Virus record (IMG/VR): IMGVR_UViG_3300046170_000018
Coordinates: 1-54,118 of that record
Direction: 5' to 3' (one strand)
DNA from: a virus
Lineage: Duplodnaviria > Caudoviricetes
DNA: 54,118 nt
Part shown: positions 1-54,118 of the stretch, piece by piece
Layout: every line of letters starts with the position of its first letter
How positions within the stretch are numbered: the stretch's first letter is position 1
The notes under the pieces: model-generated
The model's input: the letters and a program-made list of their open reading frames with translations, nothing else
Database searches by the model: none
What the model was told of the DNA's origin: nothing
Made by a program: the position numbers and the translations under genes

Positions 1-73
1 AACTGACGATATAGAAGTTGAAGAAAATGAAGAGAAAGAAGAGCCAATAGGCTTAATGGCACGGAGAAAGTAA
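1..73 (+). CDS. C-terminal end of the virion-region protein that starts at 53682 (spans the circular junction)
   Basis: The last 2 nt (GA) plus base 1 give GAA. The frame continues TDDIEVEENEEKEEPIGLMARRK to TAA at 71-73, which overlaps the next ATG (TAATG). Confidence 0.85.
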   Translation, partial: TDDIEVEENEEKEEPIGLMARRK

Positions 74-1686
74 TGAGTTTTTGGACAGGATTTTCAACAG
101 GATTAGCTAGTAGTATAGACAGAGGTTTGCAGTCTGCCATTGAAAGAAGGCAAGGTGAACTTAGCTCTGCTAAAAAGTTTTGGATGCAGAGAGAAGCTAC
201 TAAAAGAGAAAAGTACGAGGCCAAAAAAGAAAAGACAGACGAAGAAGCTCTTGCTGGATACCGGTCTTTATTAGATGCTTTTAAAGGAGATTCTACTAAA
301 GCTAAAGCTGCTTTTGATAGCTTGGCTGAATCAGGTGGTGGTGTTGCTGGCGTAACTTCTTACTTAACTAAAGCAAGAGAACGTGCAGATCAGTTAGGTA
401 GCTATGACATAAGCTTAGACTTTAAAGATTTCAAAGAAGGTGATACTGCTTACACAGGTGGAGAAGCTGGACTTCTTATGCCTGAGTATAAAGGAACACA
501 GTTTAAAGCTGCTACTTATGGTGTAGGTACATCTAAAATAGATGAGTTCTTCGGGCGTGATGGTGATGACACAGATACTGCACGTCTTGAGAAACAAATG
601 AATGTAGGCTTTGATGCAAAACCTGCTACTGCACCTGCCGCAAGTACAGGTTCGTTTGGTTCTGTGGATAGGTCAAGGCTTAGTGCTGCAGAAAAGTATG
701 AACAGGGTCAAGAAGAACGAGGCTTAAATATAGAAGCTAAAAAACTAGGCTTAGATAGAGTAAGGTTAGATATGGATGCTACTGAACTTGGAATGACAAG
801 AACAAGGCAAGCTATGAACCTAGACGCACAAGCTGCAGATTTAGCTAAAGACAAGTTTGCTTCCGCTGAAAAACAACAAGAAATAGATAATAAAAGAGCA
901 GAAGCAGAGGCACTACGTAGACAAACAGAATTAATTATGAGGGCAGAAAAACACGTAGTTGATATGGAAGCTGCTGGCTTATCCGTTGCAGAGCAGAAGC
1001 GTGAGGCAGCAAAAGCTAAACGACATCCTGAATTTGCTAGTTTTGAAAAAGCAATTATATATGCAGAAACTCAACTGGCTAGGTCTGATATTACTGATAT
1101 TGAACGTAAAGACTTTAAACAATTATCAACTGATATGACTGCTGCTGCAATAGCCTATAATAATGAAGTAGAGAATCAAGGCGGTACGGCTATTGAGTTT
1201 GCAAAACAAAGTCTTGATAGTATAGTAGAAAATGCTAGAAAATTTGAGTTAGAAAAAGTTCCGCAAAAAACTATTGGCGATAAAGTTGAGTATGCTATTG
1301 AGGGTAACGAAGCTGCTTACTATGGTGGAATGGATAGAGCATTAAACACTGCTGCAAAAAGACTTACACCTGAAGGTAAATCTATGCCAGCCGAAGCTAA
1401 ACGCTACATTGATTCCTTGCGTGCAGACAATATTCAAAAGGCATATGGCTTTGCTGTTGGTAAAGAGGCAGAATACAAGACAGCCGTTGCGGAAAGTAAA
1501 TCTACTGACAAAATAAACTACGTACCGTGGAACAAAGTTTCAGGATTACAGAATGCTCAACAGCTAACAAAGTATGCTAAAGAAAATATTAAGGCAGGTG
1601 CTGTTGTACCTTTAAAAGAGGATGGTTCGCTTTATGGAATTTGGACAGGTACTAGATTTGTAAAAGCAGAAGATATGGGTAGATAA
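73..1686 (+). CDS. Putative internal virion/ejection protein, 537 aa
   Basis: Long ORF coupled to the upstream stop. N-terminal FxxGFxxG motif, helical/coiled-coil composition, located after the tail genes. Confidence 0.55.
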   Translation: MSFWTGFSTGLASSIDRGLQSAIERRQGELSSAKKFWMQREATKREKYEAKKEKTDEEALAGYRSLLDAFKGDSTKAKAAFDSLAESGGGVAGVTSYLTKARERADQLGSYDISLDFKDFKEGDTAYTGGEAGLLMPEYKGTQFKAATYGVGTSKIDEFFGRDGDDTDTARLEKQMNVGFDAKPATAPAASTGSFGSVDRSRLSAAEKYEQGQEERGLNIEAKKLGLDRVRLDMDATELGMTRTRQAMNLDAQAADLAKDKFASAEKQQEIDNKRAEAEALRRQTELIMRAEKHVVDMEAAGLSVAEQKREAAKAKRHPEFASFEKAIIYAETQLARSDITDIERKDFKQLSTDMTAAAIAYNNEVENQGGTAIEFAKQSLDSIVENARKFELEKVPQKTIGDKVEYAIEGNEAAYYGGMDRALNTAAKRLTPEGKSMPAEAKRYIDSLRADNIQKAYGFAVGKEAEYKTAVAESKSTDKINYVPWNKVSGLQNAQQLTKYAKENIKAGAVVPLKEDGSLYGIWTGTRFVKAEDMGR

Positions 1687-1688
1687 AT

Positions 1689-4600
1689 ATGGCATCGTTA
1701 GATTTTAGTAGTGTCTTTGACGATGATGAAGATGAGGAGCAGAGACAGCAATCAACACCTGCGTCTGCTCCTTCTTCTGTTTCTAAGTTTGATGATGTGT
1801 TTAAAAATGATGAAGAAGAAGTACCTGTCGAGGTACTAGAAGAACCCGCAGAGCAAGATACAACCGCATCTAAGTTTGAGAGTGTATTTGATGATAGCGC
1901 AGACGTTTCTGTAGATGATCCTGTTGTAGAAACACCAGAAGAAACATTCGTGCGTACAGGTGAAGTACCTGAAAGGTACAGGTATGTACCTTCTGTGCCT
2001 ACAGGTGACGCAGAAGTTGATAGAGTAAAGCTAGAACCTATTGATGAGCCTACACCAACAGTGTCAGAACAAACTGACTCTGCGTTTAACTATGCCAGTA
2101 CTGCAAAAACAGCAGAAGAGTTGAGTAGTCTTGGCAGTGTAATACCAGAGGACTTTATAGATGAATCTATAGCAGAACCCTTCCAGCCTATTGTAGAATG
2201 GATTGGTAAAGCAGCGGGTAAAGACATTAGGAATCTTGCCGTAGCTATGGAATTTGTGTCTGATAGCACCGCCAATGTTGGAGTAGCCTTAACTAAAGGA
2301 TTAAAAGCTGTTGGAGTTCCTGTACCCTTTGAAGACAGAGTAGGCGGAGAGAAGTTTGCAGGTGATATGGGTATGATGTTGGAGATGATAGAGGCTGCAG
2401 TTCCGGGTGGTTCAGCGGCTATGCGTCCTGTAAGAAAACTATTTAGAGAAGCTAAACAAACAGCCAAGCTAAAAGCAAAGGGTGAGAAAGCCCGTGCTGA
2501 ACTACTTGACCGTAAGATGAATATTAATAAAGCCAAGGAAGCTACAGCAGAAGAGATAGCAGCTAAGACAACAAGGGCAGAACAGGTAGCTGCAGAAAAT
2601 GTAGACTTAAAAAATGAACTTATCTTAGGCTTTGAGGAACAGACAGGCAAGACTATCTCAACTGTAGTAGACGGTGTGCGTGTAGTTGATAATGAACTAG
2701 CACGTAAGGCAGGTAGAGAAACTGCTGAAGAGATAGATTTTAAAGATACTAGAAGTGAAACTGCTAAAGCATTAGGTATTAGTGATGTAGAGGCTGATGA
2801 TGCAGCTAAACTAGCTGGCGTTGGTGATACACTTACTGCACCTATACTCAAGCCAGAGAAGCTAGATGGTCTAGTTGCTGCAGCCGCCGACCTAAAGACT
2901 AAGTATCCTACAGCGTTTGATAATGATAAGACTGTAATTGATAACCTACTTGACCTGACCATCAATAAAGAATTAATAGCTGGTGATGAACTCATCGACA
3001 CACTGAACAAGTACAATGTATCCTTTGAGGATTACATCCTTACTGTTGTAGGCTCTGGCTCAGAGGCAGGTAAGGTACTCAACAAGCTGTCTCAGATTAA
3101 ACGTGCAAGGCCACTCAATGAGATGCAAGACTTGCAACGTGCAGCTACACAGGCACGTCAGGGTAACATACGTAATAACATCATGCGCTTAGAGGGTATA
3201 CGCCGTGGTGGTCTGGTGTCTCAGCTTGCTACTGCTGCACGTAACCTACAGTCTGCTGGCATTCGTTCACCTATGGATTCACTAGGTAACGTAATGGACA
3301 CTGCCTTGTACAAGCATGGGCGAAGCAAAGGGTGTAGGCGGTAAGGCTGCTGCTGGTGCTAAGTCTCTTATCAGTAAAGAAAACTGGAAAGATAGCTTTG
3401 CCAACATGAAGTATATGTTTGGCCCTGAAAGCAGACTAGATGCCAAAGATTATGTTGACTTTATCTTAGATAGACCTGAACTATCCAAGCAGTTTGACCT
3501 TATGTTCAATCAGCTTAATGAACTTCAGCAAGCAACAGGGCGTGGACAGGCAACTACTAAGCTAGGCAAGGGTGTAGACTACCGTGCTATCCGAACTTGA
3601 GGATGGTGTCAGTGTACTTAACAGTGCTAACCGCTGGCAAGAATACCTTGTAAGGCGAGGGTTCATTCCTTGGTGAATTGGAACGCCTTAGTTAAAGCGT
3701 GAGTATAAGATTGATCTTAATTGACACCCTTAATGAAGGCAAGATTAAAGACTTGCTGAACGACTCTACAACTGTTCGTCCTAAAGGTGCCTAGATCATT
3801 TAATGAGTTAGTAGCAGACGCAACTAATAAAGCACTAGATGTAACCTACGCAAAGCAGCCTGACATCGGTGTGTTCAGAGAAGCTACATCATTCATTACT
3901 CGTAATGGTTTGACTGTTGTAATGCCCTTCCCACGCTTTATGTTTAACTCAATGGAGTTGATGGGTAACTATGCGGGTGGAGTATCCATACCGTTATCAA
4001 AGAAAATTGCAAACATAGTAACTCGTGGTGAGGCATTCACAGAAATGGGTGGCCCTTTAAGTGCTAAAGACCGCCAGCGTATCTCACGTAACTTAGTGGG
4101 CATAGGTGCGGTTGGTGCAGCTTACATGGCTCGTACAAGTGACGATGCACCTGCAGATTATAAAGAAATTAGTGTAGGTGATGGTACAGTTATGGATACC
4201 ACACCACAGTTTCCTCTACGTCAGATGCTGTATTTAGGTGAGGCAACTAAGCGTATAAAGGATGGCACATTCGATGACTTCTTTAATGCAAGGGAGTTCT
4301 TTGAGACATTCTTAGGCACTAACATACGTACAGGTGTTGGTAACAGCATCGTAGATGAAGTTGTTCAACTAGCAGGTGATTCTGATTTGACTAGGGATGA
4401 AGCTGCAGCAAGGCGAGTAGGCCGTGCGCTAGGTAACTATCTATCTACGTGGGCTGTACCATTTGCACAAATAATTGATACTGAACGTGCGCTAGGTAGA
4501 CGTGGAGAAACATATAAGGACGTAGCGCAAGACCCTACACTAGCGTTTGGTTCTACGTTTGAGAAAGAAATTAAACGACCCTTTGAAGCTAGAGGACTGA

Positions 4601-5283
4601 TAGCAAGGGATGTGCGAATAAATAAAGATGGTACTGTAAATGAAAGAGATGCAGACCTAGACATAAATGAGGATGGTGTAATAACAGAAGATGAACAACC
4701 TAAACGTGAACGCTTATTCCAAGAGGAATCAAGTAGAGTAGGTTCAGCATTGAAGGTGGGGCTAGGTCTTACCCTGAGAACGCAGGATAGTGAAGAGGGT
4801 GAATATATTAAACGCCTTGGCTTAACTGAGTTTGAATTGGGTAGTACATCTAAAGTACCAAGTATACGTAGATTTGAGAATGCTCAATTGCGTGACATCA
4901 TACCCGGTATTGTGGCTGCAGCACAGGCGTATGAAGAAGAATCTCGTGAAGAGTATCGTGACAGTGAGGTGCTACAAGAACGTAACATGCTTGGTATAAA
5001 GAAAATGACGGAGCAAGAGTTTGTAAACAGTCGTATCAAACCTCTCATCACAACTCAGATTAAAGCCGCCAAAAGAAATCTGTCGGATGGTAAAAAAGTA
5101 AAAGCGGATGCACCTGTATACATAAAAGCAATGACAGCCTATCGTAGACTTCCATCTGATGTACGTGTAAATGCTGCATCGGAGTTCTTACTACGTGAAG
5201 GTAGGCCAGCAGACGGTGCTGACGTAGAAGATTTATCTAAATTAGTTGAGTATGGTAAGGCAGTAAGAGAAGCATACAAATAA
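1689..5283 (+). CDS. Large internal virion/ejection protein (~1200 aa), broken by probable sequencing frameshifts at ~3310-3345 and ~3580-3790
   Basis: ORFs 1689-3344, 3316-3600 and 3787-5283 are collinear with no RBS-like restarts. Acidic N-terminus. PFPRF motif typical of large podoviral ejection proteins. Last gene of the structural arm. Confidence 0.6.
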
Positions 5284-5313
5284 AAACAGGGGAACTAAAT
5301 CCCCTGCTCCTTT
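5282..5313. terminator. Intrinsic terminator at the convergence of the two arms, probably bidirectional
   Basis: CAGGGGA-ACTAAA-TCCCCTG stem (5287-5306), A5 on the left (U-tract for the minus strand) and CTCCTTT on the right. Confidence 0.75.
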
Positions 5314-5368
5314 ACTAGTATATGTAGCAAGTACATATACAACATAGCTATTATACCTAACAGTATAA

Positions 5369-5743
5369 TCAACGGTTATCCCCACTACCACCTAGCTTAC
5401 CTCTAGCCTGTCTATCTGCAAGCTTCTCTATATTATCTTCCATTACCTTACCTAGATTAACGCCTAGTTCTCGTGACAGTACAGCTATGTACCAGCATAC
5501 GTCACCTAGTTCCTTTGTAATCTCTGCACGTTTAGCTGGGTTATCGCCATCACGTATCAGCTTCTTAGCCTTGTTAGCAATCTCACCTGCCTCACCTGCC
5601 AGTCCTAACGTCAAGTACGCTAGGGCTGTTTCTTTTGGAAAGATGGCTGTGTTACAAGCTTTGTTTTGGTAGTCTGCTGCTGTAATGCTACTCATTTGTT
5701 TCTCCTTCATCCACTGTTTAACTTCCTGCTCTAGCTTTTTCAT
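5369..5743 (-). CDS. mazG: MazG-like nucleotide pyrophosphohydrolase
   Basis: LGLAGEAGEIANKAKK...KELGDVCWY...NIEKL motifs of the single-domain phage MazG family. Confidence 0.9.
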   Translation of the reverse strand: MKKLEQEVKQWMKEKQMSSITAADYQNKACNTAIFPKETALAYLTLGLAGEAGEIANKAKKLIRDGDNPAKRAEITKELGDVCWYIAVLSRELGVNLGKVMEDNIEKLADRQARGKLGGSGDNR

Positions 5744-5924
5744 CCCGTTGCACCTTCTGTAGATTCACATGGTAGGCAGTGTTCCAGCCTCTATGCCACT
5801 CCCTTGCTTGCATCGTGTTTGGATCAATGGGGCAGGTTAACTTTCCCTTTTGAAATGCTTCCTGACCCCACTCGTATTGAATCCTAAGTGGAGCATCATA
5901 CTTTGTTAGTCCGTTACGCCGCAT
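5718..5924 (-). CDS. Small protein with ribosome modulation factor (Rmf/CrpP)-like signature
   Basis: YEWGQEAFQKGKLTCPIDPNTMQAREWHRGW fits the RMF pattern GxxAxxxG...CP...RxxWxxGW. AGGAG RBS upstream. Confidence 0.6.
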   Translation of the reverse strand: MRRNGLTKYDAPLRIQYEWGQEAFQKGKLTCPIDPNTMQAREWHRGWNTAYHVNLQKVQRDEKARAGS

Positions 5925-5956
5925 CTACATTCTCCTGTACCTGATAATTGAACAAC

Positions 5957-6451
5957 TTAATTGCTGTTAACCTTGTCAATCTTAAACCACTCTCCCTTAC
6001 GTTCTTCAGAAAAGTGTTCAAATATTTTGTGCATCTCACGTTCCTTAATGTGACGATTATCAGTAGCTAAAGTAGCTACTATTTCATAGTCCCTAAAGGG
6101 AGAAGACGTTTGATACCCGTTTAATCTGTCAGAAGATGACACAGCTTTGCCTACCTTTACCCAATCAGGCCAAGCAGTATTGATAATAATGTAGACTTCA
6201 CCTTGATCTATACTCTCAATTTTGTTGTGTGACCAAGCGTCATCTAGTGATTTGTACCTACCCGGTTTGTGCAATGGATGCGTTTTTGGAATATACTTTC
6301 CATTGACAAACATACGAGTTAAGTTTTTCTTTGCGTGGGATTTAATCCTTCGTCTATTACCGTCTCCGGGTTGTACATACCACCACTCACCATCTTCAAA
6401 GATGGCTTCTGACTTTACATAATTTTTATCTATTTTTATCATGTCCAGCAT
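5957..6451 (-). CDS. GIY-YIG superfamily (T5orf172-like) protein
   Basis: GEVYII...WVKVGKA...RLNGYQTSSP...EREMH...GEWF. Confidence 0.75.
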   Translation of the reverse strand: MLDMIKIDKNYVKSEAIFEDGEWWYVQPGDGNRRRIKSHAKKNLTRMFVNGKYIPKTHPLHKPGRYKSLDDAWSHNKIESIDQGEVYIIINTAWPDWVKVGKAVSSSDRLNGYQTSSPFRDYEIVATLATDNRHIKEREMHKIFEHFSEERKGEWFKIDKVNSN

Positions 6452-6486
6452 ACTACTCTCCTGAGTCAGTTTTTTCTGTTTCTACA

Positions 6487-6672
6487 CTAGCAATCAGCAT
6501 CTTGCTGAAGGCATCCTGCTGCTACATTAGTTGATCCATAGTCAAATCTAGCTTGGGCAATACTTGCTTTCAAGTTGAGTACCTGATTAACCATACTCTT
6601 CTGGTTATCCTCTAGCTCTTCGAAGTCATACTCTTTACCATCAATGGTAATCATTCGGTTCTCTTCATTCAT
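6487..6672 (-). CDS. Hypothetical protein (MNEENRMITIDGKEYD...), C-terminus probably frameshifted
   Basis: GGAG RBS upstream of the ATG at 6672. ITIDGKEY followed by a coiled coil. Confidence 0.55.
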   Translation of the reverse strand: MNEENRMITIDGKEYDFEELEDNQKSMVNQVLNLKASIAQARFDYGSTNVAAGCLQQDADC

Positions 6673-6784
6673 TCTCTTTCTCCTTTTCTTTCTGTTTAAG
6701 TTTCTGCCACTCTTCATAACTAGGATGGCTACGTGGGGGTTGTACTGTACCCAACCATCCCCACGCTTCCACACTAACTTACCA

Positions 6785-8717
6785 CTAGCTGCTGCGATGT
6801 CAACTATTTCACACACCCCTGCAGTACAGGCTAACTCACGCCCACCTGAAGTGGTGTCTTCCTTTTCAAAGTCACTGCAGCTTAGACCAGTCTACCTTCT
6901 TAGGCATCTTCTTCTTGAACTCAGCTGTACTGTTCAGCATCAATGTCCTGATAAGGTGCTTGCTGATATGTATGCTCACTGAATGGCAGGAAGCTAATAC
7001 CTGACACCTCATCAAAATGTTCGTACACCCAAGCACCTACATCCATCCACTCATTCTCTTTGACTGAGATAGTGACTGAAGGCTTGTGTTCACACCAATG
7101 ACGCTGATAGGTGAGCCACAGTTCAAGCTGTTCAATGGCAGTCATACCAGTACGTGTTACCGCACCGTTGGGTGACTTCATCGGGAAGCTAAACACTGTA
7201 GTGCTATCAGGCTTCATTACGTCAGGCTCCGCTGGGATACCTTCAGCAACCAAGAACTGTGTCAGTGGGTCTTTGTTATCGCCACGTACTGTACGAATGT
7301 AGTACGGGTTGTGACGTGCATGAATACCACTGGCTGCATCAGTAAGCTGCGACACAGTACCACTAGGCTTGACACAAGTGACAGCCGTAGACTGCGGGAT
7401 TTTAAGCTGCTTAGACATAGCTTCGTTAACAATCACTGCCTCTGCACGTAAAATTTCAAGTGCAGTCTCTAGCTTACCACCAGAAGTAGCAGTCAAGGAA
7501 TTGTCCATGATGCCTGTCAGTGACACGCCAAGCAACCGTTCTTCTTCAGTATTCTTCTGCCAAATCTTACGCAGATACTTGAAGTTAGTTAGTGTCGCTT
7601 GGAATGTGCCAAGGATTGTAGCCAATCGTACCTTCTCTTTTAGTGTAGCAAGAGTATCTGACTCACGTACTACTACCTCAGACAAGTTACAGAACTGGTA
7701 TGGACGCAAGATAATTTCACTGCAAGGGTTGCAACCGAAATCATGTTCTGTCTCACGTCTACCATTCTTTTCTGCCTGCTTCTTAGCTGACTGACGATTG
7801 AAGATGCCACGCTCACCTGACTTACTGTCGTATAAAGACAACCACTCACGCATAAATGTACCCATCTCAGGTTTAGTCTTGTATGCAACAGAGTTATTAG
7901 CCAATGCACGTTGACCCTCATTCTCCCACCACTGACCCGACTTGGCATGCGCCATCTGATCATCGTTAAGATTAGACAATGAAATCAATGCACTACGGCG
8001 TACACCACCGACAACTACAACCTCACCAATCTTACACATGATGTCGTGACACTCAATTGGATACAGCCTACGTCCAGCAGCACCCTTGAACTTTTGAATA
8101 CAGAACTCAAACAATTCAATAAGGGGCTGTGGACCTGATGCACGACCACCAAATGTCTTTAGCCGTGCGCCAGCAGGACGTACTTCGCTGACATCGAACT
8201 TAGGTATTTGTCCACTGTACAGCATAGCAATTAATTCTTTCAGTGACTTAGACCAACCCGGACGTGAATCACCTACCTTAATTACTGTATCTGTATTATG
8301 GAACTCTTCGCTAACCATAGGTAGCTTCTCAATGCAATGACGCTCAACGCTGAAGCCAACGCCAGTGCCACACATCAAGATGTACATAGACTCGTCAAAG
8401 GCACGAGGGCTATCTACAGGTACGTATGAACAGTTATATCCACCTACGTGGCAACGATCTAGTGCTGGCCCAGCAGTCATCAATGCCCTCATGCTAGGCA
8501 TGATAGCTTGGTTGAGAACAGCTTCCTCTAACTCACCTCTTAGTGTATCTGGTAGCTTATAGCCATGCTTAGAGAGTAGATGACCAGCCATATAATCAAA
8601 GTATCTAGTGACAGTTTCACCCCATGTCTCCCTTCGTTGTTCGTCTTCTTTCCATCGTGCGTACCTAGATAGCGCAATGAAATTCTGGTAGTCTGTTGGT
8701 AATTGATTACTGATCAT
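6785..8717 (-). CDS. nrdJ: Class II (adenosylcobalamin-dependent) ribonucleotide reductase; frameshifts near 6920 and 6875, exact end uncertain
   Basis: PSMR, GYNCSY, GGVRRSA, GCNPCSEI and TCVKPSGT motifs. The C-terminal redox pair ACTAGVCE is present in a shifted frame at ~6810-6835. No beta subunit gene is present. Confidence 0.92.
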
Positions 8718-8722
8718 AGCTA

Positions 8723-8881
8723 TTACTCCGTTACAGTTCTTATATGTCTAATAGTGGCACCTTCAATATCATAGAAGTATTCTTGTATGCCATCCTGAAT
8801 CTCTTCTCCCACCCTGCCATCAGCAGGTATCGGGTAATCCTCTTCGTCTACATCTAAAGTAATAAACATCTTAACTCGCAT
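8723..8881 (-). CDS. Hypothetical acidic protein, 52 aa (MRVKMFITLDVDEEDYPIPADG...)
   Basis: Read manually, below the ORF track cutoff. Fills the gap between DUF3310 and RNR. Confidence 0.65.
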   Translation of the reverse strand: MRVKMFITLDVDEEDYPIPADGRVGEEIQDGIQEYFYDIEGATIRHIRTVTE

Positions 8882-9167
8882 CTGCCATTACCTCTTCGAT
8901 CAACTTGTCCAAGTACCACTTGGCCTTTTGCAAATCCTCAATGGGTTTGTCTTTATAATCAAACCGCCAGAGATATTTCATAATGTTACCTTGCAGGTAA
9001 TACTTAAACCCATCACTAGTGGCAGCAGAGATAGCATGAATACATTCGATGCCAGTCTGGTTGTAGTGTGGTGGGCTGTTGACCATATCAACATTACCCC
9101 AAGCTTTTTTACCTGCTTGTTCATTCTCTTCCATCATCTTAGCTTTCATAAATGCATCATGTCTCAT
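8871..9167 (-). CDS. DUF3310 family protein (T7 gp1.7-like nucleotide kinase)
   Basis: DMVNSPPHY...ECI...GNIMKYLWR...K...EDLQKAKWYL. Confidence 0.85.
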   Translation of the reverse strand: MRHDAFMKAKMMEENEQAGKKAWGNVDMVNSPPHYNQTGIECIHAISAATSDGFKYYLQGNIMKYLWRFDYKDKPIEDLQKAKWYLDKLIEEVMADAS

Positions 9168-9541
9168 GCTGAACCTCCTGTCTTTGTATTAAAGGATAGG
9201 TGTACTACATTACCATCGTAACTTTTTTCTACACCTGCTTCTTCCTCATCCTCTAGTTGTACATCAATATCCATCTCTTTGTCAATAACATTGATAACAT
9301 ATTCGTGTACAACATCTCGCATCTCTTGTACTTCTTCCATAATAGGAACAGATGCACACATCATTTTACAGAAGTGCATTACATGATAATAGTCGTCATC
9401 ATCCATAGGATTATCTGGCATAGCAATAACAGATATATCAATCTCACCATTCCACGCACCCTCGTCATTAGCAAAGGGACGGATTCGTATAAGGAAATCT
9501 TCTTCGTTAACCTCAGTCATTAGTTTCTTTAGCATGTCCAT
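9164..9541 (-). CDS. Hypothetical acidic protein
   Basis: 125 aa ORF translationally coupled within the operon. Confidence 0.7.
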   Translation of the reverse strand: MDMLKKLMTEVNEEDFLIRIRPFANDEGAWNGEIDISVIAMPDNPMDDDDYYHVMHFCKMMCASVPIMEEVQEMRDVVHEYVINVIDKEMDIDVQLEDEEEAGVEKSYDGNVVHLSFNTKTGGSA

Positions 9542-9544
9542 ATG

Positions 9545-10003
9545 TTATCTCCTTTTTACTTTAGTTCCATTGTATTTGATGAAAGCACTGTGCTTGTTTT
9601 TACCCTTCTCTTTTAACCAGTCTTCAGGAATGATGCGGTCATAATACCTGAAACCCTTTTTAATACACCATTCAGCGTATGTACTTTTAGCACCCTTACG
9701 TAGCTTGCTATTACTATTGGTGAATACGAAACGAATGTCAAGCTTAGGATGCTGTTTCTTAATAGCAACGTGTTTACGTCTATCTGCTGCTGTAAACAAT
9801 CCTTTCGTCTCAATTATAATTCCGTTATCCAGCACAAAGTCTGGGGTGTAGGTGCGGTAGGCTAGGTCTTCCCATTCAATCTTAATGCATTCGTAACCGT
9901 AGTTGATGTTACGTTCTTTAAGATACTCTGAGACTTTAAGCTCTAGCCCACTGCGATACCCGTACTTTTTAGCTGCAGCAAATCGCTTTGCGTTATGGAG
10001 CAA
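9545..10003 (-). CDS. T7 endonuclease I-like Holliday junction resolvase
   Basis: YRSGLE, YTPDF, IIETKG, DRRKH, IRFVF motifs. Confidence 0.92.
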   Translation of the reverse strand: MLHNAKRFAAAKKYGYRSGLELKVSEYLKERNINYGYECIKIEWEDLAYRTYTPDFVLDNGIIIETKGLFTAADRRKHVAIKKQHPKLDIRFVFTNSNSKLRKGAKSTYAEWCIKKGFRYYDRIIPEDWLKEKGKNKHSAFIKYNGTKVKRR

Positions 10004-10853
10004 CTACATCTCCGATATAGCTAACCGTTGGCGGGTTCTTTGCCTGCGACATTACAGCAGGACGCTCAGTAAGATTAGACCAACAGTCAAAACGATAGCT
10101 ACAAAATTTACATCCGTTATTGAGGACTTTATTACCTGTGGGCTTACCACGAAAAGTCTCAGGCACTGGTTCAAAACATCTCTCAAATTTATTCTCCTTC
10201 ACTGTTGCTACCGTATTCTTAATCTTAGCGATTTCCTCGTCTAAGTTAAGTTCACTAGCTGGTACATATTTAAAGGCACCATTGGCTTTGTTTACAACCC
10301 ACCAGCCTCCGACTTTTTTTCCAGACGCTTTGGCATAACCAGCAAGCTGGGATACATAACCGAATCCATCTCCACTAGCAAGGGCGTTGTAGGATTCAAA
10401 TTTATTTCTGTATGACCAGTCTGAAGCCGATTTAATATCATCAACTGCACCGTTAATGACAATATCATATGACCCACGAATAGTGTCATCGCCAAGGGTT
10501 AAGAGTGACTTTTTCAGAATCATTGTATTTTACTCCCGCTTCTTTTAAAAGACCTTTGAACACTGCTTCTACAATGTCTCCGATCATCAGTGTTCATCAT
10601 AAAATTAGTCGGCATAGGTAACGCTACCTCTGGCTTATTCTTTTCATACCAGAGTTGGGCAAGTGGGGCGACCCACATTAGACATTCGTATTCTGAAATC
10701 GCCCCTACTCTTACCACTGCCAAACTGCCTACGCAACGCATCGGCTACATCTGTGGATACCTGTTGAATGGGTTTCCTCAGTCATAGCACTATCGCCACG
10801 AACCGCATCAGTCATGTACTGATGCAGCGTGTAGTTCAGGCGGGATGGTTCAT
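9993..10853 (-). CDS. PD-(D/E)xK (Cas4/RecB-like) exonuclease, with several probable sequencing frameshifts
   Basis: ATG at 10853 (MNHPA). RMSNVGR..CQLWY, GDIVE, GSYD...DDIKS, YVSQLAGY and CKFCSYRFDC motifs are spread over shifted frames. Confidence 0.75.
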
Positions 10854-11762
10854 TATGCAGCATCCTCTTCATCAATCTCAATGTCAACGATACCATCTAC
10901 CACATCTACATTCGTCATCACTCATGCGTTCAGTCGCTTTTCCGACCAAGAGTTAAGAATGTAACTGTTGTAGTTATCTACCCAAGAAACGAAGTCAGCA
11001 AACAAAGTATTCTCTTCTTTGCCTAACTCTAACTTATTAGTGATGTCCAAATCTGCCAAAGGAACGTAGTATGACGCACCAGTTGGAATCTTGCGTTCAT
11101 CACACTTCAGACTAATTATGTGGTGTATTGGAAGCAATGACATTTTTGCTAGTGTTGCAAAACTGTTACCCAACTCTTTAAATGCATCACGGTTATCAAT
11201 CTCCCAGACAAAAGGTGTATCCTGAATGTCAACAGAGTTTCCCTTGTCGTCCATAGGATTAATCATCTCCACTGTACCAAGAATAACACGTACCCGCTTA
11301 ATTGCTTTTAGCAGGTCCTGCATTTTCTCTGGCAATGCCTTAAAGTCTTTGATGTATCCAGCAGTTTTACCACAGTTAAAACCACCATCATTATCCTTTA
11401 GGTCTGACTCCATCTTAGCATCAGTTGTCATAAGGCTTTTAATGTAGCGATTAGGGGATTTTCCAGTAGCCTGTACAAAACGCTTGTACATAAACCGCTG
11501 TAGGAACGGACGCAGCTTAATCTCTGAAGCGTAGTAAGTTCGGGCCATCTGGAATCTCCAGCTTGTATGTGCCTGCCTTCTACAACCTCAACATTAACTT
11601 TCTTACCGTTGACGTCGGCTGGCCCCATAATTGGGGAAGTGATGTAATGCGTAGACGTGCTAAAGAACGACTGAAGAGACCTGTTTGTTTCTCATTAGCA
11701 ATGCCCATAGCCTCAGCCATAGCCGCATAGTTGTTTGTATCAATAGTCGTAAGTTGTGACAT
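10853..11762 (-). CDS. Putative single-stranded DNA-binding protein, frameshifted
   Basis: ORF fragments 11580-11762, 11428-11628 and 10922-11548 join. Acidic C-terminal tail (..VDIEIDEEDAA*). Lies between polymerase and exonuclease. Confidence 0.5.
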
Positions 11763-11795
11763 ATATTTCTCCTTTCATAAAAACAATGAGACATA

Positions 11796-11824
11796 GTTAT
11801 ATCATGCTACGTCTTTAACGTCAA
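11796..11824 (-). promoter_or_regulatory. Sigma70-type promoter for the SSB/nuclease/RNR block
   Basis: TTGACG-17 nt-TATAAC(T) on the minus strand, overlapping the polymerase stop. Confidence 0.7.
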
Positions 11825-13846
11825 GCCAATTCGGACCTATTTTTGCCTCTAATAATAGAGGAACATTGAACTCCACACCCCATCTTAGGGTTGATAAGTT
11901 CAAGGTAGTTATTATTAGTATCTTCTATGACACTGATAACCTGATCTTCTTCATCAGGATGTACATCAATAACTATACTGTCGTGAACAGAATTTACTAT
12001 ACATGATTTCATACCCTGTAGCAAGGCATCAATATGCAATAATGCAATCGGAACAATATCTGCTGTAGCAAATGACTGCACCGGGTAATTCTTAATCTGT
12101 GTAAAGTGTGACACACGCCCACTAGCTTTACGTACCACATCGGGGAACGCAAACTCACGACCACTGGGCGTGGTTATTTTTTGTGTTTCTACAGCCTCTT
12201 TAGCCAGTCGGGAATGCCAAGCTGCGACCCCCTTGTACTTGTCTGTGAAGTGTTCGTAGTACGCTGCTTCTGCTTTGCTCCTACCGTATCCTGTTGCGCC
12301 GTAGAGTGGAGCAAACGTGTGCGCTTTCGCATCCTGTCTACTCGTAGGCTGACCAGCATCGGTAATAACTTTAGCGGTGTATGCATGTACATCAAACCCA
12401 GTAGATACTTCTTCAATTGCAACCTCATCTTGAGATAAATAAGCAGCAGCCCGAAACTCTAGCTGTGCAAAGTCAGCTTCAAGAATCTTGCCACCATCAA
12501 ATCGTGACACAAATACTTTCTTTACAGGAAACGTGCCGCCACGTGGCATGTTCTGCATGTTAGGATTAGCCCCACTAAAGCGACCAGTTGATGTGCGATG
12601 CTGCAATAGACTAACGTGTAACTTACCATCCTGCTTAGTGTAGTTACGTATGCCCTCAACAAAAGAAGATAGATATGTATCCACTGCACTAAGTCGTCTA
12701 ACTTTGTACAAGAAGTCAACTGCATCACTCATACCCTTTGATTTAGCACCAGCCTCTAGTAACTCTAAGTTTTGTTTAGATGTACTGAAACCGTTAGCAC
12801 TTAACCATTTAGCTGAAGGTGGCTTGAATTTAAAACCAGCAAGTGTCTCTGATGGTATAAATAAAAACCCTTCAGTATTACACTGAACACAGCGACTAGG
12901 CTTAGAAAAAGGTTCGCCGTTCTTTTTAGTCTTACGGACATAACCGGAACCGCTGCATGTGCTACACTGCTTGGCAACAGTTTTGTATAGCCTTTCAGTA
13001 CCACCAGTAATCAGGCTACGGAAGTCTGCAGTCTGCCATGTATGGGTCAATAGCATTACCCCAGTATGGTTTGTCCAATACCTTGCGGCTGTAGATAACC
13101 CAAGACAATTGCTCTGGGCTGTTAAGATTGATAGGTGTATCACCCATCAGCTACGTACATGAGCCTGTAAGTCAGTAGTAAGTTGCTGCTTCTCTTGCTC
13201 AAACTCACTGCGTACCTCTTCTAGCTTAGTCAGGTCAACCGCAAAGCCTGTCTGATATATCTTAGTCAGACACTTAGCTACACGATTAGTCAGACGTGTG
13301 GTAGACAAGTAACCTGCATCAGCAGTAGTGTTTAGCCTACGCCATAGCTTTTCAGCAAGCTGCTGTGTAGCGTGAAGGTCAGCCGATAGATACTCAGACA
13401 ACTCAGAGTGAGGAATGTCTCGTGTACTATATCCCCTTCTTGAAGTACTCCTTGAGTGTGTCCTGCTTCTTCGTATCTAACTCATAGCGTTCCGCACATG
13501 CTTCAAGTGACAACGGCTCTTTGATGCCACGCTGTAGTACATACTCGACAAGCATAGTGTCAAACACTGCGCCATCATACTTGAACCCTGACTCCCATAG
13601 CCATAGCAAATCATGTGCCACGTTGTGACATATGAGTACAGTAGTCTCATCAAGCCACTGTTGTACAGTAGCATGACCGTCAGGTGTAGCTACCACCTCA
13701 CTGTGGTCAAAGGTAATAATAACTTCTTCACCCCTGTCATTAAGCATACCCACCATAGTCAATGAGTTGTCTGGCTCAAATGGATCAAGGTGTAGCTTGC
13801 CATCACGCTTAGTCGTTGTATTCTCTACATCAAGTGTTAGTTTCAT
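11802..13846 (-). CDS. polA: Family A DNA polymerase with 3'-5' exonuclease and inserted DnaJ-like zinc finger; broken by probable sequencing frameshifts
   Basis: ExoI LDVE, ExoII HNVAHD, ExoIII YLSAD, TGRFS..PNMQN, motif A DFAQLE, motif B AKAHTFAPLYG (Phe at the Pol I 762 position), motif C VHDS. CSTCSGSG and CVQCNTEG at 12868-12966. Confidence 0.95.
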
Positions 13847-14267
13847 ATCTGCCCATCCTTACTATTCCTGTCTTGTCCAGTGGTATCTGATAGAATAACT
13901 CACCAGACGCTATATATTTATTAGATACCTCAACTGGTGTCAAGTCCTTAATGTCTTCGGACTTAAATAGTATAGCTGAGGTTAGTGGTTTATTCCATAT
14001 GAAGAACAAGGTAGGTGAAGCAAAGAACTTACGCTTGCGTTCTGGTAGCTGCACTGTATCGAATGGGAACTTGTCTGTATCCCACACGGTCTTGACCTCA
14101 CACTCGACATAGAACTTACCCTTGCTGCCTTCAGCAATTAAGTCTTGCCCATAGGTGTTAGGGTTCTCCCATATCTCATAGCCTTTGATCTGCATGTATT
14201 CCATAGTACGGGTACGTGCAGGCTTGTCATGCTTACCATGTAGTGCTTCACTGAATTGTTTCCTCAT
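13830..14267 (-). CDS. Hypothetical protein, possible restriction-endonuclease-fold nuclease
   Basis: DLI...VECEVK fits the PD-(D/E)xK pattern. Overlaps both neighbours. Confidence 0.5.
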   Translation of the reverse strand: MRKQFSEALHGKHDKPARTRTMEYMQIKGYEIWENPNTYGQDLIAEGSKGKFYVECEVKTVWDTDKFPFDTVQLPERKRKFFASPTLFFIWNKPLTSAILFKSEDIKDLTPVEVSNKYIASGELFYQIPLDKTGIVRMGRYETNT

Positions 14268-15487
14268 CCCTCATACCTCGCTGTCTGATAGTTAAGTTCA
14301 CAGTTCACCATGCCATGCCAGCCATTCAGCTTGTTCTTAACAATGTTGATATGACGTAGTGGGCTTTCTTCTTCCTGTCCTTCTACCGTAGGTGACTTGC
14401 CAATCAGTATCATAAGGTCAGCTTCAGCAGCCTTACCTGTACGAGAGCCTTCCATCATAGACTGATTAAGTTGCGCACGACCTTCGGCTTCTGCAGATAA
14501 CTGTGACATATAGAATACAGCGCAGTCATATGTCTTAGCAATCTGCCTAGCATATATAGCGCAAGCCTTGAGTGCCTCGTCAGGTCTTGAGTATGACCCC
14601 GGAACAAGGAACTTGTCACCCATGTCTAGCACAAGTATGTCAGGCTTGTGTGACTTACACACAGACTCAACCCATGCCATGTCACGACCACCAGCATCTT
14701 TGATCTTGATGTTGTTCATCACTGGCTCATACCTAGCCTTGGCTGCACCTAGATTGTCACGCACCTCACGTGCTGTCATACCTGCAGCAGCAGTCAAGTA
14801 CCTAGCACCAACACGATGGGTAGGCTCTTCGTTACATAAGATGATACACTTAGCACCCTGATGAGCAAAGCCATTAGGTGCAGCGATCAAGCTGGCATGG
14901 AAGGATGTCTTACCAGTGTTAGGTCTAGCACCCACCTCAATAAGCTGACCGCCTGACACACCCTCTACCTTGCGGGTCATGGATGGTATGTTGAATGCCC
15001 ACTTAGCTTCTAGCTCTGCCTTAGCCATAAGCGTTTCGATACTGATATCATCCCACTCAATGTTTAGGTTAGGGATGAAGTCATCACCATAACGCTCAAG
15101 TACATTGCGTAGCTTCTCAAGTGTAGATGCGTCACCATTGACCATATCAAAGCCAATGTTAGCAACGTCCTCTCCAACTACCTGTTGGAATAGCTTAGAC
15201 AATACTTCTTGCGCTACGTCACTACCCATAGGCTGTTCACGTTTGATCTGTGAGAACAGATTTGAGTAGGCTTGCTTCTGCGCTGTAGTGAGGGTAGGGT
15301 TGTTCGCCATGAACAATGCCTCAATCTCATCGGGTGTCACAGTACGCTCGTACCTATCCATAGCAGTGTCGATAGCTTCTTTAATCTTACGAGCATCCTT
15401 ACTAAACAAACGCTGCGGACATTTCGATCCACGGTGATCGTCATAGAAGGACTTATCCATAAGGCTTCTAATGATTGATAATTCCAT
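14264..15487 (-). CDS. SF4 (DnaB-like) replicative helicase
   Basis: Walker A GARPNTGKTS, NEE, Walker B LVLD, SQLS, GSRTGKAAEAD, KNK motifs. Confidence 0.92.
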   Translation of the reverse strand: MELSIIRSLMDKSFYDDHRGSKCPQRLFSKDARKIKEAIDTAMDRYERTVTPDEIEALFMANNPTLTTAQKQAYSNLFSQIKREQPMGSDVAQEVLSKLFQQVVGEDVANIGFDMVNGDASTLEKLRNVLERYGDDFIPNLNIEWDDISIETLMAKAELEAKWAFNIPSMTRKVEGVSGGQLIEVGARPNTGKTSFHASLIAAPNGFAHQGAKCIILCNEEPTHRVGARYLTAAAGMTAREVRDNLGAAKARYEPVMNNIKIKDAGGRDMAWVESVCKSHKPDILVLDMGDKFLVPGSYSRPDEALKACAIYARQIAKTYDCAVFYMSQLSAEAEGRAQLNQSMMEGSRTGKAAEADLMILIGKSPTVEGQEEESPLRHINIVKNKLNGWHGMVNCELNYQTARYEG

Positions 15488-16235
15488 TTAAATTCTCCAT
15501 ATCTGTCGGGTTACGATATTTCAAGTCATCCTTCAAACGTAGTACACGAACATCGTTTACGTGTCCTCGTAATTCCTTTGCCATCTGTAACGTCTTAGGT
15601 AGCGCATCGGGGTCTAACGCTATAACTGCTGTCGAGAACTGTGAGAGATACCCTTTATGCGACTCTTGCAATGATGTTCCAAGAAGCGCAACCCCGACAA
15701 AGGAACCGTAACCAACAACGGCTGCACTCACACAGTCCTCAACAACTACTGCGACTTTACCACACCCAGAGGTATAAGGCAAGCCACTTTTTCCATATCG
15801 TTTCCATTTAGGTAGACGAGTACCAAGCGCACGGCCTGTTGCATCTACAATAACTCCATCATGTATGACAGGGAATACAACACGGCTTTCCTTCACATCA
15901 TACATCAAACCTAACTCATCTATGTCCAAGCCCCATGTATCACACCACCTGTTCATGTACAGGTTGTCACGGTTAGGCACGATGTACTGAGGCATCTCGA
16001 ATGTGTCGGTGGCAAACTCCTCTGCACCCTTGAAGCCAGACCGAATGTCATCGACTGTCAGATGCACACGATTGCCACCCTTGATACCACATGATACCTT
16101 GTAACAGTTCCAGACAAGGGAACCCATGTTGTTTGTGATAGTGAATGTCTTGAGGCCACCACATATAGGACAATTCATACGCTTCGTATGTCCGTTAGGT
16201 ACATCTAGATCACTTATAATGTTATATATATTCAT
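15468..16235 (-). CDS. DNA primase (zinc finger plus TOPRIM)
   Basis: CPIC...CYKVSC zinc finger. VVED and LDPD TOPRIM acidic motifs. Confidence 0.9.
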   Translation of the reverse strand: MNIYNIISDLDVPNGHTKRMNCPICGGLKTFTITNNMGSLVWNCYKVSCGIKGGNRVHLTVDDIRSGFKGAEEFATDTFEMPQYIVPNRDNLYMNRWCDTWGLDIDELGLMYDVKESRVVFPVIHDGVIVDATGRALGTRLPKWKRYGKSGLPYTSGCGKVAVVVEDCVSAAVVGYGSFVGVALLGTSLQESHKGYLSQFSTAVIALDPDALPKTLQMAKELRGHVNDVRVLRLKDDLKYRNPTDMENLNGIINH

Positions 16236-16263
16236 ATGTAATACTCACTTTCGTTGTCGGCAG

Positions 16264-17142
16264 TTAAGTGCTTTTACCATGAGACTTTCTCATTGTCAAT
16301 GCAGAATTTGCAGATGAGTAAGTATTTTTCATGTATGGTTTAACAGACTGTGGATTACTATGTCCTGTAACCGACATGATTTGTCCCATAGGAACACCAG
16401 CTTCAACCATCTGTGTCGTACCAGTCCTACGCAAGTCCATTAGACGTAGCTCCTCAGACAGCCCAGCTTGCCGCATGACAGCCCTGCCAGCTTTGGATAG
16501 CCTCTGCATACTATACGGCTGGTACTGCCCCTGTACAGGCATTGTACGAGGAACAACGTACTGTTGAAACCCAAAGTCCTGCTCTTGATGTACCAGCATA
16601 TCATATAGGTCATCTTCAATAGGCAATGTTACGTCTGCCCTACGCTTTGATTGCTCAAGAAATAGTTTTCTATTGGCAAAGTCAAAGTTATCCCACGTCA
16701 ACAGGCGCATGTCACCTAGTCTCTGGCACCAGTCATATGCCATATGCACTATCAAGCCAAGGCTACGCCACTCAAACTGACTGTATGCAGTGTCAAGAAA
16801 TTGACGCACATCACCATCAGTCCATACAACCTTGCGTTGTGGTGGTGTCTTACGCCTGACACTGGCGAAGGGGTTGATATCTGTGTACTCCATGTCAATC
16901 GCATAACGATACACGATAGATGACACAGTGCAGATGTGGTTGGCGAAGCTGATGCCCCGCACAACCCACTCTTCATAGGCATGTTTTGCTTGCTTGCTAG
17001 TCAGCTTGTCAAAGTTCACATCACCAAAACTGTCACACATTACAGCAAGAAAGTATTGATAGTCTTTCTTAGACTTGTCTCGTAACATGTTGTAATCATT
17101 GGAAGTGTAGTACTTGTCAACTAGTTGCTGTACTGTGTTCAT
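16264..17142 (-). CDS. int: Tyrosine recombinase/integrase
   Basis: QRLGD (Arg I), QSK, DLRRT (Arg II), GHS and PY catalytic motifs. Confidence 0.9.
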   Translation of the reverse strand: MNTVQQLVDKYYTSNDYNMLRDKSKKDYQYFLAVMCDSFGDVNFDKLTSKQAKHAYEEWVVRGISFANHICTVSSIVYRYAIDMEYTDINPFASVRRKTPPQRKVVWTDGDVRQFLDTAYSQFEWRSLGLIVHMAYDWCQRLGDMRLLTWDNFDFANRKLFLEQSKRRADVTLPIEDDLYDMLVHQEQDFGFQQYVVPRTMPVQGQYQPYSMQRLSKAGRAVMRQAGLSEELRLMDLRRTGTTQMVEAGVPMGQIMSVTGHSNPQSVKPYMKNTYSSANSALTMRKSHGKST

Positions 17143-17501
17143 ATACTTAGCCTTTCCGCATCCAACTCATTATATTCCTTTTCACTTTCTATAAAGCGAT
17201 AGTTACATAGCTTATAATATTGACTAGTTCTGTCGTGTACATACACACCATCTCCCAAGTCTATGTTTGATTTATTGAAGCAACAATGCACATAGTCTTC
17301 TGGATTTTCGCCTCGCTCATAAGCAAACTTATATGTCTTGTAATGCTTCCATTGTTTACCTTTAGTTTTATCTGACCAGTCGGGAACAAAACACTCTACC
17401 CGCCAGTAGTTGAAGCGTGGCAAAAACCACGCCCCATTTAATGTGAGAGGTTTTTCGTCCTCGTGCAGACGTTTTGTATAAGGCCAGCCTGCATCACTCA
17501 T
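17139..17501 (-). CDS. Hypothetical protein
   Basis: 120 aa ORF with ATGA overlaps on both sides. Confidence 0.65.
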   Translation of the reverse strand: MSDAGWPYTKRLHEDEKPLTLNGAWFLPRFNYWRVECFVPDWSDKTKGKQWKHYKTYKFAYERGENPEDYVHCCFNKSNIDLGDGVYVHDRTSQYYKLCNYRFIESEKEYNELDAERLSI

Positions 17502-18328
17502 GCCGCTGCCATCTCCTTAAACTGTGCGCTTTCAATCCAACCAGCCACATCAATCTCACGCTTGAACATTGAGATAGCTCGTGTGTCCTTGCCTGTATTA
17601 CGTAAGGCAAAGCCATTACGCTCATCAGCATAGGATGCATAGTTGGTGAAGGCTGAGTACAATGCCCACAGATTACGTCCACGTACACCAGCTTCCTGAC
17701 TGTACAAACTATACATCTTCTCTGACTTACTGTCAGACTTTAATATACCTTCAAGCATAGCCTTAACATCCACATGGGCAAGGCTAGTGTTAGCCCAGCG
17801 TTGCATCTGTTCTGCCTGTGCAGTGAAGTCCTGTTGTGACTTGTGCAGTTCAGTGATGAACCTGTCGAGGCTGAAGTTGGATGTGTTCTTACGCATCACC
17901 TTACTGTGATCGCCTGTGATCTGCCCATTGAGACAGAAGAAGTCGATAGCACCAAAGATGGTGGTGTTGGAACACGTACCGTTGACACCATGCAAAGCAA
18001 TGATCCGCTTCATCAGGGTAGTCTCGTGCTTGTCGGTGGTGATCTTAGCCTGTACATTAGGCAGGGTCACATCCATCATAGCCCAGCCAGACTTGTGTGC
18101 GCTACGCCAGTACACATGTGCATCTTTCATGTCATGCTCAGACAGGGTTTCTGTCGTAGTCTGCATGACGTTAGTAAAAAAGTCAGTGTGTGATGCACAT
18201 GTGAAGCCATTGCCTACGATGCCAATGTAGTCACCTGTAGTGCCATTGATGACATACTTCTTGTCGTCAACTTTAGTTGGCTCAAACTCAACATTAAAGT
18301 CGAGGTGGTCTGGAATATATTCTAGCAT
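17498..18328 (-). CDS. DUF932-like protein
   Basis: GIVG..F, G.CSN, FCLNG and NLWALYSAFTNYASY motifs. Strong AAGGAG RBS. Confidence 0.65.
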   Translation of the reverse strand: MLEYIPDHLDFNVEFEPTKVDDKKYVINGTTGDYIGIVGNGFTCASHTDFFTNVMQTTTETLSEHDMKDAHVYWRSAHKSGWAMMDVTLPNVQAKITTDKHETTLMKRIIALHGVNGTCSNTTIFGAIDFFCLNGQITGDHSKVMRKNTSNFSLDRFITELHKSQQDFTAQAEQMQRWANTSLAHVDVKAMLEGILKSDSKSEKMYSLYSQEAGVRGRNLWALYSAFTNYASYADERNGFALRNTGKDTRAISMFKREIDVAGWIESAQFKEMAAA

Positions 18329-18395
18329 GTTAGTTCTCCTTTATAGTATCAATAGTATTAGTGGTAGGAAAGTAATCCATAATAGTAAGTCCATA

Positions 18396-18424
18396 GTTAT
18401 ACTCCTTATTGTATAAGATGTCAA
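18396..18424 (-). promoter_or_regulatory. Sigma70-type promoter for the integrase/replication operon
   Basis: TTGACA-17 nt-TATAAC(T) on the minus strand. Confidence 0.75.
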
Positions 18425-18591
18425 CAGTCTTCCAACTCCTTCTGGAACTCAGTCCATGCGGCTTGGAATACCTCGTTAAAACTGTGGTAGTTGGCATCCT
18501 CAAAGGCAGCAGACGCTACCTCAAATATATCCTGCCCACTCCACTTGACTGCTTGTGATAACTGTATCCCTTTGATTTCATTATCAGTCAT
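18421..18591 (-). CDS. Hypothetical protein, 56 aa (MTDNEIKGIQLSQAVKWSG...)
   Basis: Read manually. GAAGGAG RBS, ATGA overlap with the upstream stop. Confidence 0.65.
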   Translation of the reverse strand: MTDNEIKGIQLSQAVKWSGQDIFEVASAAFEDANYHSFNEVFQAAWTEFQKELEDC

Positions 18592-19121
18592 TGTCTATTC
18601 TCCTTCATCCAATCGGGCATATCTCTGCCCTTGTTGTATCTAGCGAAACTCATCTTGTCTACTTTGTAGAACGCACGATAGGCTACGATAGGCCAATCCT
18701 CATCTGTCTTGCAGTCATCGTGTCCACTAAAGCATTGTGGGTGTGGTGTCATAAAGTTAGATACGTCAGGTATATATTGTTCTGCTTCAACTAGCGCATC
18801 AAAGTGACGCATAGACTTGTGACCTGTATTCACTGTGCGGTCATTGCGTATTGGGTAACGCCACATATACTCATCATTCATAGCCTTCATAAGACGTACA
18901 GCAAACCTATAGTTGATGCGTGTCTCTCTAGCCCATATAGTACATGGGTGGTTGGTGTAGGCTATCTTGTATAAGCCAGCTTCCTCTGCAAACTCAGGTG
19001 CATGGATACGCACGGCAGTGTTTAGCATCTGCGCTTCTTCCAATACCATCTTGCATATGTGCTGGTCACATAGCTGCTGGGCAATAGCCTCTGGCGTATT
19101 GTCAATGATAAACCTATTCAT
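18588..19121 (-). CDS. Pyrimidine-dimer DNA glycosylase/endonuclease V-like protein
   Basis: MNRF...CDQHICKMVLEEAQML...NHPCTIWAR...NY matches the Pyr_excise-like family. Start moved to 19121 (GAGG RBS). Confidence 0.75.
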   Translation of the reverse strand: MNRFIIDNTPEAIAQQLCDQHICKMVLEEAQMLNTAVRIHAPEFAEEAGLYKIAYTNHPCTIWARETRINYRFAVRLMKAMNDEYMWRYPIRNDRTVNTGHKSMRHFDALVEAEQYIPDVSNFMTPHPQCFSGHDDCKTDEDWPIVAYRAFYKVDKMSFARYNKGRDMPDWMKENRQ

Positions 19122-19122
19122 A

Positions 19123-19338
19123 TCAAAAATCCTCGACTTTTGTTTCAAACGCATCTTCGGCATATTTGGCCTCTTCAAACTTGGAACGTGTCGTGTAGTA
19201 TGCCATCATCGTAGCAGCCATCTCTGGATAATATTCCCAATCAGGTTTACCACCAGATTCAAATGAATATCCTATCTCTCTGTCAAGTGCTTCCAGTATG
19301 GCGTTGACTTGTTTCTTTGGTAGGTTAAGCGTCATCAT
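19123..19338 (-). CDS. Hypothetical protein
   Basis: ORF with GAAGGAGATTGACAATG start context. Confidence 0.7.
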   Translation of the reverse strand: MMTLNLPKKQVNAILEALDREIGYSFESGGKPDWEYYPEMAATMMAYYTTRSKFEEAKYAEDAFETKVEDF

Positions 19339-19340
19339 TG

Positions 19341-19574
19341 TCAATCTCCTTCATTCTCATAACACATATTGTCTATCAGATCAATGCGATCCTGATGTTG
19401 AGCCATCTTGTCTAGCTCAGACTGTACCGCTTCCATGATATCCGAATGCTCACCAATGCCAGCCGGATTGTTTAAGTATACAGCTATGTTGGTCTTGTGT
19501 AAGTTTACATTTCCAACAGCGTGTAGTCTCAGTGATGCTAGTAATTTACTAGGCTTTATTAATCTATCAAACAT
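19341..19574 (-). CDS. Conserved marine phage hypothetical protein (GIGEHSD motif)
   Basis: YLNNPAGIGEHSDIMEA motif. GGGAG RBS. Confidence 0.7.
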   Translation of the reverse strand: MFDRLIKPSKLLASLRLHAVGNVNLHKTNIAVYLNNPAGIGEHSDIMEAVQSELDKMAQHQDRIDLIDNMCYENEGD

Positions 19575-19758
19575 CGTCAATCTCCCATAGTTCGTCTACT
19601 TCTATGCCATCACAGACATATGAGTAGTCATAGTTAGGTATCTCAAACAGTTTTACACTGCCATCCTCATTGCGAATGTAATCATCCGCATCGTCATCCC
19701 ATACAGCTACAGGCATATCCCATACCAATACGCTATATGATTTATCTGGGTCAAACAT
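19567..19758 (-). CDS. Hypothetical acidic protein
   Basis: ORF with GGAGATTGACAATG start context. Confidence 0.65.
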   Translation of the reverse strand: MFDPDKSYSVLVWDMPVAVWDDDADDYIRNEDGSVKLFEIPNYDYSYVCDGIEVDELWEIDDV

Positions 19759-19770
19759 TGTCAATCTCCA

Positions 19771-19929
19771 TTACCGTTCCACAGGGTAGAATACTTCTAC
19801 CATGCTATCACACTTAGGGCAAGTCAGTATCGTGACCATACTAAACTCATCACCACGATGTTCATCAGGGTTGATGTCATAGTCTACGTTCCAGATTAGT
19901 TCTGTATCTTTACAGTGCCAACAGTTCAT
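19771..19929 (-). CDS. Small zinc-ribbon protein, 52 aa
   Basis: MNCWHC...LTCPKC. AAGGAG RBS. Read manually. Confidence 0.7.
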   Translation of the reverse strand: MNCWHCKDTELIWNVDYDINPDEHRGDEFSMVTILTCPKCDSMVEVFYPVER

Positions 19930-19930
19930 G

Positions 19931-20071
19931 TCATTTCTCCTTCAATGCATCTATTACTAGATAGATAAGTATAGCTGTACCAATAGCCAGATACCCAATG
20001 ATGAACAAATCATCTATGCCCACATCAGGCATCTGGTTTTGTAGGCACAGGATTGTGTTACAGTCAAGCAA
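19931..20071 (-). CDS. Small single-TM membrane protein, 46 aa (TTG start)
   Basis: GGAG RBS. Hydrophobic segment LFIIGYLAIGTAILIYLVI. Confidence 0.55.
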   Translation of the reverse strand: MLDCNTILCLQNQMPDVGIDDLFIIGYLAIGTAILIYLVIDALKEK

Positions 20072-20089
20072 TGTCAATTCTCCACTGCA

Positions 20090-20340
20090 TAAATTAATAG
20101 GGTAGGCAGTTTAACCACTTGCCTAGGTGTCTTCACACCAAAAGGTGAGGGGGTTGCACACTGACCATTTACACGAATTATTCTTCCACCCCTAAGTCAC
20201 GAGACCCTGTATTTATACTGTTAGGCCTTCAGTTCGCATGTCTAGGCAGTTTTCTATTGGCCTTTATCGCCGTGAAACTTCACCTAGTCACGCTTCCCTA
20301 GCTAGTCCTTCTTATTCAGACTGTCACTATGCTAGAGCAT
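20090..20340 (-). ncRNA. Candidate structured non-coding RNA region
   Basis: A ~250 nt gap in an otherwise gene-dense operon, with several stems and two copies of AAACTGCCTA. Confidence 0.3.
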
Positions 20341-20341
20341 A

Positions 20342-20521
20342 TTACGCAGTTTCAAACTCTTTGACAAACTCAAGTTCAATATGCTTGTCAGGATACAATG
20401 CTTGTGCCATGTCGAGTGCATGTTCTACCGCATGGTTCCAGATAGGTTGCTCCAAGGGCTGTGGGTGTACATTGTACACACCACTAACGCCATCCATTTT
20501 AATGCCAACTTCCCAATACAT
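20342..20521 (-). CDS. Hypothetical protein, 59 aa
   Basis: Read manually (MYWEVGIKMDG...). Directly follows the upstream stop. Confidence 0.6.
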   Translation of the reverse strand: MYWEVGIKMDGVSGVYNVHPQPLEQPIWNHAVEHALDMAQALYPDKHIELEFVKEFETA

Positions 20522-20522
20522 A

Positions 20523-20912
20523 TTATGCTACCTTCCTAATTGCTTTGCGGCCTTGCTTATTACGAGCAAGTTCACGCAGATTACTTACAGTAAACCCACC
20601 AATCTTGATGGAGACTACCTCATCACGGCTCTTACGCCGCACTGCTGCACCTAGTTCCTTGTGCATGCGGTCAAGAAAGATGCCAGCAATTGCCTCTGTC
20701 GTGTACTGTAAGTACCCGCCGCAGTCTTCCTTTGCATGCCGTGCAGCTTGCAGTGCAAGGTCATAGAACTTGTAACGACCAAGCTTCACGCCATGATACT
20801 CAGCATACAAGGCTTCTACTTTAGCAAGCTTTGCTTCTACTTGTGGTGATGCAAGCACTTGTCCTGTCTTGCCTGTTGAACGCTGGTGAAATGTTACAGT
20901 CTTTATAGCCAT
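20523..20912 (-). CDS. Hypothetical basic early protein
   Basis: 129 aa ORF with AAGGAG RBS. Confidence 0.75.
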   Translation of the reverse strand: MAIKTVTFHQRSTGKTGQVLASPQVEAKLAKVEALYAEYHGVKLGRYKFYDLALQAARHAKEDCGGYLQYTTEAIAGIFLDRMHKELGAAVRRKSRDEVVSIKIGGFTVSNLRELARNKQGRKAIRKVA

Positions 20913-20925
20913 GATATAATCTCCT

Positions 20926-21177
20926 TTAGTTGGTTAGTGTGTTAGTAGTTGAGGTTAGTCCAACATTGGACTTGATATGTCTTATGACATACTTGGCACG
21001 ATTGATAAACCACCGTGCTTGTTTTTGGTCATATGACATAACATGTTGTGCATCAGATAGGATAGACATAGCCAACATGCAAGGCATATCTTCGTGCAGC
21101 ATATCTTCCATGTCTAGTGGTGTGCAACCATACAAGTCTAAATACCTGCCATAAATTTCAGCATCATCATTACCCAT
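20926..21177 (-). CDS. Hypothetical protein
   Basis: 83 aa ORF with AGGAG RBS. Contains one palindrome copy (KSNVGL). Confidence 0.6.
   Translation of the reverse strand: MGNDDAEIYGRYLDLYGCTPLDMEDMLHEDMPCMLAMSILSDAQHVMSYDQKQARWFINRAKYVIRHIKSNVGLTSTTNTLTN
20957..20972. repeat. 16-bp palindrome AGTCCAACATTGGACT, copy 1 of 5
   Basis: Exact 7-2-7 inverted repeat. Confidence 0.95.
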
Positions 21178-21301
21178 AGATTTTCTCCTGAATCATGTGT
21201 TTAGTGCGAACCTGTGCTTTACGGGTACGCTTCCAGTCATCACGCTTTGCTTTGCGGGGTTTCACTTTCAGTGACTTCATTTTCTCTACTTTGATTTGCA
21301 T
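21170..21301 (-). CDS. Small highly basic protein, 43 aa
   Basis: Read manually: MQIKVEKMKSLKVKPRKAKRDDWKRTRKAQVR... Confidence 0.5.
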   Translation of the reverse strand: MQIKVEKMKSLKVKPRKAKRDDWKRTRKAQVRTKHMIQEKIYG

Positions 21302-21410
21302 TGTGTTTATCTTTCTTTCTGTTGTATTTGGTTTTGTCTGGCACTGCTTGTGTCCTGCGGCGTGACTGTGCCACTGCCTTCGCTACAGGGTTGATAGGTT
21401 TGATACGCAT
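21240..21410 (-). CDS. Small basic protein with ArfA-like pattern, 56 aa
   Basis: NPVAKAVAQSRRRTQAVPDKTKYNRKKDKH. AGGAG RBS. Confidence 0.6.
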   Translation of the reverse strand: MRIKPINPVAKAVAQSRRRTQAVPDKTKYNRKKDKHNANQSRENEVTESETPQSKA

Positions 21411-21421
21411 TGTCAATGCTC

Positions 21422-21511
21422 CTATGAAAGTGCGTACTGAATAATGTCTACAACTTGTGTGATAGCTAACACAAGAATAATGATATGACCTAAGTGAATT
21501 TTCTCATACAT
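21422..21511 (-). CDS. Hydrophobic 29-aa peptide
   Basis: CGGAG RBS. Sequence MYEKIHLGHIIILVLAITQVVDIIQYALS. Confidence 0.5.
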   Translation of the reverse strand: MYEKIHLGHIIILVLAITQVVDIIQYALS

Positions 21512-21525
21512 ATTAAATCTCCGTT

Positions 21526-21541
21526 AGTCCAACATTGGACT
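21526..21541. repeat. 16-bp palindrome, copy 2 of 5
   Basis: Exact AGTCCAACATTGGACT. Confidence 0.95.
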
Positions 21542-21547
21542 TGTCTA

Positions 21548-21610
21548 GTATATCTAAGTAAATATATTACTTTCACTAAAGTATCAAGTAATATTTTACA
21601 TAAGATATAC
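21548..21610. other. Long intergenic hairpin H1 with conserved loop
   Basis: ATATTACTT-[TCACTAAAGTATC]-AAGTAATAT plus outer GTATATCT/AGATATAC pairing. Confidence 0.8.
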
Positions 21611-21618
21611 ATAAGAGG

Positions 21619-22254
21619 TTAAGCGATACCATGCAGCTTTCGCCATGTAACCCATGTAATCGCCTGCAATTCATATGCTTTCAGCTTACGACCATTGACA
21701 CGGCAACGACTAGCAGCTTGGCGATAGGCATCTTGCAGATTGCGATACTCGACAATGCCAATATTGGTTTTGTTATCGGTCAGATTGACACGCTCATTGT
21801 ATGCAATGTTTCGGGCATGTCCATCTACGGTACAGGTATCATCACCCATGATGTTCTCATAGAAACAGACAATCTTCTTGCCATTAAGAATAGTCTTAAT
21901 GCTGTCATGGCTTGGTCTAATCTGCCCTAGTATCTGCCATGCCTTGTCTCGCATAGCATTGTAGGTGCAGACAGATACACTATCTACGCTACGACCATTG
22001 ACAAACGCATCAATCAAATCACGGGCATTTGTCACATTGGTAGACCAACGATTGTTAGGTGACAATGCCGCCACAACGCCAGCGGCAACATGAATAGAGA
22101 TGCCATAGGATTTGTATTGCTCCGCAAGTTGGCGGCACTCCTCGTATGCTTCGGCATACCATGCAATGCCATGTGCCACATCTTCAGGCTTTGCCTTGCG
22201 GCGCATAGCGATAATGTTTTTGATAGCGATTTGCATATTAAATTCGGTTTTCAT
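21619..22254 (-). CDS. Conserved phage protein with HhH-GPD glycosylase-like features
   Basis: WY..A, AALSP...W..N, K...FY.NI, TVDGH and LQAITW motifs. Confidence 0.55.
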   Translation of the reverse strand: MKTEFNMQIAIKNIIAMRRKAKPEDVAHGIAWYAEAYEECRQLAEQYKSYGISIHVAAGVVAALSPNNRWSTNVTNARDLIDAFVNGRSVDSVSVCTYNAMRDKAWQILGQIRPSHDSIKTILNGKKIVCFYENIMGDDTCTVDGHARNIAYNERVNLTDNKTNIGIVEYRNLQDAYRQAASRCRVNGRKLKAYELQAITWVTWRKLHGIA

Positions 22255-22258
22255 AGTG

Positions 22259-22486
22259 TTACTCCGTAAAAGGTGGTTCCATAGGGAACGTGGTTACAAT
22301 TTCAAAGTCATCAGTCATCCAGCGTATATCACTAGTCTGGACGGATTGCAAGCGCATTGAGCCACTAGGCCATGCTGGTGTCCTGTCAGGCAAAGGTATC
22401 ACCTGCCACAACTCACCATGCTCATTGACACGATTCTTGCCATGGCGGGTCTTACCCTGCAAGATAACGATTTTTCCTGTTTGCAT
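22259..22486 (-). CDS. Hypothetical protein, 75 aa (GKTRHGKNRVNEHG motif)
   Basis: GGAG RBS before the ATG at 22486. The longer 142-aa call overlaps the neighbouring gene. Confidence 0.65.
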   Translation of the reverse strand: MQTGKIVILQGKTRHGKNRVNEHGELWQVIPLPDRTPAWPSGSMRLQSVQTSDIRWMTDDFEIVTTFPMEPPFTE

Positions 22487-22763
22487 TTTGTTTCTCCACT
22501 TCGTGAATACAAGCCTGCAAATACCCCCAATGCCTTGGGCAATCAGGTGGATCACCCTCAAATGACATGACAGATGCTTCAGCATCATAGATGTTATAGT
22601 CAATGTCAAGCCTTGCTTGCTGATAGCCTTCATCATATTCAGCATAGTAAAAGGTTTCAGCATGACAAAAACCACAATAGTAATCATCCGAACTGTTCAC
22701 ATAGAACAGGTCAATATGAGTGTACGGTGTGTCACAACAAGCACATTTTCTAGCCATATTCAA
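22452..22763 (-). CDS. Hypothetical zinc-binding protein
   Basis: CACC...CGFC. CGGAG RBS. Confidence 0.65.
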   Translation of the reverse strand: MNMARKCACCDTPYTHIDLFYVNSSDDYYCGFCHAETFYYAEYDEGYQQARLDIDYNIYDAEASVMSFEGDPPDCPRHWGYLQACIHEVEKQNANRKNRYLAG

Positions 22764-22778
22764 ATCTCCGATTTGTTA

Positions 22779-22794
22779 AGTCCAACATTGGACT
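22779..22794. repeat. 16-bp palindrome, copy 3 of 5
   Basis: Exact AGTCCAACATTGGACT. Confidence 0.95.
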
Positions 22795-22803
22795 AGGTTA
22801 GTA

Positions 22804-22860
22804 GTGTATATAAGTAATAACACTATCACTAATGTTCTAGTGTTATTACGTTATTCACAC
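22804..22860. other. Long intergenic hairpin H2 with conserved loop
   Basis: GTAATAACACTA-[TCACTAATGTTC]-TAGTGTTATTAC, a perfect 12-bp stem. Confidence 0.85.
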
Positions 22861-23078
22861 TAAAGCAAGCTGTCAAGTATTGCCAAGGCATCAGCCTTGT
22901 CTTTTTCCTTGCGATAGGTATCCAGCATAGCATCCGCTTGACCTGTCACATAAACCCGAAACTCAGGCCGTGTCTCAGGCTCATAGCTACGGCTGAAAGC
23001 CAGTGTATCCATAGCTTTCCAACTAGAGCCTACGGCTTTGTGCCGACCCATGTCAATGATTGCACCACGTTTAGCCAT
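22860..23078 (-). CDS. Hypothetical early protein (MAKRGAIIDMG...)
   Basis: ACGGAG RBS before the ATG at 23078. Confidence 0.7.
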   Translation of the reverse strand: MAKRGAIIDMGRHKAVGSSWKAMDTLAFSRSYEPETRPEFRVYVTGQADAMLDTYRKEKDKADALAILDSLL

Positions 23079-23118
23079 GTTATTTACTCCGTAAATTGAG
23101 GGCATCTAGACTGCAGCA

Positions 23119-23721
23119 TTAAGCTGCAGCCTTTGTGTTAGCGGCATCAAGCATCTCAAGTTGCTCTTTCAGAGCCGCAAGGAATGATGCTTTTGAGATG
23201 CCATTCATCTCACAATCAAGCAAAGCTTGCATTGCAATGTCTGAAGCAGACTTTGGATCATTAGCCTTATCAGCTTCGCTGTCTAGTCCAACATTGGACT
23301 TGTCATCAGCCTTCGGCTCTACAGGTGTCTCTGTATCAGCCTTCGGCTTTGGATCAGCCTTTGGCTTCATGGCAGCTTGTAAAGCTGTAAGACTGGTAAA
23401 GCCCTTTTTGCTTTTAGCAATGAAGTCACGACAAGCTGTCTCATTCGCAGCAAACCACATGGCTTCGCTTCTACGGCGTTTGTCGATACCGGCAATGCCA
23501 CAATCTTTCAGCCTTGCTGAAGCGATACGATCACCGCCTTCAGCCTTCAGCTTTAGCATCAGCTTTCCAAGCCGTGTATCAAAGCCATCAGCCTTCGTTG
23601 ACTTGGTGAAACGAGCCTTATCACCTTTGGTGATTTGCTTCCATTCTTTAGCCAAGGCAAAGCCTTCAGCTTCCAGAGTGTTGTTTACAACAGGGACGAT
23701 TTGAGTTGATGAATTTTCCAT
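23119..23721 (-). CDS. First gene of the early arm, Lys/Ala-rich hypothetical protein
   Basis: 200 aa with AAGGA RBS. PK-repeat linker. Contains one palindrome copy. Confidence 0.75.
   Translation of the reverse strand: MENSSTQIVPVVNNTLEAEGFALAKEWKQITKGDKARFTKSTKADGFDTRLGKLMLKLKAEGGDRIASARLKDCGIAGIDKRRRSEAMWFAANETACRDFIAKSKKGFTSLTALQAAMKPKADPKPKADTETPVEPKADDKSNVGLDSEADKANDPKSASDIAMQALLDCEMNGISKASFLAALKEQLEMLDAANTKAAA
23285..23300. repeat. 16-bp palindrome, copy 4 of 5 (inside a CDS)
   Basis: Exact AGTCCAACATTGGACT. Confidence 0.95.
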
Positions 23722-23737
23722 TTCGGCTTCCTTTATA

Positions 23738-23815
23738 CTATCTTTAGGTTTTATAGGGAGATATCCCCTTTCACTACGTTCAAGGGGTATATCCCGTAAA
23801 ACCGTAAGAAGATAG
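23738..23815. other. Long hairpin H3 with conserved loop, upstream of the first early gene
   Basis: GGTTTTATAGGGAGATATCCCCTT-[TCACTACGTTC]-AAGGGGTATATCCCGTAAAACC plus outer CTATCTT/AAGATAG pairing. Confidence 0.8.
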
Positions 23816-23984
23816 ATATAAGTTTGAGGTTGAAGCCTCGCCTGCGATCCTCTGCGCCTGCCGTTTCGCCTGCGGTTGCAGCTATCTTCGATAGCGAAAC
23901 TCGTGCGCTAAACTCGTGACACATAGCGAGGCTTGGCAGATTGTGGTGGCTGGTATGACTATCACCTTCAGTGATAGGGGGTGT

Positions 23985-24000
23985 AGTCCAACATTGGACT
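23985..24000. repeat. 16-bp palindrome, copy 5 of 5
   Basis: Exact AGTCCAACATTGGACT. Confidence 0.95.
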
Positions 24001-24344
24001 TATGGTTCACCTTTGGTGAAAGGATTAGATGCATCAACCTTACAACTTGTTGTAAATCTGTAGGTCTGGCCTTCACAAATCATCTTTCAGATGGCAACTG
24101 ATACCATAACAGTTGTTCCAACTGGGTTTGGTTGGTCAACTACTGCATATTCTATGCAATATCAAGGGCTTGCTTGGCTATCTGCCTCTAATCCTGCGCT
24201 TGGTTGCGCATAATGCTGGCGCACACACGCCTTAGAGAGGGGGCAGGCAGGAGCCAGCCGGGGGTGGGGGCGTTATATGTATGTAGAAATACACAGATCA
24301 GGTAAATTCACTGTTAACCACACTAACAACTGACACTATGTACA

Positions 24345-24380
24345 TGCACAAGCATTGTGCAACTGCCTAAAAAATAGGCA
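24345..24380. promoter_or_regulatory. Two tandem 17-bp TGC-N11-GCA palindromes (NtrC-box-like)
   Basis: TGCACAAGCATTGTGCA (24345-24361) and TGCCTAAAAAATAGGCA (24364-24380). Confidence 0.5.
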
Positions 24381-24427
24381 ACTGTAGATACCCCTATGGA
24401 CCATTTCGCCTATTCATAATAAATGAC

Positions 24428-24456
24428 TTGACAAGCTATGAAAAATCTGCTATAAT
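24428..24456 (+). promoter_or_regulatory. Perfect-consensus sigma70 promoter driving the plus arm
   Basis: TTGACA-17 nt-TATAAT. Confidence 0.85.
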
Positions 24457-24462
24457 TATATA

Positions 24463-24580
24463 TAACTTAAACACACTTAAAGTGTTTCACTTAACTACTA
24501 TATAGTTAAATTATAAATACACTTAAATGTATTATATATTTTCTTTGTTAACTCACTTAACTATAACACTTTAAATGTAC
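24463..24580 (+). repeat. AT-rich tract with CACTTAA short repeats
   Basis: CACTTAA at 24474, 24488, 24520 and 24554. CACTTTAA at 24567. Confidence 0.7.
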
Positions 24581-24625
24581 CCTCTATAAATTAATATTTG
24601 TGCTTATTAAAGAAAGTTCTTGACA

Positions 24626-24841
24626 ATGGCGAAGAAATCTGTAAAACTATATACAGATAACGTACTTGATGCATTCTATGATGCTATCCGTACTAACTCA
24701 TTAGACCGTCTTCACATACCACACAGTGATGTGTTTTATGTGCGTAATGCATTGGATACTAAATTCTTTCCACGTACCTTTACACTTAAACAAACAGAAG
24801 ATTACATGCGTATGGAAGGATGGACTGAAAGAAATGAGTGA
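24626..24841 (+). CDS. Hypothetical protein
   Basis: First ORF of the plus arm. LHIPHSDVFYVR motif. Confidence 0.65.
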   Translation: MAKKSVKLYTDNVLDAFYDAIRTNSLDRLHIPHSDVFYVRNALDTKFFPRTFTLKQTEDYMRMEGWTERNE

Positions 24842-25056
24842 TGGAACTCTATACCTTTTTTGTATTCTTCTCCGTGATCGTAATGCCAGACGGAGAAATT
24901 AAATCATTCTCTAAGCATGTGATAGAGTGTCCTGCTATGGAGACTGTATTGGAAATGCATGAGCCTAAGATGGATAGCGGTGAGATTGTAGACTGGTCAG
25001 CTACGTGCCTGACAACTCAGCTACCATTAAAAATACCACAAGGACTGAAGACGTAA
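24838..25056 (+). CDS. Hypothetical protein with N-terminal hydrophobic segment
   Basis: 72 aa with two Cys, overlapping the upstream stop. Confidence 0.6.
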   Translation: MMELYTFFVFFSVIVMPDGEIKSFSKHVIECPAMETVLEMHEPKMDSGEIVDWSATCLTTQLPLKIPQGLKT

Positions 25057-25057
25057 C

Positions 25058-25351
25058 ATGGCTATACCTGAAAGAGTTAAAACCAAGATGAAGGAAGAAG
25101 GCTTGACTGGCGTTAATAAGCCAAAGCGTACTCCTAGTCACAAAACCAAGTCACACTGCGTAATGGCTAAAGAAGGTGACACATATAAATTTATTCGCTT
25201 TGGACAGCAAGGCGTTTCCGGTGCTGGTAAGTCTCCTAAGACTGCTAAAGATAAAGCACGTAAGAAATCATACTACGCACGTCACGATGCGCAGGGTAAG
25301 CCGACCAGCAAGCTGTCAGCGAAGTATTGGTCACATAAAGTTAAATGGTAG
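25058..25351 (+). CDS. Small basic protein (DUF5754-like)
   Basis: IRFGQQG...RKKSYYARH...SAKYWS...W. Confidence 0.65.
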   Translation: MAIPERVKTKMKEEGLTGVNKPKRTPSHKTKSHCVMAKEGDTYKFIRFGQQGVSGAGKSPKTAKDKARKKSYYARHDAQGKPTSKLSAKYWSHKVKW

Positions 25352-25367
25352 TATAGGAGATATACCG

Positions 25368-25796
25368 ATGGCAAGTAAGCTATTAAAGGCAGCAGCAAAG
25401 AAAGCTAAAGATGCAGCTATCGCAGCAGCTAAAGCTAAGAAGGCTAAAGAGCTAAAGGCTAATCAAAAGAAGCCTATCAATGAGTTGATGAGTAAAGCAC
25501 CTGCAGCACAGGCTGAGTCTGGTATGGGTACAGCAAGTAAGACACGTATTACTTCTGGAGAACGTGGTAAGGCAATGGCTGGCGCAAAGCGTGAATACAA
25601 GGCTACCTTGAATAAACTAGACAAAGACCCTAATCTATCAGATGAGCAAATGGAAATTATGCTTGGCAAACTAAAAGATTTGGAAAAGCGGTACGGTGCT
25701 GGTGTTAAACCTACCGCCGATATGAATCGTGGTGGCATGGCTACCAAAAACTATGTGAACCCAGTTAAGATTGTAGACAATAGAAAGAAACGATAA
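25368..25796 (+). CDS. Lys/Ala-rich basic protein with C-terminal MNRGGM and KNYVNPV motifs
   Basis: AGGAG RBS before the ATG at 25368. Confidence 0.75.
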   Translation: MASKLLKAAAKKAKDAAIAAAKAKKAKELKANQKKPINELMSKAPAAQAESGMGTASKTRITSGERGKAMAGAKREYKATLNKLDKDPNLSDEQMEIMLGKLKDLEKRYGAGVKPTADMNRGGMATKNYVNPVKIVDNRKKR

Positions 25797-26194
25797 TGGC
25801 TAAACCAACCTCAAAGAAAGCAGCAATGGATGATGCAGTTAAGGGCATGAACATGAAACAGCTAACCGAAAAGATGGCTGACCCTAAAACGCCAGCACCT
25901 ATCAAAGCTGCAGCTAAACGCAGACTAGACCGTATCTCTGGTGCCGATAAGACTGCCCCTCTATCACAAATGGCTAAAGGCGGCAAGGCTACTAAGAAAG
26001 TACCTGTAATCTCTATTGGTGTAGGCATGGCTGAAATGCCTAAAGGTAAAGACAAAGCTAAGATGATGCGTGGTGGTATGTCAGGTGGTAAGGAACATAT
26101 GTATGCAGCAGGTGGTATGGTTAAAGACAACCCCGGCCTAAAGGCACTAAAAGCTGCAAGCCCAGAAGCTTACAATAAAATCACTAAGTCATAA
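25796..26194 (+). CDS. Basic protein with three xxGG motifs
   Basis: TAATG coupling. MAKGG, MMRGG and YAAGG motifs. Confidence 0.75.
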   Translation: MAKPTSKKAAMDDAVKGMNMKQLTEKMADPKTPAPIKAAAKRRLDRISGADKTAPLSQMAKGGKATKKVPVISIGVGMAEMPKGKDKAKMMRGGMSGGKEHMYAAGGMVKDNPGLKALKAASPEAYNKITKS

Positions 26195-26733
26195 TGCATC
26201 CCATCGAAGCTGACATACGTAAGTGGTCACACGAGTTCCTAGAAGTCCCCAACAAAAAACTAAATGGCCTACCACCCTGCCCATACGCTAAACAAGCATG
26301 GCTGGATGATAAGGTTATGTTTAGTGTAAACACAGGGGTGGATGGACTAGCAAAAGAAGTGGTAGACTTTGAGTCCCACGATTATGATATAGTTGTGTGG
26401 GCTAGTGAAATGCTACCAGAGATACATTACCTAGATGGGTGGTGTGACGGCGTAAATGAAGCCATGTCAATTGCAGGTAAAGATATGCACTTGATGGTGT
26501 TTCACCCAGACTATGACGCAGAAGAGGCTGGTCTGGATTTTTTAGTTGAAGAAGATAATGCAATAGAAGAAAGCCTAGTCTACTGCATGGTATTTGTACA
26601 AAGGCTATCTACCCTAGACGAGGCAGCATTAAGTCTGGAAAAATCGGGGTATTACGAACACTTCCCACAGGATGTGTATCAATCATTAGTTATAGACAGA
26701 CGGAGATTAAGAAATGGCATCGACTACAGATAA
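26194..26733 (+). CDS. DUF1415-like protein
   Basis: LPPCPYA...FHP...QRL motifs. TAATG coupling. Confidence 0.65.
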   Translation: MHPIEADIRKWSHEFLEVPNKKLNGLPPCPYAKQAWLDDKVMFSVNTGVDGLAKEVVDFESHDYDIVVWASEMLPEIHYLDGWCDGVNEAMSIAGKDMHLMVFHPDYDAEEAGLDFLVEEDNAIEESLVYCMVFVQRLSTLDEAALSLEKSGYYEHFPQDVYQSLVIDRRRLRNGIDYR

Positions 26734-27007
26734 AGAAATTCAACGTGAATTAAATGCAATGAAAGCACGGGCTAAAGATAAGGGTGCTACACCTGCTGAA
26801 ATTAAACAACTTGAAAGAGACTTCTTTGTGAAAAGAAAAACTAAAAAGAAAACAATGACTGCTGCTAAAGGTGGTATGGCTAAAAAGAAGATGATGCGAG
26901 GCGGCATGGCAGCTAAGACAGCACCAAAGCGTATGCGTGGCGGTGGTATGGCTAAAATGGCATCTAAGAAAAAAATGATGCGTGGTGGAATGGCGAAAAA
27001 GAAATGA
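26714..27007 (+). CDS. Lys/Met-rich basic protein with tandem MMRGGMA repeats
   Basis: GGAG RBS. Four xxGGMA repeats. Confidence 0.75.
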   Translation: MASTTDKEIQRELNAMKARAKDKGATPAEIKQLERDFFVKRKTKKKTMTAAKGGMAKKKMMRGGMAAKTAPKRMRGGGMAKMASKKKMMRGGMAKKK

Positions 27008-27123
27008 GGAAGAAACTCGTTTATTATGTTGCAATAGCATTGCTTAATATTGGTAAACCTTTTACCTGTGTAGGTAATTGGTTTTGGAAGTTACATCGTA
27101 AACTATTAGACTGGATTAAGTAG
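27004..27123 (+). CDS. Small hypothetical protein, 39 aa
   Basis: ATGA overlap. Read manually. Confidence 0.45.
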   Translation: MRKKLVYYVAIALLNIGKPFTCVGNWFWKLHRKLLDWIK

Positions 27124-27134
27124 GAGTTAAGGAG

Positions 27135-27413
27135 ATGGTACGTGTCCCTAAAAAACCCCCGGCTAAAAAGAAAACCCCACAAACTAGAGCGAAAGCGAAA
27201 CCGTCTGGAAAGGTTAGCCTTTCGCAAGGGGGTGCGCCAAAGAGCAAGTCGAGAGTTAATGAAGCTGGCAACTATACTAAGCCCACAATGAGGAAGCAAC
27301 AGTTCAATCGTATCAAGGCAGGTGGCAAGGGTGGTAATCCGGGTCAGTGGTCTGCTCGTAAGGCACAGATGCTGGCTAAAGCATATAAGTCTGCGGGTGG
27401 TGGATATAAGTGA
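27135..27413 (+). CDS. Basic protein resembling the N-terminal half of DUF5872-type proteins
   Basis: YTKP..RK....IKAGGKGGNPGQWSARKAQMLAKAYKSAGGGYK. Confidence 0.75.
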   Translation: MVRVPKKPPAKKKTPQTRAKAKPSGKVSLSQGGAPKSKSRVNEAGNYTKPTMRKQQFNRIKAGGKGGNPGQWSARKAQMLAKAYKSAGGGYK

Positions 27414-27589
27414 TTGTTTTTGTGCTATATGTATACTTTGGCGCAAACATAATAGATAAAACACAGAAGTTTGAAGACTTAGACAAATGCCTTTACTTTG
27501 CTGAGAGATTGTCCCGACAACAATCTGTTCCAGTAGGAGATGGCAAAAGACTGACTATAACAGCAGTATGTAGACCAGAACCTAAATAG
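27410..27589 (+). CDS. Hypothetical protein, 59 aa (GTG start)
   Basis: GTGA overlap. Hydrophobic N-terminus and two Cys. Read manually. Confidence 0.55.
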   Translation: MIVFVLYVYFGANIIDKTQKFEDLDKCLYFAERLSRQQSVPVGDGKRLTITAVCRPEPK

Positions 27590-27602
27590 GAACCAACAAA
27601 CC

Positions 27603-28082
27603 ATGATAGCTGAGACTTTAGCAGGCATTGCACTCGTGAAGAGTGCCGTAGACGGTATCAAGGGTGCTATAGGTACAGCCAAAGATATCAGTGAAATTGC
27701 TGGGCATATAGATAATCTCTTTGAGGGCGAGAAACAAGTACAACAAAAACGTGCTAAGAAATCTGGTACTGGCTTAACAGATCAGTTCGGTATTCAGAGT
27801 GTAGCACAGGAAATGATTGACGCTAAAGTAGCACAAGAGAAAATGCAAGAAATTGCTATGATGGTGAATTTACGTTTCGGTCCTGATACATGGAAGAGTA
27901 TCGTAGATGAAAGAGCTAGGAGAATACAAGAAGCCAAAGAAAGGGCAGCAAAAGCTAGAAGAGAAGCCCAGCTTGCACATGAAGAAATGATAGACAATAT
28001 AAAGATGACAGGGCTAGTTAGTGCAGTAATTGCCGTAGCATTAGGTTTAGTATTCTTAGCCTTTGTATTTTTACCTAAATAA
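27603..28082 (+). CDS. Coiled-coil protein with C-terminal transmembrane helix
   Basis: 159 aa. C-terminal LVSAVIAVALGLVFLAFVFL. Confidence 0.75.
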   Translation: MIAETLAGIALVKSAVDGIKGAIGTAKDISEIAGHIDNLFEGEKQVQQKRAKKSGTGLTDQFGIQSVAQEMIDAKVAQEKMQEIAMMVNLRFGPDTWKSIVDERARRIQEAKERAAKARREAQLAHEEMIDNIKMTGLVSAVIAVALGLVFLAFVFLPK

Positions 28083-28085
28083 TAC

Positions 28086-28114
28086 TTGACAAAGCAAAAT
28101 AGAAGTGGTATAAC
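28086..28114 (+). promoter_or_regulatory. Sigma70-type promoter upstream of the lysis/packaging block
   Basis: TTGACA-17 nt-TATAAC(T), with an extended TG. Confidence 0.75.
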
Positions 28115-28120
28115 TTATCT

Positions 28121-28372
28121 ATGTCTACACGCAAACCTTCACAACAAAGTTTATCTAACTGGACTAGGCAGGACTGGAGAACTAAGAGTGGCAAACCCTC
28201 CAAACAAACAGGAGAGCGTTATCTTCCGGCATCAGCGATTAAAGCCTTATCGCCTTCGGAATACGCCGCTACCACCGCCGCTAAAAGAAAAGGAACTGCT
28301 GCTGGTAAGCAGTTCGTCAAGCAACCTAAAAGTATACAAAAGAAAACTGCCAAGTTCAGACGAGGAGCCTAA
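28121..28372 (+). CDS. Basic protein resembling the C-terminal half of DUF5872-type proteins; probably leaderless
   Basis: SLSNWTRQDWRTKSG...ERYLP...LS...KRKG...GKQFV. No SD sequence. ATG is 7 nt after the -10 box. Confidence 0.75.
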   Translation: MSTRKPSQQSLSNWTRQDWRTKSGKPSKQTGERYLPASAIKALSPSEYAATTAAKRKGTAAGKQFVKQPKSIQKKTAKFRRGA

Positions 28373-28755
28373 TGCTTAACTTACTCATAGGACCAATTGC
28401 AGAAATTGCTGGCACATGGATGTCAGGTAAGGTTGAGCAGACCAAAGCCAAAGCACAAACTAAAGTAGCAATGGCTCAAGCTGAAGCTGTAGTAATGCAG
28501 AAGAAAGCTACTGGTGAAATTGACTGGGACTTAGAAATGGCTAAAGGATCAGCTAACTCGTGGAAAGATGAGTGGCTGACTATTTTATTTAGTATACCGC
28601 TTATTTTAGCATTTGTGCCGGGTATGGAAGATGTGGTAGCAAATGGGTTTGCAAGACTTAACGAAATGCCTGAGTGGTATCAGTACAGTCTTGGTGTTAT
28701 TGTAGCAGCGAGTTTTGGTGTACGTAGTGCTACTAAATTTTTCGGTAAAAGATAA
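28372..28755 (+). CDS. Putative holin (3TM type)
   Basis: SWKDEW motif, hydrophobic helices, FG.R...K tail. Lies upstream of the lysozyme. Confidence 0.65.
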   Translation: MLNLLIGPIAEIAGTWMSGKVEQTKAKAQTKVAMAQAEAVVMQKKATGEIDWDLEMAKGSANSWKDEWLTILFSIPLILAFVPGMEDVVANGFARLNEMPEWYQYSLGVIVAASFGVRSATKFFGKR

Positions 28756-28994
28756 TGGCAGCAGAAAAGATACTTGAATGGAAACTACTACCCAGATTTA
28801 TGATGCTCGTAATGACGCTAATGAGTTGGCGTGTAGTCGAATGGTTCATGTCCTTACCCGATCCCAGTGCAGCACAGGCTGGTTTAGTATCTGTGGTAAC
28901 TGGCGCAATGACAGGAGCGTTTGCCGTGTGGATGAACCACGAAGGTAAACATCCGGGTCAGTCTAATCACAAAATTTCTGAGTCACGAAAGTGA
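28755..28994 (+). CDS. Two-TM membrane protein (holin/antiholin-like)
   Basis: LLPR followed by two hydrophobic segments. Confidence 0.6.
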   Translation: MAAEKILEWKLLPRFMMLVMTLMSWRVVEWFMSLPDPSAAQAGLVSVVTGAMTGAFAVWMNHEGKHPGQSNHKISESRK

Positions 28995-29581
28995 AAAGCC
29001 CCTGTAAGGGAATATGCGTACTAGATAATGAACGTATTAGATGTATTGGTTGTGGTAGAACCATAGAACAAATTACTAACTGGGGCAAAAATAAAATGAA
29101 GTATCGCAGAGAAAACTTTATTGAAAAACTCATTGCGCATGAGGGTTTAGTACTTAATGTATATAAAGATACGCTAGGCATTGATACCATTGGTATCGGA
29201 CGTAATCTAGAAGACCGTGGCATTAGCCAACAGGAATTAGACGATTTAGACATTCCTACTATTGACCATGTATATGAATATGGTATCACAGAAGCTGATG
29301 CAGTCTATCTAGCAACAAATGACGTACAAATTGTCGAGGATGAACTGGTTCGTGCGCACCCTTGCGTAGACAGATTAGACAGTGTACGTCAGCTTATACT
29401 TATGGATATGGCTTTCAACATGGGTGTACCTCGTCTGTGCAAGTTCGTTAAGATGTGGAACGCTATTCATGAAGAAGATTTCGCTACTGCAGCAAAAGAA
29501 ATGCTTGACAGCAGGTGGGCAAATCAGGTAAAATCAAGAAGTACAAAATTAGCAAACGCTATGCATAACGGTGAATTTTAA
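28991..29581 (+). CDS. GH24 (T4-type) lysozyme/endolysin, preceded in frame by a DUF1289-like Cys-rich segment; alternative start at 29096
   Basis: HEG...YKDTLG..TIGIG catalytic E-D-T triad. MAFNMG and EMLDSRWA motifs. Confidence 0.9.
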   Translation: MKSPCKGICVLDNERIRCIGCGRTIEQITNWGKNKMKYRRENFIEKLIAHEGLVLNVYKDTLGIDTIGIGRNLEDRGISQQELDDLDIPTIDHVYEYGITEADAVYLATNDVQIVEDELVRAHPCVDRLDSVRQLILMDMAFNMGVPRLCKFVKMWNAIHEEDFATAAKEMLDSRWANQVKSRSTKLANAMHNGEF

Positions 29582-29582
29582 T

Positions 29583-29957
29583 ATGACACGACAACTTACA
29601 GACAAACAACAGACACTACTCAACGTCCTCTTTGAACAAGCTGGCGGTGATTTGGTGCAAGCAAAGAAACTGGCAGGATATGCTGACACTTCTAGTACTT
29701 CAGAAATTGTTAAAGGTCTTAAAGAAGAGATACTTGAGGCTACTCAAATGTACATGGCACGTAATGCGCCGAAAGCTGCGATGGCTATGGTAGGTGGATT
29801 GCATGATCCAACTGAACTAGGTATACGTGATAAGATGGCTGCAGCAAAAGAACTACTTGATCGTACAGGTTTAGTTAAGACTGAGAAAATGCAGGTAGAA
29901 GCATCAGGGGGTGTCATGCTTATGCCACCTAAAGCTGTTGTGGAAGACGATGACTAG
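29583..29957 (+). CDS. Putative terminase small subunit
   Basis: LTDKQ...A...AGY HTH-like start, AAKELLDRTG motif, located upstream of TerL. Confidence 0.6.
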   Translation: MTRQLTDKQQTLLNVLFEQAGGDLVQAKKLAGYADTSSTSEIVKGLKEEILEATQMYMARNAPKAAMAMVGGLHDPTELGIRDKMAAAKELLDRTGLVKTEKMQVEASGGVMLMPPKAVVEDDD

Positions 29958-30351
29958 AAGCATAGGCAAGTGGAAACTACCGCAGCCAACAGACATTAAA
30001 GAAGAAAACGAATGGGTAGCTATCCCACGTATTGCACGTACAGTACCCTTCGGATACGAACAGGATGATGAAGACCCTGACATTCTTCAACCTATCCAAA
30101 TTGAATTGGACTTGTTAGAGAAGGCTAGATCACACGTAAATCAGTACAGCTATCGTGAGGTAGCCAACTGGTTGAGTACACAGACTGGCAGATACATCTC
30201 GCACGTAGGTTTAAGGAAACGGTTAGCAAATGAGCGAAGACGTAAGAATCAAGCTACAAGCATCCGCAAGTGGGCAGAATATGCGGAAAAGGCAATCGCC
30301 AAAGCGAAAGCCCTTGAAGAAGAAAGAACAGGCTCCAGAGCCAACAGTTGA
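29950..30351 (+). CDS. Putative DNA-binding protein (PFGY plus HTH)
   Basis: VPFGY...SYREVANWL...GRYISHVGL. Confidence 0.6.
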   Translation: MTRSIGKWKLPQPTDIKEENEWVAIPRIARTVPFGYEQDDEDPDILQPIQIELDLLEKARSHVNQYSYREVANWLSTQTGRYISHVGLRKRLANERRRKNQATSIRKWAEYAEKAIAKAKALEEERTGSRANS

Positions 30352-31789
30352 AATAAAACCTGTAGAGTATGAAACACAGGCTATTGAAGAAACACAGAAC
30401 GTACTCTTTAAACCTAATCCCGGCCCACAGACAGATTTCTTGGCAGCGGCAGAACGAGAGGTGTTGTATGGTGGAAGTGCTGGCGGTGGTAAATCCTATG
30501 CTATGCTCTCTGATCCATTACGTTACATGGGGCATCCCGCATTTAGTGGGTTGCTTTTACGACACACGACAGAAGAGTTAAGAGAGCTTGTATTCAAGTC
30601 GCAGGAGTTGTATCCAAAAATCTGGCCCGGTATTAAATGGTCAGAAAGAAAAATGCAGTGGACTGCACCATCTGGCGCAAGGTTGTGGATGTCTTATCTT
30701 GACAGAGATGATGATGTCTTGCGTTATCAGGGTCTAGCGTTTAGCTGGATAGGTTTTGACGAACTTACACAATGGGCCACACCATACGCATGGAACTACA
30801 TGCGAAGTCGTCTTAGGTCCACTGCACCTGACTTGCCAATTTATATGAGGGCTACGACCAACCCCGGCGGTAGAGGTCATCATTGGGTTAAGAAAATGTT
30901 TATTGACCCTGCGCCTTATAACAGAGCCTACGATGCAACCGATATTGAAACAGGAGAAGTTCTTAAATACCCAGCAGGACACGCAAAGGCTGGAAGACCT
31001 TTATACAAAAGAAGATTTATACCCGCAAGACTTTCTGATAATCCATACCTTGCGGAGTCAGGTGACTACGAAGCAATGCTACTCTCCATGCCAGAGCAGC
31101 AAAGAAGACAACTCCTTGACGGAGACTGGGATATTAAAGAAGGTGCGGCTTTTACAGAGTTTGATCGTAACCTTCATGTTATTGAGCCTTTCGATATTCC
31201 TAGTAACTGGGTTAAGTTTAGGGCTTGTGATTATGGTTACGGCAGTAAGTCTGGTGTTGTCTGGTTTGCTGTTGCACCTGATGAACAGCTTATTGTATAT
31301 AGAGAACTCTACGTATCTAAAGTCCTTGCCACAGATTTGGCAGATATGATCCTTGACTTAGAAGCTGGTGACGGGACTATTAAGTATGGTGTTTTAGATA
31401 GCTCTCTGTGGCATAAGCGTGGTGATACTGGCCCTTCTCTTGCGGAGCAAATGATAAGTAAAGGATGTCGCTGGAGACCATCGGATAGAAGCAGAGGTAG
31501 TCGTGTAGCGGGTAAAAACGAAATACACAGACGTTTACAGATAGACGAATTTACGGAGGAACCTAGACTTGTTTTCTTTAATAACTGCACAAACATCGTT
31601 GCCCAGCTACCGTCCATTCCTATTGACAAGAAAAATCCAGAAGATATTGATACAAATTCGGAAGATCACTTGTACGATGCGTTAAGGTATGGTATAATGT
31701 CTAGACCAAAGTTTAGTGTGTTTGACTATGACCCTATGGGTAGACCCGGCGGCGGCATGAGAGTAGCAGACGCAACCTTTGGATACTAA
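30230..31789 (+). CDS. terL: Terminase large subunit (start uncertain)
   Basis: Walker A GGSAGGGKS, Walker B FDE, ATTNPG, nuclease CDYG and EDHLYDALRY motifs. Confidence 0.95.
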   Translation: MSEDVRIKLQASASGQNMRKRQSPKRKPLKKKEQAPEPTVEIKPVEYETQAIEETQNVLFKPNPGPQTDFLAAAEREVLYGGSAGGGKSYAMLSDPLRYMGHPAFSGLLLRHTTEELRELVFKSQELYPKIWPGIKWSERKMQWTAPSGARLWMSYLDRDDDVLRYQGLAFSWIGFDELTQWATPYAWNYMRSRLRSTAPDLPIYMRATTNPGGRGHHWVKKMFIDPAPYNRAYDATDIETGEVLKYPAGHAKAGRPLYKRRFIPARLSDNPYLAESGDYEAMLLSMPEQQRRQLLDGDWDIKEGAAFTEFDRNLHVIEPFDIPSNWVKFRACDYGYGSKSGVVWFAVAPDEQLIVYRELYVSKVLATDLADMILDLEAGDGTIKYGVLDSSLWHKRGDTGPSLAEQMISKGCRWRPSDRSRGSRVAGKNEIHRRLQIDEFTEEPRLVFFNNCTNIVAQLPSIPIDKKNPEDIDTNSEDHLYDALRYGIMSRPKFSVFDYDPMGRPGGGMRVADATFGY

Positions 31790-31800
31790 GGAAAAGCAAT

Positions 31801-33951
31801 ATGAATGAAGATGAAATTATGATTGAAGATGATGCTATCGCACTAGAAGACAGTGACGATACATCTGTTTCTGATGTAGACATAAGCAAGATTATACCAT
31901 TTATTATGGGACGCTATAAGCGATCCGAAGATTATAGGTATCAGGACGAAGATCGTTGGCTAAAAGCCTACCGCAATTACCGTGGTTTGTACGGACCTGA
32001 TGTTCAATTTACAGAATCAGAAAAGTCCCGTGTCTTTATTAAAGTCACAAAAACTAAAACGCTGGCAGCATATGGGCAGATTGTAGATGTTCTGTTTGCT
32101 AACCAGCGTTTTCCTTTATCTGTTGAGCCTACTGAATTACCAGAAGGTGTAGTAGAAGATGTACACTTTGATCCTAATGAGCCAGATCAGTTACGTAAAA
32201 ATGCTAGCGAACTAAGCCCTTATGGGTTTGCTGGGGATGGCAATGACCTACCAGCAGGTGCTACAGCAACAAGCCTACAAGATAAGCTTGGTGTTATGGA
32301 AAACAAACTAGACCCTATTAATGACAAAGTAAAAGAGGGTCCGGGTAAAACACCTACAGCAATCACTTTTAGCCCCGCTATGATTGCAGCTAAAAAGATG
32401 CAGAAAAAAATACATGACCAATTAGAAGAGTCAGGCGCATCTAAACATTTACGCAATGCTGCATTTGAGATGTCACTATTTGGTACGGGCGTAATGAAAG
32501 GCCCATTCGCTATTGATAAAGAGTATCCTAGCTGGAATGATGAGGGTGAATACGATCCAGCCTTTAAAACCGTACCACAAGTAAACCATGTATCTGTTTG
32601 GAACTTTTACCCAGACCCAGATGCAAACAACATGGATGAGGCGCAGTTTGTAATTGAACGACATAAGATGTCACGTACCCAATTACGCAATTTAAAGAAA
32701 CGTCCATACTTCCGTGGTGAAGTTATCAATGAAGTTATTTCAATGGGCGAAAACTATACTAAAAAATACTGGGAAGATGATCTAACTGACTATGCACCAG
32801 AGCATGGCATTGATCGTTTTGAAGTACTTGAGTATTGGGGCATGGTAGATGTTGAGTTGCTAGAAGAGCAAGGCGTAGACATTCCAAAAGAACTGAATGA
32901 CTTTGATGAACTGCAAGCTAACGTGTGGGTCTGCAATAACCGTCTGCTTCGCATGGTTCTTAACCCATTTAAGCCTGCTAAAATTCCATACCATGCTGCG
33001 CCATATGAGCTAAACCCATACTCATTCTTTGGTGTAGGTATTGCTGAGAACATGGATGATACACAGACATTGATGAATGGCTTTATGCGTATGGCTGTAG
33101 ACAATGCTGTACTGTCAGGTAACTTGATTGTAGAAGTAGATGAAACAAACTTAGTACCCGGTCAAGACTTGTCACTATATCCGGGCAAGGTATTCCGTAG
33201 GCAGGGTGGCGCACCGGGTCAGGCAATCTTCGGTACAAAGTTTCCTAACGTATCCAGCGAGAACATGATGCTGTTTGATAAGGCACGTGTACTAGCAGAT
33301 GAAAGTACAGGCTTTCCATCATTTGCTCATGGGCAGACAGGTGTGTCTGGTGTAGGTCGCACTGCATCTGGTATCTCAATGCTTATGGGTGCTGCACAGG
33401 GAAGCACTAAAACAATCATTAAAAACGTAGACGACTATCTGCTGCGTCCTCTTGGTGAGGGCTTCTTCCGTTTTAACATGCAGTTTGATTTTGATAAAGA
33501 AATCAAAGGAGACCTAGAAGTTAAGGCACGTGGTACTGAAAGCCTCATGGCTAATGAAGTACGCAGTCAGCGTTTGATGCAGTTCTTGCAGATTGCAAGC
33601 AGCCCAGCATTAGCACCCTTTGCTAAGTTCCAATATGTAATCCGTGAGATTGCAAAGTCAATGGACTTAGACCCCGATAAAGTTACCAACAATATGGATG
33701 AAGCCGCTTTACAGGCAGAGATTATGAAAGGGTTTCAGCAAGAAGCTCCGCAAGGGGGCATAGGAGCCTCACCAGCGGGTGCTGATGCAATGGACCCTAC
33801 AGGTGCTGGCGGCGGCTCAATAGGCGTAGGACAGGCTCCTGTGCCGGGTGAACAAGGATTTAGTGCAAATGGACAAGGACAACAGCCGGGAACTCCTCAG
33901 CAAGCTCAAGCCGCTGGTGGGCAACAACCGCCAATGGGACCACTTCAGTAA
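31801..33951 (+). CDS. Portal protein
   Basis: 716 aa after TerL. FGTG, FYPDP, FFGVG and RTASGISML motifs, Q/G/P-rich tail. Confidence 0.88.
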   Translation: MNEDEIMIEDDAIALEDSDDTSVSDVDISKIIPFIMGRYKRSEDYRYQDEDRWLKAYRNYRGLYGPDVQFTESEKSRVFIKVTKTKTLAAYGQIVDVLFANQRFPLSVEPTELPEGVVEDVHFDPNEPDQLRKNASELSPYGFAGDGNDLPAGATATSLQDKLGVMENKLDPINDKVKEGPGKTPTAITFSPAMIAAKKMQKKIHDQLEESGASKHLRNAAFEMSLFGTGVMKGPFAIDKEYPSWNDEGEYDPAFKTVPQVNHVSVWNFYPDPDANNMDEAQFVIERHKMSRTQLRNLKKRPYFRGEVINEVISMGENYTKKYWEDDLTDYAPEHGIDRFEVLEYWGMVDVELLEEQGVDIPKELNDFDELQANVWVCNNRLLRMVLNPFKPAKIPYHAAPYELNPYSFFGVGIAENMDDTQTLMNGFMRMAVDNAVLSGNLIVEVDETNLVPGQDLSLYPGKVFRRQGGAPGQAIFGTKFPNVSSENMMLFDKARVLADESTGFPSFAHGQTGVSGVGRTASGISMLMGAAQGSTKTIIKNVDDYLLRPLGEGFFRFNMQFDFDKEIKGDLEVKARGTESLMANEVRSQRLMQFLQIASSPALAPFAKFQYVIREIAKSMDLDPDKVTNNMDEAALQAEIMKGFQQEAPQGGIGASPAGADAMDPTGAGGGSIGVGQAPVPGEQGFSANGQGQQPGTPQQAQAAGGQQPPMGPLQ

Positions 33952-34096
33952 GTATTTGGATAACATGGTAGACCAGCATCATAAGGTGCTAGAACAATCA
34001 GAGAATATGGTAACAGTACACAAAGCACAGGGTGCTATAGACGTGCTACGTAAAATTAAACGGTTACGTGAGGACGTAGCTAACGCTGAGGGATAA
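33869..34096 (+). CDS. Small conserved protein downstream of the portal
   Basis: AAGGA RBS. AQG...L...LR motif. Confidence 0.7.
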   Translation: MDKDNSRELLSKLKPLVGNNRQWDHFSKYLDNMVDQHHKVLEQSENMVTVHKAQGAIDVLRKIKRLREDVANAEG

Positions 34097-34100
34097 CACT

Positions 34101-35840
34101 ATGAAAAGCATGGCTAAACAAATGGATATGTTTGAAGAAGGCGGTCTTATGGATGAGGGTGGCACTGTTGACCCTGTATCTGGTAATGACGTACCGCCGG
34201 GTTCTACTAAAAAAGAAGTTCGTGATGACATTCCTGCCCAACTAAGTGAGGGTGAATTTGTTTTTCCTGCAGACGTAGTGCGTTATTTTGGATTAGAAAA
34301 ACTTATGGAAATGCGCCAAGAAGCCAAGATGGGCTTGAAGCGTATGGAAGATATGGGTCAAATGGGTAATAGTGAAGAGGCTACTCTTCCTGATGATATA
34401 CCTTTTTCTGTAGAAGACCTTGACATAGAAGATGAAGACGAGTATAATACTCCTCAAGAGTTTAATGTTGGTGGTATAGTTCAAATGCCGGGTACTAACT
34501 ACACAACAACACCTAACCCCGGACCAACTACAGGATTTAGACCCTATGTAGCACCACCAGTGCCGGGTTATACACCGCCGCCAATTCAAGCTGGACCACA
34601 GTATCGAGAGGTACAACTTCCGGGTACTCGATTTATAGGGGCAACAGAAAGAACTAATATACCTACATTTACAGAGACTGTAGGAGTTAATCCCGGTCAG
34701 TATGATGAGTTTAGAACTTATGTAAATAGTTCAGGGCAAACTTTACGAATACCTTTTAAGAATGGTCAACCTCTTTATCCTATTCCTGAAGGATATAGGT
34801 TAAAAAGAGAAGATGACGTAACAACAGAATCTACCATTCCTACAACTACTGTAGGAAAAGATGAAGATGACACAAGTGGTGATGGTGATAGCGGTGGACT
34901 TTCTAGTACAGTAGAAACAACAACATCATTAGGAACGCAAACAGCGACAGACAAAGAACACGAAGAAGCGTTTGGTGGAAATGTTAATGCTATAAGTCAT
35001 GCTGGATATAGTGCGGCGGCTAGAGAATTAGGTTTAAGTCAATTAGGTTCGACAGGTATAGGTTCTATAGGTAATCCAATGCAAGGAATGATGCAACAAA
35101 TGGCTGGTGCTTTTGCTAATACAGATATAGGCAAGTCTTTAGGTGTCCCAGACATAGGACTTGGTGCTTTAAATGATAAGGCAACAGCAATGAACCAAGC
35201 TCGTAATAGTGCATTGAATTCTTTAGGGTTGGCTAATATGTCACAAGTAAAAACAACTGCTCAGTATGATACTATAGCAGCAGCTATGAATGCAGCCAGT
35301 AAAGGTACGTCTGTATCACAAGCGATTGCAGGGCATCCAGAAGCAATTAAAGCTGGACAAGTTGCAGCAATGACAGATATAGGATATGCTGCTATTGACA
35401 TTGATAATCCTGCGGCAGTAACTACTGCTATGGATTACTATGATAAGGCAATAGAAATGACACAATCAGAAATTAATGATATAGAAAAAGATTACGGCAG
35501 AGTAACAAGCACTGAAATAGATAAAGACACGGGTAAACTAAAAGACATAAGTACAGATAAAGGGAAGGTTAAAACCGATGCCGCTTTGCAAAGGGAAAAA
35601 GAATTAGAAAAACAATTAGAAAGAGAAAAGGCTAAAAGAAGTACTTTAGCGGCTAAAGCAGTAAAAGATGAAACTAATAGGGCAAAAGAAGACGTGGCTA
35701 AAACTGCAGTAGAGCAAGCAATAGCCATGGACCGTGGTTATTCTGGTCCCGGTGGGTACGGTCCTTCTGGCGGCGGTGCAAGTGAAGATGCTGGCGGTGT
35801 AGAGGGTTCTGTAGGCGATGGCTACGGCGGTGGCGATTAA
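34101..35840 (+). CDS. Virion-associated protein with N-terminal DDIPAQLSEGEFV domain
   Basis: 579 aa between portal and scaffold. FxxGG motifs, Gly-rich tail. Confidence 0.65.
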   Translation: MKSMAKQMDMFEEGGLMDEGGTVDPVSGNDVPPGSTKKEVRDDIPAQLSEGEFVFPADVVRYFGLEKLMEMRQEAKMGLKRMEDMGQMGNSEEATLPDDIPFSVEDLDIEDEDEYNTPQEFNVGGIVQMPGTNYTTTPNPGPTTGFRPYVAPPVPGYTPPPIQAGPQYREVQLPGTRFIGATERTNIPTFTETVGVNPGQYDEFRTYVNSSGQTLRIPFKNGQPLYPIPEGYRLKREDDVTTESTIPTTTVGKDEDDTSGDGDSGGLSSTVETTTSLGTQTATDKEHEEAFGGNVNAISHAGYSAAARELGLSQLGSTGIGSIGNPMQGMMQQMAGAFANTDIGKSLGVPDIGLGALNDKATAMNQARNSALNSLGLANMSQVKTTAQYDTIAAAMNAASKGTSVSQAIAGHPEAIKAGQVAAMTDIGYAAIDIDNPAAVTTAMDYYDKAIEMTQSEINDIEKDYGRVTSTEIDKDTGKLKDISTDKGKVKTDAALQREKELEKQLEREKAKRSTLAAKAVKDETNRAKEDVAKTAVEQAIAMDRGYSGPGGYGPSGGGASEDAGGVEGSVGDGYGGGD

Positions 35841-35940
35841 AAAGCTGCGTAAGAGGCTTAATTAAATCTTACAATTAGTTGGCTACTCACTCCCCACGCC
35901 CGACAGTGTGGCTACAGTGGCCCCAACAAAAGGAAATATA

Positions 35941-36807
35941 ATGAACGATACAATTATGGCAGAAGAAATGCAAGCACCAAAGAAAGTTGCATTTGCTAAT
36001 CGTAAATACACTAACGAAGAAAAACGCAAGATTGAAGAAGAAGAACTAGAACAACTAATAAAAGAACAAAAGAGTGAGGCAGAAACTGCTGCGCCTGAAG
36101 AAGCAGAGCCTACATCCGCTGAAGAGAAGACATTTAAGAAGCGTTACTCTGATCTGCGCCGACACCAGCAAAAGCAAGCTGAAGAGTTTAAGACTGAACT
36201 AGATGCAATGAAAAAGCAGCTAGAGCAGGCCACTAAGAAAGAAATGAAACTGCCTAAGTCTGATGAAGACATTGAGCAGTGGGCAGCAGACTACCCAGAT
36301 GTAGCAGCTATCGTTGAAACAATCGCAATGAAGAAGGCACGTGAACAGTCCAGTGCTTTAGAAGAGCGTGTAAAATTCATTGATGAGATGCAGCTTAATG
36401 CTACTAAAGAAAAAGCTGAAGCAGCATTGATGCAGATACATCCTGACTTTGATGAGATTAGAGACAGTGATGATTTCCACAACTGGGCAGAAGAACAGCC
36501 TAAGTGGGTACAGGACGCATTGTATGATAATGACAATGATGCACGTTCTGCAGCACGAGCAATTGATTTGTATAAAGCTGACATGGGTATTTCTAATAAG
36601 AAACCTAAGTCAGATAAAGATGCAGCTAAGTCTGTGTCTACAAAGAACTCACGCAGTAAGCCACAGAATAATGAGGCTTCTGGGTATCTAAAAGAGTCCG
36701 AAGTACAGAAGATGTCACCTCAACAGTATGAGAAGATGTCTGATGAGATTATGGATGCTATCCGTAGTGGTAAGTTTATCTATGATGTTTCTGGTTCTGC
36801 TAGATAA
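35941..36807 (+). CDS. Capsid scaffolding protein
   Basis: Acidic coiled coil. FKKRYSDLRRH and HPDF motifs. Directly upstream of the major capsid gene. AAGGA RBS before 35941. Confidence 0.75.
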   Translation: MNDTIMAEEMQAPKKVAFANRKYTNEEKRKIEEEELEQLIKEQKSEAETAAPEEAEPTSAEEKTFKKRYSDLRRHQQKQAEEFKTELDAMKKQLEQATKKEMKLPKSDEDIEQWAADYPDVAAIVETIAMKKAREQSSALEERVKFIDEMQLNATKEKAEAALMQIHPDFDEIRDSDDFHNWAEEQPKWVQDALYDNDNDARSAARAIDLYKADMGISNKKPKSDKDAAKSVSTKNSRSKPQNNEASGYLKESEVQKMSPQQYEKMSDEIMDAIRSGKFIYDVSGSAR

Positions 36808-36814
36808 AAAAGAG

Positions 36815-36843
36815 TTGACAAGTAGTTATTTTTAAGTATAACT
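36815..36843 (+). promoter_or_regulatory. Sigma70-type promoter upstream of the major capsid gene
   Basis: TTGACA-16 nt-TATAACT. Confidence 0.6.
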
Positions 36844-37045
36844 ATAGTCATATAAGTGTATGTCGGTTCGCTACCAACGTACAATTATAATCAGCAAACA
36901 ACAATACACCTTTCGGATTACCTGAATAACATGGCCTACTAAGTACATTGGCGGCCACCTTTGTATGCAGTACACCCTACGTTAGACAGCCTCTGTTAAA
37001 GCATTGTCTAGTTTGCATCTGTAAAGCTAATAACAGGAGATGGAA

Positions 37046-38101
37046 ATGGCTTTTACTTCCGCTGCTGGATATGGTAACCTACCTAATGGTAACTTTAGTC
37101 CAGTCATTTACTCCAAACAGGTGCAACTTGCTTTCCGCAAGGCCGCTGTTTGTGAGGCAATCACGAACTCTGACTATTTCGGTGAAATCGCCGCAATGGG
37201 TGATTCAGTTAAAATCATCAAAGAGCCAGAGATCACAGTCAAGGCATACGCACGTGGTACAACAATCACACCGCAAGACCTTGATGACGAAGACTTCAGC
37301 CTGACAATTGACAAAGCTAACTACTTTGCATTTAAGGTTGATGACATTGAAGAGGCACATTCACACGTAAACTTCCAGTCTTTGGCAAGTGACCGTGCGG
37401 CTTACCGCCTCGCTGACCAGTTTGACCAAGACGTTCTTGGCTACTTGTCAGGTTACAAGCAGTCAGCCATTCATGGTGCAGCCGATACAGTCAATGATGT
37501 AGTCAACGGTACTAATGCTGTTGGTTCTACAACTGACGAATTGCTTGCAAGCATGAAGCTTGACGCATCAGACTTTAACAGTGGTTCGGCTGGCGATGCA
37601 ATCGCAATCCTTCCACGTACTGGTTCAGGTGCTGCACCAACAGATGCTGGTGACGCAAACCCACTACAGGTTATCGCCCGTATGTCTCGTCTGCTAGACC
37701 AGCAGAATGTTGACACACAAGGTCGTTGGCTTGTTCTTGACCCAGTGTTCATTGAAGTACTGAAAGACGAAGATTCTCGTCTGTTCAATGCTGACTTTGG
37801 CGGTTCTGGCCTAAACAATGGTGTTATTTCTAATAACATTCATGGCTTTACCGTGTACACTTCAAACAACCTACCACAAGTTGGTACTGGTTCATCTTTC
37901 ACAGGTGCAAACAGTTCTACTAACTTTGGTGTGATTGTTGCTGGTCATTCATCTGCTGTTGCAACTGCAGAGCAGATTAACAAGACCGAAACATACCGTG
38001 ACCCTGACAGCTTCGCTGACATTGTTCGTGGTATGCATTTGTATGGCCGCAAGATTCTTCGTCCTGAAGCACTTGTTAACGCCGCTTACCATTTAGCATA
38101 A
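37046..38101 (+). CDS. Major capsid protein
   Basis: FSPVIYSK, YFGEI..GDSVKI, VDDIE and RGMHLYGRKILRPE motifs of P22/N4-like coat proteins. AGGAG RBS. Confidence 0.92.
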   Translation: MAFTSAAGYGNLPNGNFSPVIYSKQVQLAFRKAAVCEAITNSDYFGEIAAMGDSVKIIKEPEITVKAYARGTTITPQDLDDEDFSLTIDKANYFAFKVDDIEEAHSHVNFQSLASDRAAYRLADQFDQDVLGYLSGYKQSAIHGAADTVNDVVNGTNAVGSTTDELLASMKLDASDFNSGSAGDAIAILPRTGSGAAPTDAGDANPLQVIARMSRLLDQQNVDTQGRWLVLDPVFIEVLKDEDSRLFNADFGGSGLNNGVISNNIHGFTVYTSNNLPQVGTGSSFTGANSSTNFGVIVAGHSSAVATAEQINKTETYRDPDSFADIVRGMHLYGRKILRPEALVNAAYHLA

Positions 38102-38115
38102 GGGAGATTTGAAAA

Positions 38116-38595
38116 ATGGCTAACATTACTGCACTTCTCAAGGCTGCTTCTGGTAATTCACAGCGTGGTCGTAATCCATACTACGTAGATGTTACAATTG
38201 ATCTGACAACAAATAGCATTGCTCCCGGCGATACTATTCAGGCAATCACAGTGCCTGCTAACACCCTAATCATGGGTGCTGGTTTTCAGGTTGTATCATC
38301 TGCAACCATGAACACAGGTACAGATGCTACCGCTGCTCTTGGCTTCACTGGTGGTGATGTCGATGAGTTTGCTGCGGCTCTGGACATTGATGGCGCATCT
38401 GATGGAGATTACGCTCCACAAGTTGCAATTGATGGACTTGCACCATCTACAACTGCTGACACAATTGACATTTTGTTGGCTGGTAGTGGCGCATCATTCT
38501 CAGCAGGTAAACTTCGTGTTTACGCTGTAATGATGGACATCAGCGATCTAGGTGACATGGCTGCTGACGAAGTAGACCGTGACGCACTTGCGTAA
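38116..38595 (+). CDS. Capsid decoration/minor capsid protein
   Basis: Beta-rich 159 aa directly after the major capsid gene and before a terminator. Confidence 0.6.
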   Translation: MANITALLKAASGNSQRGRNPYYVDVTIDLTTNSIAPGDTIQAITVPANTLIMGAGFQVVSSATMNTGTDATAALGFTGGDVDEFAAALDIDGASDGDYAPQVAIDGLAPSTTADTIDILLAGSGASFSAGKLRVYAVMMDISDLGDMAADEVDRDALA

Positions 38596-38603
38596 ATAAA
38601 ACA

Positions 38604-38636
38604 CTAGAGGGCTGCTTTCGGGTGGCCCTTTAGTTA
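38604..38636 (+). terminator. Terminator-like hairpin after the capsid genes
   Basis: CTAGAGGGCTGCT-TTCG-GGTGGCCCTTTAG. The G-U pairs work only on the plus strand. Confidence 0.7.
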
Positions 38637-38655
38637 CATATTAAAGGATTTATAA

Positions 38656-38862
38656 ATGCGCAAAATTAAAAAATATGCTTTAGGTGGTATGGGAACTCCT
38701 GAACAAGAAGACAGTAAGTATCGTCCTTCTGCTGCTCGTGCGCCACAGGGCATGATGTCTTCTAGAGGCACACCCGCAGCTATGGGTTTATCTAAAGGTG
38801 GACTAATAAAAAAGAATTATGTTAATCCTGTAACAATTGTAGATAATTTAAAGACTAAGTAA
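38656..38862 (+). CDS. Small basic protein with xxGG and KNYVNPV motifs
   Basis: AAGGA RBS. C-terminus nearly identical to that of 25368-25796. Confidence 0.75.
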   Translation: MRKIKKYALGGMGTPEQEDSKYRPSAARAPQGMMSSRGTPAAMGLSKGGLIKKNYVNPVTIVDNLKTK

Positions 38863-39249
38863 ATGGCAGGCATTAACTTTAGAACAGATAGCAGCTTTGC
38901 TGAAGTTACAGGTAACTCAGCTAGTACAACTAGCAACCCTAATAATGCTACACTATTGTTTACTTGCCCAGCAAGCCACGAAGCTGAAATTGTTTTTCTT
39001 ATGATTGCTAATGAAGATAGCTCTACTTCTAATATAGGCATTCAAGTATACCACGCCGATAACAATACTTATCATTTTCTTGTAGCCGAAGAAGCTATAG
39101 CCGGTAATAGCCACAGACAGTTTATTGGCGGTGGTCCTTTGTTTTTACACGCAGGAGATAAAGTACTAGTGTTTAGGCATACATCTGGTCATAATTTTGA
39201 CGCTACACTTTCTGCTAGACTATATTTTACACCTGCTAAAAGGCTATAA
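38863..39249 (+). CDS. Putative structural protein (beta-sandwich)
   Basis: LFTCP...IAN...L..GD pattern. Located in the head-tail region. Confidence 0.55.
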   Translation: MAGINFRTDSSFAEVTGNSASTTSNPNNATLLFTCPASHEAEIVFLMIANEDSSTSNIGIQVYHADNNTYHFLVAEEAIAGNSHRQFIGGGPLFLHAGDKVLVFRHTSGHNFDATLSARLYFTPAKRL

Positions 39250-39251
39250 CA

Positions 39252-39968
39252 ATGACGACTTTTATTAATCTGACTAATGAACTATTGCGTAGATTGAACG
39301 AAGTTCAAACAGATGAGTCTAGTTTTGCTAGTGCTAAAAATGTACAAGCACTAGCTAAAGATGCAATTAATTCTGCCGTCAGGCAAATGCTTCAAGACGC
39401 ACAAGAGTGGCCTTTTACTTTAGTAACTTACGAGCAAACACTAGTTGCTGGCACTGGCACGTATTCCTTTCCTGCAGATTATTCAAAAGCAGACTGGGAT
39501 ACTTTTTATATTAAACAACTTTCGTCAAAAAATAACACACCTAAAAAATTAAAATTAATTACCTACGATCAGTATTTATCTAAATATAGAAGCACTGAAG
39601 AGTTAGCAGGAGAAAACGGAAGAACTGACCCTGACTACGTTTATATGACGCAAGATACAAAGTTCGGTATTACTCCTGTTCCTGACGCAGCGTATGTAAT
39701 CGAGTACAGGTATTGGAAATATCCTGCTGATCTTGTATTATATGATGATACCGTAATCATACCCGACAGATTTAAGCATGTAATTATTGATGGTGCTATG
39801 ATGTATATGATGCTATTTAGGTCAAATGAACAAAGCGCAAATATGCACAGTACAAAGTTTGAAGATGGTATAAAAATGATGCGTAGATTAATTATAGATC
39901 AACATACTAATGTTATTTCTACAGTAATACAAAGGTCTAGCAACAGCGTAAGTGTTGATAGAATTTAA
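39252..39968 (+). CDS. Head-tail adaptor/tail tubular protein A
   Basis: LTNELLRRLNE, WPF, PVPD..Y and IPDRF motifs. Confidence 0.7.
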   Translation: MTTFINLTNELLRRLNEVQTDESSFASAKNVQALAKDAINSAVRQMLQDAQEWPFTLVTYEQTLVAGTGTYSFPADYSKADWDTFYIKQLSSKNNTPKKLKLITYDQYLSKYRSTEELAGENGRTDPDYVYMTQDTKFGITPVPDAAYVIEYRYWKYPADLVLYDDTVIIPDRFKHVIIDGAMMYMMLFRSNEQSANMHSTKFEDGIKMMRRLIIDQHTNVISTVIQRSSNSVSVDRI

Positions 39969-39970
39969 GT

Positions 39971-41755
39971 ATGGCAGACAATCTACAAACCTTTGTCTCT
40001 GTTTGTTCAGGGGGGCTTGTCACTAATGTTGACCCGCTTACTCAAAGTAATGCTTTATCTGGTAGTGCAATCCGTCTAATTAATATGGAGCCTTCTCTTG
40101 AGGGTGGATATAGACGAATAAGCGGTTATGCAAACTCTTATGATACATTACCCGGTACAGGTAAAGTTTTAGGTTTAGCGGTAAATGGTGAGATAAATCA
40201 AGGCATACTTGGTTGTAGGACACCTTCTTCTGGAAACAATTACCTGCATTGGTATAATCACTACTACGATGTAGCGTTAGGATCAGGTCAAGGGTCTGGT
40301 TTCACTGTAGGCGAAACACTTACAGGTGTAGTTAGTTCAGGTGATAGCACGACTGTAGCAGCAACAGGTACAGTAATATCAAAAACATCGGATGCTATTG
40401 TAGTAGATTTTGGTAAACTGCCTGACAATATTTTTGCTACGGGTAACGTAATTACAGGTGGTACATCCAGTGCAACAGGTACAGTAGCAAGCACCCCTAC
40501 TGTTAAAGGTTGGCAGGCTGTAACTACTTCAGGTAGCCCCACCATGACAGGGGTTGACATTGTACGATTTGAAAGGTATAATTGGTCTGAAGAAATATTG
40601 CTGCTAACAGATGGTGTTAACCCAGCAGCTAAATACAATGGAAGTACATACACACAGATTACGCATACTAATGCACCTAACAATCCTAAGTTTTCTAGTG
40701 CATTTGCAAATCACCTTTGGTTAGCTGGAGACCCTGACGAACCTTTTAATATTTATTTTTCTTCTCCTAATGCAGACACGGACTTCGACCCTGCAAATGG
40801 AGCAGGAGTTATTAATATAGGCTTTACGATAACACAGTTAAAGTCTTTTCGTAATCAACTATATGTATTTGGTCAAAATCAAATTAAACGTATTGTTGGT
40901 GATAACTACTCTAACTTTAGTGTAGAAAATGTTACTAATGACTTGGGTTGTGTTGCACCCGACACTGTAGTCGAATTTGGTGGTGACATTATCTTTCTTG
41001 GGCCAGACGGTGTTAGACCAATTTCAGGAACATCTAGGATTGGTGACGTTGAGCTTGAAACAGTATCTCGTGAAATACAAAAAACATTTGAAAGCTATAC
41101 AGCAAACGAAGATGTAACTAAACTAAAAGCTTTAATACTCCGTAGAAAATCACAGTTTAGATTATTCTTTGAAGCTAATACTTCTTTATCTTTGTTAGCA
41201 GCTATACGTAAAAGTTCTTCAGCGCAGTCTACATTTGAATTTAGTCAGCTTGTAGGTATTGAAGCAACAGCAGTAGCTAGTGGATACATAGGACAGTTTG
41301 AGTTTGTTCTTCATGGAGATACTACAGGTAAAGTATTCAAACAAGAAGAAGGTAACTCGTTTGATGGGAGTGATATATTAAGCGTTTACCAAACTCCTTT
41401 TTATTTTATGCAAGACCCTGAGTTACGCAAAGTATTTTATAGGGTTAAAACTTTTCTTAAATCAGAAGGTGAGTCAACAATATCAGTCGGCATAGAATAC
41501 AATTTTGGTGATGCAGAAATTGCTACACCTTTAAACTTTGAATTAACTACAGCAGGTGCTGCTTCTTTCTTTGATGCAACTTCAACTATCTATGATGACA
41601 CAGACATCTATGACGGAAACCCTACACCAATTCGTAGTACTAACATAAGCGGCTCAGGTGATTCTATTTCCGTATCTTATGTTACCAACAGTACAAACCC
41701 CAGCCATACCATACAGGCTGTATCAATATTGTATGGAACAGGGGATAGGAGATAA
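39971..41755 (+). CDS. Tail nozzle/stabilisation protein (tubular protein B-like)
   Basis: GGL start, beta-propeller-like GCVA...FLG.DG motifs. Follows the adaptor gene. Confidence 0.7.
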   Translation: MADNLQTFVSVCSGGLVTNVDPLTQSNALSGSAIRLINMEPSLEGGYRRISGYANSYDTLPGTGKVLGLAVNGEINQGILGCRTPSSGNNYLHWYNHYYDVALGSGQGSGFTVGETLTGVVSSGDSTTVAATGTVISKTSDAIVVDFGKLPDNIFATGNVITGGTSSATGTVASTPTVKGWQAVTTSGSPTMTGVDIVRFERYNWSEEILLLTDGVNPAAKYNGSTYTQITHTNAPNNPKFSSAFANHLWLAGDPDEPFNIYFSSPNADTDFDPANGAGVINIGFTITQLKSFRNQLYVFGQNQIKRIVGDNYSNFSVENVTNDLGCVAPDTVVEFGGDIIFLGPDGVRPISGTSRIGDVELETVSREIQKTFESYTANEDVTKLKALILRRKSQFRLFFEANTSLSLLAAIRKSSSAQSTFEFSQLVGIEATAVASGYIGQFEFVLHGDTTGKVFKQEEGNSFDGSDILSVYQTPFYFMQDPELRKVFYRVKTFLKSEGESTISVGIEYNFGDAEIATPLNFELTTAGAASFFDATSTIYDDTDIYDGNPTPIRSTNISGSGDSISVSYVTNSTNPSHTIQAVSILYGTGDRR

Positions 41756-41758
41756 CAA

Positions 41759-44700
41759 GTGGCAGGATATACAAGACAATCTTCAGCAGATATTATTGCA
41801 ACGGCTGTTGTACGTGCTAATCCGCTTAACGTAGAATATAATGCTATTCGGGATGCTTTTAACGCAAGTACTGGACATAAGCATGACGGTACTACGGCAG
41901 AGGGTGCATACGTACCTTTAATTGCTGACTCAGACGCACTAAACAAAGTAGCTATTGATACATCAAACAATCGTGTTGGTGTATTTGTAGAGGTGTCTAG
42001 TGCTGCTGTAGAACAAATACGTATTCAAGACGGTGCAATTGTCCCTGTTACCACTAATGATATTGATTTAGGCACACCCAGTTTAAAATTTAAAAACTTG
42101 TATCTTGAGGGTACATCCACACTAGAAATATTAGAAGTCGCTAATAATACTACCCTTACAGGTAATCTTACTGTAAACGGAAATACTACTCTTGGCAATG
42201 CTGCAAGTGATACTGTAACAATTACTGCAGATGTCGCTTCCCCATTAATTCCTTCTGCTGATGATACCCATGACTTAGGTGCTGTAGGTTCTGAATGGCG
42301 TAATTTGTACATTGATGGTACTGCTAACATTGATGCTCTTGTAGCGGATACTGCAGATATTGACGGTGGTTCTATTGATGGTGTAACTATTGGCGGCAAC
42401 TCTGCTGGTGCGGGTACATTTACTACATTAACTGCTACAGGTACATCTACACTAACTACAGTGGACATTAATGGTGGTGCTATTGATGGTGCTATTATTG
42501 GTGCTAATTCTGCAGCCGCTATTACAGGCACAACAATTACTGGTACGTCTCTTGTTGGTGCAGTTACGGGTGATGTAACAGGTAACGCAGATACTGCAAC
42601 AGCATTAGAAACAGCACGTACTATAGGTGGTGTATCATTTGATGGCACTGCTAATATTAATCTTCCCGGCGTAAATACTGCAGGCACTCAAGACACTTCA
42701 GGTAATGCTGCCACAGCTACAGCATTAGAGACTGCTCGTACTATTGGTGGTGTTAGCTTTGATGGTACGGCTAATATAAGTCTTCCGGGCGTTAACGCTG
42801 CGGGCAATCAAGATACATCTGGCAATGCGGCTAGTGCAACTGTATTAGAAACAGCTAGGTCAATCGCTGGTCAATCTTTTGACGGTAGTGCAAGTATTAC
42901 CATTGCTGCTACAGATTTGTCTGACACTGACCAAAGTTTAGCTACCAGTGATAACGTACAGTTTGCCCAAGTAACCACCACTGGTAATGCTATTATTGGT
43001 GGTAACTTAACAGTAAATGGTACTACAACTACAGTCAACTCCAGTAATATGACTGTAGATGACCAACTTATTGAATTAGGCAATGGACGTTCAGGTTCAG
43101 CTTCTGGTGATGCAGGTATTGTTATTGAACGTGGTAGCGATGCTAATGCGTTTATTGGTTTTGATGAGAGTGCAGATAAATTTACTGTAGGTACTGGCAC
43201 TTTTACTGGTGCATCTACAGGCGACCTTATTATTACTACAGGTACACTTGTAGCCAACATTGAAGGTAATGTTACTGGTGCAGTTACAGGCAACGCCGAT
43301 ACAGCCACTGCTTTAGCTACTGCACGTACTATTGCTGGTCAGTCTTTTGATGGTACAGCTAATATTAGTATTGCACCTACTGACCTTACAGGTGTAAGTG
43401 CTACCGCTACTGAACTTAACATTATGGATGGCGATACGTCAGCTACATCTACCACTCTTGCAGATGCAGACAGAGTTGTAGTCAACGATGCTGGCACTAT
43501 GAAGCAGGTAGCACTGACTGACTTTGAAACATATTTTGAGACATCCCTAGATACACTGAGTAATGTAACAACTGTAGGTGCCTTAAATAGTGGTAGCATT
43601 ACAAGTGGTTTTGGTGCTATTGATAATGGCTCCAGTGCTATTACCACTACAGGTACAGTAACATTTGGCACATTGTCAGATGGTACTGACAATATAACAG
43701 ATATTGTAACAAGTGTAAGCGGTAGTTCAACTAATGCACAACTACCTTCAGCAGCGGCTGTAGAGTCACGTATTCAAGCTGTAAATGGTACAGCTAATAA
43801 TGTAACAGGTCTTACTGCTACAGGTGCAGAATTAAACACTGTAGCTGACTTTTCTGCTGTAAGTGTGGACACAAGTACTGCAATAGCTAGTAATGATGCT
43901 CTATTAGTATTTGACAATGGTAACGAAATAGGTTATCGTGATGTAGACTTACTAGACACATACTTCTCAGGTACAACTAAAACACTTACTAACAAGACAC
44001 TAACAAGTCCTATTGTAACAGGAATGCATCTTAATGATTCAGGATTTAGTGTTGAAGGTTCTAGTGCTGATGGTAATGAAACTACAGTATCCTTTACTAA
44101 CCCAACAACAGACCGCACAATTACATTCCCTGATGCTACGGGTAATGTAGCTGTATTTACTACGGCTCCTGCTGCAGCTATTGCTGATGGTACTAGTGGA
44201 CAAGTCTTAACTACAAATGGTTCCGGTGTATTATCTTTTGCTACTGCAGCTAGTGGTGGTGCTGACTTGTATGCTGCTAATGAAAGCAGCCCAAATGCAC
44301 AACCTTCGGCTTTAGGTAATAACTCTATTGCGATTGGAAATACGACTAAAGCTGGCACACAAGCTTCACACCAAAATTCAATAGCAATCGGCGGTTCTAA
44401 TAATACTAGTCAACCAATACAGGCAACAAATTTATTTGCCGTAGCAATTGGTACTGCTTATTATGGGGGAGTAACAGCTTCATCAGATGGAAGCATGGCT
44501 ATAGGTACGGGAGCAACAGTCGCTAGTGCTAGTGGTGCGTTAGCTTTAGGTAAAAGTTCAACGGCGAATGGCAATGCTGCAGTGTCTTTGCCAGTATCAC
44601 ATGCTTCTGGCGCAAACAGCTTTGCCGCAGCAATTGGTACCAATATATCGAGCTATGGTGCAACTGGTGCTAATAGCGTTGCGCTTGGCAAATCTGCAAA

Positions 44701-45451
44701 AGCTAGTGGTATTGAGGCTTTCGCTGTTGGAGAAAATGCAATAGCTTCAGGTGGAGATTCAGTTGCAATAGGTCGTTTAAATACCGCATCTGACTCATAT
44801 TCTGTAGCTATAGGATATGATAATGATGCTACAGGTCAATATTCTATTGCAATGGGCTACAGAGCAACTGCAGGTGCAAACTACGCAGTTGCTATTGGGC
44901 AAGCTTCTAACCTTACAAGGTCAAACGCATTCGGCAGTGGTTCAATGGCTTTGGCCGGAGGGCGTACTGATGGTGCAGATTCTATAGCTATTGGTAGAGA
45001 AGGCAGGTCAAACCAAATTGGAAAATTTGTTTTTTCAAATGGTATGTTTGCTTTGGCTGGTGATGCACAAGGTGGTCAGTTTATTTTAAAAGCAGATACT
45101 ACAGACGCAACAGCCACTGTACTTACAACAAACAACAGTACAGCAGCATCAACTAACCAAATTGTAGCTTCAACAGATACTTGCATTATGTTTAGTGGAA
45201 CACTTGTAGCTATGCAAAACGGCGCACAAGATCAAGGCGGTTGGGAAATTAAAGGTCTGCTCAAGAACGATGGCGGCACAACTACATTAGTAAACAGTAA
45301 CATACAAACATTTGATGATGGCAACGGCTGGGTTGTAGCTTTGACTGCTGATAATACGAACAATGCTTTAGCAATCACCTGTACAGGCGAAGCTTCTCAC
45401 AATATCCGCTGGGTTGCTAATATTTCAACTAGTGAGGTGACGTATGCTTAG
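41759..45451 (+). CDS. Long tail fibre with ARTIGG..FDG repeats and a YadA-head-like C-terminal region
   Basis: GH.HDG anchor, Gly/Thr-rich shaft, 40-aa repeats, SIAIG repeats. Confidence 0.85.
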   Translation: MAGYTRQSSADIIATAVVRANPLNVEYNAIRDAFNASTGHKHDGTTAEGAYVPLIADSDALNKVAIDTSNNRVGVFVEVSSAAVEQIRIQDGAIVPVTTNDIDLGTPSLKFKNLYLEGTSTLEILEVANNTTLTGNLTVNGNTTLGNAASDTVTITADVASPLIPSADDTHDLGAVGSEWRNLYIDGTANIDALVADTADIDGGSIDGVTIGGNSAGAGTFTTLTATGTSTLTTVDINGGAIDGAIIGANSAAAITGTTITGTSLVGAVTGDVTGNADTATALETARTIGGVSFDGTANINLPGVNTAGTQDTSGNAATATALETARTIGGVSFDGTANISLPGVNAAGNQDTSGNAASATVLETARSIAGQSFDGSASITIAATDLSDTDQSLATSDNVQFAQVTTTGNAIIGGNLTVNGTTTTVNSSNMTVDDQLIELGNGRSGSASGDAGIVIERGSDANAFIGFDESADKFTVGTGTFTGASTGDLIITTGTLVANIEGNVTGAVTGNADTATALATARTIAGQSFDGTANISIAPTDLTGVSATATELNIMDGDTSATSTTLADADRVVVNDAGTMKQVALTDFETYFETSLDTLSNVTTVGALNSGSITSGFGAIDNGSSAITTTGTVTFGTLSDGTDNITDIVTSVSGSSTNAQLPSAAAVESRIQAVNGTANNVTGLTATGAELNTVADFSAVSVDTSTAIASNDALLVFDNGNEIGYRDVDLLDTYFSGTTKTLTNKTLTSPIVTGMHLNDSGFSVEGSSADGNETTVSFTNPTTDRTITFPDATGNVAVFTTAPAAAIADGTSGQVLTTNGSGVLSFATAASGGADLYAANESSPNAQPSALGNNSIAIGNTTKAGTQASHQNSIAIGGSNNTSQPIQATNLFAVAIGTAYYGGVTASSDGSMAIGTGATVASASGALALGKSSTANGNAAVSLPVSHASGANSFAAAIGTNISSYGATGANSVALGKSAKASGIEAFAVGENAIASGGDSVAIGRLNTASDSYSVAIGYDNDATGQYSIAMGYRATAGANYAVAIGQASNLTRSNAFGSGSMALAGGRTDGADSIAIGREGRSNQIGKFVFSNGMFALAGDAQGGQFILKADTTDATATVLTTNNSTAASTNQIVASTDTCIMFSGTLVAMQNGAQDQGGWEIKGLLKNDGGTTTLVNSNIQTFDDGNGWVVALTADNTNNALAITCTGEASHNIRWVANISTSEVTYA
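42581..42905 (+). repeat. 120-bp tandem repeat (three copies, a fourth at ~43290) in the tail fibre
   Basis: GNAxxAT.LETAR.I.G.SFDG.A.I begins at 42581, 42701 and 42821. Confidence 0.85.
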
Positions 45452-45463
45452 GAGTAATAAATA

Positions 45464-46621
45464 ATGGGTGCAATTAATTTAGATAATACCGGCTCCGGTG
45501 GAGCTATTACACTAAGCTCTGATGGTACTAGCTTACTACTAGGGGGTAGTGCTGTTGGTGGTGGCGGCGGTGCAGATTTATATGCGGCTAATGAAAGCAG
45601 CCCAACTGCACAACCAAGTGCAACTGGTGCTAATGCAATTGCTATTGGCGATAGTTCGGTTGCTAGTGGGCAAAGAGGTACTGCTATTGGTTTTAGTGCT
45701 TTAGCAAGCGGTTTTAATTCCGTATCAATAGGAAATGGGGAAGCTAATAATTCAAACTCAATTGCAATTGGGCTTTTGAGTCTTTCAACTGCTGGTCAGT
45801 CAATTGCTGTTGGTTACAATGCAGTGTCAGTGGGTTCTTCTTCACATGCTTCTACAGATTCATATGCTTCAGGGTCACAATCATTTGCAGCAGCAATTGG
45901 TAACAACACCAGCACTTATGGCGCAAAAAATACTAATAGCGTTGCACTAGGTAGATTAGCAAAAGCGACAGGTGCTTATTCTATTGCTATTTCTTCAAAT
46001 ACTTATAGTGGTAGCGCAACTGCATCGGGTTCAGGAGCCGTAGCAATTGGAGATGGGCCAACAGCGTCTGGGATTGGCTCAACTTCAATCGGTCGTGGTT
46101 GTACTGCGTCAGGTACAAATTCAATTGCAATGGGTCGTGACGCACAAGCTACTCAAGAAACTTCTGTAGCTATTGGATACAGAGCTTATTCAGATGTTAT
46201 AGGCGGTATTGCCTTTGCTGGGTCTGGTTGGTTTGGGGCAGCAAATGGCGATGCACAAGGCAGGATGTACATTCTACGCAGAGCAACAACTGATGCAACT
46301 CCAGCAGAACTTGGTGCTACCGCAGAGCAAGTTAAAGTTCCTACCAACGGTGCTGTCGTTTTTGATGGTCTTATTACTGGATTAGAGTCTGGTGTTAATT
46401 CTTATGCTGGTTGGAAAATTGAAGGAATGATTGTTAATGATGGTGGCACGACAACTCTTGTTAACAGCGCAATAACTACAATTCATAACACACCAAGCTG
46501 GGGTCTTTCGTTAGCTGCTGATGACACAAACGACCGATTAGCAATTGAAGTAACTGGTGAAGCATCACACAATATTCGCTGGGTAGGTAATATTCGCACA
46601 GTAGAAACTATTTACGCTTAA
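45464..46621 (+). CDS. Second fibre/adhesin protein, paralogue of the long fibre C-terminus
   Basis: Shares GGADLYAANESSP.AQPSA and GEASHNIRWV.NI.T.E..YA with the upstream gene. YadA-like repeats. Confidence 0.8.
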   Translation: MGAINLDNTGSGGAITLSSDGTSLLLGGSAVGGGGGADLYAANESSPTAQPSATGANAIAIGDSSVASGQRGTAIGFSALASGFNSVSIGNGEANNSNSIAIGLLSLSTAGQSIAVGYNAVSVGSSSHASTDSYASGSQSFAAAIGNNTSTYGAKNTNSVALGRLAKATGAYSIAISSNTYSGSATASGSGAVAIGDGPTASGIGSTSIGRGCTASGTNSIAMGRDAQATQETSVAIGYRAYSDVIGGIAFAGSGWFGAANGDAQGRMYILRRATTDATPAELGATAEQVKVPTNGAVVFDGLITGLESGVNSYAGWKIEGMIVNDGGTTTLVNSAITTIHNTPSWGLSLAADDTNDRLAIEVTGEASHNIRWVGNIRTVETIYA

Positions 46622-46638
46622 TAAAGGAGCAAACTAAA

Positions 46639-46944
46639 ATGGCAATTCAAAACAATATCGCAGAAGGCAACAGCCAATATGGTATCGCTTTCAACAACGC
46701 ATACTACCGTATCGTAACGGCAGCAATCTCTCGTCAACGTGGGTCAGACCCAAAGTTCCAAGTGATGATTGACCTGTCAGCTTATGCTACGGCATCACCA
46801 ACCGATGACACTCGTGAGGTAGACTTTAAACGCTATCACGCAAATCTAGACGACATCAACGCATCAAGCGGCGATGCTTTTCTAGACAAGTGTTACACTT
46901 GGGTGATGGCACAAGATGATATGACAGGCTCTACAGCCGTATAG
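46639..46944 (+). CDS. Small tail-associated protein (possible fibre chaperone)
   Basis: AAGGAG RBS. Located after the fibre genes. Confidence 0.55.
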   Translation: MAIQNNIAEGNSQYGIAFNNAYYRIVTAAISRQRGSDPKFQVMIDLSAYATASPTDDTREVDFKRYHANLDDINASSGDAFLDKCYTWVMAQDDMTGSTAV

Positions 46945-46953
46945 GAGTAAACA

Positions 46954-47313
46954 GTGGGAATTGTAATAGATTATTCCAGTGGTTTTTTTGAGGCAACGCC
47001 TTCTGGTGAAACAGTTGGGTCAATATCTGGTAGCACGTTAGATTTAAGCAGTGGAAACGTATTTTCTCATGCGCCATCAGGCAATGTTACTTATGTTTTT
47101 TCCAATCCACCCGCTTCTGGCACTGCATATAGCTTTACATTTAAAGTAACGCCGTCAGCCACGGTAACTGTTACTTGGCCTTCTTCAGTAGAATTTGCTG
47201 GCGGTACAGCCCCTGATGCACCTGCTAATGGCGAAACAGACATATTATCTTTTTACACTACAGACGGTGGAACAACCTACTATGGCTTTAAAGCTGGAGA
47301 TGCAATGTCATGA
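46954..47313 (+). CDS. Tail fibre baseplate/adaptor-like domain protein
   Basis: LDLSSGNVF...WP....GGTAP...TD.L.F.T.DGGTTYYG. Confidence 0.65.
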   Translation: MGIVIDYSSGFFEATPSGETVGSISGSTLDLSSGNVFSHAPSGNVTYVFSNPPASGTAYSFTFKVTPSATVTVTWPSSVEFAGGTAPDAPANGETDILSFYTTDGGTTYYGFKAGDAMS

Positions 47314-49267
47314 GTGTGGCTATTGATTATAGCTCTGGTGCGTTTGAGGCTAATATGGCTCAGGGAGTTGGTACAGTTACGGCTGCTACTGGCGGCGCAT
47401 ATAGTCTTGCTAACTTTAGTTATGACAGTGTGAGCTTTAGTGTAGCAACGCAAGAGCCGGGACCATCAGGTTTATTTTTTAAACCTGACGGATATAAAAT
47501 GTATATTTGTGGTGTCACTGGGGTTGTGGCTTTAGGATTTAAAGAAATACATGAATATGATTTAAGTACTGCTTGGGATTTTTCAACTGCTTCATATAGT
47601 CAAAGTTTAAGTGTTTCATCAGCAGAAACAACACCTCAAGGTATTTTCTTTAAAGACGATGGAACTAAAATGTTCATCATTGGAAATACAGGTGATGCTG
47701 TTCACGAATATACTTTAAGCACTGCTTGGGATATTTCTACTGCCTCATTTGTTGATTCAACTTCAATCAGTAGCCAATCAACTAATCCACAAGATTTATT
47801 TTTTAAATCTGATGGAACTAAATTGTACGTTCTTGCCGGATTTGGTAGTGCTATACATCAGTATACTTTAAGTACGGCTTGGGATGCCTCATCTTTATCA
47901 TATGACAGTGTGAGTTTTGATTTAGATAATACTATAAATGCATCATCTGCTAAAGGTATATTTTTTAAGCCTGATGGAACAGAACTATGGGCAGTTTTTG
48001 ATGGGGGAAATAGACTTGCTCAATTTAATTTAAGTACAGCTTGGGATGTTTCTACTGCCTCATATGATTCTGTTATTGGTTTAGTTAATTTTAGTGAAGA
48101 AGGTACTCCACAAGCTTTATTTTTTAAGTCTGATGGAAGCAAATTGTACATAGTTGGTCAGACAAATGACACAGTTTATCAATACTCAACTTTACCTGAC
48201 ACAACTATAGATATTTCTAGTGGTACATACTTTAATTATACTCCGTCTAGTACTACTAAGTTTGCTTTTTCTAATCCACCTGCATCAGGTGCGGCAGCGG
48301 GTTTTGCTTTGGCATTAACTGGTGCAAATGTGGCTGAAGGGTACGACATAGCTAATGCTAGTTATGATGGTGTGAGTCTTAGTTTATCACCTTACACTTC
48401 TATTAGAGGTCTTTTTTTTAAAGACGATGGGACTAAGCTTTACGTTGTTTCTGCTGGTGCTACTGCTGTTTACGAATATAATTTAAGCACCGCTTGGGAT
48501 GTATCCAGTGGAACCTATAGTCAGGCTTTTGATGTTGGTAATCAAGAAGGAAATCCCAACACTATTTTTTTCAAAGATGATGGCACTAAAATGTATATTT
48601 TAGGCAGAAATGGCGATGATGTAAATGAGTATAATTTAAGTACTGCTTGGGATATATCAACTGCATCTTATAGTCAAGTTTTTAGCGTTGCTTCACAAGA
48701 AACCAATCCTTTCGGTATGTTTTTTAAACCTGATGGTTTGAAACTGTACATTATTGGATTAATAAATAACACAGTCTATGAGTATACCTTAACTACCGCT
48801 TGGGATGTATCCAGTGCTAGTTATAGTTCAAATTCTTTTAGTGTAAACAGTCAAGATACTAACCCAAGAGAAATTAATTTTAATGATAACGGAACAAAGA
48901 TGTATATGATTGGAATAGCAAATGACAATGTTTACGAATATGATTTAAGCACCGCTTGGGATGTAAGTACCGCCTCATATAATTCAGTTTCATTTTCTAT
49001 TGGCAGTCAAGAACTCAACGCAACCGCATTTCGTTTTAAATCTGGCGGTTTTAAAATGTATGTTGTTGGGGCTTTAAACACAGTTTACCAATACAGCACG
49101 AGCGGTGCAGGAAGTGCTGCTACCTTTACTTACCCATCCTCAGTAGAATTTGCTGGCGGTACAGCCCCGGATGGCCCAGCTATTGGTGAAACAGATGTGT
49201 TGGTCTTTTATACAAACGATGGTGGTACAACTTATCAAGGCTTCAAGCCGGGGATGCAATGTCGTGA
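47310..49267 (+). CDS. Tail protein with two LSTAWD beta-propeller modules; true end probably GFKAGDAMS* at 49267 after a 1-nt deletion near 49249
   Basis: ~48-aa LSTAWD repeats. Termini homologous to 46954-47313. Confidence 0.75.
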
Positions 49268-50090
49268 GTGTAGCTAGGTTAATGCAAATGGGTGCGGCTG
49301 GTGTGCCTGTTGGTTGGACTGACCCTGACCTTGCCAATGCAAGTTATGATAGTGTGTCTTTAGATGTTAGCGCACAAGAACCTCAACCTAATAACGTATT
49401 TTTTAAGCCTGATGGCACTAAAATGTATGTTCTTGGTCAGACTGATGATGAGGTAAACGAGTACGATTTAAGTACGGCTTGGGATATTAGCAGTGCATCA
49501 CACAATCAAAACTTTAGTGTTGCAAGTCAAGAAATAGTTCCAACAGGAATTAGTTTTAAGCCTGATGGCAGCAAAATGATTATTGTTGGTTATACGATGT
49601 TGAAGTTCTTGAGTACAATTTAAGTACAAACTGGGATATTAGTACCGCATCCTATTCACAGGCTTTCAGTGTATCTTCACAAGACGCAACACCAATGAAT
49701 TTAAACTTTAACACTGCTGGCACTAAGATGTATATTCTTGGATGGGCTAACGACACAGTTTTTGAATATAATTTGTCTACTGCTTTTGATATTAGCACTG
49801 CATCGTATAGCAATAATTCTTTTTCAGTATCATCACAAGACGTTTCGCCTAGAAGTATTTTCTTTAACCCCGATGGCGATAAAATGTTTATGGCTGGGCA
49901 ATCAAGTGACACTGTTTATCAATACAGTTTATCAACTAATGACGATGTTTCTAGCGCATCCTATGACAACGTAAGTTTTGATATGTCGTCCCAAATCGTA
50001 GTTCCAAATGGTTTATTTTTTAAAAATGATGGCTCAAAAATGTATGTAGTAGATTTATCGGCAGACACTATTTACCAATATTCAACATAG
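49264..50090 (+). CDS. LSTAWD beta-propeller protein, frameshifted near 49590-49650
   Basis: GTG start overlapping the upstream TGA. ORFs 49150-49623 and 49695-50090 carry consecutive repeats. Confidence 0.7.
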
Positions 50091-50101
50091 AAGGAGCAAT
50101 T

Positions 50102-50620
50102 ATGTTTTTAGTAAAACTTACAAACGGTCAGCCCGACCAATTTCCATACAGCGTTGGGCAATTTCGCCGTGATAATCCGCAGACTAGCTTTCCTAAGCAG
50201 ATACCTAACACTATTCTGCGAAGGTATGCAGTCTATGAAGTAACTGAATTAGACAAACCAACCTATGACCCATTGGTGCAAACCCTAGTGCGTGGCACAC
50301 CTACACGGGAAGTTATACGGTTAAAGACAGAAGCTGACTGTACTGACCCTGAAACAAATGAAGTGGACACAGACCAAATAGGTCAGCCACTGTACGGGAA
50401 CGAATGGGAAGTAGCTTATACTGCTACTAACAAACCACAAGCTGATGCTGAGGCAGCGGTGCGTAACCAGCGTGACAGGTTACTTGCTGAGACAGACTGG
50501 ATGGCTTTGTCAGATATCACAATGTCGTCTGAAATGACAACATACCGCCAAGCACTGCGTGATGTACCAGCACAAGCTGGGTTTCCTTTCAGTGTAACTT
50601 GGCCTACAAAGCCGGAGTAG
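50102..50620 (+). CDS. Tail fibre assembly chaperone
   Basis: VR.QRD.LL.ETDW...YRQALRDVP.Q.GFP..V.WP.KP. Confidence 0.85.
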   Translation: MFLVKLTNGQPDQFPYSVGQFRRDNPQTSFPKQIPNTILRRYAVYEVTELDKPTYDPLVQTLVRGTPTREVIRLKTEADCTDPETNEVDTDQIGQPLYGNEWEVAYTATNKPQADAEAAVRNQRDRLLAETDWMALSDITMSSEMTTYRQALRDVPAQAGFPFSVTWPTKPE

Positions 50621-50624
50621 ATAA

Positions 50625-50831
50625 ATGAAACTAGAGCAGTCTGTAACCCCTGAACTTCGTGTGGCACTAGAACTAGAAGCGCATGAAAAAGAATGTGCAG
50701 TGCGTTACGCTGCTGTAGGTGAAAAACTAGAAGCACTAGACAAACGAATGTGGCGTATGGAAGCAATGATAATGGGTAGCACGATAATGGTAGTAGCTAT
50801 GGTGGTTACAGTATTTATGGGAATTAATTAA
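50625..50831 (+). CDS. Small coiled-coil plus single-TM protein
   Basis: HEKECAVRY...L..R..R.E followed by a hydrophobic tail. Confidence 0.7.
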   Translation: MKLEQSVTPELRVALELEAHEKECAVRYAAVGEKLEALDKRMWRMEAMIMGSTIMVVAMVVTVFMGIN

Positions 50832-50832
50832 T

Positions 50833-53481
50833 ATGGCAATGTTCAAAGGATTTAAACCTCAAGCAATGAATAAGATTGCAGGGGCTATGGGCTATCAAGG
50901 TGATATGAACCAGTTTCAGCAGTACGTTGACCAAGACCCTGCACGGCAACAGCAGATGAATATGTATACGAATGCTGCACGTATGATGGCAGCAGGTGGA
51001 TACGTACCGCAGTTTGAAGATGGTGGTTATGTTAATCCAGCAACTAGGTATACACTGCCCACGGCAGGTGATAGTGTAAGGACTATTCAAATAGGTTCTC
51101 CTCAAGATACAGCAGCAAATAGAAAGCGTTCTGCATATACAGACGAATTAAGATTAGCATTTAGAAATACCCCTGCTTATCAAGCACCTGCTCCTGTACA
51201 GCCACCTGCGCAACCACCTGCACAGCCTCCTGCACAGCCACCTGCTCAATCACCTGTACAGCCACCTGCTCCTGTACAACCACCTGTACAACCACCTGCG
51301 CAACCACCTGCACAGATTCCTTTTGATTTCGGACAAGGTCCTATACCTTTTGAAGGTGGACCAGCGATTGGACCAGAGGAAAGTGGACTGCCAACGCAGC
51401 CTAGACCAGAGCCGCAGCCTCAACCCCCTTCAAACAGAGGCGTTGTAACTAATCCAGACGGAACACAAGCTGGTACACCTACGGTAACAGGTGCTAGTCC
51501 TGCACAATATAATGTAACTCCCGCTACATATTATCAAGAAGGAGATGAGTTACCTGAAGGTGTAAATGTAGGCGATGAGAAAACAGCAGAAATCAAAAAC
51601 CAAGTTCCCGGTGTAGCACAGTTTAGTGTAGAACAAATGTATCAACCCGGTCTGCCTATTGGTGGTACAACAATTGCTACAGGCATTCAGCAAGACCCAA
51701 ATCAAATGGTCGCTCCGGGTACAGGTTCACTGACAGGTTCTGTACAAGTACCAACCGCTACTGCTGATACGTATCAGGCTGAACAGATTACACCATCACA
51801 AGCAAATCTTATGGATGCAGTACAGGCAGCACCTGAAGTAGATTCAGCTATGCAGGCTGTACAGGCAGCACAAACAAATCCGGATGACCCACGTTCTAAA
51901 ATTACTGCTGCGCAACAAACTACTTCATCAGTAGGTGATCTTACTGCTGCACAGGGTAATGCGCATTTAATTGATAATCCTGTACAACGTAACATTCAAA
52001 ACGGTGAGCTAATTAGTGGGGTTGCAGATGCAGCTACCGCCGCACAGTTTACAGAACAAATCCAAGCAGCTACTGCTACACCTTCACAAAAGGCTACTGT
52101 AGCAGGTCAGCTTGATGGATTAATGCAGCAGTTTGAGGGTGGTGCTACACCTGCTTGGGCTGCTGGTGCTATGCGTAAGGCTACAGCAACAATGGCTGCT
52201 CGTGGCTTAGGTGCATCCTCTCTTGCTGGTCAGGCTATCGTGCAAGCGGCTATGGAGTCTGCGTTACCTATTGCACAGGCTGACGCTGCCGTACAAGCGC
52301 AGTTTGAGGGGCAGAACCTATCTAACCGCCAACAACGTGCAATGCTTGCTGCGCAGCAACGTGCCACGTTTATGGGCATGGAGTTTGATCAAGCATTCCA
52401 GTCACGTGTACAGAACTCTGCACGTATTGGTGATATAGCTAACATGAACTTTACTGCAGAACAGCAGGTACAGCTTGAGAACTCTCGTGCTACTAACACG
52501 ATGAACTTAAACAACCTGTCTAACTCACAGGCAATGGTCATGGCTGAAGCCTCTGCACTAGCACAGTTGGACACACAGAACTTAAATAATAGGCAACAGT
52601 CAGCAGTACAGAATGCACAGAACTTCTTGCAGATGGATATGGCTAACTTGTCTAATCTACAACAGACAGAATTATTTAAAGCACAACAACGTGTTCAGTC
52701 TTTGTTTACGGATCAAGCCGCAACCAATGCTGCTGCACAGTTTAATGCATCCAGTGAAAATCAAGTTGATCAGTTCTTTCAAAACCTTGGCGCACAAGTG
52801 TCTCAATTTAATGCGACACAAGCTAATGCACAATCACAATACAATGCTGGTCAGGCTAATACAGTAAATCGTTTTAACGCAGAACTAAACAATCAACGTG
52901 ATCAGTTTAACGCACAGAACCAGCTTGTGATTGCACAAAGTAATGCACAGTGGCGTAGGCAGATAGCTACAGCAGATACGGCTGCAGTTAATCGTGCTAA
53001 TGAGTTAAATGCTAATGCTATTTTGGATATTAGTAAACGAGCTTATGATAATCTGTGGAATTTTTATGGTGACACGATGGAATGGGCGTGGACATCTGCT
53101 GAAAGTGAATTAGACAGATACAGTGCTATGGCTATTGCTGAATTAGATGCTGCAACATCTTCAGCAGCGGCTTCTGCTGCAGGTAGGTCTGCCGCTGGAA
53201 ATGCAATAGGTAGTTTAATTGGTACATTAGGCAGTGCATATTTATTTGGTCCTTGCTGGGTAGCACGTGAAGTATACGGCAAACAAAATGCTGAATGGTT
53301 TGTGTTCCGTACTTGGCTACAATATGATGCTCCTAGTTGGTTTAAAAAATTATACATGACACATGGTGAAAAGTATGCTAAACTAATTGCTAAAGTACCA
53401 CCATTAAAATGGGCCACAAAACAATTTATGGATATAGTAGTAAACAAGAAACGGAGAAAGCATAATGTCCAGACAATTTAA
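50833..53481 (+). CDS. Internal virion/DNA-pilot-like protein with C-terminal CFI-box-CTERM-like domain
   Basis: Q/A/N-rich QFNA repeats, glycine-zipper segment, then CWVAREVYG. Confidence 0.7.
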   Translation: MAMFKGFKPQAMNKIAGAMGYQGDMNQFQQYVDQDPARQQQMNMYTNAARMMAAGGYVPQFEDGGYVNPATRYTLPTAGDSVRTIQIGSPQDTAANRKRSAYTDELRLAFRNTPAYQAPAPVQPPAQPPAQPPAQPPAQSPVQPPAPVQPPVQPPAQPPAQIPFDFGQGPIPFEGGPAIGPEESGLPTQPRPEPQPQPPSNRGVVTNPDGTQAGTPTVTGASPAQYNVTPATYYQEGDELPEGVNVGDEKTAEIKNQVPGVAQFSVEQMYQPGLPIGGTTIATGIQQDPNQMVAPGTGSLTGSVQVPTATADTYQAEQITPSQANLMDAVQAAPEVDSAMQAVQAAQTNPDDPRSKITAAQQTTSSVGDLTAAQGNAHLIDNPVQRNIQNGELISGVADAATAAQFTEQIQAATATPSQKATVAGQLDGLMQQFEGGATPAWAAGAMRKATATMAARGLGASSLAGQAIVQAAMESALPIAQADAAVQAQFEGQNLSNRQQRAMLAAQQRATFMGMEFDQAFQSRVQNSARIGDIANMNFTAEQQVQLENSRATNTMNLNNLSNSQAMVMAEASALAQLDTQNLNNRQQSAVQNAQNFLQMDMANLSNLQQTELFKAQQRVQSLFTDQAATNAAAQFNASSENQVDQFFQNLGAQVSQFNATQANAQSQYNAGQANTVNRFNAELNNQRDQFNAQNQLVIAQSNAQWRRQIATADTAAVNRANELNANAILDISKRAYDNLWNFYGDTMEWAWTSAESELDRYSAMAIAELDAATSSAAASAAGRSAAGNAIGSLIGTLGSAYLFGPCWVAREVYGKQNAEWFVFRTWLQYDAPSWFKKLYMTHGEKYAKLIAKVPPLKWATKQFMDIVVNKKRRKHNVQTI
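51181..51315 (+). repeat. 12-bp tandem repeat encoding QPPA/QPPV
   Basis: CARCCACCTG(C/T)N units. Confidence 0.85.
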
Positions 53482-53704
53482 TGCTGCTAGAGAAGCCTAC
53501 AAACGTATGGATATTGAAGGATTTGAAAACTTAAAGACTATAAAAAAACCAGAAAAGACAGGTGGCCTATTAACTAGGTCTAATAATATGTCTAAAAAAA
53601 CAGATGGTCTTGACTACAATAATCCTGCTGTTCGTGTAGCTAAACAAATGCAAGTCATAAGAAAATACAGGGATGAAATAAATGGCGATAACGAATCAAC
53701 CTAG
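53465..53704 (+). CDS. Small hypothetical protein
   Basis: GGAG RBS. GGLL.R motif. Confidence 0.65.
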   Translation: MSRQFNAAREAYKRMDIEGFENLKTIKKPEKTGGLLTRSNNMSKKTDGLDYNNPAVRVAKQMQVIRKYRDEINGDNEST

Positions 53705-54118
53705 CTTTGATGCACCTATTCCGGGGCAGTCTTTAACTGCTGAGTTAGGTGCTAGACCATGGCAAACTCCTTCTAGATTTAGTACAGTAGATGATACCAT
53801 TGACTACTACATGGAACGTATGAGTAGTGAAGATTTCATGGTTCAACTAGCTGAAGTGCTAGAGTCTGGTGTGCCTGTTACATCTATTGCTAACTCTATT
53901 CAATTGTCTAGTGTTATGGAAAGTATACACACAGTAGATATTGGTATGCTTGTACTGCCTATGATTATGGAAATGATTATGATGATAGGTGACAGTGCAG
54001 GTGTTAAGTATGATACAGGTTTAGAAAACCCTAATAAGCCTATACTACGAGATTCGGCAATGGCTAAAGCTATTGCAGAGTATGAAGCAAACTTAAAAAA
54101 TAAAGATGAAGTAACCGA
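53682..54118 (+). CDS. Conserved virion-region protein (PIPGQSLT...PW motif); continues across the junction to base 73, 169 aa in total
   Basis: Read manually: MAITNQPSFDAPIPGQSLTAELGARPWQTP... The frame is open to the window end. Confidence 0.85.
   Translation, partial: MAITNQPSFDAPIPGQSLTAELGARPWQTPSRFSTVDDTIDYYMERMSSEDFMVQLAEVLESGVPVTSIANSIQLSSVMESIHTVDIGMLVLPMIMEMIMMIGDSAGVKYDTGLENPNKPILRDSAMAKAIAEYEANLKNKDEVT

Follow-up and report, generated by a model that had tools for sequence, protein, structure and literature searches.

Five identical copies of a 16-bp palindrome, AGTCCAACATTGGACT, are spread over about 3 kb of the viral genome studied here (the window, a record of 54,118 bp), and the question that they raise is which molecule reads them and with what effect on the genes around them. 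An exact search of the whole record places the copies on the plus strand at 20957, 21526, 22779, 23285 and 23985, with spacings of 569, 1253, 506 and 700 bp between successive copies, in agreement with an earlier sequence-only reading of the same DNA. The asymmetric CA centre which that reading described has a single orientation on this strand in 5/5 copies and corresponds to TG on the minus strand, which carries the local genes. No copy had been noticed elsewhere, and this holds when the search is relaxed: a window scan allowing up to 3 mismatches returned 10 matches, which are the same five places on both strands (chance expectation 0.71 ± 0.78, maximum 3; 0/100 shuffles reached 10), and the loose pattern GTCC-N6-GGAC (GTCCNNNNNNGGAC) found the same five places only in the 54,118-bp record, while its reversed control pattern gave 0 matches. 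The window belongs to an HMO-2011-type podophage, and the sites are confined to its minus-strand arm, where small ORFs are followed by integrase, primase, helicase and polymerase genes; judged from this gene order, the arm is probably an early one. With Pfam and PHROGs no gene of the region is recognisable as a repressor or HTH gene, as had been read from the sequence, and Rfam at the gathering score gave 0 matches in the whole window.

The five sites occupy different contexts. Site 1 (23985..24000), an exact match, stands in untranslated leader sequence, 264 nt 5' of the start of a 200-aa gene (gp200, 23119..23721, minus strand), which is the first gene of the arm and the equivalent of gp74 of HMO-2011; it is flanked by two further small hairpin-forming palindromes, with a predicted three-hairpin fold. 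Site 2 (23285..23300) is inside this gene, at codons 141-146 within a predicted disordered linker, and site 5 (20957..20972) overlaps the C-terminal tail of an 83-aa ORF (20926-21177), 44 nt 5' of the ATG at 20912. Both of these in-ORF copies encode KSNVGL, the peptide that the first reading had seen in two proteins; in relatives site 2 retains its frame and codes SNVG, SADG or SDSG. Site 3 (22779..22794) is found 7 nt past a long hairpin and 21 nt 5' of the ATG at 22757, and site 4 (21526..21541) comes after a long AT-rich hairpin, 14 nt 5' of the ATG at 21511, with a GGAG Shine-Dalgarno beginning 3 nt past the site.

The AT-rich hairpin directly 5' of site 4 (21544..21616, minus strand) has a conserved apical ACTTTAGTGAAAGT, a folding energy of -19.8 kcal/mol (z -4.1) and compensatory changes in 12/25 predicted pairs among 12 sequences. 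It is a companion element separable from the palindrome: one relative (L031) has the hairpin without the site, and two others (L032, L035) have neither. A second long hairpin lies directly 5' of site 3 (22802..22862, minus strand; -25.8 kcal/mol, z -7.1, with 0/200 shuffles folding as well) and a third directly 5' of the gp200 ribosome-binding site (23730..23829, minus strand; -33.6 kcal/mol, z -4.1). The latter is not followed by a palindrome, and its equivalents in relatives differ in sequence by eye. Scanning the region for promoters gave 18 promoter-like matches against 14.1 ± 4.2 expected, that is, no enrichment. One such string 5' of site 4 is GTGAAA-18-TATACT (9/12); in a comparison of 28 modules the -10 hexamer is not constant, and the GTGAA motif stands upstream in just 63/369 unique sites. 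No terminator was predicted at the five palindromes, which are followed by TAAC, AAC, AGAC or ACAC and by no T run.

In relatives the element recurs at corresponding positions; GTCC and GGAC are fixed, and the inner bases are altered in all copies together. It was found in 22/22 close loci and in 80/80 loci fetched by means of a relative of the 200-aa protein (1-9 sites per locus); among 58 distant loci, 48 had no loose match and 10 a single one, and in 0/58 was it repeated. The window, HMO-2011 and CRP-1 have 5 loose matches each (reversed control 0), those of HMO-2011 being AGTCCGACAGCGGACT five times over at spacings similar to the window's. A genome carries 5-9 sites in its own variant: its copies agree in the flanking base and in the inner bases, and in these genomes differ from one another. 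The copies are clustered rather than scattered: in five relatives at least 99% complete, 23/25 loose-pattern matches fall within one stretch of 1.6-5.1 kb per genome. The orientation of the centre flips within genomes (site 3 of HMO-2011; L026), the gene content between the sites varies among relatives, and the cultured relatives have different hosts, SAR116 for HMO-2011 and Roseobacter for CRP-1.

The presence of the sites follows that of a single gene. A gp200 relative was detected by blastp in 21/22 site-bearing close loci and in 0/58 site-less ones, and the same counts were obtained by a six-frame profile search, even at E <= 10; the sole miss (L021) is a sequence cut 85 nt 5' of the anchor gene. 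With the fetched loci included, gp200 is present in 101/102 site-bearing loci vs 0/58 site-less loci. In the 80 fetched loci some 150-420 nt separate the gp200 relative from the first site on its 5' side, and the ~3.3-3.6 kb farther upstream hold no sites. Genomes that share the site class of the window have a protein 62-91% identical to its gp200, against 34-46% for the other classes, and the neighbours gp81, gp129 and gp59 lack such a site-class pattern. The sequence-only reading had taken the palindromes for dimer-binding sites and the 200-aa gene for a candidate binder. This proposal gains support from the co-occurrence (21/22 vs 0/58; 80/80), as well as from the predicted homodimer and from a residue in an HTH-like helix that changes with the half-site, both described below.

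The predicted structure of gp200 comprises a basic helical N-domain (residues ~14-118, pI 9.8), an acidic disordered linker (pLDDT < 50 at residues 122-153) and a C-terminal helical pair (159-198). The homodimer prediction scored 0.80, the best of 3 controls reaching 0.02, and three runs had at least 64% of contacts in common with a partner pLDDT of at least 72; in calibration the mark was reached by 20/30 solved homodimers and 1/23 solved single chains, counts that hold only roughly here because our own alignment was used. The predicted interface involves the N-domain too and leaves out residues 94-118. These include a candidate recognition helix at codons 109-118 (TSLTALQAAM; 23368..23397, minus strand), which follows a turn SKKG and which we propose, on inspection of the sequence, to be HTH-like. 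In VIA-align the N-domain is structurally closest to the operator-binding domain of KorB (1r71_A, Z 5.2, rmsd 3.4 over 84 aligned residues), barely above unrelated helical proteins (Z <=4.8), with Spo0J (1vz0_A) at Z 3.8. Pfam searches with 15 members returned nothing at E <= 10, and no ParB, KorB or HTH family; a PDB profile search gave nothing meaningful and Foldseek no match at E <= 0.001. Clustered at 90% identity, the relatives of gp200 fall into at least 2667 groups, none of them named.

Comparison of base 5 of the half-site with residues 112 and 116 in 97 genomes relates this helix to the palindrome. Genomes with T112 have A at base 5 in 64 cases, are mixed in 4 and have G in 3; S112 together with K116 goes with G (5/5), whereas S112 with R116 is mixed in 7 and mostly A in 3; K112 goes with G (9/9) and Q112 with T, a close relative of the latter with V112 having A. 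The exceptions are the class V genomes, which combine T112 with G sites, and some T112 genomes with a few G-C sites (L028/L101 1/5; L169 2/4). The codon for S112 is TCT in all S112 lineages, and these need not have gained the residue independently. Residue 112 of the putative HTH-like helix thus appears, at the level of sequence, to track base 5, a covariation that is not significant after tree correction (sign test p 0.125-0.25, on a tree that included the trait columns): supported branches provide 6 independent pairs, of which about 3 go with the association, 0 go against it and 3 show no difference.

We propose that gp200 is a candidate site-specific, homodimeric DNA-binding regulator, and that the palindromes are probably its dispersed operator array, by which the early arm would be silenced or timed. 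The operator would have the form GTCC-N6-GGAC, with 4-bp half-sites centred 10 bp apart, that is, one helical turn, and a symmetric gp200 homodimer would bind the palindrome with each subunit placing helix 109-118 into one half-site. The sites over ~3 kb comprise one in the gene's own leader, one in its own coding sequence and three just before the starts of downstream genes; this layout along the arm suggests that gp200 represses the arm including itself. In this mechanism gp200 may hold down or switch off transcription of the minus-strand arm, either as a roadblock to elongation or from an operator beside internal starts, and could serve as a timer for lytic early-gene shut-off, in prophage silencing, or in immunity versus related phages.

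The main rival explanation is that the element works as RNA, which we regard as possible but rather unlikely. The palindrome in the early transcript would form a 5-6-bp hairpin with a 4-nt loop, read by a host factor or, through the arginine-rich helix DKRRRSEA, by gp200; its role would be nut/boxB-like antitermination, that of a translational operator by the ribosome-binding site, or that of a 5' protective or processing hairpin, perhaps jointly with the long hairpins, which resemble RNase III substrates. A 6-bp RNA hairpin is indeed predicted in 5/5 copies, with an energy of its own of -7 to -7.5 kcal/mol. The context also resembles that of an RNA element, with start codons following the sites at 3-45 nt and long covarying hairpins next to them, and the inner pair compensates, being A-T in 223, G-C in 68, T-A in 3 and C-G in 1 of 314 unique sites. 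However, GTCC/GGAC shows no covariation in 486 sites, although the adjoining structural hairpins (z -4.1 to -7.1, and the 12/25 covarying pairs) covary freely, and an invariant GTCC/GGAC beside covarying hairpins points to base-specific reading rather than to pairing alone. Biases on the sense strand, with G..T in 10 vs A..C in 2 at positions 5/10 and a loop of TG in 155 vs CA in 65 and ACAG in 25 vs CTGT in 2, are a hint of a strand-specific constraint; yet 9/10 of the G..T cases come from one close group (L122-L134), and oriented-cassette copying or transcription-linked mutation could also produce such biases. Duplex DNA would fit better than a transcript, since the loop sequence is unconserved with a centre that flips within genomes, site 2 falls in a linker that is translated, and 75 unique sites have A..C at the outermost position vs 11 with G..T; a 14-16-bp duplex would also be a more suitable target for the predicted two-fold dimer than a 6-bp stem.

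The arrangement in phage lambda bears on the same point. There a small leader hairpin (nut) stands 5' of a large RNase III-sensitive hairpin and of the first early gene, whose product has an arginine-rich helix, and the similar order of leader hairpin, long hairpin and first gene in the window recalls nutL, the RNase III site and N. Unlike in boxB, where an arginine-rich peptide reads a conserved loop, it is the stem that stays constant here, the loop differing between sites (AUGU, ACGU, ACAU, ACAG, CUGA and others) and flipping; moreover there are at least 5 sites here vs one nut site per operon, and gp200 is predicted to be folded and dimeric.

It is improbable that the palindromes bind instead a host protein, such as an alphaproteobacterial transcription factor or nucleoid protein, which the phage would use to time or shield its early arm. 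Such a binder would agree with the invariance of GTCC/GGAC across phages whose cultured hosts differ (SAR116, Roseobacter) and with the lack of a known DNA-binding family recognisable in the phage proteins, but closely related phages differ in the inner bases and the flank, which within any one genome have changed in every copy at once, and the presence of sites tracks a phage gene, as counted above. This joint change of the copies with the phage protein lowers the probability of a host binder. The 16-mer itself has at least 120 matches in 596 Gbp of bacterial genomes, in many unrelated phyla; among the 120 matches listed 119 are single copies and one locus has two, a chance-like pattern in which no host regulon is seen among those matches.

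The repeats might also be mainly boundary or recombination cassettes, spread and homogenised by recombination and with no dedicated binder. The model would be the PeSLs of T4-type phages, described in PMC2839356 as cassettes of a strong sigma-70-like promoter and a terminator stem-loop that mediate shuffling; as in that description, short repeated modules lie here between small early genes where the gene content of relatives differs. The modules are optional at a junction, as seen above in L031, L032 and L035, and the palindromes are points at which metatranscriptome contigs from relatives break off or jump (joints 20974->23269 and 22795->23266; loose end 20987). We nevertheless consider this explanation improbable as well, as recombination alone leaves unexplained the invariant GTCC/GGAC with symmetric inner-base change, the in-frame retention of a site in a coding linker and the exact tracking of one gene by the sites, and a sigma-70-type promoter in the module would be no more than tentative, given the scan and the variable -10 hexamer; the palindrome, unlike a PeSL, has no U-tract or predicted terminator, occurs also in the leader and inside a gene, and follows a specific protein, and a cassette role could coexist with an operator role.

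Returning to the operator array, its closest counterpart may be the stoperators of Cluster A mycobacteriophages (L5, Bxb1). According to the account in PMC6550527, these are many copies of a short site in transcribed DNA, mostly off promoters, at which the bound phage immunity repressor blocks elongation; in related phages motif and repressor have diverged in step and define the immunity groups; the sites are 13 bp long and asymmetric, number 20-30 per genome, lie genome-wide and are oriented with transcription (PMC6550527). The system here resembles them in its 5 sites over 3 kb (5-9 per genome), in the genome-specific variants, in the lack of promoter enrichment and in a gp200 divergence that follows the site class. 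It differs in that the sites are 14-16-bp palindromes, 5-9 in number, limited to one arm and with mixed centre orientation within genomes, and in that the candidate binder is encoded first in the very arm that it would regulate. No sequence relation of gp200 to any named family was detected. The sequence-only reading had offered three roles, namely stoperator-like silencing, protection or loading of the first-injected DNA, and stepwise DNA entry, and only the first would find an analogy in the present data.

A second comparison is with KorB, of the ParB family, a dimer that binds a palindrome (OB) about a dozen times across the IncP replicon and represses genes, some of them at a distance; in it a flexible linker joins the DNA-binding domain to a C-terminal domain for dimerisation. 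A similar layout is predicted for gp200, and the KorB domain is the weak best match of its N-domain. Unlike KorB and ParB, gp200 has no ParB-type N-terminal (CTP-binding) domain according to Pfam, and its predicted dimer interface also involves the N-domain, unlike that of KorB. Pfam and PHROGs showed no counterpart of KorB's partners, for example ParA/IncC or KorA.

The pair of regulator and sites is most likely common to many phages related to HMO-2011, which is abundant in the ocean. More tentatively, and with considerable doubt, gp200 may found a new and very abundant family of DNA-binding regulators that runs a self-limiting early programme, acting as a retargetable shut-off switch or silencer and as an immunity determinant. 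If so, the product of the first early gene would act as a dimer on 5-9 operators, one of them inside its own coding sequence; one or two residue changes (T112S, A116K) would retarget the entire set of operators from GTCCA to GTCCG, and co-occurring ocean phages could thereby escape each other's control.

The palindrome AGTCCAACATTGGACT occurs in five exact copies in the whole window, at 20957, 21526, 22779, 23285 and 23985, as the sequence-only reading had stated, and the mismatch scan of the entire window confirms its confinement: with up to 3 mismatches allowed, the same five places are returned and none elsewhere. The chance expectation for such matches is 0.71 ± 0.78, and the observed count was reached by 0 of 100 shuffles. 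A looser search with GTCC-N6-GGAC also hits these five places and nowhere else in the window, with a reversed control of zero. On the gene strand the palindrome reads AGTCCAATGTTGGACT. Numbered from 23985 downwards, site 1 (23985) lies in the leader, 264 nt upstream of a 200-aa gene (23119..23721, minus strand; equivalent to gp74 of HMO-2011), site 2 (23285) falls within the same gene at codons 141-146, site 3 (22779) is placed 21 nt ahead of the ATG at 22757, site 4 (21526) 14 nt ahead of the ATG at 21511, and site 5 (20957) in the tail of an 83-aa ORF, 44 nt ahead of the ATG at 20912. Translation of the two copies inside ORFs gives KSNVGL in both, in agreement with the earlier reading. Another family of small palindromes, (T/A)TCACC-N3-GGTGA(A/T), has three copies, of which two flank site 1 (24005-24020 and 23960-23975) and the third is inside the 200-aa gene (23619-23634); relatives carry other palindromes at the positions flanking site 1, for example three copies of AACATC-TTT-GATGTT in the viral loci L020 and L037.

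The gene content of the window fits an HMO-2011-type podophage, with a tyrosine integrase, a primase, a DnaB-type helicase, endonuclease I, ribonucleotide reductase, MazG, a family A DNA polymerase with a DnaJ-type zinc motif, SU10-type portal and adaptor proteins and a terminase. The 54118 bp are linear by IMG/VR class and 69% complete by CheckV estimate; the palindrome region is 75% identical to Puniceispirillum phage HMO-2011 and, over parts, 84% identical to Roseobacter phage CRP-1. Minus-strand genes span 24076 down to 5369 and plus-strand genes start at 24620; all five palindromes fall within the opening 3 kb of the minus-strand arm, which would be the early arm judging from gene order. 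The polymerase region (11821-14267) is broken into several ORFs, at 13830-14267, 13427-13846 (exonuclease), 13147-13401 and 11821-13143 (zinc motif and polymerase), the counterpart in HMO-2011 being one 2043-bp gene; frameshifts, assembly errors or a genuine split could be the origin.

The divergent arms are separated by about 900 bp (23722-24619) without a convincing ORF. This DNA is conserved, at 75% with HMO-2011 and in blocks among many relatives, including TGTGGTTAACAGTGAATTTACCT, CAACTGTTATGGTATCAGTTGCCAT and GAAACGGCAGGCGCAGAGGAT, and is GC-rich at about 24225-24270. Possible roles are those of an extended, structured leader, of an origin or of a region used in packaging. It has no Rfam match, and the Rfam and tRNA scans returned zero matches. 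A perfect TTGACA-17-TATAAT promoter at 24428-24456 is oriented rightward; it is of the sigma-70 type with an extended TG and faces the plus-strand lysis and structural genes. Adjoining it, at 24345-24380, are the palindromes TGCCTA-N6-TAGGCA and TGCACAA-N3-TTGTGCA, possibly the operators of another switch; the latter shares sequence with a conserved TTGCAC...TAGTGT, a candidate for the leftward promoter.

The expectation that relatives would carry an equivalent element, clustered and not scattered over the genome, was borne out on both counts. HMO-2011 has five copies of AGTCCGACAGCGGACT, one of them with an inverted centre, at spacings of 929, 535, 1201 and 665 bp that resemble those of the window (700, 506, 1253 and 569), and in CRP-1 the palindrome is YGTCCAAYRTTGGACR. 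By using the DUF7178 gene, located between sites 3 and 4, as an anchor we fetched 80 viral loci. The element is present in all 22 with at least 64% identity; among the 58 more distant ones, 10 have one loose match each and 48 have zero. Five relatives have a completeness of at least 99%, and in them a single stretch of 1.6-5.1 kb per genome contains 23 of the 25 loose matches; the inner sequences of the remaining two are unrelated. GTCC and GGAC are invariant among the palindromes of relatives. The six bases between them, together with the flanking base, sort the palindromes into classes, with uniformity inside each genome; the classes include AGTCCAAnnTTGGACT, CGTCCAAnnTTGGACA, AGTCCGACAGCGGACT, GGTCCGACAGCGGACC, AGTCCGCTGACGGACT, AGTCCGATGTCGGACT and CGTCCTACCTAGGACA. 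The 16-mer, searched in bacterial genomes with its centre relaxed to Y/R, is found at a minimum of 120 loci from many unrelated phyla; among the matches listed, 119 loci are single-copy and one has two copies, a pattern consistent with chance and without sign of a host regulon or a cluster of prophages. Five relatives without the 200-aa gene (L057, L058, L072, L078 and L080) have a different dyad, TGTCA-N6-TGACA, with A/T-rich, non-complementary centres, in 3-5 copies per relative that cluster in about 300 bp upstream of early genes (e.g. L072 2347-2680) and resemble a classical operator cluster.

Presence and absence of the window ORFs in all DUF7178-anchored loci, determined by blastp, single out the 200-aa first gene and the 81-aa next gene (22860-23105), each found in 21 of the 22 site-bearing loci and in 0 of the 58 site-less ones. 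The figures for the 200-aa family are the same when its profile is run on six-frame pieces, unchanged at E ≤ 10, and the single miss, L021, is a locus cut 85 nt upstream of DUF7178. In 80 further loci fetched via the 200-aa protein the element is present in 80, with 1-9 copies depending on the length of DNA in the locus; a few hundred bases separate the first palindrome from the gene downstream of it, and the 3.3-3.6 kb ahead of this palindrome contain zero copies. Divergence of the 200-aa protein from the window copy tracks the site class, with identities of 62-91% within the same class and 34-46% in other classes. The 81-aa gene co-occurs with the sites, yet its divergence, like that of the 129-aa and 59-aa neighbours, does not follow site class; its product, with the conserved motifs GRHKP.GSSW and VTGQ and a poor model (pLDDT 60, pTM 0.23), may be a partner of the putative 200-aa regulator. 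The arginine-rich, 58-aa DUF7230 (21240-21416) is unlinked to the sites, being present in 16 of the 58 site-less loci, and the integrase does not discriminate (5 of 5 genomes with the 200-aa gene and 5 of 5 without).

The family of the 200-aa protein numbers at least 2667 clusters at 90% identity, counted from 8000 scored candidates, with no names and no Pfam domain; a Pfam search of 15 members gave zero matches, and a profile search of the PDB nothing meaningful. In the AlphaFold model (mean pLDDT 72), residues 15-118 form a predicted helical N-domain, residues 122-153, which include site 2, are disordered, and residues 159-198 make up a C-terminal pair of helices. The N-domain is basic (pI 9.8), and the linker and C-domain are acidic. 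Foldseek found no match at E ≤ 0.001. At the top of an exhaustive structural alignment is the operator-bound DNA-binding domain of KorB (1r71_A; Z 5.2, rmsd 3.4, 84 residues), with Spo0J at Z 3.8; we take the KorB match as a lead and not an assignment, since unrelated helical proteins score up to Z 4.8. The ESM Atlas offered weak leads with scores of 0.90 or less (DUF3102, closterovirus coat protein and the T4 translation repressor family). A symmetric homodimer is predicted with a score of 0.80 (best of 3 controls, 0.02), the three runs sharing at least 64% of contacts and the partner pLDDT being at least 72; in the calibration of the predictor the mark was reached by 20 of 30 proteins with solved homodimer structures and by 1 of 23 with solved single-chain structures, counts that are only rough here because of the custom alignment used. 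The predicted interface comprises residues 16-30, 47-61, 73-79 and 156-191, leaving the helices 94-103 and 109-118 outside. A prophage search with the single 200-aa protein, whose reach is close relatives, gave 50 pattern matches and 0 confirmed, an outcome that does not weigh against lysogeny.

The arginine-rich helix DKRRRSEA was considered as the determinant of base 5, the fifth base of the half-site (GTCCA or GTCCG); it does not set this base because it is identical in A-site and G-site genomes. By our own reading, the stretch CRDFIAKSKKG-FTSLTALQAAM has a putative helix-turn-helix pattern, and residue 112, in the second helix of this pair, follows base 5 across 97 genomes. With T112 the base is A in 64, mixed in 4 and G in 3; with S112 and K116 it is G in 5 of 5, and with S112 and R116 mixed in 7 and mostly A in 3. 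K112 goes with G in 9 of 9, Q112 with T in one genome, and V112, in a close relative of that genome, with A in one. The S112 forms occur in at least 3 different sequence backgrounds. On the N-domain tree, 6 independent pairs on supported branches are available, about 3 in agreement, 0 in disagreement and 3 with no difference; the corresponding test gives p 0.125-0.25, on a tree that still included the trait columns. All S112 lineages share an identical codon, so they may have spread via a short recombined segment. A change from Thr to Ser plus a gained Lys where A:T becomes G:C would be chemically plausible for a reading of the major groove.

We consider it probable that the palindrome is a binding site in duplex DNA, and rather unlikely that it has a role as RNA, the two being compatible with each other. 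In the pool of 486 sites (314 unique sequences), the outer four pairs never covary, unlike those of the neighbouring hairpins, which favours duplex DNA, as do the 10 bp between half-site centres, the predicted two-fold dimer of the 200-aa protein, the variable centre that flips within genomes, the A..C at the outermost position in 75 unique sites and the location of site 2 in translated sequence. An RNA element would be in keeping with the proximity to ribosome-binding sites, with the predicted folding of the 16-mer into a hairpin (6 bp, -7 to -7.5 kcal/mol) and with an inner pair that is Watson-Crick in 295 of the 314 unique sites. It would also suit the strand biases, namely G..T in 10 against A..C in 2 on the sense strand, yet 9 of those 10 come from one close-relative group, and a centre of TG in 155 against CA in 65, or ACAG in 25 against CTGT in 2. 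Such biases could come from the copying of oriented cassettes, and a dimer with shifting specificity would account for the symmetric changes and for the simultaneous change of all copies. Eight metatranscriptome runs contain small shares (0.06-0.14) of the palindrome region, all as Logan contigs, and in four of the eight (X1, X2, X4 and X8) sequences of relatives are present in the RNA libraries as contigs without molecule ends. Contigs of related phages switch between palindrome copies (20974/23269 and 22795/23266) and one diverges at a palindrome (20987), jumps that fit mosaic gene-block junctions or assembly breaks induced by the repeats.

The neighbouring hairpins precede site 3 (22802-22862; -25.8 kcal/mol, z -7.1), site 4 (21544-21616; -19.8 kcal/mol, z -4.1) and the ribosome-binding site of the 200-aa gene (23730-23829; -33.6 kcal/mol, z -4.1). 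At 25-35 bp in length, they resemble substrates of the RNase III type or palindromes able to form cruciforms. In 12 relatives, 12 of the 25 predicted pairs of the site-4 hairpin show compensatory changes, the most conserved part being the apical ACTTTAGTGAAAGT, which is upstream of just 63 of 369 unique sites. Hairpin and palindrome are separable; at the site-4 hairpin junction L031 has the hairpin without the palindrome, and L032 and L035 have neither. The candidate promoter GTGAAA-18-TATACT ahead of site 4 has a score of 9 of 12, and the hexamer at the TATACT position is variable among 28 modules.

Assuming duplex DNA binding, the regulator would be the product of the first gene of the arm, and its sites would be those in its own leader, in its own gene and upstream of the units of transcription or translation that follow. 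The arrangement suggests negative control of the arm, self-limitation included, and could serve to shut off early genes, to silence a prophage or to confer immunity. Among described systems, the stoperators of Cluster A mycobacteriophages come closest in logic: the repressor acting on many sites stops elongation, and repressor and site motif co-diverge, giving immunity groups (PMC6550527). By comparison, the sites of the window are palindromic, few and confined to one arm, and the protein is of an apparently unrelated, unnamed family with one site in the coding sequence of the regulator itself. KorB, which has dispersed palindromic operators, would be a second analogue.

Within the literature searched, no regulatory circuit is described in papers on HMO-2011-type phages. 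The terms promoter, palindrome and repressor have 0 occurrences in the full text of the main comparative paper (PMC9038755), no paper of the searched literature mentions HMO-2011 together with an inverted repeat, and those that mention it with palindromes or operators concern other subjects, to judge from titles and opening lines of abstracts. The present analysis provides a concrete, testable candidate regulator-operator pair, made up of a 14-16-bp site and a gene, together with a putative recognition helix and naturally occurring variants in specificity, and gives a large orphan protein family a likely function. HMO-2011-type phages are among the most abundant oceanic viral groups, and the candidate pair raises questions on how lysis and lysogeny are timed in them, on immunity to superinfection and on their mosaic evolution.

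What the first reader, a model, noticed from the sequence alone, without database searches (positions are those of the whole stretch)
21548..23815. Three long hairpins with unrelated stems but a conserved apical loop
Seen: H1 (21548-21610), H2 (22804-22860) and H3 (23738-23815) have different stem sequences, but their loops are TCACTAAAGTATC, TCACTAATGTTC and TCACTACGTTC. On the sense (minus) strand these read GA(T)AC-N3/4-GTGA, which can fold as tandem G-A pairs, an AC/GT pair step and a 3-4 nt loop (C-GTA-G in H3). Each sits just upstream of an early gene. Different stems with a fixed loop indicate selection on structure. Known: GNA triloops and sheared GA pairs typify ssDNA hairpins (N4 promoters, plasmid ssi sites), and T7 uses intergenic hairpins as RNase III sites in its early mRNA. 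Inference: an undescribed cruciform/ssDNA signal, or an RNA processing or antitermination element.
Basis: partly seen in the sequence, partly recalled or inferred. Interest (0 to 1): 0.8.

Follow-up and report, generated by a model that had tools for sequence, protein, structure and literature searches.

The report
Conserved capped hairpins between phage early genes
Three long hairpins with a shared, purine-capped tip sit between the first early genes of an abundant marine phage type, are kept by compensating mutations across many relatives, match no catalogued RNA family, and most likely punctuate the early messenger RNA.

Summary
The window is an HMO-2011-type marine podophage. H1, H2 and H3 fold far better than shuffles (z -4.5, -6.2, -4.5). 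A covariance model built from relatives finds exactly these three sites in the window, all on the gene-sense strand. Homologous hairpins occur in phage HMO-2011 (3), roseophage CRP-1 (1) and dozens of IMG/VR contigs. Stems change by double, compensating substitutions. The tip keeps CTT-GA-[A-T, C-G or T-A]-loop of 3-5-GA-AAG.

They are not intrinsic terminators, since there is no T run. They give no consistent sigma-70 promoter reading, and they are not in Rfam. G·U pairs are almost absent and show no strand bias, so RNA versus DNA function stays open.

Best reading (0.4): intercistronic hairpins of the early polycistronic mRNA that act as processing or stability punctuation, like T7 RNase III sites, with a specifically recognised tip. 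Main rival (0.25): single-strand or cruciform DNA signals of the N4 kind.

H1 and H2 are each followed by an exact 16-nt palindrome, present five times. It behaves like the binding site of a sequence-specific protein.

The parts
21544..21616 (-). H1: long AT-rich hairpin. It has an 8-bp outer stem, a 3x2 internal loop and a 14-bp inner stem with one bulge. Tip at 21573-21585.
   Evidence: CM hit 21563-21595 at E 2.3e-6; 13 distinct ortholog sequences with 8 of 21 pairs showing double changes
22802..22862 (-). H2: hairpin with a perfect 12-bp inner stem. Tip at 22826-22837. The stop codon TAG of the 81-aa upstream gene lies in its 5' base.
   Evidence: CM hit 22816-22847 at E 6.2e-6; 13 distinct ortholog sequences with 7 of 17 pairs showing double changes
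23732..23821 (-). H3: longest hairpin (about 34 pairs) and richer in G+C. Tip at 23771-23781. It ends just before the AAGGAAG ribosome site and the ATG (23721) of the first early gene.
   Evidence: CM hit 23761-23791 at E 1.4e-3; 7 distinct ortholog sequences with 8 of 36 pairs showing double changes
21526..21541 (.). 16-nt palindrome 6 nt downstream of H1. It is followed by GGAG and the ATG at 21511.
22779..22794 (.). 16-nt palindrome about 8 nt downstream of H2. It is followed by GGAG and the ATG at 22757.
20957..20972 (.). 16-nt palindrome with no capped hairpin. It overlaps the end of the 83-aa ORF, upstream of the 129-aa gene.
23285..23300 (.). 16-nt palindrome inside the coding sequence of the first early gene, where it encodes KSNVG. 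It is kept in most relatives and changes together with the intergenic copies.
23985..24000 (.). 16-nt palindrome in the conserved non-coding leader, flanked by two small covarying hairpins.
23119..23721 (-). First early gene (200 aa). It has a conserved helical N-domain, a disordered linker that carries the palindrome, and a C-terminal helical hairpin. It is a candidate binder of the 16-mer; this is a weak lead only.

Best explanation
H1-H3 are cis-acting hairpins of the leftward early polycistronic mRNA of an HMO-2011-type phage. Each is a 25-34 bp, nearly perfect duplex with conserved bulges. Its cap is a small module: two sheared G·A pairs, a 2-3 bp mini-helix and a 3-5 nt loop.

I propose that they punctuate the transcript into three parts: leader | genes A-B | genes C-D-E | the rest. 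The long duplex would be a substrate for a double-strand-specific nuclease (host RNase III) and/or a barrier to exonucleases. That would give segments with their own stability and free ribosome sites, as the intercistronic RNase III sites do in T7 early mRNA. The conserved cap would be a recognition or nucleation module for a protein that is conserved across hosts or encoded by the phage.

Shown: the structure, its conservation by compensatory change, its strand and position, and the absence of terminator, promoter and Rfam signatures.

Inferred: that the RNA rather than the DNA is the active form, that cleavage or protection occurs, and the identity of any partner.
For: Position and strand:
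- All three hairpins lie in intercistronic or 5'-UTR positions of one operon, co-oriented with the genes.
- In 31 loci oriented by the first early gene, 49 of 53 model matches at E<=1 are on the gene strand. The other 4 (E 0.35) are the reverse reading of the same sites.

Stems kept by double substitutions:
- H1 orthologs: 8 of 21 pairs with double changes and 0 one-sided changes.
- H2 orthologs: 7 of 17. H3 orthologs: 8 of 36.
- Pooled inner stem: 85% paired against 64.8% in shuffles, 43 double-change cells against 17, 0 of 500 shuffles as high, and slid controls at most 57%. The same holds on 25 distinct model hits.

Tip:
- The tip is asymmetric and only pairs on the sense strand. G, A ... 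T, G, A are invariant in 22 of 22 seed sequences.
- The mini-helix covaries AC/GT to AT/AT.
- The sense fold is more stable than the antisense fold in 25 of 33 full hairpins.

Length and other signatures:
- 25-34 bp with an internal loop fits RNase III substrates (recalled knowledge of T7 R sites).
- There is no T run after any hairpin, while the operon ends with a canonical terminator at 5282-5311.
- The family occurs in phages of different host orders: HMO-2011 on SAR116 has 3, CRP-1 on Roseobacter has 1.
Against: - G·U pairs are nearly absent: 0 of 273 cells in A1, 5 of 221 in A2, 0 of 252 in A3, 1 of 220 in A5.
- Arm mismatches show no sense bias: G·T 17 against A·C 26, flanks included. 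Strict Watson-Crick upkeep is what a DNA hairpin or cruciform, or palindrome-templated correction, would give.
- RNase III needs no conserved loop, so the cap is not explained by cleavage alone.
- More distant relatives keep a long hairpin before the first gene but with a fully paired tip, TCAC-TTTAGG-GTGA. The G·A cap is therefore clade-specific.
- No transcript ends are available. The only RNA data are metatranscriptome contigs of relatives, which cannot show starts, ends or strand.
- The seed sequences were collected with a filter that required flanking pairs, so the pairing percentages of the inner 6-10 bp are partly circular. The outer-stem covariation in A1 and A3 is not affected.
Confidence: 0.4

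Rival explanations
1. The hairpins act as DNA. They would be extruded from supercoiled DNA, or form on a transiently single strand, and the capped sense-strand hairpin would be read by a structure-specific enzyme. Candidates are a hairpin promoter of the N4 kind, a priming or replication signal of the ssi, ssoA or Frpo kind, or a recombinase or nuclease site.
For: - Stems are kept as strict Watson-Crick palindromes with almost no G·U and no strand bias.
- Many changes are A-T to T-A swaps that cannot pass through a wobble intermediate.
- The arms are AT-rich (G+C 0.18-0.25 for H1 and H2).
- The tandem G·A sits in a T-GA-A context, which I recall as favouring sheared pairs in DNA.
- N4 has three early promoters. 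In them the variable stem bases matter only for pairing, and the loop holds a sheared G:A (passages of PMC4496689).
- The three sites here cluster in the first 2.3 kb of the early operon.
Against: - No RNA polymerase was found. Pfam and PHROGs give nothing on the large unannotated ORFs, and the Atlas look-up of the 882-aa ORF gave no family. A DxDxD motif scan gave a single weak match and no DxDGD-type site. These are absences, not proof.
- N4 hairpins have 5-7 bp stems and 3-nt loops on the template strand. Here the stems are 25-34 bp and the purine cap is on the non-template strand.
- An 11-13 nt spacer disfavours cruciform extrusion (inference).
- All copies are co-oriented with transcription. 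A symmetric cruciform signal would not require that.
Confidence: 0.25
2. The hairpins are RNA landing sites for a regulatory protein. This could be processive antitermination of the nut/boxB or put kind, or translational control of the gene that follows. Processing sites would not be involved.
For: - The cap is conserved while the stem varies, which is the usual signature of a protein-recognised hairpin.
- Each hairpin precedes a ribosome site by 10-50 nt.
- The roughly 600-nt untranslated leader holds a C-rich, G-poor tract around 24235-24270 that could load Rho (inference).
- All copies are in the sense orientation.
Against: - No candidate RNA-binding protein was identified. Nine of the 10 early proteins scanned have no significant match with a known function in Pfam, PHROGs or NCBIfam (DUF7178 and DUF7230 name no function). 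The tenth, 18588-19178, matches Pyr_excise in Pfam (E 2e-6) and a PHROG annotated 'DNA binding protein' (E 2.8e-36).
- No boxA-like partner was looked for.
- The stems are far longer than a binding hairpin needs.
- The copy number varies from 1 to 3 between complete relatives.
Confidence: 0.15
3. The hairpin, the 16-mer and the ribosome site together form a composite regulatory cassette like the PeSLs of T4-type phages. It would combine an attenuator stem-loop with an early promoter, and its repeats would also serve as recombination points that shuffle small early genes.
For: - PeSLs are intergenic, early, end in a Shine-Dalgarno sequence, and often have the stem-loop between or over the promoter boxes (passages of PMC2839356; abstract of PMC4122927).
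- TTGA(A/T)A at the tip resembles a -35 box, and several relatives have TATAAC 16-18 nt downstream.
- The scan tool lists GTGAAA-18-TATACT in H1.
- Directly after the H1 cassette, relatives carry three different first genes: MYEK..., MDVKIYK... and M(I/R)(R/K)xINPVA.... The cassette is therefore an indel junction.
Against: - No promoter reading fits all three. Spacers to the best -10-like hexamer range from 13 to 22 nt. The key last T of the -10 box is usually missing (TATAAC, TATCAC, TATTTA, TACTTA, TATAAA). H2 and H3 fail with the tip as -35 (my reading).
- Exceptions to TTGA (CTAGA, ACTGA) are compensated on the 3' side, which argues for pairing and not for a -35 box.
- Promoter-like sites in the region are at chance level: 24 found against 20.6 expected.
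Confidence: 0.1

Closest known systems
RNase III processing sites of the T7 early region (R0.3-R1.3)
   Same: Long imperfect hairpins with an internal loop, between cistrons of a podophage early polycistronic transcript. They have no T run and occur in several copies in the first kilobases.
   Different: The anatomy of the T7 sites is recalled and was not compared here. The T7 sites are not known to me to share a selected apical motif. Cleavage is untested here, and the stems here avoid G·U.
Phage N4 early promoters (DNA hairpins read by the virion RNA polymerase)
   Same: Three copies at the start of the early region. The stem bases are free as long as they pair, the loop is conserved, and the tip holds a sheared G:A (PMC4496689, passages seen).
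   Different: N4 has 5-7 bp stems and a 3-nt loop on the template strand, and it needs a 3,500-aa virion polymerase. Here the stems are 25-34 bp, the cap is 11-13 nt on the non-template strand, and no polymerase gene was found.
PeSL cassettes of T4-type phages
   Same: Repeated intergenic early cassettes with a stem-loop and a Shine-Dalgarno sequence at the 3' end, associated with gain and loss of small genes (PMC2839356).
   Different: PeSLs carry a consensus sigma-70 promoter and G/C-rich terminator-like stems. Here there is no consistent promoter, the stems are AT-rich, the cap is conserved, and a separate 16-nt palindrome follows.
Lambda boxB (nut) and HK022 put RNAs
   Same: Hairpins in early transcripts whose tip is recognised. 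A purine-rich loop with a sheared G·A (recalled).
   Different: boxB is a 5-bp stem with a pentaloop next to boxA. Neither was found or tested here, and the copy number and stem length differ.
Kink-turn / U4 5' stem-loop type caps
   Same: Tandem G·A pairs followed by a 2-bp helix and a small loop (recalled anatomy).
   Different: The defining 3-nt bulge before the G·A pairs is absent. The three bases 5' of GA pair with the three bases 3' of the second GA in 22 of 22 sequences (columns 8-10 with 24-26).

Membership tests
Intrinsic (Rho-independent) terminator | G+C-rich stem-loop followed at once by a run of T/U | tested here: not met
   None of H1-H3 is listed by the terminator scan. The sequences after the stems are TAGACAAG, CTAACCTAG and AAGGAAGCC. 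A canonical terminator does exist at 5282-5311.
T7-type RNase III site | About 20 bp or more of duplex with an internal loop, in an intercistronic position of a polycistronic early RNA | tested here: met
   25-34 pairs with conserved bulges or internal loops; positions between ORFs
T7-type RNase III site | Cleaved by RNase III in vivo or in vitro | not testable with these tools
   Only metatranscriptome contigs were available. Contigs show no ends.
N4-type hairpin promoter | Phage-encoded, virion-carried single-subunit RNA polymerase | tested here: inconclusive
   No polymerase family in Pfam or PHROGs on the 10 largest or unannotated ORFs. The Atlas gave no family for the 882-aa ORF. Four large ORFs remain without any fold.
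N4-type hairpin promoter | 5-7 bp stem and 3-nt loop on the template strand, conserved from -17 to +1 | tested here: not met
   The stems are 25-34 bp and the cap is 11-13 nt. The purine motif lies on the non-template strand. N4 features are taken from PMC4496689.
PeSL cassette | Consensus sigma-70 early promoter within the cassette | tested here: not met
   No hexamer pair with consistent spacing. The last T of the -10 box is mostly absent (reading). Only H1 is flagged, at 9 of 12, and the region as a whole is at chance level.
PeSL cassette | Intergenic stem-loop plus a Shine-Dalgarno sequence, at junctions of variable small genes | tested here: met
   (three alternative first genes after the H1 cassette)
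Any Rfam 15 family | Match at or near the gathering score | tested here: not met
   In window 19000-26000 at E<=5 there were only three noise matches of 18-21 bits, against gathering scores of 50-70.
Kink-turn | 3-nt bulge 5' of the tandem G·A pairs | tested here: not met
   The closing three pairs are Watson-Crick in 22 of 22 sequences, which leaves no bulge.

The most novel reading that the evidence does not exclude
The capped hairpins are single-strand DNA signals. They would be extruded from the incoming or replicating genome and read on one strand by an enzyme not yet recognised in HMO-2011-type phages, either a structure-specific promoter or a priming site. That would extend the N4 strategy to one of the most abundant phage groups in the sea, with a much larger hairpin and a new cap.
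Probability: 0.2. Interest if true: 0.85.

Novelty: new variant of a known kind. Interest (0 to 1): 0.55.

Why it matters
HMO-2011-type phages infect SAR116, Roseobacter and related bacteria, and the papers I saw describe them as a widespread marine group (PMC9038755, PMC6918029). How they run their early programme is not described there. Text searches of both papers returned no mention of hairpins, stem-loops, palindromes or promoters.

A hairpin family with a selected cap, coupled to an invariant palindrome, gives two concrete cis elements. With them the early regulation of isolates that can be grown (HMO-2011, CRP-1) becomes testable.

If the hairpins turn out to act as DNA, they would be a second, independent case of structure-read signals in a podophage. 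If they act as RNA, they add a defined, easily modelled motif for annotating marine viromes.

Tried and rejected
- **Sigma-70 promoter readings.** I tried the tip 5' half TTGA(A/T)A as -35, the tip 3' half (G/A)TGAAA or TAGTGA as -35, and various -10-like hexamers in the 3' arm. All were rejected for inconsistent spacing (13-22 nt) and the missing last T of the -10 box.
- **T7/T3-like promoter.** The + strand loop of H1 contains TCACTAAAG, which I recall as the core of the T3 promoter. I rejected this because the direction is antisense to the genes, the other loops differ (TCATAT, TCATTA, TCACAA) and no T7-like polymerase was found.
- **Start codon or leader peptide at (A/G)TG in the loop.** Rejected because A/G changes together with its pairing partner T/C and no ribosome site precedes it.
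- **MFE scan of the whole window**. It was uninformative, since almost every 100-nt window folds below -17 kcal/mol. A gapless dyad scan found only H2 and one site at 39323-39359.
- **Hidden RNA polymerase.** Nothing was found.
- **Metatranscriptomes.** 8 runs hold small shares of the stretch. Laying 4 of them gave short contigs of relatives over the region, some ending near the hairpins. No contig bridges a hairpin with 31 nt on both sides, and contigs cannot show ends or strand, so no conclusion was drawn.
- **Fold of the first early protein.** Mean pLDDT was 74.5. Foldseek found nothing at E<=0.001. The best VIA-align match was the KorB DNA-binding domain at Z 5.0, rmsd 3.6 and 86 residues, not clearly above the unrelated rows. 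This is a lead only.
- **Other searches.** PDB sequence search gave 0 hits. NCBIfam gave no significant match on 10 early proteins; one sub-threshold row at E 0.026 was disregarded.
- **Other ideas considered from memory and dropped:** integron attC, IHF, DnaA, CtrA, LexA and parS boxes, CRISPR-repeat mimicry, kissing loops. No defining feature of any of them is present.
- **Earlier notes of this scan:** none exist for this genome.
Full report
**What the window is.** The window is a 54,118-base IMG/VR virus record. Its region 22930-24830 is 75% identical to the ends of Puniceispirillum phage HMO-2011, and a part is 84% identical to Roseobacter phage CRP-1. Pfam finds the family A DNA polymerase with a DnaJ-type zinc insertion, a DnaB-like helicase and a class II ribonucleotide reductase. 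PHROGs finds an integrase and a primase. Genes from about 24000 down to 5369 run on the minus strand, and genes from 24620 on run on the plus strand. Between the two sets lies a non-coding stretch with a perfect plus-strand sigma-70 consensus, TTGACA-17-TATAAT with TG, at 24428-24456. The finding lies at the very start of the leftward, early-looking operon.

**The observation.**
- The three inverted repeats are real and sit where stated.
- As sense-strand RNA they fold at -19.8, -26.0 and -32.6 kcal/mol, with z -4.5, -6.2 and -4.5. No shuffle out of 200 does as well. With DNA parameters z is -4.2, -5.5 and -4.0.
- H3 is longer than reported, 23732-23821.
- The three loops are exactly as quoted.
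- The loop pattern alone is not enriched: 7 found against 9.4 expected. What stands out is the loop on top of a long stem.

- An exact 16-mer, AGTCCAACATTGGACT on the plus strand, occurs five times between 20957 and 24000 and nowhere else. The expectation is 0.05.
- On the sense strand the order is: stop codon, hairpin, 6-9 nt, 16-mer, GGAG, ATG. This holds for H1 (ATG 21511) and H2 (ATG 22757). H3 abuts the ribosome site of the first gene (ATG 23721).
- The hairpins therefore divide the transcript into leader | genes A, B | genes C, D, E (E = DUF7178) | the rest.

**Relatives.**
- The 16-mer occurs in 80 IMG/VR stretches, 33 of them with two or more copies. Single copies could be chance in a collection of that size; this is my estimate, not a tool result.
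- Upstream of many of these copies lie hairpins with the same tip but other stems.
- I aligned positional orthologs. For H1, 13 distinct sequences gave 21 predicted pairs, 8 with double changes and none with a one-sided change. For H2, 13 sequences gave 17 pairs, 7 with double changes and one pair GC:10/GU:3. For H3, 7 sequences gave 36 pairs, 8 with double changes.
- In H1 the outer stem is almost invariant, with one T-A to C-G switch in 4 of 13. The roughly 10 bp under the tip are hypervariable but always paired.
- On 22 pooled tips plus inner stems, 85.0% of cells pair against 64.8 +/- 2.5% in shuffles. There are 43 double-change cells against 17.0 +/- 2.8, 0 of 500 shuffles reach the observed values, and sliding the partner by 1-3 columns gives at most 57%.
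- Caveat: these 22 sequences were gathered with filters that required pairs next to the loop, so the inner pairs are partly ascertained. The outer-stem covariation is not affected.

**Covariance model.**
- Model R1 gave 53 matches at E<=1 in 783,227 bases of the window, two isolates and 80 loci. The window has exactly three, all on the minus strand.
- In a second set, 31 loci fetched with the first early protein and oriented by it, there were again 53 matches. 49 are on the gene strand, 47 of them at E<0.01. The other 4, at E 0.35, are the reverse reading of four of those sites.
- 25 of the 31 loci have at least one match at E<0.01, and 6 have none.
- Whole records: HMO-2011 has 3, CRP-1 has 1, one complete IMG/VR genome has 1, and two other records have 0.
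- In CRP-1 the hairpin carries the same loop as H1, other stems and a palindrome 21 nt downstream. It precedes the DUF7178 gene instead of following it.

**Anatomy of the tip.**
- G, A ... T, G, A are invariant in the 22 seeds. The three closing pairs are CTT/AAG in 18 of 22 sequences. In the other four a closing pair is changed on both sides: CTA/TAG in two and ACT/AGT in two.
- Between the two GA steps lies a mini-helix. Its first pair is always A-T. Its second pair is C-G in loops of the type GA(N)AC...GTGA and T-A in loops of the type GAAT...ATGA. Two loop types have a G·T, in the third pair of GAATGTTATATGA and the second pair of GATATTCAGTGA. The remaining loop is 3-5 nt and free (GTA, GTAA, TTTA, ATTA, TTA ...) (rows with gap characters came from alignment files read by mistake and are ignored).
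- That fold exists only on the sense strand. The antisense strand would have T·C/C·T there. In line with this, the sense fold is more stable in 25 of 33 full hairpins: H1 13 of 13, H2 10 of 13, H3 2 of 7. These sequences are related, so the counts are not independent.
- The cap is not universal. At the H3 position, more distant relatives (42-64% protein identity) keep a long hairpin just before the first gene, but with a fully paired tip such as TCAC-TTTAGG-GTGA or TCAC-TTTTT-GTGA. The long hairpin is the older feature, and the G·A cap is a clade-level elaboration that shares the TTTAG...GTGA core.

**What the hairpins are not.**
- *Not intrinsic terminators.* No T run follows, and the scans do not list them. 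The operon's end carries a textbook terminator at 5282-5311.
- *Not a catalogued RNA.* The Rfam search of 19000-26000 at E<=5 gave three noise matches.
- *No consistent sigma-70 promoter.* The tip's TTGA(A/T)A looks like a -35 box, and some relatives have TATAAC 16-18 nt downstream. However, H2 and H3 fail and spacers vary from 13 to 22 nt. The last T of the -10 hexamer is usually absent. The exceptions to TTGA are compensated on the other arm. Promoter-like sites in the region are at chance level, 24 against 20.6.
- *Not a kink-turn.* The 3-nt bulge is missing.

- G·U pairs are 0 of 273, 5 of 221, 0 of 252 and 1 of 220 cells in the four alignments.
- In a direct arm-against-arm comparison, flanks included, G·T is 17 and A·C is 26, against 969 Watson-Crick pairs.
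- Many double changes are A-T to T-A swaps.

This fits selection on DNA pairing. It fits equally a DNA-level mutational route (arm-to-arm templated correction or recombination of the inner stem) feeding an element selected as RNA. For RNA speak the strict co-orientation with transcription, the intercistronic and 5'-UTR placement, the sense-only cap and the general prior for such elements. For DNA speak the strict palindromy and the likeness in logic to N4 early promoters: three copies, free stem bases, a conserved loop and a sheared G:A (passages of PMC4496689). I found no polymerase that could read such a signal, but four large late ORFs have no assignable fold. Metatranscriptome contigs of relatives overlap the region but cannot show ends or strand.

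**Mechanism I commit to (0.4).** The hairpins are RNA punctuation of the early polycistronic message. They would be substrates of a double-strand-specific nuclease and/or barriers to exonucleases, which uncouple the stability and translation of the segments, as T7's early RNase III sites do. The cap would be a specifically recognised or fold-nucleating module. The steps from 'conserved structure' to 'RNA', 'cleavage' and 'partner' are inference.

Rivals:
- A one-strand DNA signal (0.25).
- A protein-binding regulatory RNA for antitermination or translation (0.15).
- A PeSL-like promoter/attenuator and recombination cassette (0.1). PeSL anatomy is taken from passages of PMC2839356 and the abstract of PMC4122927.

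In favour of a PeSL-like evolutionary role, whatever the molecular one, relatives carry three different first genes directly after the H1 cassette.

**The 16-mer.**
- Its core is GTCCAA-NN-TTGGAC. Across the loci the centre is CA/TG (179), CG (32) or CC (10).
- HMO-2011 uses GTCCGACAGCGGAC at all five of its sites.
- The asymmetric centre points either way relative to the genes. HMO-2011 site 1 differs from sites 2 and 3, and the site after H2 in L022 is flipped.
- One copy lies inside the first early gene and encodes KSNVG. In a relative whose intergenic sites read GTCCGATGTCGGAC, the in-gene copy reads the same and the peptide becomes VSDVG.
- Uniform sites within a genome, a coordinated A-T to G-C switch between genomes, and indifference to the centre's orientation together indicate a sequence-specific dimeric binding protein, that is an operator-like site, rather than a free-standing hairpin.
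- A candidate binder is the first early protein. It has a conserved helical N-domain, a disordered linker and a C-terminal helical hairpin. Its best structural match is the KorB DNA-binding domain on operator DNA, but only at Z 5.0 (rmsd 3.6, 86 residues), which is not above background for helical proteins. This is a lead, not a finding.

**Prior description.** I found none.
- Full-text searches for HMO-2011 with promoter and for HMO-2011-type with RNA polymerase returned nothing relevant. A search for at least two of HMO-2011, hairpin, stem-loop, inverted repeat and palindrome showed no HMO-2011 paper among the 10 rows listed.
- Term look-ups inside PMC6918029 and PMC9038755 gave zero occurrences of hairpin, stem-loop and promoter; palindrome and inverted repeat were looked up only in PMC9038755, also with zero occurrences.
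- The original HMO-2011 paper is not held, and supplements were closed.

**Verdict.** This is a real, selected and apparently undescribed structured element family in an abundant marine phage group. Its kind is most likely familiar (early-operon punctuation hairpins). Its conserved G·A-capped tip, its strict Watson-Crick upkeep and its coupling to an invariant palindrome are unusual, and RNA versus DNA action is still to be decided at the bench.

Noticed in passing
window 20957-20972, 21526-21541, 22779-22794, 23285-23300, 23985-24000: An exact 16-nt palindrome is present five times against 0.05 expected. It is found in many HMO-2011-type contigs. One copy lies inside the first early gene (peptide KSNVG) and changes together with the intergenic copies in relatives. 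HMO-2011 uses a G-C variant at all its sites. It looks like the operator of a dimeric phage protein.
   Followed up: partly
window 23822-24420 (minus strand): A non-coding leader of about 600 nt lies upstream of H3. In 12 relatives it has blocks that are invariant or nearly so: TGTGGTTAACA, CCTNATCTGTGT, CTGTTATGGTATCAGTTGCCAT, GATGCAT and TGCAGTCACA..GGAAACGGCA..GCAGAGGAT. It also has a C-rich tract at about 24235-24270 and small covarying hairpins on both sides of the 16-mer. There is no Rfam match. It may be a structured RNA or an origin-like region.
   Followed up: partly
window 24428-24456 (+): A perfect sigma-70 consensus promoter (TTGACA, 17 nt, TG, TATAAT) points into the rightward operon. 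It sits back to back with a weak leftward candidate, TTTTCA-17-TATTAT, at 24444-24416.
   Followed up: no
window 19336-19349, 19572-19585, 19756-19769 (also near 21410 and 20070): The translation-start motif GGAGATTGAC(A/G)ATG is repeated in front of several small early genes. A TTGACA sits between the ribosome site and the start codon.
   Followed up: no
window 5282-5311 (minus strand): A canonical intrinsic terminator (12 pairs, then TTTTTATTTGT) closes the leftward operon. Its loop is TTTAGT, the same core as the hairpin tips.
   Followed up: no
window 23119-23721 (minus strand): The first early protein (200 aa) has no family in Pfam, PHROGs, NCBIfam or PDB sequence searches. Its model has mean pLDDT 74.5. 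The best structural match is the KorB DNA-binding domain at Z 5.0, which is weak. Its linker is low-complexity (KPKADPKPKAD).
   Followed up: partly
window 50833-53481, 73-1686, 1689-3344, 3787-5283 (+): Four consecutive large late ORFs (882, 537, 551 and 498 aa) have no match in Pfam or PHROGs. The Atlas model of the 882-aa protein is poor (pLDDT 0.42). They are probably internal or ejected virion proteins. A cryptic enzyme is not excluded.
   Followed up: partly
L012, L032, L036, L040, L057, L059 (IMG/VR loci): A second phage group shares the exact 16-mer in front of genes with a GAAAGGA-type ribosome site. One of its sites is preceded by a different long hairpin with the loop GGCTCTCTCCCTAGCT.
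   Followed up: no
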